DNA from: Rhodoferax sp.
GTDB lineage: Bacteria > Pseudomonadota > Gammaproteobacteria > Burkholderiales > Burkholderiaceae_C
DNA length: 32,000 bases
Direction: 5' to 3'
Assembly: GCA_964203415.1 (NCBI GenBank)
Contig: CAXNME010000002.1
Location: forward strand, 31,961 to 63,960
Shown here: positions 1-32,000 of the stretch, piece by piece
Layout: each line of letters opens with the position of its first letter
Numbering within the stretch: the stretch's first letter is position 1
Made by a program: the position numbers and the translations under genes
Notes under the pieces: generated by a model
Databases searched by the model: none
Seen by the model: only the letters and a program-made list of their open reading frames with translations
What the model was told of the DNA's origin: nothing

Positions 1-300
1 ACGACCACGGCCTTCTTGAAGATTTCCAATGCGGCGGGCAAATATCCGTTCCATGAACGGCACCACGTCTGGGCCTTCAATCTGAACCGGACGTTCTGGC
101 ACGTCATACAGCGCAGATGTGCGGCGCAAGGCCCAATAGCCTTCAACGGAATCTTCGCCGTTGAAAACTGCGTGGTAGCGACCCGCATAAACGCCCATCA
201 CGGTCTGCTCATTCACGTAATTGTCGAAAAATGGCGAGGTTTCGAAACGTCTGCCACTCACACGAACAGTTTTGCTGACATCGGCGTGGATTGAACTCAT
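1..300 (-). CDS. Aminomethyltransferase family protein (GcvT/DmdA-like), N-terminal 100 codons; gene continues past the left edge
   Basis: Absent from the ORF track because no stop lies in the window. The reverse complement from ATG (300-298) reads MSSIHADVSKTVRVSGRRFETSPFFDNYVNEQTVMGVYAGRYHAVFNGEDSVEGYWALRRTSALYDVPERPVQIEGPDVVPFMERIFARRIGNLQEGRGR, open to position 1. A GAGGAG Shine-Dalgarno lies ~8 nt upstream. The pattern resembles N-termini of GcvT-family folate-dependent demethylases/aminomethyltransferases. Confidence 0.6.
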   Translation of the reverse strand, partial: MSSIHADVSKTVRVSGRRFETSPFFDNYVNEQTVMGVYAGRYHAVFNGEDSVEGYWALRRTSALYDVPERPVQIEGPDVVPFMERIFARRIGNLQEGRGR

Positions 301-323
301 GGCACTGGCTCCTCGGTTTGTCA

Positions 324-339
324 CTGACTGGAAAGTCAG
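324..339. promoter_or_regulatory. Inverted repeat CTGACT-GGAA-AGTCAG in the divergent promoter region; candidate LysR-type operator
   Basis: Perfect 6-bp arms read directly in the 135-bp region between the aminomethyltransferase start (300) and the LysR start (436). LysR regulators typically bind T-N11-A-like dyads in their own divergent promoters. Its function is inferred only. Confidence 0.3.
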
Positions 340-435
340 ATTTTGTTGCAATAGCGCAAGCCATTAAACTGCATTCACGCGCATACAGAAAATCATTTGA
401 ACTAACCCAAGAGGTTAGATAATCTAAATACTACG

Positions 436-1389
436 ATGTCCCATTGGCTTCCTTCTTTGAACGCTCTGCGCGCTTTCGAAACTGTCGCTCGGCATTTGAA
501 CTACAGGCTGGCGGCAGAGGAGCTCAACGTGTCGCCGGCGGCGGTCAAGCAATTGGTTGCCAAGCTGGAAGACGCCGTTGGTGTGGCACTGTTGGAGCGG
601 CGGGGTCGCGGCCTGAGTCTGACTGCGCAGGGTGCAGCCGGTTGTGATGACTTGAGCCGCGCGTTTCAGCTCATGGCAAACGCAGCCGAAAATATGCGCG
701 CGAGGGAACGGCGAAAGCGACTGATCGTTTCGGTGGAGCCATCGTTCGCGACGGCGTGGCTGGTACCACGCCTCGACACTTTCCGCAGCAACCATCCCGA
801 TGTGGATGTGCTCATTGACTCGTCTCTGCGCATCGTTGATCTCGAACAAGGCGAAGCCGACCTTGCCATTCGATTCGGACGACTGCCAAGTAATGAACTG
901 TTGAGTGTTCGTCTATTTGATGAGGTCTTGTCTGCGTATTGCAGCCCGCGCCTCGCCGGCCGTGAACGCATGCTAAAGCAGCTTGAAGATTTGCAACAAG
1001 TTACTTTGCTGCACTGGGACTTGACCCAATATGAGTGGGTTTCCGCGACCCGCAAATGGATGGACTGGAGAAAATGGCTGGTACAAGCAGGCGCAGAACA
1101 CGTCTCGCCTGGGGGCAGTTTGCATTTCAGCGACTACAACCTGGCACTTCAAGCCGCCATTGCTGGCCAAGGTGTCGTTCTCGGCAGCAAGCCTGTTCTT
1201 GCCAAGCTCGAAGAGGCAGGGCTTTTGTGTGATCCCTTCAACGTGCAAGTCAAGACGGACATTGGCTACGATCTGGTCACCACAGCGCGGTCCAAACGCA
1301 GGCCGGAAGTTCAATGCTTTATCGATTGGATTGCCGCTGAGGTCGGGCTCACAGAAAGCGCCCACATGTGGGCGGCGGTGGAGCCATAG
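436..1389 (+). CDS. LysR-family transcriptional regulator (GcvA-like)
   Basis: 317-aa ORF. The N-terminal HTH LPSLNALRAFETVARHLNYRLAAEELNVSPAAVKQLVAKLE is typical of the LysR/GcvA subfamily. It is divergent from a GcvT-like gene. Confidence 0.9.
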   Translation: MSHWLPSLNALRAFETVARHLNYRLAAEELNVSPAAVKQLVAKLEDAVGVALLERRGRGLSLTAQGAAGCDDLSRAFQLMANAAENMRARERRKRLIVSVEPSFATAWLVPRLDTFRSNHPDVDVLIDSSLRIVDLEQGEADLAIRFGRLPSNELLSVRLFDEVLSAYCSPRLAGRERMLKQLEDLQQVTLLHWDLTQYEWVSATRKWMDWRKWLVQAGAEHVSPGGSLHFSDYNLALQAAIAGQGVVLGSKPVLAKLEEAGLLCDPFNVQVKTDIGYDLVTTARSKRRPEVQCFIDWIAAEVGLTESAHMWAAVEP

Positions 1390-1412
1390 GGCCAAGAGGA
1401 GGTGTGGTTGGG

Positions 1413-1778
1413 TTACGTGTCGGTAATGGCTTCCAGCTTCACACCCACCTTGGGTGCGCGGGCGTCGACCACGATGGCATGCGAGTATTCACCTGTCAGC
1501 TGACGCGTGACCTGAAGCAAGGGCTGGTTGGCAATCCGGGTACTCGATGGGAGGCCTTTGCGTTCGCACAGCTCTACCAACTCCTGAAGGGTTTGCACTG
1601 TCCAGGTGCTGCGCCATTTTTTCAAAGCGACCTTGTTCACCCAACGTGTGGTGTGGCGGGTGTGTACGGGCGGACAGCCAACAAAAATCCATTGCGCTGG
1701 TGTCTGGTTCCCCAGCATAGGCAGGAGTTGCTGGCGGGCATGCTCTTTGTTATCGATGTAGGCAATGAATGTTTCCAT
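1413..1778 (-). CDS. Hypothetical protein (121 aa)
   Basis: The ORF fills the gap between the LysR stop and the TerC stop, with non-repetitive, balanced composition. The overlapping 331-aa + strand ORF is antisense to TerC and looks spurious. I recognise no family. Confidence 0.5.
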   Translation of the reverse strand: METFIAYIDNKEHARQQLLPMLGNQTPAQWIFVGCPPVHTRHTTRWVNKVALKKWRSTWTVQTLQELVELCERKGLPSSTRIANQPLLQVTRQLTGEYSHAIVVDARAPKVGVKLEAITDT

Positions 1779-1799
1779 GATCTGAGCCCATGCATAGGC

Positions 1800-2483
1800 T
1801 TAATCGCGGTTGCGCCTGCTAGTCCACCAACCGGTGAGCAACACGCCGCCAATGGCCAAGGCATAGGTCAGGCCGCGTGCGAGGTCGTGCATGTGGGTGT
1901 CACCATCAAACAAGTGGTCGAGCAGACTTTCATTCACGACCATGCTAGCCGCTGTAAAGGCCAGCACGGCCGCGCCCGCGTGGATGATGAGCGGCCAGCG
2001 CTGCACCAAGCGCAGCACCAACTGGCTGCCAAAGACCATGATGGGCACGCTGATCAGAAGGCCAATGACCACCAAGTCAAAATTGCCGTGGGCCGCGCCA
2101 GCAACACCGAGCACGTTGTCCACGCCCATCAGCGCGTCAGCCACCACGATGGTTTTCATTGCCCCAAAAAAAGTCGTGGCACCCGTGCCACTGTGCTCGT
2201 TTTCACCCGTGTCGGCAATGAGCTTGTAGGCGATCCACAGCAGGCCCAAGCCACCCACCAGCATGAGGCCAGGAATTTGGAGCAGCCAGACCACGCCCAC
2301 GGTCATGCCCGTGCGCACGATGATGGCGCCTACGGTGCCCCAAAGGATGGCTTTTTTCTGTAAATGGTCAGGAAGATTTCTGGCGGCCAGCGCAATGACA
2401 ATGGCGTTATCGCCGGCCAAAACCAAGTCGATCACAACAATGGCCAGCAAGGCCGACCACCACGGGGAGGAGAATAATTCCAT
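1800..2483 (-). CDS. TerC-family integral membrane protein (Alx/YjbE-like)
   Basis: 227 aa and multi-pass hydrophobic. It has the DLVLAGDNAIVIAL and DALMGVDNVLGVAG twin motifs characteristic of the TerC family, and is preceded by a yybP-ykoY riboswitch. Confidence 0.9.
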   Translation of the reverse strand: MELFSSPWWSALLAIVVIDLVLAGDNAIVIALAARNLPDHLQKKAILWGTVGAIIVRTGMTVGVVWLLQIPGLMLVGGLGLLWIAYKLIADTGENEHSGTGATTFFGAMKTIVVADALMGVDNVLGVAGAAHGNFDLVVIGLLISVPIMVFGSQLVLRLVQRWPLIIHAGAAVLAFTAASMVVNESLLDHLFDGDTHMHDLARGLTYALAIGGVLLTGWWTSRRNRD

Positions 2484-2554
2484 GACAAAACCTCAAACGA
2501 TCTATACCAACCGCCCGAATCCGAACCCATAGGCTCGTCAGTCGGTGCAGCGAC

Positions 2555-2700
2555 GGATCGAAGGTCTTGCCATGCTTGTTGTAAACCAGTTATGTGCCCA
2601 GCAGACCGGGAGCGGGCTCCGTACTGACGATCTGCTGACTACCGGGTGCGGGTTGTAAACCCTCGAACTGAACACCAGAAAGTTTGGCTACTCCCCAACG
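2555..2700 (-). promoter_or_regulatory. yybP-ykoY (Mn2+) riboswitch in the leader of the TerC-family gene
   Basis: The minus-strand RNA reads CGUUGGGGAGUAGCCAAAC...GGGCACAUAACUGG...CAUGGCAAGACCUUCGAUCC. The GGGGAGUAGC, (G/C)ACAUA and GCAAGACCUU blocks are the conserved cores of the yybP-ykoY motif. The position upstream of a TerC gene is the classic context. Confidence 0.8.
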
Positions 2701-2769
2701 ATGCCCAAATGTAACAAATTCCAATCGGTCACTAGAACCCTTGGCCCATCGGGTGTCAGCTCTTTTGCT

Positions 2770-4233
2770 TCAGGTGCGCCAAAACGTTCGCGTAAAAATA
2801 ACCACCATCGTGAATAGCTCCAAGCGACCCAGCAACATGGCCAGCGTACAAATCCAAGTTTGAAAGTCCGTCAGCACCGCAAAGGTGGTTGCGGGGCCGA
2901 CCAAGTTGAGTCCAGGCCCCATGTTGTTGATAGAGGCAACAACTGCGGAAAGCGCCGTCACCAGATCGCAGCCACTGAGTAGCATGAGCAGGGTGCACAC
3001 AATGATCGAGGCACCGTACAGGAACATAAAAGCCAAAATCGAGTCGATCACCGCGGGCTCATAGACCGAGCCATTCAACTTCACAACCATCGGTGATTTG
3101 GGATGCACCAGCCGGTGCAATTCACTGACGCAATGCTTGATCAACAACTGGGCGCGTACCATTTTTATTCCACCACCGGTGGAGCCTGCCGCAGTCGCAA
3201 AGCAAGATAAAAAAATCATCAAAACCGGCGCGAAAGTGGGCCACAGGTTGTAGTCTTGGGTGGCCAAACCCGTGGTGGTTGCGATCGAAACGACATTGAA
3301 TGCCGCGTGTCGCAGGGCAGTTAAAAAATCAGGGTAGACCTGGTGCGCCCACAAAAAACAGGCCACCACAAAAACGCTGGCGACCATGACAAACCAGACC
3401 ATGTGGGCCTCATTGTCTTTGACGTAGGCCCGCAGTGACCGGCCGGAAAATGCCAAAAAATGGGTCGAAAAATTGATGGCGGCTAGCAACATGAACACAA
3501 TGGCGACCGCTTCCATCGCAGGGGAATCAAAGAAACCAAAGCTTGCATCATGCGAAGAAAATCCACCGAGGCCCATGATGGAAAAGGTGTGAATCATCGA
3601 ATCTAGAAATGGCATGCCAACAGCCCATAAGCTGAAGGTACAGGCAATCGTAATCAACAGATAAACCAGCCACAGGCCTTTAGCGGTCTGCGCGATACGG
3701 GGTGTGAGCTTGGCATTTTTCATCGGGCCCGGGGTTTCCGCCTTGAAGGCCTGGCTGCCGCCAACCCCCAGCATGGGCAAAACCGCCACCGCCAACACCA
3801 CCACACCCATGCCACCCAGCCAGACGAGAAAGGTACGCCAGACATTGATGGAGCCTGGCAACTGGTCTAAATTGGAGATGGTGGTGGCCCCGGTGGTGGT
3901 CAGGCCCGACATGGTTTCAAAATACGCGTCGGTGAAGCTCAGACCGGGAATACTCAGCATCAAAGGAATGGTGGCAATGGCCGGCAACACCATCCAGGTC
4001 AATGCCGACAGCAAAAACCCATCTCTGTTGCGCAACTCTCTACCCAGAGATACCTTGCGCGTGAAAGCCCACATGGCCAAGCCAATCGTGGCGGTAACAA
4101 GCATCCCAACGACAAAGCTCCACACGGCATGGTCATCCAGATACCAGGAAATCGCTGTTGGAAACAACATCAATCCGGCAAATATCAGGATGATGAGTCC
4201 CAAGATATTCAAAACTCCCGCGACTCTTTGCAT
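2770..4233 (-). CDS. trkH: Trk-system potassium uptake protein TrkH
   Basis: 487-aa polytopic membrane protein containing the motifs FETMSGLTTTGAT and AAGSTGGGIKMVR (TrkH/KtrB selectivity-filter-like MPM repeats). It lies directly downstream of trkA. Confidence 0.95.
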   Translation of the reverse strand: MQRVAGVLNILGLIILIFAGLMLFPTAISWYLDDHAVWSFVVGMLVTATIGLAMWAFTRKVSLGRELRNRDGFLLSALTWMVLPAIATIPLMLSIPGLSFTDAYFETMSGLTTTGATTISNLDQLPGSINVWRTFLVWLGGMGVVVLAVAVLPMLGVGGSQAFKAETPGPMKNAKLTPRIAQTAKGLWLVYLLITIACTFSLWAVGMPFLDSMIHTFSIMGLGGFSSHDASFGFFDSPAMEAVAIVFMLLAAINFSTHFLAFSGRSLRAYVKDNEAHMVWFVMVASVFVVACFLWAHQVYPDFLTALRHAAFNVVSIATTTGLATQDYNLWPTFAPVLMIFLSCFATAAGSTGGGIKMVRAQLLIKHCVSELHRLVHPKSPMVVKLNGSVYEPAVIDSILAFMFLYGASIIVCTLLMLLSGCDLVTALSAVVASINNMGPGLNLVGPATTFAVLTDFQTWICTLAMLLGRLELFTMVVIFTRTFWRT

Positions 4234-4246
4234 TATCTAAGCCCCT

Positions 4247-5626
4247 TCATCCAAAAAAGCTTGCGCTTACCTGAAGGAGTTTTTCAATTTTTTGCACCGT
4301 TTTGATCTCGGTGACGAACACAATTAAATGGTCTTCGGATTCAAGTACCAGGTCATGGTGCGCCATCAACACCTCTTGGCCGCGCACCACCGCGCCCAAC
4401 AAAGCGCCCGCTGGCCATGCAATGGCATCCACACGACGCCCTACACACTGGCTGGTGGATTTGTCTCCATGAATCACGATTTCCAGTGCCTCTGCCGCAC
4501 CCCGCCGCAAACTGTGCAAACGCGCCACATCAGCGCGCCGAACGTGCGCAAGAATAGAGCCGATCGTGACATCCGCAAGACCCACCACGATATCGATTTT
4601 GCTGTCCTCCAGGACACCGACATACACGCTTTGGTGGATCAGCGACAAGACACGGTGCGCGCCCAATTTTTTTGCCAGCAGCGATGCAATGATGTTGCGA
4701 TCGTCGTCCCCGGTCGCGGCAACAAAGAGATCGACCTGGGCAATATCCTCGTTGATTAACAGTTCGCTGTCGTTTTCGCTACCGTGCAAGACCACTGTTT
4801 TGTCCAGCAAAGCCACCAACTGGTGCGCGCGTTTCTCATTGGCCTCGATCAACTTCACCGAATGGCTCCCCTCCAGGTCCTGGGCCAGCCGGTAACTGAA
4901 TTCTGAGCCTCCAGCGACCATCATGCGCCTGACCGGGCGGTCTGCTTTGCGCAACTCCTCCATCACCCGCCGCATGTCGGCTGTGCGAGAAAGAAAGAAT
5001 ACTTCGTCGCCTTCTTCGATCACCGTATCTGCGACGGGCTGCACTGCGCTTTTGCCACGGAATATGGCGACGATTCGCGCCTCCGTGGTCTTGAGGTGAT
5101 TCACCAAATTACCGATTCGGTCTCCCACCAAAAGCCCGCCGGCCTTCGCGAGAACGGCCACGAGGCAGACTTGGCGGTCGGCGAACTCTAAAACCTGGAG
5201 CGCCTCCGGATAAAAAACCAGATTTTCAACATACCGGGCCAGCAATACTTCTGGCGAAATCACATGGCTGATACCGAAAACATCCTCTCCGGTCAGGCGC
5301 GGGTCGTCTAGATACTCGGAAGACCGTACCCGGGCAATGCGTTTGGGCACATTGAATATCTTGGCGGCAATTCTGCACGCCATCATGTTGATCTCATCCA
5401 CCTCGGTCACGGCAATGAGCAAGTCACAGTCGGCGATACCCGCTTCTCTCAACACGGAGGGGTGCCCCGCATTACCCGTCACGGTGCGCAAGTCCAATTT
5501 GGAGGCCAGCTCTTTGAGTTTGGCGGCATCACGGTCGATGACCGTGATGTTGTGCTGCTCCGTAGCCAGATTTTTTGCCACCGAGGAGCCGACCTGTCCC
5601 GCACCCAGAATGATGATGTTGCTCAT
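4247..5626 (-). CDS. trkA: Trk-system potassium uptake protein TrkA (tandem RCK/NAD-binding domains)
   Basis: 459 aa. It starts with the Rossmann motif MSNIIILGAGQVGSSVA and has a second motif MMVAGGSEFSYRLA at mid-protein. It forms an operon with trkH. Confidence 0.95.
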   Translation of the reverse strand: MSNIIILGAGQVGSSVAKNLATEQHNITVIDRDAAKLKELASKLDLRTVTGNAGHPSVLREAGIADCDLLIAVTEVDEINMMACRIAAKIFNVPKRIARVRSSEYLDDPRLTGEDVFGISHVISPEVLLARYVENLVFYPEALQVLEFADRQVCLVAVLAKAGGLLVGDRIGNLVNHLKTTEARIVAIFRGKSAVQPVADTVIEEGDEVFFLSRTADMRRVMEELRKADRPVRRMMVAGGSEFSYRLAQDLEGSHSVKLIEANEKRAHQLVALLDKTVVLHGSENDSELLINEDIAQVDLFVAATGDDDRNIIASLLAKKLGAHRVLSLIHQSVYVGVLEDSKIDIVVGLADVTIGSILAHVRRADVARLHSLRRGAAEALEIVIHGDKSTSQCVGRRVDAIAWPAGALLGAVVRGQEVLMAHHDLVLESEDHLIVFVTEIKTVQKIEKLLQVSASFFG

Positions 5627-5724
5627 GGATTTATTTCCAACGGACTCATTATTTTTAATAGGGCACGTGCATTAGCCCGGCGCGATCATAGTGCTCCGGG
5701 AGCCGCAGGGTCGCTCCCCGCCCC

Positions 5725-8289
5725 TCAAGATCGGGGCTTGGTATTTTCCGGGTCGTACAAAGCGGCGTAACCGACCGCTTCCACTTTGACCGGGTAGACG
5801 TCATCAAAGTACTGGATGTGCAGTTCGCGGCCGACTTGGCAATACGCGTGGGGCAGGTAGGCCAGCGCAATGTTTTTGCCGATGGTCGGGCCAAACGCGA
5901 TGCTGGTGGTGTAGGAGCGCCGGCCTTGGCTGTCGATCAGGGTTTGGCCGGTTGCGGGGTCCATCACCGGCAGGTTGCCCAGCGGGTAGCGGGCCACGCC
6001 GGTGCTGTCGATGTTGTGCGTCATGGTCAGCGTGCACAGGTAGGCTGGTTGGTGTTCGCGTTCGCGGAACTTCAGATGCGCGGCCTTGCCGTGGAAGTCG
6101 GCGGCCTTGACCTTGGGACGCGCGAGATCGCATTCCATCAGGTTGTATTCGGTCAGCAGGTCGCCGTTTTGCAGGCGCAGGCTCTTTTCCATGCGGCGGC
6201 TGTTGGCATAGGTTTCCACGCCCACGGGCGTCACGCCCAGTGCAAACAGCGCGTCCCACAGGGCCAGGCCATCTTCGTACTTGAAGTGCAACTCCCAGCC
6301 CTGCTCACCTACATACGAAATGCGGAAGGCCAGCACTGGCACGCCCGCAATCTTCAGGTTACGAAAAGCGGCGAAGGGAAAGTTCTCATGCGTCCAGGCA
6401 TCGGGCGCATCGGCAATTTTTTGGATGGTGGCGCGGGCATTCGGCCCCCACACGCCCAAGCAACCGTAGGCGGTGGTGGTGTCGGTGACTTTGACGTTCG
6501 CGCCCCGGTCCTGCGCCATGCGCTGTATCCACACCAGGTCGCGGTGACCGGCATCCGCACCGTCGATCACACGGTAGTGGTCCTGCGCCAGGCGCAATAC
6601 GGTCAGGTCGGCGCGCACGCCGCCTTTGGCATCCAGAAAGTGGGTGTACACGCCCTTGCCCACAGGCGTGTCGCCACCCACCTTGGCCACGCAGATGTAC
6701 TCCAGCAGATCGGCGGCATCAGGGCCGACGACGTCGATTTCAGCAAAGTGGGAGACGTTGATCATGCCCACGTCTTCGGTCATTTTGAGGTGCTCAGCGT
6801 TGGATACACGCCAGAAGTGGCGGTTGTCCCATTCGTTGGCGCGCACCGGCACCTTGTCGCCGTAGACCTTGAGTAGATGCTCGTTGCTCGCGTAGCCATG
6901 CGCGCGCTCCCAGCCCGAGAGTTCCATGAAGTAAGCGCCCAGCGCTTTCTCGCGCTCGTAAAACGGGCTCTTGAAGATGCCGCGCCCGGCGCTGTAAGGC
7001 TCGCGGTTGTGCACCGGCGGGTTGTAGATCTTGAAGGCACCCTCGTAGCAGCGGTCGTGGATGTACTGCTCGTCCTGCTGATAGGGGTAAATGCGGGCCA
7101 CGTCGATGCGGGCGTGGTCGATGTGCGTGTAGCCATCGGTCATCCAGTCCGCCACAATTTTGCCCACACCCGGGCCGTCTTTGACCCACACCGCCTCGGC
7201 GTACCACAGGCCGCGCACTTTGGACGATTCACCGATGGACGGGTTGCCGTCGGTCGTCACCTGCAAAAGGCCGTTGAAGGAATATTTGTCGTCATAGCCC
7301 AACTCGGCCAGGATGGGCGTGAGCTCAATCGCGCGCTCAAGCGGTGCCATGATTTGGTCCAGTTCCAGATCGCGCTGCGAAGGCGACAGGCGCGCCTGCT
7401 CTTTTTCCAACAAGTCGCGCGGGTGGCACATGCGCGGGTTTTTCTCTTCGTAATAGCCCCATTCGATCTGGCCGCCCTCCGGCGTTTTGGGGTCACCCGT
7501 ATCCCGCAGATAGGCCGAGTTGCCTTGGTCGCGCAAGAGCGGATAGCCGATGTCTTTGCCGGTGCCCGCAAATTCCAGATAGGGTTTGAAGAAAGTGAGC
7601 GGGTGGTCCACCGGCATGATGGGCAGGTCTTCCCCCGCCATATTGGCAATCAGGCGGCCCCACAGACCGGCGCAGACCACCACGTAATCGGCGGCAATAA
7701 AACCCTTGGTCGTTTCCACGCCCTGGATGCGGCCGTTCTCGATGCGCAGACCGGTACAAGCGGTGTTGGCAAAGGACTGCAGCTTGCCCGACGCAACTGC
7801 CGCATCCACCAGTTCGCCCGCCACCATTTGGGAGCGGGGTTTGACCAAGCCCGCATCCGGGTCCCACAGGGCGCCTTGCACCATGCTCTCGTCGAGCAGC
7901 GGCATTTTGGCCTTGGCCTCAGCCGCGCTGATCAGCTCGACCCGGTTGCCAAAGGCCTTGCCCGAGGCCACGCGGCGTTTGAGCTCCAGCATGCGCTCGT
8001 CGTCGCCGACCCGCGCCACTTCGATGCCGCCAATGCGGTCATAGCGGCCCATCTTGTCGTAGAAGTCGATGCTGTATTTGGTGGTGAAGATCGTCATCTG
8101 ATCGTGCATCGTGTTGAAGCAGAAATCAGAGGCGTGTGCCGTGGAGCCCACATCCGTCGGAATGGCGGACTTGTCGATACCGACAATGTTGTCCCAGCCC
8201 CGTTCAATCAGGTGGTGCACCACCGAGGCGCCGACGATGCCGCCTTGGCCAATGATGACAACTTTGGCGCGTTCAGGAAATTGGGCCAT
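5725..8289 (-). CDS. FAD-dependent oxidoreductase fused to a GcvT-like folate-binding domain (dimethylglycine/sarcosine dehydrogenase family)
   Basis: 854 aa. It has the N-terminal dinucleotide motif KVVIIGQGGIVGASV, a DAO-type domain and a C-terminal aminomethyltransferase-like region (RISYVGEQGWELH...). The long + strand ORFs over it are antisense artefacts of high GC. Confidence 0.9.
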   Translation of the reverse strand: MAQFPERAKVVIIGQGGIVGASVVHHLIERGWDNIVGIDKSAIPTDVGSTAHASDFCFNTMHDQMTIFTTKYSIDFYDKMGRYDRIGGIEVARVGDDERMLELKRRVASGKAFGNRVELISAAEAKAKMPLLDESMVQGALWDPDAGLVKPRSQMVAGELVDAAVASGKLQSFANTACTGLRIENGRIQGVETTKGFIAADYVVVCAGLWGRLIANMAGEDLPIMPVDHPLTFFKPYLEFAGTGKDIGYPLLRDQGNSAYLRDTGDPKTPEGGQIEWGYYEEKNPRMCHPRDLLEKEQARLSPSQRDLELDQIMAPLERAIELTPILAELGYDDKYSFNGLLQVTTDGNPSIGESSKVRGLWYAEAVWVKDGPGVGKIVADWMTDGYTHIDHARIDVARIYPYQQDEQYIHDRCYEGAFKIYNPPVHNREPYSAGRGIFKSPFYEREKALGAYFMELSGWERAHGYASNEHLLKVYGDKVPVRANEWDNRHFWRVSNAEHLKMTEDVGMINVSHFAEIDVVGPDAADLLEYICVAKVGGDTPVGKGVYTHFLDAKGGVRADLTVLRLAQDHYRVIDGADAGHRDLVWIQRMAQDRGANVKVTDTTTAYGCLGVWGPNARATIQKIADAPDAWTHENFPFAAFRNLKIAGVPVLAFRISYVGEQGWELHFKYEDGLALWDALFALGVTPVGVETYANSRRMEKSLRLQNGDLLTEYNLMECDLARPKVKAADFHGKAAHLKFREREHQPAYLCTLTMTHNIDSTGVARYPLGNLPVMDPATGQTLIDSQGRRSYTTSIAFGPTIGKNIALAYLPHAYCQVGRELHIQYFDDVYPVKVEAVGYAALYDPENTKPRS

Positions 8290-8481
8290 GTTTGCGCTTG
8301 CTCCTACAAAAATTGGATATCCGGGGCCGTCCAGCTAGCCCGACAGTGTATTCAGCAGCGCGACCCTGAAGGATGCAATTGCGACTGTGGTTTTCACAAT
8401 GTCGCCAAAGCCGTTGCACAGAGCCAGCGCGCGGACCCCCGCCTAGAATCCCGGCACCTCCCTTATCCAAGTCACTTTTCC

Positions 8482-8865
8482 ATGCAAACCTTCTCCACAC
8501 ACCTTGATGCGCTTGAATGGACACAGTGGCCGCCGGACCAGATCGCCACACGCGGTAAGGCGCAATGGAAGGAGCTGCTGGGCAGTGGCTCCGGGTGCCA
8601 GAACGACATGACGATGGGTGTCGTTCGCCTGCGGCAAGGCGAATCGCTCGAGCCGCATCGCCACGCACAGCCTGAGACCTACTTCACGCTGTCAGGACGC
8701 GGCACGGTCACCATTGAGGACGTGGTGCACAGCGTCGACCCGGGGCGGACCTTGTTCATACCCGGTAACGCCCGACACCAGATCAACAACGTGGATGCAG
8801 AAGATCTGCTGATTCTGTATGCGTTTGCCGTCAGCGATTTCAGCAAGATTCAGTATCACTTCTGA
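8482..8865 (+). CDS. Cupin-domain protein (127 aa)
   Basis: This is the in-frame ATG inside the 6877..8865 ORF, just past the divergent start of the flavoprotein gene. It contains cupin motif-like LEPHRHAQPETYFTLSGRG and LFIPGNARHQINN. The Shine-Dalgarno is weak, so the start is uncertain. Confidence 0.65.
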   Translation: MQTFSTHLDALEWTQWPPDQIATRGKAQWKELLGSGSGCQNDMTMGVVRLRQGESLEPHRHAQPETYFTLSGRGTVTIEDVVHSVDPGRTLFIPGNARHQINNVDAEDLLILYAFAVSDFSKIQYHF

Positions 8866-8966
8866 GCGCGCCAACGGCCGTAGGCTGGGACCGCGCTGTG
8901 CGCTATCCACGATGAAACGGTCAGTGCGCTGCTATTTTTCTGCTGACTTACAACGAGGAATCTCCC

Positions 8967-9682
8967 ATGTACAAATTAGTGGCATTTGATGCTTACGGCA
9001 CCTTGTTTGACGTGTATTCCATGGGCCAGTTGGCCGAAGAACTGTTCCCTGGCAATGGCCAAGCCCTGGCATTGATGTGGCGTGACCGGCAAATTGAATA
9101 CACGCGTCTGGTCACCATGAGCGATCCCAACCCCGAGGGGAGTCGGCACTACCTGCCGTTTTGGGAATTGACGGTGCGCTCCTTGCGGCTACTGCTGCAA
9201 ACGCCTGCACCTGCCGCTGAGTGCGGGCAACGAGCAGCTGCCTGATGGACCAGTACGCCAAGCTCACCGGATTTGCGGACAGCTTGGAAGTCCTGCGATC
9301 TATCAAGACCCAAGGCTTATCAACGGCCATTTTGTCCAACGGAAGTCGGGAGATGCTTTCCACAGTGGTCACCGCGAATGGCTTGACCCCTTACTTGGAT
9401 CAGGTCGTCTCCGTGGAGGATGTGCGGCTATTTAAAACTGCGCCGCAAGCCTACGAGCTACTGCTGAAAAACTTCCCTGTGGCCAAACAAGAAATACTGT
9501 TTGTCTCCAGCAACGCGTGGGATGCATTGGCCGCCAAATGGTATGGGTTTGATGTGTTTTGGGTGAACCGGCTGGGGCATCCGTTTGAGGAGATTGGCGA
9601 AAGCCCCAACTTTGAAGGGACGTCACTGTCGGAAGTGTTGGCGGTTCTGAACCCGCCGGCAGTACAAAAAGAAACACCGTAG
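8967..9682 (+). pseudogene. Type II haloacid dehalogenase (HAD superfamily), interrupted by two +1 insertions
   Basis: N-terminus is MYKLVAFDAYGTLFDV (the DxYGT nucleophile motif); C-terminus has ILSNGS...LFVSSNAWDALAAKWYGF. The reading frame goes 0 -> +1 near 9187-9188 (cGGc) and +1 -> +2 near 9241-9242 (gCCt). The middle frame reads YCCKRLHLPLSAGNEQL. Confidence 0.8.
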
Positions 9683-9702
9683 TACCTTGCGAAACTACGG
9701 TG
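9662..9702 (-). terminator. Hairpin terminator downstream of tRNA-Phe (shared with the convergent HAD gene)
   Basis: Perfect 9-bp stem CACCGTAGT / ACTACGGTG (9675-9683 / 9694-9702) with a 10-nt loop. On the minus strand it is followed by TTTCTTTTTGT. Confidence 0.55.
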
Positions 9703-9708
9703 TAAATC

Positions 9709-9784
9709 TGGTGGCCTGGGGCGGAATCGAACCACCGACACAAGGATTTTCAATCCTCTGCTCTACCGACTGAGCTACCGGGCC
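9709..9784 (-). tRNA. tRNA-Phe (anticodon GAA), 76 nt with encoded CCA
   Basis: The reverse complement is GGCCCGGTAGCTCAGTCGGTAGAGCAGAGGATTGAAAATCCTTGTGTCGGTGGTTCGATTCCGCCCCAGGCCACCA. It folds as a cloverleaf with D arm GCTC/GAGC, anticodon loop TTGAAAA and T arm GGTGG/CCGCC. Note the C5-A68 and G27-U43 non-Watson-Crick pairs. Confidence 0.95.
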
Positions 9785-9826
9785 AGAGGCGGGATTGTAA
9801 CTGGCAAAACCGCTGTTTCGGGTTCC
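9743..9826. repeat. Island direct repeat, left copy (part of intact tRNA-Phe plus upstream flank)
   Basis: 9751-9809 is identical to 21283-21341 (59 nt). Similarity extends to AGGATTTT (anticodon stem/loop). After an 8-nt indel it continues to TCGGGTTCC (9818-9826 = 21343-21351). Confidence 0.85.
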
Positions 9827-9957
9827 TGCTGTGAGCCACTGCGAGCCCCAGCGTTGCGCACCGTGGGCAGGCTACTTCACCGTGAGCGTGCTCCAGCAAT
9901 GCTCACCGCACACCGCCCGCACACCAAAACAGGGCTGGACATGGGGAGCGTGGCAGC

Positions 9958-11234
9958 GTGAAGCCCACCCAACTCAGCTACCCCACGCCTGACCAACTCA
10001 CGGCTGCACCCGCCACACCCCCCGCACTCGCAAGCACCAAGCTGATCGCCCAGCCACCCCGCAGCCAACTGCACCACCTGCGTGATGGCGCTGTGGTGCT
10101 CTACAAGCGCGAGCGCAGCAGCATTTGGCAGATGCGCTTCAAGCTGTATGACCATGTGTGGCACAGAGCCACCACCCGACACAGAGACCTGGGCTACGCC
10201 CGCCGTGCGGCTGGGGAGATCTACGACAGAGCCAAATTCAAGGAAGAACTGGGCATCCCGCAAACCACCCGCCGCTTTGGCGCTGCCGCAGCGCAGTGCC
10301 TCGTGCAACTGGAGGCTGAGATTGCGCAGGGCTTGCGCCCCATGACCAACAGGGACTACCAGCGGGTGATCCGCAAATACCTGGTGCCGTTCTTTGGCAA
10401 ATACAACCTCACCAGCATTGATGCCAAGCTGGTGCGGGAGTTTGAGATCTGGCGCAACCAGCAGATTGGACACATGCCCATCGCCAGCACACTGGCAACC
10501 CACTGCGCTGCCTACAACAGAGTGATTGAAGTGGCAGTTGAGCAGGGCTGGCACAGCGCCCAGTCCAATATCGCACGGCTCAGCAGGCGCGGTGCCAAAA
10601 GCCGCGCACGACCTGGCTTTACCACCGCAAGAGATTGACCAACTGCTGGCTTTCATGCCTGCTTGGTGCGAGGGTGGGCACAGACACACAGGTAGGCAGA
10701 TCAAGCTGTTGCTGCGGGACTATGTGGAACTGCTGCTCACCACAGGCATGCGCTGCGGCAAAGAAAGCATGAACATGCTGTGGCAGCACATTGAATGGCA
10801 CACGGATCAACGAGCAACGCTATCTGCGCATCTGGGTATCAGGCAAAACAGGCGGCAGGTGGTTGATTGCCAAACACAGAGCAGCGTCAGCACTGGAACG
10901 ACTGGCACAGCGCCAGCGCAGTGTGAGCATGAGCCTGCCAGACGCAATAGCGGCAAAGCTGCCCCAACGGGTATTCACCTTGGACGATGGCTCACAGCCC
11001 TATGGCTTGGCTGGCACTTTCCAGCGCATGTTGGCAGCGGCAGGACTCAGCCGAGACATGAGCACTGGGCAGCAACGAACCTTGTATAGCCTGCGGCACA
11101 CCTACGCTACGATAGAACTCATGTCAGGCACGGACATCCATACGCTGGCGCGGCAGATGGGCACCAGTGTGATCATGCTGGAGCGGCACTATTCCAAGCT
11201 CACCGCAACCATGGCGGCGCAGCAGTTGGCTTGA
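9958..11234 (+). pseudogene. Tyrosine (phage-type) integrase with two frameshifts
   Basis: Three overlapping ORFs (9958..10638, 10526..11089, 10791..11234) join into one ~425-aa integrase. The shifts lie near 10620-10630 (..RPGFT|PQEIDQLLAF..) and near 10806 (..IEWHT|INEQRYLRIWVSGKTGG..). The C-terminus carries LRHTYAT...GTSVIMLERHYSK (catalytic H-x-x-R and Tyr box). Confidence 0.85.
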
Positions 11235-11255
11235 GCGGGTGGGGGTGGCTCTTGG

Positions 11256-11274
11256 GTGTCGTGTTGAACGACAC
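11256..11274. repeat. Island palindrome copy H1: GTGTCGT-GTTGA-ACGACAC
   Basis: Perfect 7-bp arms, 21 nt after the integrase stop codon. Confidence 0.9.
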
Positions 11275-11444
11275 TCAAAAGCCGCGCCACGCATGGGCAC
11301 GGCTTTGGCGCTTACACGGCAACATTTAAAGAAGCAAGGCTAAGAACGAACATCAACGCCACTGGCAAGGCGCTGGGCTGGGGCGAGTGAAGATAATGTT
11401 GCACGCCGTCGGTAAAAAAACTCAACCAGATGGAGGGAACCTAA

Positions 11445-11648
11445 TCAATTTTTCTTTTTGAAAAAAGTCCTATAAATCAATGTCCCAACTGCATAAAGAG
11501 TGACCAATGAAAAAATCACGAGCACGATTATTTCTGTCTCTGTCAGTTGCTCCGGAAACATGGTGACATGTTCATAGGTAGTGATGAATGTATTGATTAC
11601 AGGATTTTCTTCCCTATATTTCAAGTATGCCGCTCCGCCATCCATCAT
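11445..11648 (-). CDS. Small hypothetical membrane protein (67 aa) in low-GC insert 1
   Basis: ORF with one C-terminal hydrophobic helix (IIVLVIFSLVTLYAVGTLIY) followed by a KKKN tail. It is AT-rich, unlike the host. I have no homology support. Confidence 0.35.
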   Translation of the reverse strand: MMDGGAAYLKYREENPVINTFITTYEHVTMFPEQLTETEIIVLVIFSLVTLYAVGTLIYRTFFKKKN

Positions 11649-11773
11649 TTACTCCTAAAAATACTTATTCATTACGCACCCTACTCGCTTTGCAAGTATC
11701 TACTCATCACTGGCGAAAAAATCCCTAAAGATTTTATGGTTGCTTCTTATTCCGCGGTGTAAGTCCCCAGCTC

Positions 11774-12007
11774 TACGGCTTGGCTGGCACTTCCCAGCGC
11801 ATGTTGGCAGCAGCAGGACTCAGCCGAGACATGAGCACTGGGCAGCAACGAACATTGTATAGCCTGCGACACACCTACGCTACGATGGAACTCATGTCAG
11901 GCACGGACATCCACACGCTGGCGCGGCAGATGGGCACCAGTGTGATCATGCTGGAGCGGCACTACAGCAAACTCACTGCCACCATGGCGGCGCAGCAGTT
12001 GGCTTGA
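11774..12007 (+). pseudogene. Orphan 3' fragment of a second, related integrase gene
   Basis: ~232 nt that are ~94-95% identical to 11003-11234. It encodes ...LYSLRHTYATMELMSGTDIHTLARQMGTSVIMLERHYSKLTATMAAQQLA, the same C-terminus as the full integrase. No upstream part of the gene is present. Confidence 0.85.
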
Positions 12008-12027
12008 ATGGGGGGTGGCGTTGTTGG

Positions 12028-12046
12028 GTGTCGTTTCACACGACAT
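12028..12046. repeat. Island palindrome copy H2: GTGTCGT-TTCAC-ACGACAT
   Basis: It sits at the same distance after the integrase-fragment stop as H1 does after the full gene. However, the 5-nt centre has the opposite polarity (TTCAC is the reverse complement of GTGAA), and there is one arm mismatch. Confidence 0.85.
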
Positions 12047-12411
12047 TTTATTGAAGGTGCCCACCGAAAGACCACCTTAGTTGTCGGTCGAGATCCAGTG
12101 TTGCACTTAGTGGTTGATCCGCCTTGTTAAAAATCGCCCTCAGCACCATTTTGACGCTGACAGAAAATACAGTCTCAAAGGTATGCACAATTAGACAACC
12201 ACCTTCAAAGTCACCGCTTCTTATTTAAACGAATCGTACTTATGGTTGGTATCTGAAAACCTTTCCGTTTCTCTCAAGACCAATCAATTCTCACGCGAGG
12301 AATATCTGAAGCAATCAAATTTTTGCAAGGTAGATAAGATGCTAACTACAATTTAAATTTAACAGCTTAATCAATTCAGTCATGATATGTAATCATCCAC
12401 TGATGTGAAAC

Positions 12412-13695
12412 TCAATGAATCATTGAAAACTCAACAAGATACACCGCGGCACCTGCAAAATAACCAACTAATGCTAAGCCACTAATGTTTTTGAGATACC
12501 AAACGAAGTCAATTTTTTCAAGACCCATTGCAGCAACACCAGCAGCAGAACCAATTATCAAAATAGATCCACCAGTTCCTGCGCAATAAGCCAAGAACTC
12601 CCAAATAAAGCTATCTGGCGGGTATTGTTCAAGGCTATACATGCCCATAGAAGCCGCGACTAGAGGAACGTTATCAACAATGGCACTCACTAAGCCAATA
12701 AGCATAACAATGGCATCCAGTCTCCCCACTGTAACATCGAGCCATTTAGCTACAGAACTTAATATATTAGTATGTTCTAAAGTTGCGACAGCAAGCAGGA
12801 TACCAATAAAGAAAACAATTGATGACATGTCAATGCGAGAAAGTGCATGAGACAAGTCCAAATGGTTCCGCGCTTCAAATGACTTATCTTTATGTAATAA
12901 ATCACCCACTAGCCAGAGCAGTCCTAAACCCAACAAAACCCCCATAAATGGGGGTAAATGTGTAAAAGTCTTAAAAGCAGGAACGGCAATAAGCACGCCC
13001 AAACCCAAGTAAAACATAATGTTGCGCTCACTCACAGTACTGGCAAAATGGTTATTACTGGCAACCTGCTGGGGAGGGACAACAGGCTTTGCCCGCAACA
13101 TCCAGCTGGTTATCAGAAGCGGGAAAGCTAGATTAACAAGGGATGGAAGAATTAAAGCCTTTACTATTTCTGTAGCGGTCACTTGACCGCCAATCCACAG
13201 CATGGTGGTTGTGACGTCACCAATAGGCGACCAAGCACCCCCCGCATTGGCCGCAATCACAATCATTCCTGCGAAAAACAAACGGTCATCACGCTTATCT
13301 AGCAGCTTTTTCATGAGTGATACCATAACAATCGCGGTTGTTAAGTTGTCAAGGATTGCACTCAAGAAAAATGTTACCACGCAAACAATCCACATAAGTG
13401 TGGCCAAGCTGGTGGTTTTGATTTTAGAAGTGACAACATCAAAGCCGTCGTGAGCATCGACAACTTCTACAATTGTCATTGCCCCCATCAAGAAAAATAC
13501 TATCTGTGCCGTACTGATGAGTGTCTCACCCAACTCCTCATTGAGTACATGCAGGTCTGGTGATGCAACCGCATAGATAGACCAAAGCAAACCCGCGCCT
13601 AGCAAAGCAGATGCCGATTTGTTTATCTTGATTGGATGTTCAAATGCGATTGCTGCATACGTAACAACAAAAACTATAATCAGTATTGTAGTCAT
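12412..13695 (-). CDS. nhaD: NhaD-type Na+/H+ antiporter (ArsB/NhaD permease superfamily)
   Basis: 427-aa polytopic protein. Motifs IAANAGGAWSPIGDVTTTMLWIGGQ and VDNVPLVAASMGMY resemble NhaD antiporters. The gene is AT-rich (low-GC insert 2) and intact. Confidence 0.8.
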   Translation of the reverse strand: MTTILIIVFVVTYAAIAFEHPIKINKSASALLGAGLLWSIYAVASPDLHVLNEELGETLISTAQIVFFLMGAMTIVEVVDAHDGFDVVTSKIKTTSLATLMWIVCVVTFFLSAILDNLTTAIVMVSLMKKLLDKRDDRLFFAGMIVIAANAGGAWSPIGDVTTTMLWIGGQVTATEIVKALILPSLVNLAFPLLITSWMLRAKPVVPPQQVASNNHFASTVSERNIMFYLGLGVLIAVPAFKTFTHLPPFMGVLLGLGLLWLVGDLLHKDKSFEARNHLDLSHALSRIDMSSIVFFIGILLAVATLEHTNILSSVAKWLDVTVGRLDAIVMLIGLVSAIVDNVPLVAASMGMYSLEQYPPDSFIWEFLAYCAGTGGSILIIGSAAGVAAMGLEKIDFVWYLKNISGLALVGYFAGAAVYLVEFSMIH

Positions 13696-13806
13696 TTTGG
13701 TGATGTAGATGTAGATGAAGCCTAGTCGGGTGACATTACTCTTTGTTATAATATAGCATAAATTTACATCAATGAAAAATCCCTGTGAGTCAAAAGGGCA
13801 TACACA

Positions 13807-14331
13807 ATGTCAATATCTGCTAAGTCAATTCGAGCTTTTTACGACCGTCAAGTAGGCTGGCGTAAAAAATTCTATCTTTATCTTTTTTGCGTTTATCTCC
13901 CAATTTGCGCAGTAATGTCTTTCGAGATGAAGATACCTCCTGTTGGTGGTCTGCTGATTGAAAACAATTTGAGATCAGCTCTCGATAAACAACACATCGC
14001 GACCGAAGTAAGCATCTATACAGATGTAGATATGGATTTACCAATCCAACAAACAGATACAACCTTAAAAGAAATGATAAAAGGTGATGACAAAAACAAA
14101 GTGATTGTTCTTGATACGATTGGAAAAAAATGGGTTTATTGGCTAGTCTTGGGTGACGGAGTAACAAATGAAACCCGTGATTACGTCATATCCACCGCAA
14201 CGGAGCAAATCAAAAGTACTTACCGTTTAGAATATTTAAAAGAGCTTTTTACTTACTTAATAGCATCCACTCTTCTGGCAATCATCGCTTATATATTTGG
14301 AGTATTTTTAGAAAATCTTGGTAAAAAATGA
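13807..14331 (+). CDS. Hypothetical membrane-anchored protein (174 aa)
   Basis: ORF in low-GC insert 2 with an N-terminal TM (FYLYLFCVYLPICAVM) and a C-terminal TM (LIASTLLAIIAYIFGVFL). I recognise no family. Confidence 0.45.
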   Translation: MSISAKSIRAFYDRQVGWRKKFYLYLFCVYLPICAVMSFEMKIPPVGGLLIENNLRSALDKQHIATEVSIYTDVDMDLPIQQTDTTLKEMIKGDDKNKVIVLDTIGKKWVYWLVLGDGVTNETRDYVISTATEQIKSTYRLEYLKELFTYLIASTLLAIIAYIFGVFLENLGKK

Positions 14332-14614
14332 ACGAATACTATAAATGCGTAATTCATAATAATTTTTTTAATTGCATGGAAAATATTTTGGTTTTATGTC
14401 CGAGACAATACGCTTGAATTGAGTCGCTTCACCCGCGCATTCAAATGCACGGCTTTTGCACTGCCTATGGGCACCACATTCAAGCGATGTCCTACGCATA
14501 GGAGGCTGCGTTAAAAGGAAAGGAAGCCGACGAGGATGACCTTAAGACGGAATAATCTTTATTACGACAACGCGAAATGAACCATTCGAATCATTAAATG
14601 GCTCACTCCTTTAA

Positions 14615-14633
14615 GTGTCGTGTGAAACTACAC
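14615..14633. repeat. Island palindrome copy H3: GTGTCGT-GTGAA-ACTACAC
   Basis: One arm mismatch (T at 14629). It is followed by a duplicate of the ATPase 3' end. Confidence 0.85.
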
Positions 14634-14716
14634 TGCCTTGGCTGGCACGCCGCACCCGAAGTGCCAATGTGATGACCGCGCTCTTGATCTGCCTTGCGCT
14701 GCTCATTGCACGGCGT
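14634..14716 (-). pseudogene. Orphan duplicate of the 3' end of the AAA+ ATPase gene
   Basis: TGCCTTGGCTGGCACGCCGCACCCGAAGTGCCAATGTGATGACCGCGCTCTTGATCTGCC... matches 15327-15408 with a few substitutions and a 2-nt indel. Confidence 0.7.
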
Positions 14717-14783
14717 GAGGAGGACTGGTGGGCGCTAACCCATTCTGAAATTTCGTTTTAAGCAGCTAGCGCGGCGTATAGAC

Positions 14784-14813
14784 GAAAAAAAACCCGCCGT
14801 TTTAAGGAGCGGG
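14784..14813 (-). terminator. Rho-independent terminator after the 101-aa gene
   Basis: The minus strand reads CCCGC-tccttaaaac-GGCGGG followed by TTTTTTTT, 8 nt after the stop at 14821. Confidence 0.65.
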
Positions 14814-14820
14814 AATTTTA

Positions 14821-15126
14821 TTATTGAATGCCACGCGCGAACTTTGATTTTCTGCTTACGGTCAAATACAGCTCGCTGTATTCGTAATGGCAGCCATACA
14901 TGGCAGCGAAAGTATTTCCGTGTTCGCTAACGACCTTGTGAATTCCTGCCAGACTTGAGATTTCTACGCGTATTATTTTTTCGAACATGTAAGTAGCCCG
15001 TCCTTCCTCTGCGTTAAAGCTGTAGCGCCCACCCAATTGTTTCGCAATGTTCTCCAGTGTCTTTGCACTGGCGTCTGCGAAAAACAAGTCAAAGCCGCGC
15101 ACCAAAGCCAATTCTTTCGAGTCCAT
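14821..15126 (-). CDS. Hypothetical protein (101 aa) in low-GC insert 3
   Basis: Intact AT-rich ORF with its own terminator. I recognise no family. Confidence 0.5.
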   Translation of the reverse strand: MDSKELALVRGFDLFFADASAKTLENIAKQLGGRYSFNAEEGRATYMFEKIIRVEISSLAGIHKVVSEHGNTFAAMYGCHYEYSELYLTVSRKSKFARGIQ

Positions 15127-15303
15127 ACAATTTCCTCTGTGTTATTTGACGCCAGCGATTGATGCCAATCGCTGGCTGTTGATATCAAGCCGTGTGATTG
15201 ACAGCGTGAGTCAGAAGACCAATCTGTCTCACGCCGTCAGCCATCTATTTCTTTGCCGCTGGTTCAGCTGCCACCTAAATGAACCCTCAAATGGTTCGCT
15301 GAT

Positions 15304-15997
15304 TTAGGTGTCGTGTGAAACGACACTGCCTTGACTGGCACGCCGCACCCGAAGTGCCAATGTGATAACCGCGCTCTTGATCTGCCGTGCGCTGCCATTG
15401 CACGGCGTGATCACCGCTGCCAGTTGTGCATCACTCACGCCACCCACACCCGCATGGGCAAGGATGCGCCGCGCCAGCGGCAACCAACGCTCTGCGGGTG
15501 CTGCGTTGAACGGGATGCAGTGGCAGCGATCCCGCACGCCAGATTCAATGGCAGTGAAGTCGTTGGTGGTCAGCACCCACGCCGTGCGCGCGTTGGTTCA
15601 TCACGGACTTCAGGATCGCCATGGCGTCCTTGTTCAGTTGATCCACCTCGTCCAACACGAAGTAACGATACTTGCCCTGCGGCATCAGAATGGCTGCGTT
15701 GGCTATATGAGTGACCATCTTCAAGCCATTGGCGCCTGGCTGCACCCGCACATACATCTCGCCAGCACTCATGCCCCCATCGCGCTGCCTCTATGGCATC
15801 AGGCAATAGTTTCGCCAACGCACTCTTGCCAGTGCCAGGGATGCCATACAGCAAGATGCCGCATTTGCCCTCAGTGATGGGAAATGGATGCTGACTCGTG
15901 ATCAGATCCTGAATGAAATCCCTTGTGCTGCTGCGCTGGAAAATGCAATGTCATCCAAGCACTTGGGACCAAAACGCTCCTCAAAATCGTCGAACAT
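15304..15997 (-). pseudogene. AAA+ ATPase (clamp-loader/RFC-like Walker A/B protein) with at least three frameshifts
   Basis: ATG at 15997 behind GAAGGAGAAC. The pieces in different frames are MFDDFEERFGPKCLDDI..., ..RSSTRDFIQDLITSQHPFPITEGKCGILLYGIPGTGKSALAKLLPDAIE (Walker A), ..KYRYFVLDEVDQLNKDAMAILKSVMN (Walker B), and ..LTTNDFTAIESGVRDRCHCIPF... The shifts are near 15940, 15795-15810 and 15580. Confidence 0.75.
15308..15326. repeat. Island palindrome copy H4: GTGTCGT-GTGAA-ACGACAC
   Basis: Perfect copy. It overlaps the last codons of the ATPase reading frame (..QGSVVSHDT*). Confidence 0.9.
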
Positions 15998-16062
15998 ATA
16001 GTTCTCCTTCAAATCAAGGTTGATCAAACAACGGGGCAGCGATGGCACTGCCCCGTGTGGCT

Positions 16063-16798
16063 TTAGGCTGGCACTGCTTCAGTAATCACCGCAGTGGCAG
16101 TGGCGGCTTGGATCGCAGCGTCCTTGCTGTCTGCTCTGCTGCTCTCCTGTGCCTGCGCTGCCTGTTGCTTGGCAGCATCACGCACCTCGCCGTGGTGGCT
16201 GGCAAGAGCCGCGTTCAGCGCAGTGGCGCTTTCCACCACTGCCTGCACCACCACAGAGCCGTCAGCCTGCCAAACGCCAATCAGCACCGTCTGTGTGCCA
16301 GCCTTGGCAACATCGTTGAACGAGCCGCTGAGTGCTGCGCTGCTGAACACGCCCATGTTCTTGTATGCCAGCACGCTGCTGGTCACCAGCGCCTTTTGTT
16401 TGGCGCTCATGGCGTTGGGTGCCTTGGCAAGGCGCACTTCCTCCACACCACCCGCGTCGCGGATGAACCGCGCCACATCCATGATGCCCACACCTTGTGC
16501 CAGCGCAGAGCGCAGCACGATGCTGTAGGCGCTCACGCGGCGGCGATCGCTGCCAAACACGCACTTGACGATGCGGGTCAAGGTGTGGGTGCTGGGCGGA
16601 GAACACATGCCCTTTGAGGCTGATGTAGGAGCGCAGCCCTTCGCGCAGCGCCTTTGCCTCTGCAGAGTCTTCGCACATGGCTTTGTAGAGCCCGTAGCAG
16701 CGTTGCAGCAAGCCATACAACTGCTCGTTGCTGGTGCGAAAGGCGTTTTCTTGCCAGACTTCACGCTCCAACACCAGTTGTTCGATGCTGGCGTGCAT
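16063..16798 (-). pseudogene. Hypothetical island protein (~245 aa) with a frameshift near 16597
   Basis: MHASIEQLVLEREVWQENAFRTSNEQLYGLLQRCYGLYKAMCEDSAEAKALREGLRSYISLKGHVFS (the frame of 16262..16798) continues as ..STHTLTRIVKCVFGSDRRRVSAYSIVLRSALAQGVGIMDVARFIRDAGGVEEV.. (the frame of 16063..16854). There is an extra C in a C-run. The true start may be the ATG at 16924 (see findings). Confidence 0.55.
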
Positions 16799-16835
16799 TG
16801 CCTTATGACCCTGGGCAAGGGTTTCGCCGTTTGGG

Positions 16836-16854
16836 GTGTCGTGTGAAACGACAC
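16836..16854. repeat. Island palindrome copy H5: GTGTCGT-GTGAA-ACGACAC
   Basis: Perfect copy (8-bp arms if the flanking G/C are included), 38 nt upstream of the ATG at 16798. Confidence 0.9.
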
Positions 16855-17172
16855 CTTGCTGCGGCGGGGTTGGTGGATGCCTCTGTGGATTGCAGGGCGG
16901 CGACGGGGCTGGCGATAGTTTGCATTTGATTTCTCCTTAAATGCAGGTTTAAAAAGACCGCATCTCTGCAGCCATCTTCACATCGCAAGTGCTTGTTTTT
17001 GCTTGCATTTTGTGTCGATGGATGGACTTTATCCATATCCTAATTACTTGTCGCTATCCACACAAATTGAAGATTATTTGTGGTAATGTTTATTGGTAAA
17101 TTACTTACTATCTGTAATCTCATTTATTCATTTGATTGCCATTTATCTTTTATTCGTGCTATCCTTTTTGGC

Positions 17173-18147
17173 ATGGATGACCAAAACGACCTCCACCCCC
17201 TGCAACTCAAGGAACTGCCCTCCACGCTGCGCCGTCGCCCACCACTGAATCCCGTGGTGATCCGTGAGATGAACGAGGAAAGGGCTGAGGAATCCCGCAA
17301 GGCACGCAACACTTGGTATTGGGTTTGGTATGAGTGCCTACGCTTGAGCGAGGACTACCAACGCTGCTGCAAGAACAACGGCAAGGGGCGGCTGCGCCAT
17401 GTGTATCAGGACTTTGGGGATGTGTGCAGGAAGCCATTTCCCATTTGGTGGCGCAGCACGGGCAGATACCTTTTTGCAGAGCAGAAGTCTGTGCCCGTGG
17501 TGCAGTGCTACACCAAGACCCATGAAATGGACGACATTGGCAGTCTGCGCGGCAAGATCTTGATTGAAGTGCCTTTGAACCTGCGCAAGGCAACTGCGGT
17601 GCGCCAGATCAACAAGATCCTCAAGACCGCGTATGAAGGTCGCGAGGTGATCCCACGCGAACAAAGCACCGCACGGCGGCGATTGGTCAAGAGCAAGTTG
17701 CGCCTGCCCACTGCCAAGATGATGCTGCGGCTATATGAACTGCGCCAGCGCAAGCCAGAACTCACGCTGTGGCAACTGGGTGAGGCAGCAGGGGTTGAAC
17801 TGAACTTGTATGCCCGCACCCAAGAGCCTGTGATACTGAGCGTGCAGGAAGAGCGCACACGCATGAACATCGCTGTGAGCAGGTATTTACGCCAAGCCCG
17901 CGAATTGATCACCAATGCCACAGAAGGCGTGTGCCCCAGCATCAAAGCCTTTTGCCAATCAGGTGCTCACAGCCGACGATGCCGTGGAATCTGTTCCGAA
18001 TGGAACAACTGCACGAGGATGACACCAGCGAGTGAAGTGTCGTTCAACACGACACCCCACGACCTTGCTGAGCAGTCAAACCAGTTCCACCGCCCGCCGC
18101 TTCATGTCGTCATTCACGGAAATATATTTTTGGGTGGTAGAAATTGA
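17173..18147 (+). CDS. Hypothetical protein with probable C-proximal helix-turn-helix
   Basis: ATG at 17173 follows a 240-bp AT-rich region. The sequence is ..NTWYWVWYECLRLSEDYQRCC.. and ..RKPELTLWQLGEAAGVELN.. (HTH-like). The last ~60 codons look like read-through (Cys/Arg-rich, crossing palindrome H6 and overlapping the convergent recombinase), so the true stop may be earlier or in another frame. Confidence 0.5.
   Translation: MDDQNDLHPLQLKELPSTLRRRPPLNPVVIREMNEERAEESRKARNTWYWVWYECLRLSEDYQRCCKNNGKGRLRHVYQDFGDVCRKPFPIWWRSTGRYLFAEQKSVPVVQCYTKTHEMDDIGSLRGKILIEVPLNLRKATAVRQINKILKTAYEGREVIPREQSTARRRLVKSKLRLPTAKMMLRLYELRQRKPELTLWQLGEAAGVELNLYARTQEPVILSVQEERTRMNIAVSRYLRQARELITNATEGVCPSIKAFCQSGAHSRRCRGICSEWNNCTRMTPASEVSFNTTPHDLAEQSNQFHRPPLHVVIHGNIFLGGRN
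18037..18055. repeat. Island palindrome copy H6: GTGTCGT-TCAAC-ACGACAC
   Basis: Perfect arms. The centre is the reverse complement of the H1 centre. It lies 20 nt beyond the stop codon of the small recombinase gene. Confidence 0.9.
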
Positions 18148-18651
18148 TCTTGTGCCCTGCCAGGCTTGCCAGCACAAACACACTGATGCCCTGTGACTTG
18201 CCAATGAGGTCAAAAAGGTCTTGCGACCGCTGTGGCTGCTGGCATTGCTGATGCCAGCGCGGCGATACAGCCAAAAGAAGTGCTGCGACAGGGTGTTGGC
18301 GCTGAAGCCGCGTCGCGGTCCCCTGTGTGTGTAGAACAAAGGCTGGGTTGGCTCATGCCAAGTGCGTGAGCCCACATACGCAGCAAGTTCTGCCTGTAGC
18401 CGTGTGCTCACATACACCGTCCTGGCATAGCCATGCTTGACCCTGTGGCTTGCCAAGTAGATCTCGCTCTTGATCGACCCATCACGATTACGCACATCCG
18501 CCAGGGTCAAATCTGCCACTTCCCCCACGCGAAGCCCTGCCATGACCGTGACCAGCAACATCACGCGATTACGCACAGCATGCGGGCGAGCAGCGATGTA
18601 GGTCAGGGCGGTTTCCAGTTCTGCGGGGGTGAGTGATTTGGCTGCTGTCAT
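18076..18651 (-). CDS. Small (~191 aa) catalytic-domain-only tyrosine recombinase
   Basis: ATG at 18651 behind GGAGAA. It has AGLRVGEVADL (Arg I), SSHSGRKTF (H-x-x-R) and STTQKYISV (Tyr). The segment between them is locally out of frame; the alternative frame reads LIGKSQGISVFVLASLAGHK. Confidence 0.8.
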   Translation of the reverse strand: MTAAKSLTPAELETALTYIAARPHAVRNRVMLLVTVMAGLRVGEVADLTLADVRNRDGSIKSEIYLASHRVKHGYARTVYVSTRLQAELAAYVGSRTWHEPTQPLFYTHRGPRRGFSANTLSQHFFWLYRRAGISNASSHSGRKTFLTSLASHRASVCLCWQAWQGTRSISTTQKYISVNDDMKRRAVELV

Positions 18652-18982
18652 CTTGCGTTCTCCAATAAGTTGATGCGTTTTTAGTATGTGATCTTTGTGG
18701 GGGCGAGGACAACCGAAACCCGCCACTTTGGCGGTGTATTCGTGATCTGTTCGATTTCAACGACTTACGCTGCCTCGATAGGAGTTCAACTGAACTCTTT
18801 GTTCGCGTATTTATCCAAGTCAGCAGTGGGCTGCTGGAATACTCAGTGGCAAAAAGCACAGCAAGCCCTACAAGCGCAGCAGCGCCCCTCTCGCTACCCA
18901 AGCCAGCACACACGGGGCTTGCGCTGCACACAGGGCGGATTTGAGGCGTGGCTGCGCTGACGCACTGCAAATCAGCCCCGCG

Positions 18983-19420
18983 TCATCCCCCGTGCGCTGG
19001 CTTTGAGTGTGGGCTTGTCTGCGTCCTGCGCGGGCACTTGTTGGGGCGGCTGCACGGGTATTTGTGTGGTAGACGCCCTGTGCCACAGTGCCAACGGGAG
19101 TTTGAGGCTCTGGCGCTGGGTAGCCCGCAGCACTGGGCGCAGGATTGGCTGCAGGGTTTGGTGCTGCCTGAGGTGGCAGCACTTGCTTTGGCACTTGGCT
19201 GCAGGCTGCGGGCATTGCCACGGGCTTGGGTCTTGGTGGCGTGCGTGGCGCGGGCTTTTTGGTGCGGCTGGGCTTGCGGCTCTTTGGCGCGAGCAGCCCG
19301 TTCCTGTTTGGCACGCTCTTGCGCCTCTGCCTGCTGCTGTAGTGCAGCCCAGGTGTTGTCGCTGATGACCTTCCACATGCCCAGCGCGGTTTGGGCGTCT
19401 TCGATCTCAGAGATACGCAT
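18983..19420 (-). CDS. Hypothetical protein; C-terminal half ambiguous between two frames
   Basis: The N-terminus MRISEIEDAQTALGMWKVISDNTWAALQQQAEAQERAKQERAARAKE is plausible and lies 40 nt downstream of the preceding gene. After ~60 aa, both this frame and the overlapping Pro-rich frame (18868..19548) are open, so a frameshift is possible. Confidence 0.35.
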   Translation of the reverse strand: MRISEIEDAQTALGMWKVISDNTWAALQQQAEAQERAKQERAARAKEPQAQPHQKARATHATKTQARGNARSLQPSAKASAATSGSTKPCSQSCAQCCGLPSARASNSRWHCGTGRLPHKYPCSRPNKCPRRTQTSPHSKPAHGG

Positions 19421-19462
19421 GGCTGTGCTCCTTGCTTGGCTTGGATGTGTTGGATGTGTGGT

Positions 19463-19972
19463 TCATGCCCATGTCTCCAAGTCTGTGTTGGTAGCCAGCA
19501 ACTGGGGTGAGTTCTTGCTGGAATGGGCGAGACGGCAGTTGCGCACATCCAACTTCCACGCCTCCTCCACTTCTGCCTCTGCGTCCAAGATCGCCAAGGT
19601 CAGCGCCTTGTCATTGGGGTGGAACACGCACACGCCATCTACTGGGGTCTTGTGTTTGGTCAGTGGGTCATATCGCTGCACCCAACTGAACAAGGCGTGG
19701 GGTTGGTCTTCTACGGATTCCAGCACCATCATCTGCTGGTCTGTGCGGGCTTGGTGTGCCCATTCTTCATACGAGAACAGGTCGATCAGGTATTTGACCT
19801 TGGGGGCTTTGAGATCTACGGTGCCGTTGTACACAGCCCGTCGATACAAGCCTTTGCCGTAGGTGGTTCCGTAGGCTTGGTTCTCAAACAAGCGCACTGC
19901 CACGCTGGTGGGTGGGTAAGAGATGAGGTTCAGGTTCAGCGCAGGCGTGCGCTCGATATCGCGGTTCAGCAT
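19463..19972 (-). CDS. Hypothetical protein (169 aa)
   Basis: ATG at 19972 behind AAGGAGA. Composition is balanced. I recognise no family. Confidence 0.55.
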   Translation of the reverse strand: MLNRDIERTPALNLNLISYPPTSVAVRLFENQAYGTTYGKGLYRRAVYNGTVDLKAPKVKYLIDLFSYEEWAHQARTDQQMMVLESVEDQPHALFSWVQRYDPLTKHKTPVDGVCVFHPNDKALTLAILDAEAEVEEAWKLDVRNCRLAHSSKNSPQLLATNTDLETWA

Positions 19973-20118
19973 AAGTTTCTCCTTGTGTTGCTGTAGGAGT
20001 TGCGCGGTTGCTGCTGTGTTGCGGAAGGTCGCACCTGGGGTCTCAGGTGTTGCTCCAAGTCGCAGAAGCCAAAAGATGTCTCGCGTAGCGGGTTGCTGGT
20101 TGCCTGTTTCCAGTCAGG

Positions 20119-20214
20119 GCTACTCATTTGTGCCCAATGTCGCAACTAGCAACATGCGACGCTTTTCTATCTCGCTACTCATTAGCAACTCCATAGCAAC
20201 TCATCGCAACTCGC
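20119..20214. repeat. Iteron-like cluster, consensus (A/C)GC(A/T)ACTC
   Basis: Four tandem units with 10-11 bp period: GCTACTCAT (20174), AGCAACTCCAT (20184), AGCAACTCAT (20195), CGCAACTCGC (20205). Related copies occur at 20119 (GCTACTCAT), 20141 (CGCAACTAG) and 20148 (AGCAACATG). All lie in the 433-bp divergent intergenic region. Confidence 0.6.
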
Positions 20215-20285
20215 AAATATTTATCTCTCGGCAAAGAAAGGCGTAATAAATCAGCGGTATTTGTTGGGGTTTTGGCAAAACTGAG

Positions 20286-20304
20286 GTGGCGTTTAACACG
20301 ACAC
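20286..20304. repeat. Island palindrome copy H7 (degenerate): GTGGCGT-TTAAC-ACGACAC
   Basis: One arm mismatch (GTGGCGT vs GTGTCGT) plus a variant centre (TTAAC vs TCAAC), i.e. two substitutions relative to H6. It shares the right flank CCTTGC with H5. Confidence 0.6.
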
Positions 20305-20405
20305 CTTGCGATGTCCCGCCAATCTGGCGGGTGATCGATCGACCAGAAACGGTGGTCGGATCACATACTTGTCTGTGCTTTATCAACAACTGAAAGGAAA
20401 AGCAC

Positions 20406-20846
20406 ATGGCAACCCTCACTTCCCTCAAACTCACCGCCGCGCAAAAGAGCGTGAATCTGCCCGCTGTCCAAGTGCGGCGCAACAAACTGCTGCTGCGTTT
20501 GGCAGAGCAGCAACAGATGGCTCGCGCCCAGCAAGCAGGCGAGGTGTTCAGCGCCACCAAACTGCGCTTGGTCAAGGACGCGGATACGGGCGTAAAGAAA
20601 CAGATCCTCACCAGCAAAAGAGTAAAGCCTTGGTGGTTCGTGTGCGAGAACGGAAAACTGGCGCTGGGTGTTCGCTATGGCGCACGCTTGCTGGAACTGG
20701 GCAAAGGCAAGTTCGCGGTTGAGATCGCCAGCCACAAAGAACTCTTGCCCACGCTGGACTTGATCAAGACGGCGGTGCAGGACGGGGAGTTGGATGCTGC
20801 GATGGAAGCAGCGTCTGGGCGAGTGCGAGCAGGCTTTGCGAAATAG
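20406..20846 (+). CDS. Conserved-looking hypothetical protein (146 aa)
   Basis: ATG behind GAAAGGAAAAG. The sequence MATLTSLKLTAAQKSVNLPAVQVRRNKLLLRLAEQQQMARAQQAGE...KPWWFVCENGKLALGVRYGARLLELGKGKFAVE.. resembles small proteins I recall from other proteobacterial islands. I do not assign a family name. Confidence 0.6.
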   Translation: MATLTSLKLTAAQKSVNLPAVQVRRNKLLLRLAEQQQMARAQQAGEVFSATKLRLVKDADTGVKKQILTSKRVKPWWFVCENGKLALGVRYGARLLELGKGKFAVEIASHKELLPTLDLIKTAVQDGELDAAMEAASGRVRAGFAK

Positions 20847-20940
20847 CCTGTTCGCCCTGCACCTTGTGTGCGTCTTGCTGCACATGCAAAACAGATACAG
20901 GGTGCTTCAGCACACCGCCCGCGCACCTTTTGCGCTGGCG

Positions 20941-21150
20941 CTACTGCGGGTCTTTCGCCTGCTGGCGCTGTTTTTCGTAGGCGTCGTAGGTGCCCATTTT
21001 TTCGGTGGGCGTTGCTGCGCCAGCATCTTTCACGCTTTGCTGCGTTCGCAAACCTTCGTAGATGGATTGCTCCGTAATCAAGCCACAGCCTGCCACCAAC
21101 AAGGCAACAAAAACCATGAACACTGAAAGAGATTTACGCATTGCCAGCAA
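20941..21150 (-). CDS. Small lipoprotein (island copy)
   Basis: Signal peptide plus lipobox MRKSLSVFMVFVALLVAGC. The mature part GLITEQSIYEGLRTQQSVKDAGAATPTEKMGTYDAYEKQRQQAK is paralogous to the ORF at 21388..21651. Confidence 0.65.
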   Translation of the reverse strand: MLAMRKSLSVFMVFVALLVAGCGLITEQSIYEGLRTQQSVKDAGAATPTEKMGTYDAYEKQRQQAKDPQ

Positions 21151-21271
21151 GTCTAATGCTGTGCCAGTTGCGCGATGGTGGAGAACTTTTTGCGGGCTGT
21201 CGCACAGGGCGTGCTACACCGTTTTTGATGGGGCTTTTGAGCCGTTGATTTTGCTGGATTTTTTCCGTGCC

Positions 21272-21316
21272 AGGATTTTTTTCAATCCTCTGCTCTACCG
21301 ACTGAGCTACCGGGCC
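21272..21316 (-). pseudogene. Displaced 5' fragment of tRNA-Phe (positions 1-42, expanded anticodon loop)
   Basis: The reverse complement GGCCCGGTAGCTCAGTCGGTAGAGCAGAGGATTGAAAAAAATCCT lacks the variable loop, T arm and 3' acceptor strand. Confidence 0.85.
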
Positions 21317-21351
21317 AGAGGCGGGATTGTAACTGGCAAAAATCGGGTTCC
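21272..21351. repeat. Island direct repeat, right copy
   Basis: See the left copy. It contains AGGATTTTTTTCAATCC (T7 versus T4 in the intact gene). Confidence 0.85.
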
Positions 21352-21387
21352 ACACCCATTCGCCACGGCGCTAGCGCGTAGACGCCA

Positions 21388-21651
21388 TCAGGGCGTTTCA
21401 GGCGGGGCGGTCGGGGATTTCGCTTTATCCCGCTCTTTTTCATAAGCGTCGTACGACCCGAGCGACTCGGGTGGTTGCGATGACCCGGCGTCTTTGATGC
21501 GTTGCTGTGTACGAAAGCCTTCGTAAATAGATTGGGTGCTGACCAGCCCGCAGCCACCCAGGGGCACGGCCAAGAAGACGACAGTGATGGGAGCAGCTTG
21601 CACGTGGGCGCCACTGTACGCGACCGATGTAACGGACCCGACGGTCACCAT
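21388..21651 (-). CDS. Small lipoprotein (chromosomal copy); N-terminus atypical
   Basis: Lipobox FLAVPLGGC, then GLVSTQSIYEGFRTQQRIKDAGSSQPPESLGSYDAYEKERDKAK. The predicted N-region (MVTVGSVTSVAYSGAHVQAAP..) has no basic residue, so the start or N-terminus may be rearranged. Confidence 0.6.
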   Translation of the reverse strand: MVTVGSVTSVAYSGAHVQAAPITVVFLAVPLGGCGLVSTQSIYEGFRTQQRIKDAGSSQPPESLGSYDAYEKERDKAKSPTAPPETP

Positions 21652-21953
21652 TGGAACTTACAGCTCGTCCGCAAATTGGGCCTCTACATACGGTGTGTAT
21701 GCCAAACCCAATATTGACGTGGCCAAAGATGTCAACCTTTTTGCCCGCGTAGGCTACGCGATGACTTCATTAACAGCTTCCCCACATCAACCCGTAGCCG
21801 TACGTTGTCGAGCGACTCGGATGTCTTATGGGCTAGGCGCTAGCTGCAAAATCATACAAATCTATCAGCATCAACGGCGACTACATGGTTTATTACCAAG
21901 GCAGCCCCAGCGTTGTGAGTGGTTACACCATAGGGCTCGGTTTTAACTTCTGA
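21652..21953 (+). pseudogene. 3' remnant of an outer-membrane beta-barrel protein gene
   Basis: It ends ..SINGDYMVYYQGSPSVVSGYTIGLGFNF*, a typical OMP C-terminal strand with terminal Phe. Upstream, in another frame, it reads ..YGVYAKPNIDVAKDVNLFARVGYAMTSL..SYGLGAS. There is at least one frameshift near 21875, and no room for an N-terminal signal peptide or first strands. Confidence 0.45.
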
Positions 21954-21961
21954 TCTGTACC

Positions 21962-21988
21962 CGCGGAGCAGTCGCAGACTGCTCCGCG
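21962..21988 (+). terminator. Strong hairpin after the OMP remnant
   Basis: Perfect 11-bp stem CGCGGAGCAGT / ACTGCTCCGCG with loop CGCAG. No clear T-tract follows. Confidence 0.4.
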
Positions 21989-22027
21989 CTGAGAAGCTTT
22001 ACTGAGCGATGCGGGTACCATCCCCGC

Positions 22028-22920
22028 ATGTTCAGTTACCGCCACGCCTTCCACGCAGGCAACCACGCCGATGTACTCAAGCACACCATTTTGCTGGCCG
22101 TGCTCAAGCACATGGCGCAAAAAGACACACCGTTTACCGTTCTAGACACCCACGCCGGGGCGGGCCTGTACCGCCTGGATGGCGATTACGCCCAAACCAG
22201 CGCCGAGGCGGCCCAGGGCTTTGTGAAACTGATGGCAGCAAACGCTGGCGGCCAGGTTCTCACTCCAGTGGTGCAGGATTACGCGGACATGGTCGCCAGC
22301 TTCAACACCGGGCCGCAGGCGCGCGTCTACCCGGGCTCGCCCTTCATCATCCAGCAGCAACTGCGCGGGCGCGACAAGCTCAAGGCCTTTGAACTCCACC
22401 CCACCGACGCCAAGACCCTGGCGGCCAATATCGCCCAGCTCGAGGCGGGGCGGCAGGTCGCGGTGCTGCGCGAAGATGGCTTTGAAGGCGTGCGCAAATT
22501 TTTGCCCCTCCCACGCGGCGCGCGCTGCTGCTGTGCGACCCGAGTTATGAGGTCAAAACCGACTACCCGCGCCTGAACGCCATGGTGGCCGATGCGCTGC
22601 TGCGTTTTGCCACCGGCACCTACATGGTTTGGTACCCCATCATCCCGCGCCCCGAGGCGCATGACGTGCCGCGCAAGCTCAAGTCGCTGGCCATGAAAGC
22701 CGGCAAAGCCTGGTTGCACGCCACACTGACCGTCAAGTCCAGCAAGCTGCTTTTGGGCGATGACGGCCAGACCGTGCGGCCCGGCCTGCCCGCCAGCGGG
22801 GTGTTTCTGATCAACCCGCCCTTCACGCTCAAAGCCGCGCTCAAAGACGCCCTGCCGCAACTCGCCACCGTTCTGGCGCAGGACGGCAACGCCAGCTCCA
22901 CGCTAGACAGCGGTTCCTGA
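22028..22920 (+). pseudogene. rlmJ: 23S rRNA (adenine2030-N6)-methyltransferase RlmJ, one frameshift
   Basis: MFSYRHAFHAGNHADVLKH.. is the RlmJ N-terminus. The frame switches near the T5/C4 run at 22499-22508; the second frame reads APPTRRALLLCDPSYEVKTDY...YMVWYPII. Confidence 0.85.
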
Positions 22921-22937
22921 CCAGCCAAGCTTGCGGC

Positions 22938-23805
22938 TTAAGCGGCTAGCGCCTGCGGCAAGGTTCGCACCAGTCCCAAGCGCTCACACAGCGCCAAGGT
23001 CGGCACGCTCTGGTTCATGGTGTAGATGTGAAAGCCCGGCGCGCCGCCCGCGCGCAGCCGCTCACACAAATCGGTCAACACATCCAAACCAAAGGCCTGC
23101 ACCGCAGCCAGGTCATCGCCCAAACTCTGCAAACGCAGTCGCAGCCAGCGCGGAATCTCGGCCCCGCAGGCGTCGGAGAAGCGGATCAGCTGCGCCGCGT
23201 TGCCGATGGGCAGAATGCCCGGCACCACCGGCACATCCACACCCAAGGCATGCACCTCGTCCACAAAACGGAAATACGCGTCGGCGTTGTAAAAGTATTG
23301 CGTCAGCGCGCCGTCGGCACCGGCGCGCACCTTGGCGGCGAAGGCCTGTGCGTCGTCCCGCGCGCTGGCAGCCTGCGGATGCACTTCCGGGTAGGCGGCC
23401 ACTTCGATGCGGAAATGGCTGCCGGTTTCCTCGCGGATAAACGCGACAAGCTCAGCGGCGTAGCGGAAGTCGCCGCCCTGGTAGCCCGCAGGCAAATCGC
23501 CCCGCAAGGCCACCAGACGGCGCACGCCCATGGTCCGCAGTTGCTGCAATTGCGCGCGCACCGACGCGCGGGTGGCGTTGATGCAGGTGAAATGCGCAGC
23601 GGCTTCGCACCCTTCGGTCAGGATATCGGCCACCATGGCAAAGGTGCCGGCCTGGGTTGCTGCCACCTGCCCCATACGTCACAGAGCAGAACGCGGGTTG
23701 CAGCGGATACAGAGCCTGACGGGTCAGGGCGAGTGTGGCGGCGGCTTGCGCCGTTTTCGGGGGGAAGAATTCCAGACTGACTGGAATCCGGGATAGTGAA
23801 GACAT
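22938..23805 (-). pseudogene. metF: 5,10-methylenetetrahydrofolate reductase MetF, one frameshift
   Basis: MSSLSRIPVSLEFFPPKTAQ...FCSVTYGAGGS is in one frame, then TQAGTFAMVADI...HFTCINATR.. in the next. There is an extra A at ~23657 (GGC AGC A ACC). The length 868 nt equals 3n+1. Confidence 0.85.
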
Positions 23806-23828
23806 GGTGTACTCATCATGATCAAGGC

Positions 23829-24657
23829 TTAGGCGACCGGCTTGCGGGCGCAGATAAAGAATTCGTGGTTGCCATCGCCGCCTTGCAGCGGCGAGTCGAA
23901 CCACGCGGTGACCGTCAGGCCGAGAGCGGCGCAGGCTTCTCGCAGGCGCTGCTCGACAAAAACATAGTGCGTCGCGTCCTTCACGATGCCACCTTTGCCC
24001 ACCTGGCCGGGCTGCAATTCGAATTGCGGCTTGACCAGACTGAGCAGGGTGCCCCCGGGTTTGAGCAGCGGTACGAGCGCTGGCAACACCAGGGTTTGCG
24101 AAATGAAGGACAGATCCACCACGATCAGATTCATATTCGGTAGCGTATGGCGCATCTGCAACCTGCACATCCGGGGCGTCCTCCTCGAACAAGCCGTCGT
24201 CGCCGGTGCTGGCGGCAAAGGCCTGGAGCAAGTCTTCCGTTTGCAGATTGCGGGCATTGACGTTCTCCACGCAGAGCACGCGCGGGTCGGTGCGCAGCTG
24301 CGGGTGGAGTTGGGCGCTGCCCACATCCACGCCGGTCACAAAGGCGGCGCCGTGTTGCAACAGGCAGTCGGTGAACCCGCCGGTGGACTGGCCCACGTCC
24401 AGGCAGTGCATGCCCGTCACGTCCAGCGCCACCGTCTGCAGCGCATGCTCCAGCTTGAGACCGCCGCGCGACACATAGCGTGCCTGCGCGTCGTTCAAGA
24501 GCCGGATTTGCGCCGCATCGGGCACCTCGTCGCCGTTTTTGGCGATGCGCTTCCACGCCTCGCCCTGCAACCATTCAACCCCGTCGGCAATCAGCCTTTG
24601 CGCCTGCGACCGCGTGCTCGCCATGTTCCGGCGAACCAGCAGTTGGTCAATACGCAT
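23829..24657 (-). pseudogene. tlyA: TlyA-family rRNA 2'-O-methyltransferase, one frameshift
   Basis: MRIDQLLVRRNMASTRSQAQRLI..YVSRGGLKLEHAL..LDVGQSTGGFTDCLLQHGA..GVDVG is in one frame, and NLIVVDLSFISQTLVLPAL..VKPQFE.. in another. The shift lies between ~24130 and 24175. The length 829 nt equals 3n+1. Confidence 0.8.
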
Positions 24658-24682
24658 ACCTCATAGGTCTCTGGTCGGTGCT

Positions 24683-26197
24683 TTAGTAGCGGTAGGCGTC
24701 GGCCTTGTACGGCCCGGCCTTGCTCACGCCGATGTACGAGGCCTGCTCGTCCGTCAGTTCGGACAGCATGGCGCCGACTTTCTTCAGGTGCAGGCGCGCC
24801 ACTTTCTCGTCCAAATGCTTGGGCAACACATAGACCTTGCCGGCCTTGTAGTCCTTGGACTTGCTGAACAGCTCGATCTGCGCGATGGTCTGGTTGGCAA
24901 AGCTCGACGACATCACGAAGCTGGGGTGGCCGGTGCCGCAACCCAGGTTCACCAGACGGCCTTTGGCCAACAGGATGATGCGCTTGGCAGGCTTTTTGCC
25001 ACGGGCCGGGAAGGTCACGTGGTCGACTTGGGGCTTGATCTCGTCCCATTTGCACTTGGCCAGCGAGACCACGTCGATTTCGTTGTCAAAGTGGCCGATG
25101 TTGCAAACGATGGCCTCGTTTTTCATCGCGTCCATGTGCTTGTAGGTGATCACGTTTTTGTTGCCGGTGGCGGACACAAAGATGTCGGCCTTGTCAGCGG
25201 CGTAATCCATGGTCACGACTTTGTAGCCTTCCATAGCCGCTTGCAGCGCGTTGATCGGGTCGATCTCGGTCACCCACACTTGGGCCGACAGCGCGCGCAG
25301 CGCCTGCGCCGAACCCTTGCCCACGTCGCCGTAACCGGCGACCACGGCGACCTTGCCGGCGATCATCACGTCGGTGGCGCGCTTGATCGCGTCGACCAGC
25401 GATTCGCGGCAGCCGTACAGGTTGTCGAACTTGCTTTTGGTTACCGAGTCGTTGACATTGATGGCGCGGAACTTCAACTCGCCGCGTGCCGCCATTTCGT
25501 TGAGACGCAGCACGCCGGTGGTGGTTTCTTCGGTCACGCCAATGATGTTTTTCAAGCGGCGGCTGTACCAGGTCGAATCGACCTTGAGCTTGGCCTTGAT
25601 GGCGTTGAATAGGCAGATTTCTTCTTCGCTGCCCGGGTTGGCCAGCACTTTGATGTTCTTCTCGGCCTTGGCGCCCAGGTGCATCAACAAGGTGGCGTCG
25701 CCGCCGTCATCCAAAATCATGTTCGGGCCTTCGGCTGCACTGCCTTTTTTGCCGCTGAACTCAAAAATGCGGTGGGTGTAATCCCAGTAGTCGTCCAGGC
25801 TCTCGCCTTTGTATGCAAATACGGGCGTACCTTTCACGGCCAGCGCCGCAGCGGCATGGTCCTGGGTCGAATAGATGTTGCAGGAGGCCCAGCGCACGTC
25901 AGCGCCCAGGGCTTGCAAGGTCTCGACCAGCACGCCGGTCTGGATGGTCATGTGCAGCGAACCGGTGATGCGCGCGCCCTTGAGCGGCTGGGCCTGGGCA
26001 AATTCCTCGCGGATCGCCATCAGGCCAGGCATTTCGGTTTGGGCGATGTCCAGCTCTTTGCGGCCCCATGCGGCCAGCGTCAGGTCGGCGACCACGTAAT
26101 CGGGCGCGGTCGGGCGCAGCGTGCTGCTCACCAATTTCAAGGCTTTGGTGGCGCGTTTAGCGGAAGATTTTTTCGCGGGTTTCAATACAGCGTTCAT
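24683..26197 (-). CDS. ahcY: Adenosylhomocysteinase (S-adenosyl-L-homocysteine hydrolase)
   Basis: I chose the ATG at 26197 behind GGAG (the ORF-track start at 26338 lies inside the riboswitch). ..[28 protein letters not shown].. and [14 protein letters not shown] (NAD motif) are canonical. The product is 504 aa and includes a Lys/Ala-rich N-terminal extension. Confidence 0.9.
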
Positions 26198-26274
26198 GTC
26201 AGAGGCTCCAAAAAACAAGTTTTGATAACCACCGTGACCAGCCTGGAGAGAGGGACTCACCACACAAGACATCC

Positions 26275-26366
26275 GTGGGTGAGCGCAGTTGAAACATGCA
26301 AAGGCGCTAGGCCTCTGTACCCCGAGCCTCATCCACATTGCGTGAACTGCATCGCTCCTCAGAGTG
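26275..26366 (-). promoter_or_regulatory. SAH (S-adenosylhomocysteine) riboswitch in the ahcY leader
   Basis: The minus-strand RNA is CUCUGAGGAGCGAUGCAGUUCACGCAAUGUGGAUGAGGCUCGGGGUACAGAGGCCUAGCGCCUUUGCAUGUUUCAACUGCGCUCACCC. The GAGGAGCG, (C/G)AGGCUCGG and AAC(N)GCGCUCAC blocks match the SAH riboswitch core. A TAGAAT -10-like box lies at 26372-26377 (minus). Confidence 0.8.
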
Positions 26367-26405
26367 CGCGGATTCTAGCGGGTTTGAAATGCGGACCTGC
26401 GCAAC

Positions 26406-27572
26406 TTATTGCGGCCACAAAACCCACATCTGCAAAGGCTGCTTCAGGCGGCCCGCCAGATCGCCCGCGGCCTGCCCGCTACCCACGAAATAGTCGGCCC
26501 GCACCGCCCCGGTAATGGCGCTGCCCGTGTCCTGGGCCACTACCAATTTGTGCAAGCCGGTTTGTGCGCCGCTGGAACTGATCCACACCGGCGTTCCATA
26601 GGGAATGCTGGCCGGATCCACCGCAATCGACCGACCCGCCGTCAAGGGCACGCCCTGCGCGCCCCGTGGCCCCAGGTCTTCAATGGTCACGGCTTCTTCC
26701 TGGAAAAAAATCACCCGCGGATTGCGCCACAGCATTTCATTGACCCGAGTGGGATTACGCGCCGCCCAGGCCTTGATGCCCGGCCAGGTGGTGTCCTTCG
26801 TCATGCCTTGTTCGATCAGCCAGGTTCCCACGCTTTGGTAGGGATGGCCGTTGTTCGCCGCGTAGGCCAGGCGCGACTGGCGCATGGAACCATCGGCCTG
26901 GCGGATTTCCATGCGGCCGGAGCCTTGAATTTGCAGGGCCATCGCATCCAAGGGGTCCGCCATGTAGGCGATCACGCGGCCTTGCAAAGCGGCCTGCGCT
27001 TGCGGCAAGGTATCGATCTCTTTGCGGCTGTACCAGGTCTGGCCTTTGGTCAGTTTGGTCGGCGGCTGGTAAAGCGGCACGGGGTACTCCGCGCTGCGGC
27101 TGCGGCTGGCCTCAAACACCGGTTCGAAATACGCAGTCAACAATCCCTGGGCCTCTCCCTGCAAGGACTCGACCCGGTAAGCCTGCAAGCGGCGCTGCAT
27201 CCAGGCGCGCTTGTCGGCATCGGAAGCAACTCCCATCCCGCGCGCATCCGCGCAGACCCCAGCCCACGGTGCCACCGCGCGCTGGCAGCTGGCCATCCAA
27301 GCGCTCCAGGCGCTGCCCAGGCTGTCGGCATTCCAGCCCGGCAAGTCGCTCCAAGGCACAGGCACCCAACGGCTGGCCGCCCGGTTGATGCTCGCCGCTG
27401 GCGGAATGACCGCAAGCAGTGGCACAGGTGCCGCCGGTTCAGCAACCGGTGCGGCGATCGGTACGGGTTTGGGCGCAGGCACAGCAGGCGACACGGGCAT
27501 TGGTCGGGTGACGCAACCAGCAAGCCACACGCTACCTACAATGACCGTGCCCACCCACCACACACTTCCCAT
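26406..27572 (-). CDS. mltA: Membrane-bound lytic murein transglycosylase A
   Basis: I chose the ATG at 27572 behind AAGGAG. It has the lipobox VWLAGC and MltA/3D-domain motifs ..GRSIAVDPASIPYGTPVWI.. and VAQDTGSAITGAVRADYFVG. Confidence 0.85.
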   Translation of the reverse strand: MGSVWWVGTVIVGSVWLAGCVTRPMPVSPAVPAPKPVPIAAPVAEPAAPVPLLAVIPPAASINRAASRWVPVPWSDLPGWNADSLGSAWSAWMASCQRAVAPWAGVCADARGMGVASDADKRAWMQRRLQAYRVESLQGEAQGLLTAYFEPVFEASRSRSAEYPVPLYQPPTKLTKGQTWYSRKEIDTLPQAQAALQGRVIAYMADPLDAMALQIQGSGRMEIRQADGSMRQSRLAYAANNGHPYQSVGTWLIEQGMTKDTTWPGIKAWAARNPTRVNEMLWRNPRVIFFQEEAVTIEDLGPRGAQGVPLTAGRSIAVDPASIPYGTPVWISSSGAQTGLHKLVVAQDTGSAITGAVRADYFVGSGQAAGDLAGRLKQPLQMWVLWPQ

Positions 27573-27713
27573 GCTCTTATTACTCCTTGAAGCACTGTTA
27601 GCAGGACTGCTGTTCGTCGGCATCATCTGGTGGACCATGTTTTCGGGGCGCAAGGGCGGCGAATTACCGCCGCCAGATGATACGGAGCAGTCGGACCGCA
27701 AGCCCTGAAAGCC

Positions 27714-28529
27714 TTACAAAACCCGGTGCTGCAAAGCTGGCAATTGGCTGCGGACCGCGGCCAATCGTTCCGCATCCATACCTGCCATGACCACACCGGG
27801 CTCCTGCGCCTGCTGCGCCAGCACCACGCCCCAGGGGTCGACCACCAGACTTTGGCCCCAGGTGCGGCGCCCGTTACTGTGCAGCCCCCCCTGGCCTGCG
27901 GCGGCCACAAAACACAGGTTCTCCACCGCGCGGGCCCGCAGCAAAAGCTCCCAATGCGCCTGGCCCGTGGTGTACGTGAACGCGCTGGGCACCAGCAAAA
28001 GGTCTGCGCCCTGCGCGGCGTAGGCGCGGTACAACTCCGCAAACCGCAGGTCATAACAAATGCTCAAACCCACGCGCCAGCGGTGCCCATCGCGCGCGGG
28101 CAGATCGAATGCCACCGCTTGCGTGCCCGGCACCAGCACGCGCGACTCGTCATAGGCTTCGCGGCCGTTGTCAAAGCGAAAAAGGTGGATCTTGTCGTAG
28201 CGGGCCACGCACTTGCCCGCCGGATCGAACACCAGGCTGCTGTTGTAGACCTTGTCCGGCTGCGCGGTGGAAATAGGCAAAGTGCCACCCACAATCCACA
28301 GGCCCAACGATTGCGCCTGTGCGGCTAAAAAATCTTGAATCGGCCCGGCACCGAAGCTTTCCTGAATAGCCAGCTTGTCGGTATCCCGCTGCCCCATCAG
28401 ACAGAAATATTCGGGCAAAAGCGCCAACTCCGCACCCTGATCGGCCGCTTGCGCCAGGAGGTCAGCAGCGGCCCGCAGGTTGTCTTGCAGGTTTGCGCCT
28501 GACACCATTTGAATTGCGGCGATTTGCAT
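27714..28529 (-). CDS. Carbon-nitrogen hydrolase family protein (Nit/omega-amidase-like)
   Basis: 271 aa. The catalytic-triad context is LLPEYF (Glu), RYDKIHLF (Lys) and GLSICYDLRF (Cys). Confidence 0.85.
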   Translation of the reverse strand: MQIAAIQMVSGANLQDNLRAAADLLAQAADQGAELALLPEYFCLMGQRDTDKLAIQESFGAGPIQDFLAAQAQSLGLWIVGGTLPISTAQPDKVYNSSLVFDPAGKCVARYDKIHLFRFDNGREAYDESRVLVPGTQAVAFDLPARDGHRWRVGLSICYDLRFAELYRAYAAQGADLLLVPSAFTYTTGQAHWELLLRARAVENLCFVAAAGQGGLHSNGRRTWGQSLVVDPWGVVLAQQAQEPGVVMAGMDAERLAAVRSQLPALQHRVL

Positions 28530-28555
28530 ATGAAACGCTTGAAGAACGCAGGAAC

Positions 28556-31500
28556 TTAAGGAATGGGCTTGCCGGTGCGGCGATCGATTTTGCTGACCTT
28601 GGGCGCCTGCCAGGTGCCTTCGACCAACAACTCCTGCGTGCTCGCATCTTGAAGGGGTTGGCGCAGCAAGGTGCTGGCCACCAGGGTGTACAAGCCCGCT
28701 ATCGGATTGGCCAGCGCGGTGAGCAGCGTGGCAGCACCCGTGTCGAGCTCGGGTATCACCAACACTTTGATCTTCTGGGTTTCCCGGGCAATGTCGGTAC
28801 TGCCGTCCATCAAGACGGCCGCTACTGCGCCCTTCATTTGCAGGTTGTCGGAGCGGGCGATGCCCTGCTCGGTGGTGACATCGCCGCGGACGTAGTTGAA
28901 CTCAAAGCCATCACTGAAAACATCCCGGAAATCCAGCAGCAGACGGCGTGGCAGCGACTGCAAGCTCAAGACCCCCAACAGCCGGGCCACACCCGGATCG
29001 GCCCGCAGGAACTGGCCTTTGCCCATGTCCATATTGAAGCGGCCCGACAGGCTGGGGTAATCCAGATTCAAGGGCGCCCCGGCCCAAGCCATCGTGCCCT
29101 CGATCTTGCCGCCGCCGGCACGCACCACGTTGGCCATGCCAAAGCGCGCCAGCAGGGCACCCGAGTCGGCAATGTCCAGTTTGAAATTGAGCTCGGTGCG
29201 GCGACCGTCGGCGGCCAGCTTGCGGGCCGGGGCCTGGGCTTGCAGCCCGCTATTGGCCGCCGGTGCGCTGGCACTGCTCACTGAACCCCAGACGCCGCTG
29301 GCACTGAAAGTGGCCTCCGGCACCGTGAGCTGCAACTGCTGCAGCCGCCACTCGGCCTTGCCGGTCCCACCGCCCACGTTCACCGCCGTGGCCTGCAAGC
29401 GGCCCAGCTTCTTGCCGTACATCTCCAGCGCATCGACCACCACATCCATAGCCGGCAAGTTGGTCGCCGGGGCATCGAGCATGTTTTGCACGTCCTTGGC
29501 GGTGCTGGCTTCGAGCGACAGACGGCTCAGCCGTGCGGTCAAGCGCGAGCCACTGTTCACGCTGCCGCTGGCCGGGCCGAATTCCAATTTGCCCGCGAGC
29601 TGGGCGGCGTCCACATCCAAACGCCACGCCGCGCCCTCGCGGCGTCCGCTGACCGTCAAGCGATCCCATTGCCGCCCACCCCACAGCAACTGCTTGGCCT
29701 GCAACTTGAACGCGGTGGGCAGATAGGGACTTTCGCCCCCGGCCTTGGCGTCCGTCGCGGGTACCAATTGGTTGACCACCCGCGTCCACTGTTCCACGTC
29801 CAGCACGGCGGTATCGACCTGCAATTGCAGGCCTTGTGCCGGCAGCGCAGGCGGCGCATCGGCCCCATCGCCCAAGGCCACCGCGCCGCGCAGCAAGCGT
29901 GCCTCCGCGCTGGTGGTGTCGCGCTGCAGCAGCACCTGGGCAACGCGGCCCAGGCTCACGCGGATGGCGTCATTGCGTTGCGAGGTCTTAGCACCCGCCT
30001 CGCCGCTGGTCCAATCCAGACGCAGAGGCAGCGCCGATGCGGCGCCCTTGCCCAGCGGCGCGGGCAAAGCCAGCGCCATGCCTTGCAGCTCACTGCTGAT
30101 CTGGATTTGCGGCGCACCCGCGCGCCAACCCAGGTCTGCGCTGTAAGCGGTTTGTCCCTCGAGCAAGGCAATGGCCGCCGCCCAAGGGGCCAGATCTTTG
30201 GACTCCCGCAGCCCCTGGCTGGTCAGCGTGCCTTGCACCCGCACGCGGTTCTTGCCGCCCTCCCACGCCGCGTCCGAGAACTGCAGCGTGCCGTCCAGCC
30301 GCATATCACCGCCCAAAGCGCTGGCCTGCAAACCGCCCAGGTTGATACTGTTTTCGGTAAAGCCCAGCGTGCCGCGCACGCGCGCCATGCGGGGGGTGTC
30401 CGGGTTGTACTGAAAGTCGTTTCCGGCCAGCGAAAGATTGCCCTGTATGGCGGTCTTATCGGGATCATCCAGCGGAATCTGCAGGTTCACTTTGTACGCT
30501 GCGCTGCCGCTCACACTGCTGCGCGCCAGCGCATTGCCCATCAGCGCACCCACCGCCGAGCGGTTCACCACGGCCAGTGCGTCGGCCAGGGTGCTGCGGC
30601 CCTCCAGATTCAGGGTCACGGTGGCCTTGTCATACAGCTTGCTAATACCTGCGGTGCCGCGCGTGATGGGCACGACCGCGCCGGGGCTGCCCGGATGCAC
30701 CCAGTTGGCGCGCGCGTTGGTCAAAGTGAGCGTATCCCGGTCCAGCGCCAGGTCACCGTACAACTGGGTCAGCGTGGGCCAGGTCGGCGCGCCCTTTTGC
30801 TTGGGCGCCAGGGCATAGGCGTAATTCATATTGCTGAGCGTGGTGGCGATCTGGAACACCCCGGCGCGCCCATTGGAAAACGGGAACTGGTCCAAATCGC
30901 CCTTGACCTTGAAACTCACCAGCCCCAGCTCCCCGCCGCTGAACGCATCGCGCAGGTAGTTGCGGGTATCCCGGTCCATGGCCGTGGGCAGGTAGCGCGG
31001 CAGGCGCGCGGGCAGCAATCGCGTGAGCTTGCCATCGAGCGCAAGTTCGCCCAACCCAGTCACTGCCGCGCCCTTGCCGGCTTTGGCCATGTCTGCGGAG
31101 GCCACGCGCGGCGCACTCCAAACCAGGGCCAACTCGCCCGCAGCGTCCGCGTTGCTAAATTGCAAACGCGGCATCTCCAACCGCAAGCGGCCGTCCACCC
31201 AACTCCAGCGCAGGCTGGCATCGGCCGCCTCCAGGGCTACGCGCCCCTCATCCAGCCAGCCTGGTACAGGCCAGCGCTCCTTTTTTGACCGCCCACTTGG
31301 CCGTACCGCCCGCTTGGGTGGCATCAATTTCCGCGTCCAGACCCTCCACACCCAAGCCGGGGAAACCGGCGGCGGCGTAGGGCGCCAGACCCAGTTGCTG
31401 CAGCTGCGCCTTGACGCGGTAATCCTTCGGCGCTTCCCACGGGCCCTGCCACTGCAGCGTCGCAGCCTGCACCCGGCCCTTGGGCTGCAAGCCGGTCAGC

Positions 31501-32000
31501 GCCGCCTGGACAGCAGGGTCCACCGGCATACGGCCGGCGAGCTGCGCGACCCACGCCAGATCGAGTTGCCCAACCGACAGGCTGCCGCGCGCGCCACTGG
31601 CTGCGTCCTGATCCCACAACTGCAAAGTCAGATCGCTGGCGGGCCAACGCAGACCATCGCGGGTCTGCCCTTGCAAGCCTTGCACGGCGTACTGCACGCC
31701 ATCGCCATCGAGGCGGCTCAGCGCCACCCGCCCCGCCAATTGACGCAGTTGCAGGGCTTGCCCCTGCGCGCCGAGGCTGGCGTCCAGGTCTTCCAGCGAC
31801 AGGTCCGCAGTGGCAGCGGTGACAGTTCCCGCCTGCACATCCAGCGCCAACTGCAGCGCGCCCCGGCCGCTGCGTATGCCCTTGGCCGCCTCCACATACG
31901 GGGCCAGCACGGCCAAGTCCATCCGGGGCACTGCCAGCTCTGCCTGCCCGCGCCAATCGAGAAAACGCCCGGGGTGGGATGACAGCAGTGGGCGGCTGAA
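28556..32000 (-). pseudogene. YhdP/TIGR02099-family large membrane-associated protein (AsmA-like); frameshifted; N-terminus beyond the right edge
   Basis: The 931-aa ORF ends ..LLVEGTWQAPKVSKIDRRTGKPIP*. The upstream part continues in another frame (31248..32000: ..GLGVEGLDAEIDATQAGGTAKWAVKK). The junction is at the A6 run (T6 on plus, 31281-31286). Gene order with the adjacent C-N hydrolase is common in Burkholderiales. Confidence 0.75.

Follow-up and report, generated by a model that had tools for sequence, protein, structure and literature searches.

Organisation of the locus

The window, i.e. the whole stretch of DNA that was analysed (32,000 nt, Rhodoferax sp.), contains a single tRNA gene (ARAGORN), tRNA-Phe(GAA). 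An island, 11,532 bp long if its 63-bp direct repeat is counted once, lies between this gene and the host DNA that adjoins its 5' side in an uninterrupted relative. The target gene, the junctions and the host flanks are as follows:

8967-9682 (+): host flank on the tRNA 3' side, HAD-family hydrolase gene (Pfam PF00702/PF13419), frame broken by two single-base insertions
9709-9784 (-): intact tRNA-Phe(GAA) (ARAGORN; Rfam tRNA, 66 bits)
9747-9809: left repeat copy, tRNA positions 1-38 and leader -1 to -25, with a TACAAT -10 hexamer at -15 to -10
9810-9957: island DNA from the tRNA leader to the integrase start, including everything upstream of -25 of the intact tRNA
21272-21278: right junction, island side, AGGA and three extra T
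21279-21341 (-): right repeat copy, the displaced host 5' fragment (tRNA 1-38 at 21279-21316; native leader and -10 box at 21317-21341)
21342-21609 (-): host flank on the tRNA 5' side (terminator-like hairpin at 21344-21358; small lipoprotein gene at 21391-21609)

The repeat (9747-9809 = 21279-21341) is exact over 63 nt, comprises tRNA-Phe positions 1-38 and 25 nt of upstream DNA, and is the longest exact repeat of the window; it cannot be due to chance. A preliminary description of this DNA had located the tRNA at 9709-9784(-), in agreement with ARAGORN and Rfam, and had recognised an exact repeat, but the length given (59 nt, tRNA positions 1-34) was too short: the extra T had been placed inside the match, and the other alignment of the T-run adds 4 nt. 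The AGGA is followed by 7 T in the right copy versus 4 T in the gene, so that the similarity does extend to position 42 with three extra T, as had been reported. The AGGA and the three T are what is left of the anticodon stem's 3' strand, shifted by 3 nt. These T are real, since they are likewise present in an independent assembly (L084, see below); L009 and L017 have 2-3 extra bases, different ones, at the corresponding place of the right junction. Beyond an indel of 7-8 nt, the nine further matching nucleotides noted earlier correspond to the motif TCGGGTTCC, with copies at 9818-9826 (island) and 21343-21351 (host flank).

Empty and occupied sites

The empty site that had been predicted (lipoprotein - leader - tRNA-Phe - HAD) was found in L083, a metagenome contig from a close relative, where RlmJ - lipoprotein - leader - intact tRNA-Phe - HAD are uninterrupted. 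L083 has one intact tRNA-Phe, identical in sequence to that of the window, and both window flanks are contiguous in it, the 5'-side flank (21342-21609) adjoining the intact gene. The flanks are colinear and the two sequences diverge exactly at both outer repeat edges. On the left, divergence starts at 9810, and what lies upstream of -25 of the intact gene belongs to the island, as the preliminary description had suggested. In two more distant empty sites (L088, L092), the lipoprotein gene also lies directly upstream of tRNA-Phe. A fragment present at sites lacking the island, or a junction outside the repeat, had been named beforehand as grounds for rejecting the inference of the preliminary description; the 5' fragment was absent from the empty sites examined and the junctions fall within the repeat.

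L084, a second occupied site, carries an island of the same family (92-94% identity) with the same junctions, the same gene order from end to end and intact genes. Its repeat copies differ at -5, -6 and -8, which limits exact identity to -4 to 38. Beyond -25, L084 and the window have different host flanks, which was counted against the explanation preferred below. A decayed island copy with the same flanks is found in L089.

Integrase and sequence quality

Two features belong to the large integrase:

9958-11234 (+): tyrosine integrase, ~425 aa, divergent from the tRNA, with single-base frameshifts at ~10627 and ~10808
11768-12007 (+): second, remnant copy of the integrase 3' end (93% identity to 10995-11245)

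A distance of 174 nt separates the integrase start from the 5' end of tRNA-Phe and, as described earlier, the integrase gene faces the 5' side of the intact tRNA gene. In L084 the orthologue is intact (424 aa) and shares 95-97% identity with the three frames of the window. This orthologue scored 29.8 bits with PF00589 (cut-off 27.1) and 23.2 bits with PF14659 (cut-off 22.6); the N-terminal piece of the window integrase matches PF14659 as well, and a PHROG integrase was matched at 3e-27. The protein has the make-up of a tyrosine recombinase, i.e. a PF00589 catalytic domain and an N-terminal SAM-like domain, and has more than 3000 homologues. R265, K296, R379, H410 and Y411 are invariant in a 16-sequence alignment, and the window pieces contain TGMRCGKE, SGKTGGR, SLRHTYAT and ERHYSKL; by the motifs of the family, we take the invariant columns to include the catalytic Arg, Lys and Arg and the Tyr nucleophile. 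The duplication of the integrase 3' end has a match in L001.

In the window as given, the integrase reading frame is broken, which was counted against the preferred explanation. Single-base indels also break the host HAD and RlmJ genes and other island genes, as judged from intact orthologues (the HAD gene of L083 is intact and encodes 230 aa; the window indels are at ~9189 and ~9242), and this indicates assembly error; with so many single-base indels, the assembly quality of the window is limited. The two integrase frameshifts are probably assembly errors too, and the element may therefore still be mobile.

Island contents

The remaining features of the island are:

11252-79, 12024-51, 14611-38, 15304-31, 16832-59, 18033-60, 20282-309: palindrome GTGTCGT-N5-ACGACAC, seven copies
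12412-13695 (-): cargo, NhaD-type Na+/H+ antiporter (NCBIfam NhaD_1, 168 bits, cut-off 80; Pfam CitMHS)
15307-15997 (-): AAA+ ATPase (clamp-loader/DnaC-like), family core gene, located by tblastn with the intact 229-aa L084 gene; frameshifted in the window
16066-16925 (-): conserved element gene (286 aa in L084), frameshifted in the window
18079-18651 (-): second, small tyrosine recombinase, 190 aa, catalytic domain only (Pfam PF00589, 7e-18)
20406-20846 (+): DUF6641 protein, conserved element gene (Pfam PF20346, 3e-13; PHROG 31551)
20941-21150 (-): island-borne lipoprotein, 69 aa, a paralogue (54% identity) of the site-flanking host lipoprotein

The island is a member of a small-element family from freshwater Betaproteobacteria. 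The core of this family consists of the large tyrosine integrase, the AAA+ loader-like ATPase, the small tyrosine recombinase and the DUF6641 protein, with variable cargo. The ATPase (PHROG clamp loader, 4e-16; Pfam AAA) is conserved across the island types A, B and C defined below, and the small recombinase (PHROG integrase, 9e-36 for the L084 orthologue) occurs in ~50 related loci. The NhaD patch is low in GC (0.38-0.45) and forms a module between two palindromes that is missing from the L084 and L001 islands.

Within the window, the palindromes are confined to the island and lie at module boundaries (4 exact copies versus 0 expected). They are found in related islands too, and the breakpoints of homology between the window and L084 islands coincide with them. 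The duplicated integrase 3' end and the swapped modules are signs of decay or mosaicism, and were counted against the preferred explanation. An integron-like cassette array, suggested by the seven palindromes and the swapped modules, was considered and rejected: such an array has an IntI-type integrase and attC sites of ~57-141 bp, and here palindrome conservation is restricted to a core of ~21 nt, while the small recombinase (190-216 aa) reaches 55.7 bits with the XerA/integron-integrase model (cut-off 220).

Integrase family and crossover site

The closest integrases are divergent and adjoin the 5' end of tRNA-Phe or tRNA-Leu(CAA). In L009 and L021 the islands have 5' fragments at their distal ends, and in 24 loci such a fragment lies upstream of the integrase. 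Several loci of the family come from Methylopumilus/Methylophilaceae. Two 5'-fragment geometries occur: the integrase either adjoins the intact gene, divergently, or adjoins the fragment, co-directionally. In every type, ~150-210 nt separate the core from the integrase gene downstream of it. Three types were labelled by the reconstructed attP: type A (that of the window) has the 5' half and leader between core and integrase gene, inverted; in type B, both lie across the core from the integrase gene; in type C, it is the 3' half that lies between core and integrase gene.

The identity block of the window ends at position 38, the last base of the anticodon loop ('A' subsite). In all two-ended islands of the 5' type (13/13), the last shared position is 38 (Phe) or 39 (Met, Leu), which is the exact 3' edge of the anticodon loop in three tRNA species. 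Blocks of canonical relatives (L024, L027, L041, L051, L056 and L075; tRNA-Phe or tRNA-Met) start at 32/33, the 5' edge of the loop, and the only segment common to both classes is therefore the 7-nt loop. The anticodon-loop crossover postulated earlier is thus well supported, and strand exchange most likely occurs within these 7 nt, as judged from block edges that bound the crossover without pinpointing it (the shortest exact blocks are 22 nt, positions 18-39, in L021 and 26 nt, positions 14-39, in L031).

Leader and promoter signals

The -10 hexamer of tRNA-Phe falls within the shared 25 nt. The tRNA-Phe loci that were examined share a -10-like hexamer at this register, and island-supplied leaders of relatives keep a TAnAAT hexamer in the native register. 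Island-type upstream sequence like that at 9810-9957 also occurs in L001, L084 and L089; this segment presumably holds the integrase promoter and arm-type sites, and no consensus sigma-70 promoter was called in it. Upstream of the intact tRNA, no consensus -35 was found in the island or the native context, which was counted against the preferred explanation; the case for promoter activity consequently comes solely from the conserved -10 register, from which the hybrid promoter of the restored tRNA-Phe would be active.

Interpretation

The locus is best explained as an integrative genomic island, inserted at tRNA-Phe by its integrase through an attP that carries the 5' half of the gene and its leader (probability about 0.9). 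The integrase would recombine the circular element with the chromosomal tRNA-Phe gene, the attP bringing tRNA positions 1-38 and at least 25 nt of leader, -10 hexamer included. With such an attP, the left junction would join a leader and 5' half, both from the island, to the 3' half of the host gene, giving a functional hybrid gene (positions 39-76 host DNA, positions 1-38 the island-side copy), and the right junction would leave the original host promoter and 5' half behind as a dead fragment. The target is reversed: it is a 5' fragment that is displaced, its replacement and promoter-proximal DNA coming from an attP that was reconstructed from the two junctions, rather than observed as a circle or excision product.

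The 11.5 kb could instead be a tandem or nested composite of at least two decayed elements, of which only part, or none, still moves. We consider this unlikely. The duplicated integrase 3' end (11768-12007), the second recombinase gene, the low-GC NhaD module missing from L001 and L084, the modules swapped at palindromes and decayed relatives such as L089 would fit a composite; yet no tRNA fragment separates sub-elements inside the island, the genes of L084 are intact and follow the same order throughout, and the small recombinase and other genes are the common core of single islands (~50 loci).

A single island of the same kind might also have exchanged strands elsewhere in the shared block, e.g. 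in the anticodon stem or D arm, position 38 being merely the end of the captured segment. The identity blocks bound the crossover only, the shortest still covering 18-39 and 14-39, and the 2-3 extra bases before the stem relic in the window lineage would distort a symmetric stem-loop core. This is nevertheless improbable, given a boundary that is exact in 13/13 islands and three tRNA species and canonical blocks of the same integrase family that begin at 32/33, leaving the 7-nt loop as overlap.

Homologous recombination between tRNA-Phe copies, one of them brought in, e.g., as a whole gene on incoming DNA, with an incidental integrase and a fragment that is a decayed gene copy, would have made or reshaped the insertion in a third scenario, which we regard as very improbable. 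An identity of 63 bp suffices for RecA-dependent recombination, and beyond position 38 the fragment weakly resembles the tRNA 3' half (TCCTGGCACGG vs TCCTTGTGTCGGTGG); however, the integrase clade co-varies with tRNA-side geometry in dozens of genomes and three tRNA identities, the block boundary falls at the same nucleotide in every case, and several relatives share only 39-47 nt. Finally, a misjoin at the repeated tRNA segment in an error-prone metagenome assembly, to which the many single-base indels might point, has a negligible chance of being correct, because the same junctions occur in the independent scaffold L084 and the same junction type in Polynucleobacter isolate genomes (e.g. L069, on a 1.6-Mb contig).

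We tentatively propose, as an idea that is more probably wrong than right, that the family has switched several times among the three attP designs and that the displaced host tRNA promoter drives element genes only while the element is integrated. If so, this promoter would fire directly into the integrase gene in type B and, in the type of the window, into the distal end with its captured copy of the host upstream lipoprotein; expression of element genes would then be a built-in sensor of integration state and host growth rate.

Comparison with known systems

Archaeal elements are known in which the duplicated segment is likewise the 5' part of a tRNA gene; they are not known to use integrases of the type seen in the window. 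Zhao and Williams are said to have described the reversed arrangement in 2002.

Canonical anticodon-loop elements ('A' subsite, class I; the tRNA sublocation classes of Williams 2002 are summarised in PMC4383910 and PMC1635311) also have one block edge at the anticodon loop. In contrast to theirs, the block of the window runs to the 5' side and leader instead of the 3' end; the displaced fragment therefore keeps a promoter, and the upstream signals of the restored gene would have to come from element DNA.

Tycheposons (Hackl et al., bioRxiv 10.1101/2020.12.28.424599) and the tycheposon-like islands at tRNA-Met with a 'xerD' recombinase in freshwater Methylophilaceae (PMC10872708) are alike by description: they are small, encode a tyrosine recombinase, carry cargo and insert at particular tRNA genes of streamlined aquatic bacteria, where incomplete tRNA copies mark their borders and remnants form arrays. 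Which tRNA half is duplicated is not stated in either source.

The closest likeness is to the 5'-fragment class of the Islander survey, in which 159 of 3919 tDNA islands had 5' fragments and 3760 had 3' fragments (Hudson, Lau and Williams 2015, PMC4383910); 5'-distal recombination is termed 'considerably less frequent' in a review that cites Zhao and Williams 2002 (PMC6563490). The 5'-half arrangement is thus rare, not unprecedented, and the rule that displaced fragments are 3' fragments, taken as established in the preliminary description, is prevalent without being absolute. By the Islander definition, an integrase gene lies between a complete tDNA and a cognate end fragment that share one orientation, and the island measures 2-200 kb (PMC4383910); the window has the tRNA at 9709-9784(-), the fragment at 21279-21316(-), the integrase at 9958-11234 and a length of 11.5 kb. 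As in that class, the tyrosine integrase lies inside, the intact tDNA stands at one end with the 5' fragment upstream of it (here at higher coordinates, since tRNA-Phe is read from the minus strand), and the 5' part of the restored gene, with its transcription signals, would come from the element. The likeness is by description; the difference is that the arrangement was here traced through a whole integrase family, with two geometries. The island is a real case of an already catalogued minority arrangement, not new in kind. What may be new is that a single family of elements from freshwater Betaproteobacteria employs three attP architectures, and that members with a 5' design may leave the host tRNA promoter pointing into the element.

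Repeats and junctions of the tRNA-Phe island

The single tRNA gene found in the window by ARAGORN was tRNA-Phe(GAA), which was confirmed by Rfam. According to a repeat finder and a k-mer scan, the longest exact direct repeat in the window was 63 nt long and, in gene orientation, contained tRNA positions 1-38 plus 25 nt of leader. The features are located as follows:

9709-9784 (-), intact tRNA-Phe(GAA)
9747-9809, left copy of the 63-nt direct repeat
9958 (+), start of the tyrosine integrase gene, 174 nt from the tRNA 5' end
21279-21341, right copy of the 63-nt direct repeat

The preliminary description had reported this repeat at 59 nt: the repeat is real, its length here is 63 nt and the difference arises solely from alignment of the T-run. 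Other details were recovered as described: the integrase gene faces the 5' side of the tRNA, AGGA plus seven T stands left of the right repeat copy (i.e. three extra T, as the gene has AGGA plus four T), and similarity continues beyond both copies for 9 nt (TCGGGTTCC), past a 7-8 nt indel. A homopolymer error was ruled out as the source of the extra T: the occupied locus L084 shares them, and relatives show 2-3 different bases there. In the window, L009 and L017, the island side of the junction retains a relic of the 3' strand of the stem (ATCCTG...ACGG), preceded by 2-3 extra bases. A circular form would join ...CCGTGCCAGGATTT through one 63-bp repeat to CCGCTGTTTCGGG....

The acceptor stem of the tRNA-Phe (9709-9784) has a C5-A68 mismatch, which several Comamonadaceae loci and the empty site share; Polynucleobacter tRNA-Phe has U5-G68 at this pair. 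The mismatch is native and the island is not its cause.

Empty, occupied and decayed sites

A synteny search for an empty site via RlmJ homologues returned none: the nearest were at most 81% identical, and their RlmJ gene was adjoined by rplM-rpsI, not by tRNA-Phe. An empty site (L083) was obtained from one metagenome contig, matched by an exact 24-mer that spans the boundary between repeat and right flank. It contains, uninterrupted, MTHFR, RlmJ (297 aa), a 75-aa lipoprotein, the leader, an intact tRNA-Phe and HAD (230 aa), with RlmJ and HAD both intact. In a three-way alignment, the window tracked L083 from HAD across the tRNA up to ...CTGGCAAAA (9809), diverged beyond, and tracked it again from TTTTCAATCC (21279) on. 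Because the junctions match L083 up to 9809 and from 21279, 11,532 bp constitute an insertion with its ends inside the repeat; the contiguous empty site that had been predicted thus exists.

An occupied site (L084), on a 66.6-kb scaffold from a separate study, carries tRNA-Phe (-) with an intact 424-aa integrase and an island of the same gene order as in the window, at 92-94% identity. Its far end has the 5' fragment with the identical three extra T, and RlmJ lies past the fragment. The L084 repeat copies differ at -5, -6 and -8, so that exact identity runs only from -4 to position 38.

In L089 (JGI Ga0209189_1008234, 750-4501), the window's flanks enclose a 3.6-kb remnant with a truncated integrase and without the 5' fragment, and the intact tRNA is preceded by an island-type leader. 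L089 is a decayed copy in which island DNA is now a fixed part of the tRNA locus: the island has decayed and its leader has stayed, so a core tRNA gene can have its promoter region permanently taken over by mobile DNA.

Another Rhodoferax MAG (L001) was left out as an occupied-site control, as its flanks are rearranged and no distal fragment was found within reach. When L001 (14545-17362) was compared with the window (5716-8409), the left-flank homologue, encoding an 854-aa DAO/GcvT protein, was inverted and on the island side of tRNA-Phe; the inverted gene adjoins tRNA-Arg(CCT), and the distal 5' fragment is absent. The pattern resembles a rearrangement that has one end within the island. A scan of IMG/VR for an excised or viral form yielded a single locus that shares the tRNA (-)/integrase (+) geometry; it sits at the end of a contig and has no attP.

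Integrase family and three geometries

The reconstructed integrase had more than 3000 homologues. The family was scanned with one genome per species, giving 80 loci, mostly from Polynucleobacter, Limnohabitans, Rhodoferax, other Comamonadaceae and Methylophilaceae. Geometry classes, i.e. attP layouts, were assigned by tRNA scans and fragment searches, and the remaining loci were left without class.

Geometry classes among the 80 integrase loci
Type A: intact tRNA on the opposite strand, just upstream of the integrase gene; distal 5' fragment; Phe, Leu(CAA); 16 loci, plus 3 with extra DNA between
Type B: 5' fragment (1-38/39) ~150-300 nt upstream of the integrase gene, same strand; intact tRNA distal; Phe, Met; 24 loci
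Type C (canonical): intact tRNA, then integrase gene; distal 3' fragment from position 32/33; Phe, Met, Cys, Lys; 10 loci

Among those of the 80 loci that could be classified, 5'-type geometries outnumbered canonical ones by 43 to 10. Both ends of type A were seen in the window, L084, L009 and L021. In a neighbour-joining tree without support values, all type A integrases and the window's formed one clade, while type B fell in two places with type C between. The three types have core genes in common (integrase, AAA+ ATPase, 286-aa protein, 190-aa tyrosine recombinase and DUF6641 protein); the AAA+ ATPase resembles clamp loaders or DnaC.

Exact identity ended at the last anticodon-loop base in 13 of 13 two-ended type A/B islands, the shortest exact blocks being positions 18-39 (L021) and 14-39 (L031), and the blocks of canonical relatives began at the first anticodon-loop base. 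As the 7-nt anticodon loop is the only segment common to all blocks, the crossover is placed within it. This agrees with the anticodon-loop crossover previously proposed and, being drawn from block boundaries, stays a probable position.

Island genes, frameshifts and palindromes

Relative to the intact L084 gene, the integrase gene has single-base indels at about 10627 and about 10808. Compared with intact L083/L084 genes, single-base indels also affect other island genes (the AAA+ gene, the 286-aa gene and the 138-aa gene) and host genes (HAD two, RlmJ one). Assembly error rather than decay is favoured because the indels break host and island genes alike; the error rate is probably about one indel per 600-700 nt, and the organism itself probably has an intact integrase. 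Indel sites in the window were at about 9189, 9242, 10627, 10808, 15585-15590, 16600-16900, 19064-19281, 22507, 23657 and 24129.

Most island ORFs received no functional assignment from Pfam, PHROG or NCBIfam. A low-GC module (12051-14575, GC 0.38-0.45) encodes an NhaD Na+/H+ antiporter and a 174-aa membrane protein, is flanked by two palindromes and is missing from the L001 and L084 islands. Its NhaD gene shows 68% DNA identity to the one at L043, a locus from Methylopumilus whose integrase belongs to the family studied here.

The palindrome GTGTCGT-N5-ACGACAC occurs in seven copies, in both orientations:

11252-11279
12024-12051
14611-14638
15304-15331
16832-16859
18033-18060
20282-20309

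It is confined to the island (4 exact copies versus 0 expected) and is also found in related islands. Four palindromes coincide with, or lie no more than about 75 nt from, breakpoints of homology between the window and L084 islands, which indicates that the palindromes bound exchangeable modules. An operator, a hairpin and a small-recombinase site are all candidates for their role. An integron-like reading was rejected, since the small recombinase scored 55.7 bits against the XerA/integron-integrase model (cut-off 220) and only ~21 nt of each palindrome is conserved.

Variability of the flanking DNA

In two more distant empty sites (L088 and L092), a lipoprotein gene lies 59-105 nt upstream of tRNA-Phe, in differing wider contexts, so the lipoprotein-tRNA pair is native. 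The alternative, that the host lipoprotein is a remnant of an older island, is made unlikely by this linkage in three genomic contexts. The host lipoprotein gene, 21391-21609 (-), sits directly upstream of the native tRNA-Phe leader. An island lipoprotein of 69 aa, 20941-21150 (-), at the fragment-proximal end, is 54% identical to it; after integration the order on one strand is host lipoprotein, tRNA fragment, island lipoprotein. The resemblance points to an earlier capture of DNA from the host flank.

The host DNA from RlmJ to -25 differs among L084 (20821-20893), L083 and the window (21342-22012). L084 has 73 nt there and L083 the lipoprotein gene; the window has, besides that gene, a 400-nt insert bearing part of a porin-like ORF. 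Each variant starts exactly at -25/-26, also the outer edge of att identity.

The 3' side of tRNA-Phe is variable as well. A cupin gene (8482-8862, within 8410-8965) is missing from L083, the left edge of its segment (8409/8410) is also a homology breakpoint with L001, and 7 kb of other genes separates it from the tRNA in L084. In two Polynucleobacter loci (L015, 1-9740; L020, 1-9730), 5-7 short 3' fragments (51/55-76 plus downstream DNA) lie on the tRNA-Phe 3' side, and a type A integrase flanks the 5' side of that same tRNA: the gene is a hot spot at which elements of different kinds use either side.

Elsewhere in the window, the adenosylhomocysteinase gene is preceded by a SAH riboswitch (26274-26366 (-), Rfam RF01057, 47 bits), in line with expectation for this operon.

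Promoter of the intact tRNA-Phe

Upstream of -25, the DNA of the intact tRNA-Phe is island throughout, as had been anticipated for its upstream signals; the one tRNA-Phe gene of this genome seen here relies on island DNA for everything beyond that point. The tRNA-Phe loci compared, whether their leader is native or island-supplied, share a TAnAAT hexamer some 9-15 nt before position 1; the window's version, TACAAT (-15 to -10), falls within the shared 25 nt. A consensus scan called no sigma-70 promoter upstream of the intact tRNA in either the island or the native context. In the native context, the leader directly adjoins a terminator-like hairpin belonging to the lipoprotein gene. Judged from sequence, the hybrid promoter is presumably active; use of the stranded host tRNA promoter by the element seems rather unlikely.

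Comparison with known islands

The observation of a tRNA-Phe island with a displaced 5' fragment is confirmed, and its interpretation as the product of an element supplying the tRNA 5' half and leader is supported. Literature phrase searches gave no further account of 5'-half integration and, within limited literature access, no description was found of three attP layouts in one family or of their prevalence in these freshwater taxa. The loci provide natural variants that are matched for integrase family and core genes and differ in having three attP layouts; they could serve to examine what sets the orientation of integration and whether the element uses the stranded host tRNA promoter. Island finders or readers expecting 3' fragments only would miss or misplace such islands. 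The Islander filters expressly permit a 5' fragment upstream of the tDNA, and Islander lists 3760 islands with a 3' tDNA fragment versus 159 with a 5' fragment (PMC4383910). The arrangement is therefore a known minority class, to which the window's island belongs.

Follow-up and report, generated by a model that had tools for sequence, protein, structure and literature searches.

Among SXT/R391 ICEs and in the int-adjacent regions of P4-like satellites, hotspots are known in which a conserved backbone exchanges unrelated accessory genes at one intergenic spot, presumably via flanking homology. The orphan 3' modules of rhs/cdiA loci represent another arrangement, in which a full gene is followed by 5'-truncated 3' fragments of the same orientation, displaced by newer arrivals. 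For composite islands, a deletion and tandem accretion model has been put forward with ICESt1/CIME (Pavlovic et al. 2004, as cited in PMC4891358), and composite islands at tDNA-Asn have been described in Klebsiella (PMC4891358).

The locus analysed here lies in a window of 32,000 nucleotides from Rhodoferax sp. (GCA_964203415.1 CAXNME010000002.1:31961-63960). Positions 9810–21341 of the window, between 63-bp repeats at a tRNA-Phe gene, form a predicted integrative island of 11.5 kb, inserted into the 5' half of that gene. It belongs to a family of abundant small tRNA-Phe islands that is common in freshwater Comamonadaceae (Rhodoferax and Limnohabitans relatives) and apparently undescribed, and that apparently evolves by ordinary mechanisms. 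The island frame contains the following features.

9709–9784, minus strand: tRNA-Phe (GAA), the integration target (ARAGORN; Rfam tRNA, 66 bits)
9747–9809: attL, one of two identical 63-bp direct repeats (the other at 21279–21341), combining the 5' 38 nt of tRNA-Phe with 25 nt upstream
9958–11234, plus strand: island integrase gene int, a tyrosine recombinase (Pfam Phage_integrase and SAM_3)
15304–15997, minus strand: clamp-loader-like AAA+ ATPase gene, the window copy having about four 1-nt insertions (Pfam AAA; PHROG clamp loader)
16836–16854: palindrome H5, within the 5' end of orf286
18037–18055: palindrome H6, between the convergent orf333 and int2 genes
18076–18726, minus strand: small tyrosine recombinase gene int2, catalytic domain only (Pfam Phage_integrase, 7e-18)
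20286–20304: palindrome H7, about 100 nt upstream of the DUF6641 gene
20406–20846: DUF6641 gene
21279–21341: attR, the right end of the island and second copy of the 63-bp repeat

Direct repeats carrying part of the tRNA gene are found at both ends of this island and also in L018, L031 and L111, the first two of which are complete repeat-flanked islands in relatives; neither a circular junction nor an empty site was recovered. The tyrosine recombinase gene at one island end starts about 150 nt from attL, and int2 matches Xer- and invertase-like NCBIfam models with scores under their cut-offs. The backbone order (int, cargo, AAA ATPase, orf286, orf333, small tyrosine recombinase, DUF6641) is conserved across clades of related islands. 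As in the SXT/R391 and P4-like hotspots, a conserved backbone carries one exchange slot. The backbone itself, from the AAA ATPase through the second recombinase to DUF6641, is nevertheless unrelated to theirs, and the island yielded no phage or satellite genes. The sampled cargo does not consist of recognisable defence systems; among it are ion transporters, surface proteins, an acyltransferase and a flagellin. The likeness to the ICESt1/CIME and Klebsiella composites (PMC4891358) would extend to related elements integrated next to one another at a single tRNA att site, to deletions that remove recombination modules and leave composite islands, and to component integrases as low as about 74% identical. 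Unlike those composites, the window island would have lost its internal att sites, its scars cluster at either border of the one cargo slot that separates the convergent int and ATPase genes, and its att site lies at the 5' end of tRNA-Phe, taking up half of that gene.

The region that an earlier note on this DNA had singled out as a mosaic is the variable cargo slot of the island, between the convergent int and AAA-ATPase genes. It is built as follows.

10995–11234, plus strand: A1, the 3' end of the live integrase gene (repeat search, alignment)
11256–11274: palindrome H1, spacer GTTGA, the core of an extended hairpin at about 11229–11298 (-40.7 kcal/mol, z -4.6)
11275–11767: insert 1, low GC, with a 67-aa membrane-like ORF (11445–11648, minus strand)
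11768–12007, plus strand: A2, a 5'-truncated integrase remnant (aa 310–388 of the rebuilt int query, which has 388 aa and is without the first 37 residues)
12028–12086: palindrome H2 (12028–12046, spacer TTCAC) and a semi-conserved int-side tail (12047–12086)
12087–14573: insert 2, the currently swappable cargo, with NhaD (12412–13695, minus strand) and a 174-aa ORF (13807–14331, plus strand)
14574–14716, minus strand: ATPase-side tail (14574–14614), palindrome H3 (14615–14633) and B1 (14634–14716), a remnant of the last 27–34 ATPase codons
14717–15257: insert 3, with a 101-aa ORF (14821–15126, minus strand)
15258–15326: tail (15258–15307) and palindrome H4 (15308–15326)
15327–15410, minus strand: B2, the 3' end of the ATPase gene

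Much of the anatomy in the earlier note was reproduced. Specifically, three low-GC inserts (GC 0.32–0.46 versus 0.55–0.64 around them) are interleaved with duplicated gene ends, the antiporter is identified as a Na+/H+ antiporter of the NhaD type by Pfam CitMHS and NCBIfam NhaD_1 (168 bits versus a cut-off of 80), and palindromes H1–H4 start at 11256, 12028, 14615 and 15308 as described, with three more (H5–H7) elsewhere in the island. The diverged duplicates of both gene ends were also recovered by self-comparison: A1 (10995–11245) and A2 (11768–12018) are direct repeats with a near-identical encoded peptide and align over 251 nt at 93% (94% in a 240-nt core), while H3–B1 (14588–14702) and H4–B2 (15281–15395) align over 115 nt at 90%, both by repeat search and alignment. 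B1 differs from B2 by 3 synonymous substitutions and an extra T at 14703, which is absent from independent assemblies. The 19-bp palindrome GTGTCGT-N5-ACGACAC has 7 matches versus 0.13 expected by chance; all 7 lie within the island, and the 20.5 kb of chromosome covered on its flanks has none. REP/BIME-type palindromes would be dispersed through the intergenic regions of a whole host chromosome. The island palindromes are conserved boundary elements of its backbone.

We compared about 100 related loci from freshwater Comamonadaceae, 60 of them informative for int remnants. The cargo differs in nearly every contig, so that the variants with different inserts at the same point for which the earlier note had proposed a search do exist; the insert 2 interval, for instance, holds different cargo in L098, L099, L101, L105, L106 and L111. 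Remnants recur as well, consistent with a hotspot of repeated accretion as the same note had held: 17 of the 60 informative loci have 1–2 extra int fragments downstream of the full int and in the same orientation, and ATPase 3' remnants are recurrent. The int fragments nearly all reach near the C-terminus (tblastn ends at aa 371–388), start anywhere from aa 220 to 368, and are 43–99% identical to the window int. By analogy only, these variably 5'-truncated 3' ends recall the rhs/cdiA modules; unlike those, they have no variable tip or partner gene and are inert scars.

The relatives also show how the parts of the mosaic are inherited. In L101-103 another integrase is followed by insert 1, A2 with the same insert 1–A2 junction, and a palindrome, without insert 2, B1 or insert 3; insert 1 thus travels with A2. 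In L098, L099 and L111 the tail, H3, B1, insert 3, H4 and ATPase occur with other cargo, and A2 and insert 1 are absent from L111. Insert 3 is inherited with B1 and H4, and the right junction of B1 is common to the window, L001, L098, L099 and L111. Since A2 occurs without B1 and B1 without A2, the stretch from A2 to B1 was not captured as one unit, and the two scars have separate histories. Capture of a nested A2-H2-insert2-H3-B1 block, part of the earlier proposal, is not supported, L101-103 being without B1, and L098, L099 and L111 without A2. Two further elements of that proposal also found no support. The simple state, with one palindrome common to int and ATPase, was found in no relative; instead, int and ATPase each have their own palindrome and conserved tail, with cargo between. 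Nor is capture at the palindromes supported: homology ends after the int-side palindrome or tail and restarts 40–110 nt before the ATPase-side palindrome, past a canonical terminator, and most cargo breakpoints lie 40–110 nt beyond the palindromes, after conserved tails and a terminator.

Tandem arrays of related islands are seen directly in L032, in L021 (DUF6641, an att core without the tRNA 3' half, then int) and in L042, where an internal att core precedes a decayed remnant that includes a C-terminal piece of int. Truncated core or recombination genes of a second element lie inside the composite both in the window (A2 and B1) and at deletion junctions elsewhere: in L010 (4511–4731) and L086 remnants of the ATPase and int genes adjoin each other, and in L016 an ATPase fragment (aa149–220) abuts an int that begins at aa34. 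Additionally, L009 and L015 retain, between int and an aa220–388 fragment, a core gene of the first island that resembles orf333.

The duplicated gene ends are probably scars of earlier related islands, which accumulated at a single tRNA-Phe gene before being trimmed and reshuffled. With moderate confidence, we favour tandem accretion of related islands, internal deletions, and then cargo swapping by homologous recombination. Related islands would have integrated successively at one att site to give tandem arrays, and illegitimate internal deletions would have stripped one island of its ATPase and core, the array of its internal att site and the next int of its 5' part. What remained would be int ends truncated on the 5' side (A2) and the 3' ends of ATPase genes (B1), next to the pieces of cargo that survived (inserts 1 and 3). 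Homologous recombination may later have exchanged the middle cargo between island variants through conserved flanks, namely the int 3' end with its palindrome and tail at one border and the ATPase 3' end with its own palindrome and tail at the opposite one; in the window this cargo would be insert 2 with NhaD and the 174-aa ORF. The order of these events and the enzymes involved are those we infer. Of the earlier suggestion of nested or tandem accretion, the tandem part has direct support in the arrays of L021, L032 and L042 and agrees with the published model of deletion and tandem accretion (Pavlovic et al. 2004, as cited in PMC4891358); the nested capture of a single block is not supported. 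Only the two outer att cores were found in the window island, with no internal att remnant, and an att-like match at the A2 junction was not significant; we therefore infer the tandem stage for this island. The stacked gene-end scars represent a readable record of island merging, shrinking and cargo swapping, useful for microdiversity studies of lake bacterioplankton.

An assembly that had joined two island copies, or co-occurring strains, as a chimera or collapsed them could also produce such a mosaic, as the earlier note had cautioned, and the many 1-nt insertions in the window do suggest an error-prone assembly. The window int is broken by insertions at 10627 and 10811 (versus L001 and L088); it is an intact 427-aa ORF in L088, L091 and L092, independent short-read contigs with the same mosaic, and the ATPase is an intact 229-aa ORF in the independent contigs L090, L099 and L111. 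These frameshifts are probably sequencing errors. The order int-H1-insert1-A2-H2-insert2-H3-B1-insert3-H4-ATPase, however, is reproduced whole, at 98–99.9% identity, in at least 10 independent short-read contigs (MEGAHIT and Logan) from at least 10 different samples, and many other assemblies hold related mosaics; the arrangement is therefore not a mis-assembly, the probability of which we regard as negligible. Local tandem duplication of both gene ends in one island, with divergence in place, is very improbable. It would fit the fact that A1 and A2 are mutual closest relatives, 94% identical to each other and at most 92% to the int 3' end of any relative, a closeness that could also come from gene conversion or closer relationship. 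Against it, A1 and A2 differ chiefly at synonymous sites: there are 14 nucleotide differences in 240 nt, with 10 synonymous codons, including a TCC/AGC serine, and 3 non-synonymous changes (P/L at the border, F/S and I/M). The earlier note was right about the synonymous excess and the serine codon, its counts (about 13 differences, 2 of them protein-changing) being slightly low. Most of these differences, the TCC/AGC codon included, segregate as alleles in full-length int genes of relatives, in agreement with its view that the copies diverged as functional genes in different island lineages; the private changes of A2 are mostly non-synonymous, as expected from its truncation. Moreover, A2 and insert 1 also occur behind an unrelated (75%) integrase, and int fragments at other loci are only 43–85% identical to the adjoining full gene. 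Related-island DNA, circular or linear, that carried a partial int or ATPase 3' end plus cargo could instead have recombined through that homology, which we hold to be possible rather than likely. Campbell-type homologous insertion of a circle with an int 3' fragment would give the same topology, and with linear DNA the other end would be closed by an illegitimate join; either way, a gene end would be duplicated without a tandem island stage. Consistent with this, exactly one repeat unit, A-H1-insert1 (773 bp), separates the window from L111, as a single crossover would leave it, the fragments nearly always keep the 3' end with a variable 5' end, and the insert1-A2-palindrome module lies behind two different integrases and so does move by recombination. 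L111 may equally have lost the unit through A1 × A2 recombination. Its alleles at the diagnostic sites form no clean chimera and are uninformative on this point. Such insertion does not account for the places where an ATPase remnant meets int sequence, either a remnant or a gene that begins at aa34 (L010, L016, L086), or for the internal att cores (L021, L042), and no source of sub-island circles is known.

It is unlikely that int or int2 exchanges cassettes site-specifically at the 19-bp palindromes, much as integron or Xer recombinases do, with the gene-end remnants as by-products of recombination with secondary sites. Such exchange would be in keeping with palindrome arms that are conserved down to 49% int identity and stand at nearly every module boundary, with a second, small tyrosine recombinase in every backbone, with several homology breaks 0–12 nt from the int-side palindrome, with an excess, over random endpoints, of palindromes immediately preceding fragments, and with a central spacer flipped (GTGAA versus TTCAC) between otherwise homologous sites. 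The tight stacks (int directly followed by a fragment in L001; palindrome, 5 nt and fragment in L058; similarly L061), with a palindrome 5–48 nt before the fragment in about 5 of 25 cases, hint that palindromes bias breakpoints. However, most cargo breakpoints lie outside the palindrome, past the tails and terminator, fragment 5' ends spread across about 150 codons, the palindromes flanking cargo are mutually inverted, which would give inversion and no excision, two copies lie inside coding sequence, and cargo genes occur in both orientations with their own promoters. Arms of 7 bp with a 5-nt spacer are also short for the core site of a tyrosine recombinase. We likewise consider it doubtful that palindromes and tails are recognition sites of an island recombinase, most plausibly int2, and the island a modular exchange platform; equally improbable is the corollary that cargo and gene-end modules recombine at or next to these sites, with the int and ATPase remnants as footprints of the recombinase and not of random deletion. 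Unless the palindromes prove to be recombinase sites, the locus reveals no new recombination mechanism.

As the earlier note had supposed, the locus does not match a described cassette system. Integron arrays resemble it in having imperfect palindromes at module boundaries near a tyrosine recombinase gene. The IntI-type integrase profile (NCBIfam) scores 19 bits versus a cut-off of 265, there is no attC-like GTTRRRY core, the slot is at the 3' and not the 5' end of int, the cargo is on both strands, and breakpoints fall outside the palindrome. As for a shufflon or multiple-inversion system, A1 and A2 are direct repeats with almost the same peptide and provide no alternative C-termini, and as for Xer/dif modules (IMEX, pdif), the site is 7-5-7 (19 bp) versus 28-bp 11-6-11, with extensions that are not dif-like. 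The H4-side tail also shows a 40-nt indel polymorphism (15258–15297).

The gene-end mosaic is part of an 11.5-kb island that sits within a tRNA-Phe gene, in its 5' half. The island has these landmarks:

9709-9784, minus strand: tRNA-Phe
9747-9809: left copy of a 63-bp repeat (att), consisting of the 5' 38 nt of the tRNA (anticodon loop to 5' end) and 25 nt upstream
18076-18726, minus strand: small second tyrosine recombinase, catalytic domain only, about 190-216 aa, present in every island backbone
21279-21341: right copy of the 63-bp repeat, an exact repeat of the left copy

The att repeat thus derives from the 5' half of tRNA-Phe, whereas the 3' end is the usual choice; the island must therefore supply the upstream region of the tRNA once integrated. 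Between the repeats, the gene order is integrase int (+), mosaic, clamp-loader-like AAA+ ATPase (-), orf286 (-), orf333 (+), the small recombinase (-) and a DUF6641 gene (+), and this backbone order and orientation are conserved across clades, down to 49% integrase identity in a Limnohabitans isolate (L004). Neither orf286 nor orf333 has a match in Pfam, PHROG, NCBIfam, PDB sequences or phage, and the AlphaFold model of orf286 (pLDDT 67.6) gave no fold match with E <= 0.001. The island family is apparently new to description.

Repeat search and pairwise alignment recovered two pairs of direct repeats within the region that the earlier note had described as a nested mosaic of diverged gene-end duplicates and low-GC inserts, and thereby bear out that description. 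Specifically, the 3' end of the live int (A1, 10995-11245) matches a 5'-truncated int remnant (A2, 11768-12018) over 251 nt at 93%, while the ATPase 3' remnant B1 with its palindrome H3 (14588-14702) matches the 3' end of the live ATPase gene, B2, with H4 (15281-15395) over 115 nt at 90%. The palindrome GTGTCGT-N5-ACGACAC has seven matches in the window (H1-H7) versus 0.13 expected, all between 11256 and 20304; these comprise the four copies of the earlier note and three further ones at 16836, 18037 and 20286. Long hairpins with H1 and H5 as their cores have fold energies of -40.7 and -36.9 kcal/mol, respectively. GC drops to 0.32-0.46 in the inserts versus 0.55-0.64 outside, as had been claimed, and profile searches uphold the identity of the NhaD antiporter encoded by insert 2. 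Rfam gave no match in the mosaic region. Additionally, a 40-nt indel polymorphism at 15258-15297, with CGCTG direct repeats on both sides, leaves short-read population variants without most of the conserved tail that lies beyond the palindrome on the ATPase side.

Mis-assembly, which the earlier note had listed as a refuting alternative, is rejected by short-read contigs from independent assemblies, 14 of which were found by exact look-up of the NhaD protein. The whole order of tRNA-Phe, int, H1, insert 1, A2, H2, insert 2, H3, B1, insert 3, H4 and ATPase is kept in short-read contigs at 98-99.9% identity, and these contigs encode int as an unbroken ORF of 427 aa and the ATPase as one of 229 aa. 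All 1-nt indels that separate the window from them are insertions on the window's side, at 10627, 10811, 14703, 14743, 14768, 15194, 15588, 15779, 15925, 15934, 16018 and 16597; further 1-nt indels include those at 22506, 23662 and 24130, and overall nearly all are insertions relative to the independent assemblies. The rlmJ, metF and tlyA genes are split by frame-breaking 1-nt indels in the window and are intact in the syntenic scaffold L111. Thus, int and the ATPase gene most likely look like pseudogenes through sequencing error, and the indels point to an error-prone source assembly, not to true gene decay. The HAD gene at 8967-9682 also appears split in the window.

Scans with the rebuilt integrase yielded 7 genome loci (Rhodoferax, Limnohabitans and Comamonadaceae MAGs) and 80 lake-metagenome loci. 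In 60 loci a long int is followed by 300 nt or more of sequence; 17 of these carry one or two extra int fragments, and further contigs begin within stacks of int fragments. The fragments have the same orientation as the full gene, start anywhere from aa 220 to 368, nearly all reach close to the C-terminus (tblastn ends at aa 371-388) and share 43-99% identity with the window int. ATPase 3' remnants stand next to a palindrome in L001, L010, L012, L016 and L027, and a 330-nt ATPase remnant, termed B-prime, is common to L001, L048, L062 and L101; a few 3'-truncated ints occur as well (L047, L054, L068). These data show that the stacked-remnant pattern is a trait of the island family. In L001, a 2.2-kb segment with a Kup potassium transporter gene (12117-14315) lies inside a B1-type ATPase remnant, bordered by partial copies, overlapping each other, of two distinct ATPase 3'-end alleles, and is an additional layer of the same stacking.

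The sequence differences between the copies trace their origin. Compared codon by codon, A1 and A2 show 14 nt differences in 240, with ten synonymous codons, including the Ser pair TCC/AGC, and three non-synonymous ones (P/L, F/S and I/M); the differences are mostly silent as first noted, and the earlier count of about 13 with two protein changes has to be raised to 14 with three, owing to P/L. Once the extra T at 14703 is left out, three synonymous substitutions separate B1 from B2. Full-length int genes of relatives share most of the A2 alleles at the 14 sites, the AGC codon among them, and only P>L, F>S and one or two silent changes are private to A2. This distribution argues against local duplication, in agreement with the earlier note, and fits divergence in live genes of separate island lineages followed by decay of A2 once truncated. 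Local duplication is also rejected by three related loci (L101-103) in which A2 with insert 1 stands behind another integrase.

These three loci, each from a separate study, match the window at about 85% identity and carry in order the other integrase (about 75% identical, without H1), insert 1, the identical insert 1/A2 junction, A2, a palindrome, the B-prime module and the ATPase gene, with no insert 2, B1 or insert 3. The 66.6-kb scaffold L111, which shares the right chromosomal flank and has 92-94% island identity, carries int, one H2-type palindrome, 2.8 kb of other cargo, the tail, H3, B1, insert 3, H4 and the ATPase gene, with no H1, insert 1 or A2. The tail, H3, B1, insert 3, H4 and ATPase recur at 89-93% in L098 and L099, with unrelated cargo left of window 14574 or 14462, and L105 and L106 contain H1, insert 1, A2 and H2 followed by still different cargo. 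The A2 and B1 scars are therefore inherited separately, so the stretch from A2 to B1 was not captured as one block, contrary to the earlier suggestion. The exchangeable cargo at present is roughly 12087-14573, the scars being older and travelling with their flanks. The int 3' end of L111 was compared with A1 and A2 for a chimera, which would have shown a recombinational deletion; as the diagnostic sites turned out to be polymorphic in the population, the comparison is uninformative. Inserts 1-3 have no homologue among the 87 scanned loci, where cargo ORFs are mostly of low GC (0.34-0.48) and include genes for MORN-repeat and TPR proteins, an AT3+SGNH acyltransferase, flagellin, an adhesin-E-like protein, a caspase-domain protein and Kup. 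PADLOC found no defence systems among ten large cargo proteins.

The palindromes had been proposed as the site of capture. Among close relatives, int-side homology stops at or just past the palindrome or past a semi-conserved tail of about 45 nt, and ATPase-side homology restarts 40-110 nt before the palindrome, which speaks against that proposal. On the ATPase side, read in the direction of the gene, a conserved 40-nt tail comes after the palindrome, and behind the tail stands a canonical terminator (AGCCCGC-loop-GCGGGC-TTTTTT). The palindrome is thus neither the terminator nor, in most cases, the crossover point; a T-run follows H2 only, and the true terminator of the ATPase gene is found some 45 nt farther on. 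Even so, about five int fragments have a palindrome 5-48 nt upstream of them, and a number of stacks are very tight, so palindromes may bias deletion endpoints. A 12-nt motif, CTTGGCTGGCAC, occurs in the int coding sequence (11006-11017, 11779-11790) and directly after H3 and H4 (14637-14648, 15330-15341). It was rejected as a crossover core: A homology begins 8 nt before it, and the ATPase-side copy differs in relatives (CTTGACTGCCCC, CTTGATTGCCCC), so the match is probably chance.

Several further features of the palindromes were observed. Their 5-nt centre is flipped (GTGAA vs TTCAC) at otherwise homologous sites (window 14615-14633 and 15308-15326; L099, L061, L062, L066), a pattern that would arise if the hairpin loop inverted or if the int-side and ATPase-side copies, which are inverted relative to each other, underwent exchange. 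The palindrome is read in the same frame (VVSHDT) at the ATPase C-terminus (15304-15326) and near the orf286 N-terminus (16836-16854), with VV.NDT as a conserved motif in the alignment of the orf286 family (P0001 residues 24-30). Upstream of the DUF6641 gene, the palindrome and a CTTG...CCCGCCAA flank are conserved between clades at 49% int identity, with a tandem duplicate in L004 (14022-14085) and a window counterpart at 20286-20330; this element looks like an operator.

For the tandem form of the accretion that the earlier note envisaged, relatives give direct evidence. In L021 and L032, two island bodies are separated by an att core that lacks the 3' half of the tRNA (DUF6641, att, int in L021); in L042, a decayed remnant with an int C-terminal fragment at its end comes after such a core. 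ATPase and int remnants adjoin each other in L010 and L086. In L016, an ATPase fragment (aa149-220) adjoins an int beginning at aa34, and L009 and L015 retain an orf333-like core gene from the upstream island between the upstream int and the aa220-388 fragment of the next island. Junctions of this type are expected from deletion across the boundary of two tandem islands. An att-like sequence at the insert 1/A2 junction was discarded, as 71 of 300 shuffles reached its local alignment score.

The best-supported account has three stages: related islands would integrate serially at tRNA-Phe, internal deletions would spare one working int and one backbone while leaving cargo pieces, and the middle cargo would later be exchanged by homologous recombination via the conserved flanks. 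This is the route of deletion and tandem accretion published for genomic islands (Pavlovic et al. 2004, as cited in PMC4891358). A Campbell-type or one-sided homologous insertion that duplicated the gene end would give an identical topology for a single unit and is a less likely alternative for A-H1-insert 1. Site-specific exchange at the palindromes is kept as a minority possibility because the backbone holds a second recombinase without an explained role and the palindromes are strongly conserved. Together, the gene-end mosaic is a real, recurrent feature, and its mechanism is ordinary.

Outside the island, the DNA on the tRNA-Phe 3' side varies by genome, carrying HAD/GcvT, methyltransferase/RF3 or an inverted unrelated integrase, at these positions:

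Window 8410-9704, versus the left flanks of L001 and L111: tRNA-Phe 3'-side variant
L010 19-369: tRNA-Phe 3'-side variant
L036 487-1644: tRNA-Phe 3'-side variant

This side may be a second integration hotspot. In L001, insert-3-like sequence is joined to an inverted copy of the GcvT region. Further along the window, a SAH riboswitch (26274-26366, minus strand) lies upstream of the S-adenosylhomocysteine hydrolase gene (24683-26338).

Follow-up and report, generated by a model that had tools for sequence, protein, structure and literature searches.

What is a short palindrome that recurs seven times within one decayed genomic island doing there, and what, if anything, reads it? The stretch of Rhodoferax DNA analysed here (the window, 32,000 nt) holds seven copies, H1 to H7, of the 19-bp palindrome GTGTCGT-N5-ACGACAC at up to one mismatch (four perfect, three with one mismatch), compared to 0.13 expected, and never more than one, in dinucleotide shuffles of the window. 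All seven lie inside the island, between the 63-nt direct repeats that delimit it (Table 1). Allowing three mismatches uncovered no further copies in the window, including the ~20 kb of flanks (0 copies), and the half-site GTGTCGT occurs only twice outside the island (positions 1172 and 8618), close to the chance level of 2.9. The first-pass annotation, which had described an island-specific motif with only chance half-sites in the flanking chromosome, was accurate on both points and in all seven coordinates. The same confinement is seen in three related loci (L020, L022 and L025), where no perfect or one-mismatch copies were found outside the island and cargo region (~10 kb each side).

The palindrome in a decayed island

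The host island is ~11.5 kb long and ends in a perfect 63-nt direct repeat at tRNA-Phe, which includes the 5' 38 nt of that gene. Its decay is evident in frameshifts in the integrase (int), AAA, F5 and F1 genes; the split integrase is either a pseudogene or an assembly error, and the window copy of F1 is divergent as well as frameshifted near its 3' end. The small recombinase retains the R..HxxR..H..Y residues. The only Rfam matches in the window at gathering score are tRNA-Phe and a SAH riboswitch.

Table 1. Palindrome copies, genes and repeats of the window island
Feature	Position	Strand	Remarks
tRNA-Phe	9709-9784	-	
Left att repeat, 63 nt	9747..9809		overlaps 5' half of tRNA-Phe
P4-like tyrosine integrase	9958..11234	+	split over three reading frames
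H1	11256..11274		perfect, centre GTTGA; 22 nt after integrase stop
Truncated second copy of integrase 3' end	11768..12018	+	93% identical to 10995-11245
H2	12028..12046		1 mismatch, centre TTCAC; after 251-nt duplicated integrase 3' fragment
Low-GC cargo of second copy	12047..14614		two genes
CitMHS-family transporter (cargo)	12412-13695	-	
174-aa ORF (cargo)	13807-14331	+	
115-nt repeat	14588-14702		includes truncated AAA end; 90% identical to 15281-15395
H3	14615..14633		1 mismatch, centre GTGAA; followed by 69-nt fragment of AAA gene 3' end
Truncated AAA 3' end, second copy	14634..14702	-	
Clamp-loader-like AAA+ ATPase	15304..15998	-	frameshifted
H4	15308..15326		perfect; codes C-terminal VVSHDT of AAA ATPase; stop codon 1 nt further
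F5, without known family	16063..16921	-	~290 aa in relatives; frameshifted in window
H5	16836..16854		perfect; within N-terminal leader coding region of F5
F1, without known family	17173..18035	+	~325 aa in relatives
H6	18037..18055		perfect; 1 nt after TGA ending F1 in relatives; 20 nt from recombinase stop
Small tyrosine recombinase, 191 aa	18076..18651	-	Xer-like catalytic domain only
F8, 169 aa, without known family	19463..19972	-	
H7	20286..20304		1 mismatch; 101 nt upstream of DUF6641 start
DUF6641 protein, 146 aa	20406..20846	+	
Right att repeat, 63 nt	21279..21341		direct repeat copy

It had been proposed that the copies sit at module boundaries and match no earlier description, and both statements are borne out. 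H4 abuts the AAA stop and encodes the last residues of the ATPase (...SVVSHDT), H5 falls near the 5' end of the next gene's coding sequence, H6 lies just beyond the stop of the small recombinase and H7 precedes the 146-aa gene, each as originally placed. The H5 region also reads VVSHDT in intact relatives, but the window has lost this frame through a 1-nt insertion immediately upstream. H6 and H1 together form a perfect 22-nt inverted repeat.

H1 to H4 had been taken as the junctions of low-GC inserts. The segments are indeed bracketed by the palindromes, but the arrangement is best read as three tandem island copies fused by two deletions, since the native order int-H-cargo-H-AAA together with collapse of tandem copies gives the observed pattern. 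H2 is then the native int-H junction of the second island copy and H3 its native H-AAA junction, and each of the duplications in the window has one native and one arbitrary end, as from deletions.

Conserved positions and form across an island family

The motif marks an uncharacterised family of islands without earlier description in freshwater Betaproteobacteria, seen in ~100 related loci, in abundant lake bacteria such as Limnohabitans, Rhodoferax, other Comamonadaceae and Methylophilaceae. The core consists of a P4-like integrase, a clamp-loader-like AAA+ ATPase, three proteins without known family, a 190-aa Xer-like recombinase and a DUF6641 protein, and the cargo includes transporters, porins and metal-homeostasis genes. 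Nearly all of the core proteins lack a known family or fold. F1, F5, F7, F8 and DUF6641 gave no informative family matches (relatives of F8 have a weak precomputed match to PF23343), none of the > 1000 homologues of F5 is named, and the structural models of F1, for which an all-alpha fold is predicted, and of F5 had no significant PDB match.

Islands sharing no more than 70% DNA identity share the positions of the palindrome: downstream of the integrase stop, at that of AAA, in frame in the disordered N-terminus of the gene next to AAA (F5), between the convergent stops of the 325-aa F1 protein and the small recombinase, and ~100 nt upstream of DUF6641. The last of these, occupied by H7 in the window, is kept in L001, L002, L018, L007, L011, L017 and L025. 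In total, 287 sites of the generalised form were found in 914 kb of related loci, compared to 2–7 in shuffles. Among 185,579 species genomes there are only 17 exact-match stretches, never more than one per representative genome, and 11 of the 17 lie in freshwater betaproteobacterial islands with 1–5 copies each (at up to two mismatches). The general form, GYGTC-N9-GACRC in several copies within ~10 kb, is a simple, searchable marker that flags widespread small integrative islands.

The spacing of the arms is rigid. TGTCGT and ACGACA are separated by five nucleotides in 210 sites, by six in one, by seven in three and by four in none; spacings of N8, N10 or N12 occur as single copies at the F1/recombinase junction in a few lineages. 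The canonical site is GTGTCGT-KTNAM-ACGACAC, often with a weak outer extension CAAG/CTTG. The right flank CCTTG or CTTG previously noted as common to several copies is real, if weak, and in relatives it forms the right half of this outer palindrome, which is clear in variant lineages. At five or more of its positions the arms are identical between islands with ~45–50% identity in the F1 protein. Dyad symmetry extends into the centre, with positions 9 and 11 being T and A in 56 of 122 distinct sites and positions 8 and 12 complementary in 62 of 122; this is symmetry beyond that of a hairpin, since the central bases could not pair in one.

Divergent lineages carry their own symmetric variants (GCGTCTAG..CTAGACGC, GCGTCGCT..AGCGACGC, GCGTCC.. 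and GTGTCCA..), in two to four copies per locus. Site type tracks the F5/AAA cluster, an association confounded by physical linkage. Two mosaic islands (L029 and L030) combine two site types; a single trans-acting factor would there have to tolerate both or read only the outer GYGTC.

The centre had also been reported in both polarities, which is true of the window. However, it varies among relatives at each homologous position, and its polarity carries no detectable information for that reason. The accompanying suggestion, that exchange between arms flips the centre, is superfluous as the centres just vary.

The site is independent of the coding frame in which it happens to lie. The F5 copy encodes VVxNDT in canonical islands and VQQLDA in the GCGTCC lineage, and the offset of the site to the AAA stop varies (-21, -9, +8, +14 to +24), which together rule out a conserved peptide motif. 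It is likewise independent of terminators: the terminator-like sites in the window include no copy out of the seven, and an intrinsic (Rho-independent) terminator is rejected as there is no T-run. In relatives, canonical intrinsic terminators lie beside the site or 45–60 nt beyond it.

Candidate readers of the site

Rigid spacing, dyad symmetry and symmetric lineage variants favour a dimeric DNA-binding protein over a terminator or a free hairpin, and the palindrome is most likely a docking site of a putative island protein. More specifically, we give a probability of roughly 0.4 to its being the recognition site of a dyad-symmetric (dimeric), island-encoded protein that would insulate or silence operons. 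The copies are multiple, occur only in the element, lie at operon boundaries at a distance from promoters, and have a consensus that co-varies with element lineage, subject to the linkage noted above. It counts against the model that no promoter was linked to any site, that two site types coexist in the mosaics and that a few copies have other spacings. Every transcription-unit boundary has one copy: downstream of int, near the beginning of the F5-AAA operon and at its end, between convergent F1 and recombinase, upstream of DUF6641, and around the cargo. Because sites sit at each such boundary, the bound protein may insulate or silence island operons, either by keeping transcription from running into or out of modules or through repression of promoters close by.

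The first-pass annotation had listed operators of an island DNA-binding protein among its hypotheses, naming the HTH protein at 17173 as an example. The operator proposal fits spacing, symmetry and variants best, but the 17173 protein (F1) has no recognisable HTH or known fold, and no DNA-binding family (HTH, ParB, repressor) was detected among the island proteins. F5 would be the first candidate for the binder, as the type of site follows the F5/AAA module; the most persistent copy of the site lies between F1 and the small recombinase. The palindrome offers a handle on island function through the question of which protein binds it, and whether silencing, insulation or module recombination follows.

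It is possible, if doubtful, that the palindromes are instead core (crossover) sites of the small Xer-like tyrosine recombinase, with two inverted 6–7-bp arms around an AT-rich 5–7-bp overlap, and that site-to-site recombination within the same or between co-resident islands inserts, deletes or swaps modules, as happens with dif modules or integron cassettes. GC-rich inverted arms around an AT-rich centre are the architecture of a tyrosine-recombinase core site, and in most canonical-type loci a catalytically complete recombinase gene lies 17–20 nt from the most persistent copy. Of 246 ends of blocks with at least 85% identity, 39 are no more than 15 nt away from a site (5.5 expected at random). 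The ends cluster in the three site zones, and in some pairs they coincide with the first base of a site (L025 vs L041; L031 vs L011). However, this enrichment would be expected anyway because the site zones are the only operon boundaries, and in the best-resolved mosaics (L011, L029, L030 and L031) only one of ~6 block ends is at a site. The cargo region is bracketed by sites, and two independent gene insertions at the F1/recombinase junction (750 nt in L041, 638 nt in L007) have a full or half site on both sides, whereas insertions in L077 and L066 are accompanied by a single site or by none; no module was seen to recur in a second context.

Other observations argue against crossover. Gene order and orientation are constant across ~50–70 loci per gene (AAA 51/51, F5 61/61, recombinase 72/77), and site-bounded core segments were never seen inverted or in another order; 24 contigs of one island population show a single arrangement, and no site-bounded inverted blocks were found among pairs with at least 85% identity. 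Centres differ among copies of one island, and between the two copies around the L041 insert, which would block conventional strand exchange. Copies lie within essential coding sequence, L030 and L011 have the same 98%-identical recombinase yet different site types at AAA-F5, and the arbitrary ends of the window duplications are those that deletions give. The earlier proposal of cassette capture or shufflon-like inversion at recombinase core sites is thus left with breakpoint enrichment and two flanked insertions but no inversions, and is weakly supported at best. We consider it rather unlikely that the domain-minimal recombinase and its crossover sites form a self-contained module-exchange system in freshwater betaproteobacterial islands. 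If recombination did occur at these sites it would be a new way for environmental bacteria to assemble gene modules, and the in-frame palindrome could let modules be swapped without breaking genes.

We regard as improbable that the palindromes act as nucleic-acid hairpins, whether in mRNA or in single-stranded DNA while the island replicates or is transferred, and that they owe their shared sequence to common descent or gene conversion with no protein recognition. In mRNA they could be stabilisers of 3' or 5' ends, I-shaped bidirectional terminators or processing sites. Each copy folds to a 7–11-bp stem (-8 to -24 kcal/mol), around half of ten folds being clearly beyond shuffles (z <= -3), and many copies lie just past the stops of convergent genes, a place in which one palindrome would be of use to both transcripts. 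Other copies, in a 5' coding region and upstream of genes, speak against a hairpin. Compensatory changes at positions 2/18, 6/14 and 7/13 fit a hairpin, but their count is biased by the selection of sites for being palindromic. A hairpin would account equally well for symmetric double changes and for long extended stems, which reach 18 bp in L077. Loop lengths other than five do occur in a few lineage-specific copies, but the loop is near-invariant (210 sites against four of other lengths), the arm sequence itself is kept beyond pairing across islands with ~50% protein identity, and positions 9 and 11 are symmetric though unpairable. In addition, no U-tract follows the stems and real terminators lie next to sites, single-arm mismatches have no G-U bias on either strand (by eye), and no Rfam family matches the palindrome.

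Finally, it is very improbable that the sites are read by a factor from outside the island, such as a host protein or the regulator of a helper phage, ICE or plasmid. AcaCD boxes, the sites of a helper regulator in SGI1-type islands, are an example of this arrangement. None of the island proteins can be matched to the site, one island can hold two site types, and the family has no recognisable transfer or packaging genes and may depend on a helper. Against this, IMG/VR viral contigs yielded no match to the motif, the plasmid and phage collections contain no relatives of the island proteins, the chromosomal flanks hold no copies, and lineage-specific variants track island modules. A DNA uptake sequence (DUS/USS), which would be over-represented genome-wide in a competent host, is rejected, the motif being island-confined.

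Relation to known repeated sites

REP and BIME elements are also short conserved palindromes located just past stop codons. REPs are intergenic, occur in tens to hundreds of copies genome-wide, and accompany a RAYT (Y1 HUH) transposase. The island palindrome is instead confined to one island family, and the suggestion that it is a REP-like hairpin family is not supported, given its absence from the flanks in the window and three related loci and the maximum of one matching stretch per representative genome; no RAYT, Y1_Tnp or HUH matches were found among the island proteins.

The attC sites of integrons resemble it in having conserved outer boxes, a variable but self-complementary inner part, placement where cargo genes end and a nearby tyrosine recombinase gene. 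They are 57–141 nt long, imperfect, with extrahelical bases and RYYYAAC/GTTRRRY boxes, and are read by a full-length IntI (~320 aa with an IntI-specific insertion); the cassettes are promoterless, co-oriented and single-gene. The island site is only 19 bp with arms GTGTCGT/ACGACAC, usually a perfect palindrome. Its cargo lies on both strands, with several genes between sites and promoter-like sites inside, and the recombinase (188–191 aa) scores 40.8 bits against the integron-integrase model TIGR02249, for which the cut-off is 265. These are not integrons; nor are they shufflons or other invertible segments (Rci, Fim-type), given constant orientation and the lack of site-bounded inverted blocks at 85% identity or above.

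The pdif sites of Acinetobacter plasmids, which the host XerCD recombines, span 28 bp (11-6-11), and their XerC arm differs from their XerD arm (PMC6449649, PMC13141974). In dif modules, as in these islands, several short recombinase-type sites bound gene modules in mosaic elements, with the centre in both orientations. The island site is, in contrast, 7-5-7 (or 6-7-6) with identical arms, a domain-minimal Xer-like recombinase is island-encoded, and module movement is weakly supported. Were module exchange to prove real, integrons and Acinetobacter dif modules would be joined by a third kind of site-bounded gene-module system.

Under the operator interpretation the nearest parallels are silencing systems. 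The twelve 13-bp KorB operators (OB) of IncP plasmid RK2 are located at promoters as well as inside genes and at their ends; an element-encoded dimer, a ParB-family CTPase, reads them and silences genes at a distance (PMC11790492). Both systems disperse a palindromic site over one mobile element, although no ParB-like protein is detectable in the island. The stoperators of cluster A (L5-type) mycobacteriophages are 13-bp asymmetric sites, bound by a monomeric repressor and oriented with transcription (PMC9283540, PMC6550527). As with stoperators, the islands carry many copies of one short element-confined site, mostly at gene or operon boundaries far from promoters, with a consensus that differs between element lineages; they differ in that the site is a 19-bp palindrome without orientation, on a chromosomal island rather than a phage, and the repressor is putative. 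If the operator interpretation is correct, stoperator-like silencing across a whole element would reach chromosomal islands, beyond phages and plasmids.

Distribution of the palindrome within and beyond the island

A search for GTGTCGT-N5-ACGACAC permitting up to two mismatches returned exactly the seven sites reported in the first-pass annotation (H1-H7, see the table below), compared to 0.13 copies expected by chance in dinucleotide-preserving shuffles of the window, and the descriptive claims made there about the palindrome hold. Permitting three mismatches added no further site in the window, and only two isolated half-sites lie outside the cluster, approximately the chance number. The cluster region has lowered and uneven G+C and lies between two copies of a 63-nt repeat (att), thus all seven sites fall within an integrative island of 11.5 kb, and the rest of the 32-kb window has none. 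The repeat comprises the 5' half of tRNA-Phe and 25 nt upstream, as opposed to the usual 3' end, and the integrase gene points away from the intact tRNA.

Genes are ordered P4-like integrase (int), low-GC cargo (a CitMHS transporter and small ORFs), clamp-loader-like ATPase (AAA), the unnamed proteins F5 (~290 aa) and F1 (~325 aa, previously annotated as an HTH protein), a 191-aa tyrosine recombinase consisting only of an Xer-like catalytic domain (R, HxxR, H and Y present), two small proteins F7 and F8, and DUF6641. As int, AAA, F5 and F1 are all frameshifted, this copy is either a decaying remnant or a poorly assembled stretch; the flanking chromosomal genes look intact. The chromosomal flank also carries an SAH riboswitch (Rfam RF01057, 47 bits) with no relation to the island. 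Just left of H7, within the divergent F8/DUF6641 region and beside an AT-rich stretch, lie iteron-like direct repeats (AGCAACT, period 10-11 nt, 3-5 copies), a possible origin of replication or regulatory array.

Features of the window island and of related loci
Feature	Position	Strand	Remarks
tRNA-Phe	9709-9784	minus	5' 38 nt contained in the 63-nt repeat
att repeat	9747-9809 and 21279-21341		perfect 63-nt direct repeat; delimits island
int	9958-11234		frameshifted
H1	11256
H2	12028
H3	14615
AAA	15304-15998		frameshifted
H4	15308
F5	16063-16921		frameshifted
H5	16836
F5 leader	16922-17010		upstream of F5 start
F1	17173-18147		frameshifted
H6	18037
AGCAACT array	20120-20215
H7	20286
Leader hairpin	20316-20332		in DUF6641 leader
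SAH riboswitch	26274-26366	minus
Site, related loci	3-12 nt past F1 stop		17-20 nt from convergent recombinase stop
Site, related loci	~160-240 nt upstream of F1 start		within F5
Site, related loci	at AAA stop
Site, some lineages	upstream of recombinase
Site, related loci	~100 nt upstream of DUF6641
Site, related loci	after integrase stop
Sites, related loci	between cargo genes
Variant sites			GCGTCTAG-TTA-CTAGACGC; GCGTCGCT-TAA-AGCGACGC; GCGTCC..; GTGTCCA-N5-TGGACAC

Scanning one genome per species (185,579 species) for GTGTCGTGTKRAACGACAC gave 17 stretches, approximately a chance number, with at most one per genome. Eleven of these come from freshwater Betaproteobacteria (Comamonadaceae, Limnohabitans, Rhodoferax, Burkholderiaceae and Methylophilaceae) and are relatives of the window island, each with 1-5 copies (up to two mismatches) and varied centres. 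One related island (L017) is carried by the isolate Limnohabitans sp. DCL3 (NZ_CP171842.1). A further 80 loci were found through F1, and a generalised pattern identified 287 sites in 108 loci plus the window (914 kb), compared to 2-7 in shuffles. No perfect or one-mismatch copy lies beyond the island and cargo region in the ~10 kb read on each side of three islands (L020, L022, L025), and a scan of IMG/VR for the motif gave no matches. In the loci and flanks scanned the motif is thus island-specific, and since no scanned genome contained more than one matching stretch it is not a genome-wide repeat of the REP type, which removes the REP-like hairpin family suggested in the first-pass annotation.

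Placement of the sites and possible exchange between islands

The copy within F5 is read in frame as part of a disordered N-terminal leader (pLDDT <50). Canonical islands encode VVxNDT at this point, whereas those with a GCGTCC-type site have VQQLDA; a conserved peptide motif can therefore be rejected, and it is the DNA, not the peptide, that is under selection. At the other end of the module the offset between site and AAA stop codon varies (-21, -9, +8, +14 to +24), and a canonical terminator either adjoins the site or follows 45-60 nt later. None of the seven copies in the window scores as terminator-like.

Several other elements accompany the sites. The hairpin CCCGCC-AATCT-GGCGGG, 12 nt right of H7, is conserved at the same place in L001, L011, L025 and L030, and is kept even where the palindrome has drifted (L029, L030). 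The F5 leader is conserved across divergent islands (L031, L039, L082, L096) and contains paired segments (catcgca...tgcgatg, gaccgca...tgcggtc), replaced in another lineage by GACATGTCGTC; the leader is a possible structured 5' UTR or operator. In one lineage a tiny ORF of ~25-37 aa, apparently encoding a membrane peptide, lies between the F1 stop and the palindrome (L077 4480-4640, L068 7435-7590, L066 1500-1560), and the L077 palindrome is lengthened to a perfect inverted repeat of 39 nt, within which the stop codon of this ORF falls. Pairs of sites at a distance of 57-58 nt are present in L020 and L033.

One hypothesis of the first-pass annotation was that the sites serve cassette capture or shufflon-like inversion. 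In the 91%-identical locus L070 the native layout is int stop, site, ~50 conserved nt, cargo, ~45 conserved nt (the AAA 3' UTR), site and AAA. Both ends of this layout are reproduced in the window by the segment 11768-14702 (int fragment, H2, transporter cargo, H3 and a 69-nt AAA fragment), which is flanked on the left by int, H1 and partial cargo and on the right by partial cargo, H4 and AAA. Of the two duplications involved (251 nt, 93% identity; 115 nt, 90% identity), each has a native end at a site while its other end is arbitrary, and both fit the int-H...H-AAA layout of L070; cassette capture was rejected as their origin on these grounds. On the simplest reading H1-H4 would represent three island copies in tandem, joined by two deletions, so that site-specific capture need not be invoked. 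Tandem copies are directly visible in L059, and L013 retains an int-site-int'-site remnant. The L059 island is flanked by ~430-nt direct repeats (8038-8470 and 16159-16618, segments 75-100% identical) containing a porin 3' end, a terminator, a palindrome pair 57 nt apart and the AAA 3' end, which indicates a tandem second copy.

It is rather improbable that the palindrome is the core site of the small Xer-like recombinase, in concept comparable with dif modules (PMC6449649, PMC13141974) or attC. Of 246 ends of blocks with at least 85% identity, 39 fall within 15 nt of a site, compared to 5.5 at random, but these pile up in the three site zones, which coincide with the only operon boundaries, and many pairs count the same event again. 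At the F1/recombinase junction, two independent insertions are bordered on both sides by a site or half-site (750 nt in L041; 638 nt in L007, a lipoprotein-like gene also present in L018), while in others there is a single site (L077) or no site (L066). Against active shuffling, gene orientation and order are constant (AAA 51/51, F5 61/61, recombinase 72/77), no site-bounded inverted blocks were found among the compared loci, and 24 contigs with identical F1 collapse to one gene order. Shufflon-like inversion is thus not borne out, nor is an invertible switch between H5 and H6 or between H4 and H5.

In the clearest mosaic islands, L011, L029, L030 and L031, only one of ~6 block ends lies on a site. 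In this set identity is 91-96% in F1 and 95-98% in the recombinase, but comparison of L011/L031 with L029/L030 gives 36% in F5 and 25% in AAA. L029 and L030 carry GCGTCC-type sites at both ends of the AAA-F5 module, brought with the module, and at their F1/recombinase junction the canonical site persists in slightly degraded form. Across all loci, site type goes with the F5/AAA cluster, an association that physical linkage could explain. Separately, in L001, a 95%-identical relative of the right half of the window, homology starts exactly at the recombinase stop, and a different AAA gene with a canonical terminator (411-1140) replaces F1 and H6 (window 17173-18075).

Symmetry of the site and candidate binding proteins

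Spacing between the arms is rigid: TGTCGT-N5-ACGACA occurs 210 times, compared to none with N4, one with N6 and three with N7; N8, N10 or N12 is seen in a few single copies at the F1/recombinase junction. The arms have the same sequence at every island position although F1 proteins are only 45-50% identical. The centre is variable yet dyad-symmetric (consensus K-T-N-A-M), with T/A at positions 9/11 in 56 of 122 distinct sites and complementary bases at positions 8/12 in 62 of 122. Divergent lineages have their own symmetric versions in several copies per island, giving the general form GYGTC-N9-GACRC, often extended to CAAG...CTTG; the CTTG right flank noticed in the first pass is half of this extension. 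Symmetric changes occur at positions 2/18, 6/14 and 7/13, with a formal pair count scoring 0.358 compared to 0.158 in shuffles, a count biased by the selection of sites as palindromes.

One sub-variant, GTGTCGG-TTSAA-CCGACAC (symmetric T7G/A13C), was found in L020 (1986, 3370, 13306), where it brackets a HupE/UreJ cargo pair, and in L014 (219, 6542); the copies at L020 13306 and L014 219 share the right flank cctgaacctagg. A contig from a bin assigned to Cryomorphaceae also carries it, possibly through mis-binning or transfer.

Judged from the sites themselves, sequence and not only pairing is conserved in the arms. Rigid spacing, this conservation, symmetry in a centre that cannot pair and the lineage-specific variants together indicate that the palindrome is probably read sequence-specifically as duplex DNA by a symmetric protein, rather than acting as a generic hairpin or terminator; the same features make operator-like binding the best supported of the possibilities first raised. 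A nucleic-acid hairpin is accordingly unlikely, since neither the central symmetry nor the fixed spacing and sequence would follow from pairing, and a boxB/nut-like RNA hairpin was rejected, since loop polarity and transcription direction do not agree consistently and symmetric centres are frequent. Least probable is recognition by a helper- or host-encoded factor. LexA, ParS and LysR-type boxes were likewise rejected; no supporting protein is present in the island.

F5 is the first candidate for the binding protein because site type co-varies with F5/AAA, followed by the recombinase and F1, since the copy between these two is the most persistent. The core proteins are almost entirely uncharacterised: the 165 homologues of F1 and >1000 of F5 are all unnamed, lack Pfam domains and come mostly from metagenome assemblies, and among core proteins Pfam, PHROGs, NCBIfam and PADLOC named only AAA and the recombinases (PADLOC gave the island only generic AAA matches; porin and beta-lactamase matches belong to cargo or flanking genes). 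AlphaFold models of F1 (pTM 0.79) and F5 (pTM 0.47) had no PDB match at E <=0.001 using Foldseek, the top match of F5 to a TetR-type regulator not being usable (E = 0.29), and profile searches of PDB sequences with F5, F8 and DUF6641 gave nothing below E = 0.2. F8 was rejected as a rolling-circle Rep or RAYT, as its alignment lacks an HUH motif and there was only a weak precomputed match. F5 relatives are absent from plasmid and phage collections (tblastn), and exact look-up of the window's recombinase gave no match. Literature searches on DUF6641, the motif strings and Limnohabitans islands returned nothing relevant, and we found no description of this island family in the literature.

In the reading we tentatively prefer, with a probability of roughly 0.4, a putative island-encoded dimer would bind the palindromes at operon boundaries and, once bound, would insulate or silence the operons of the island. 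Placement at every operon boundary, within coding sequence and beside true terminators most resembles the dispersed operators of mobile elements, such as the stoperators of L5-type phages (PMC9283540, PMC6550527) and the KorB sites of RK2 (PMC11790492). The palindrome may be a family-specific form of such a dispersed recognition site, carried by this island family.
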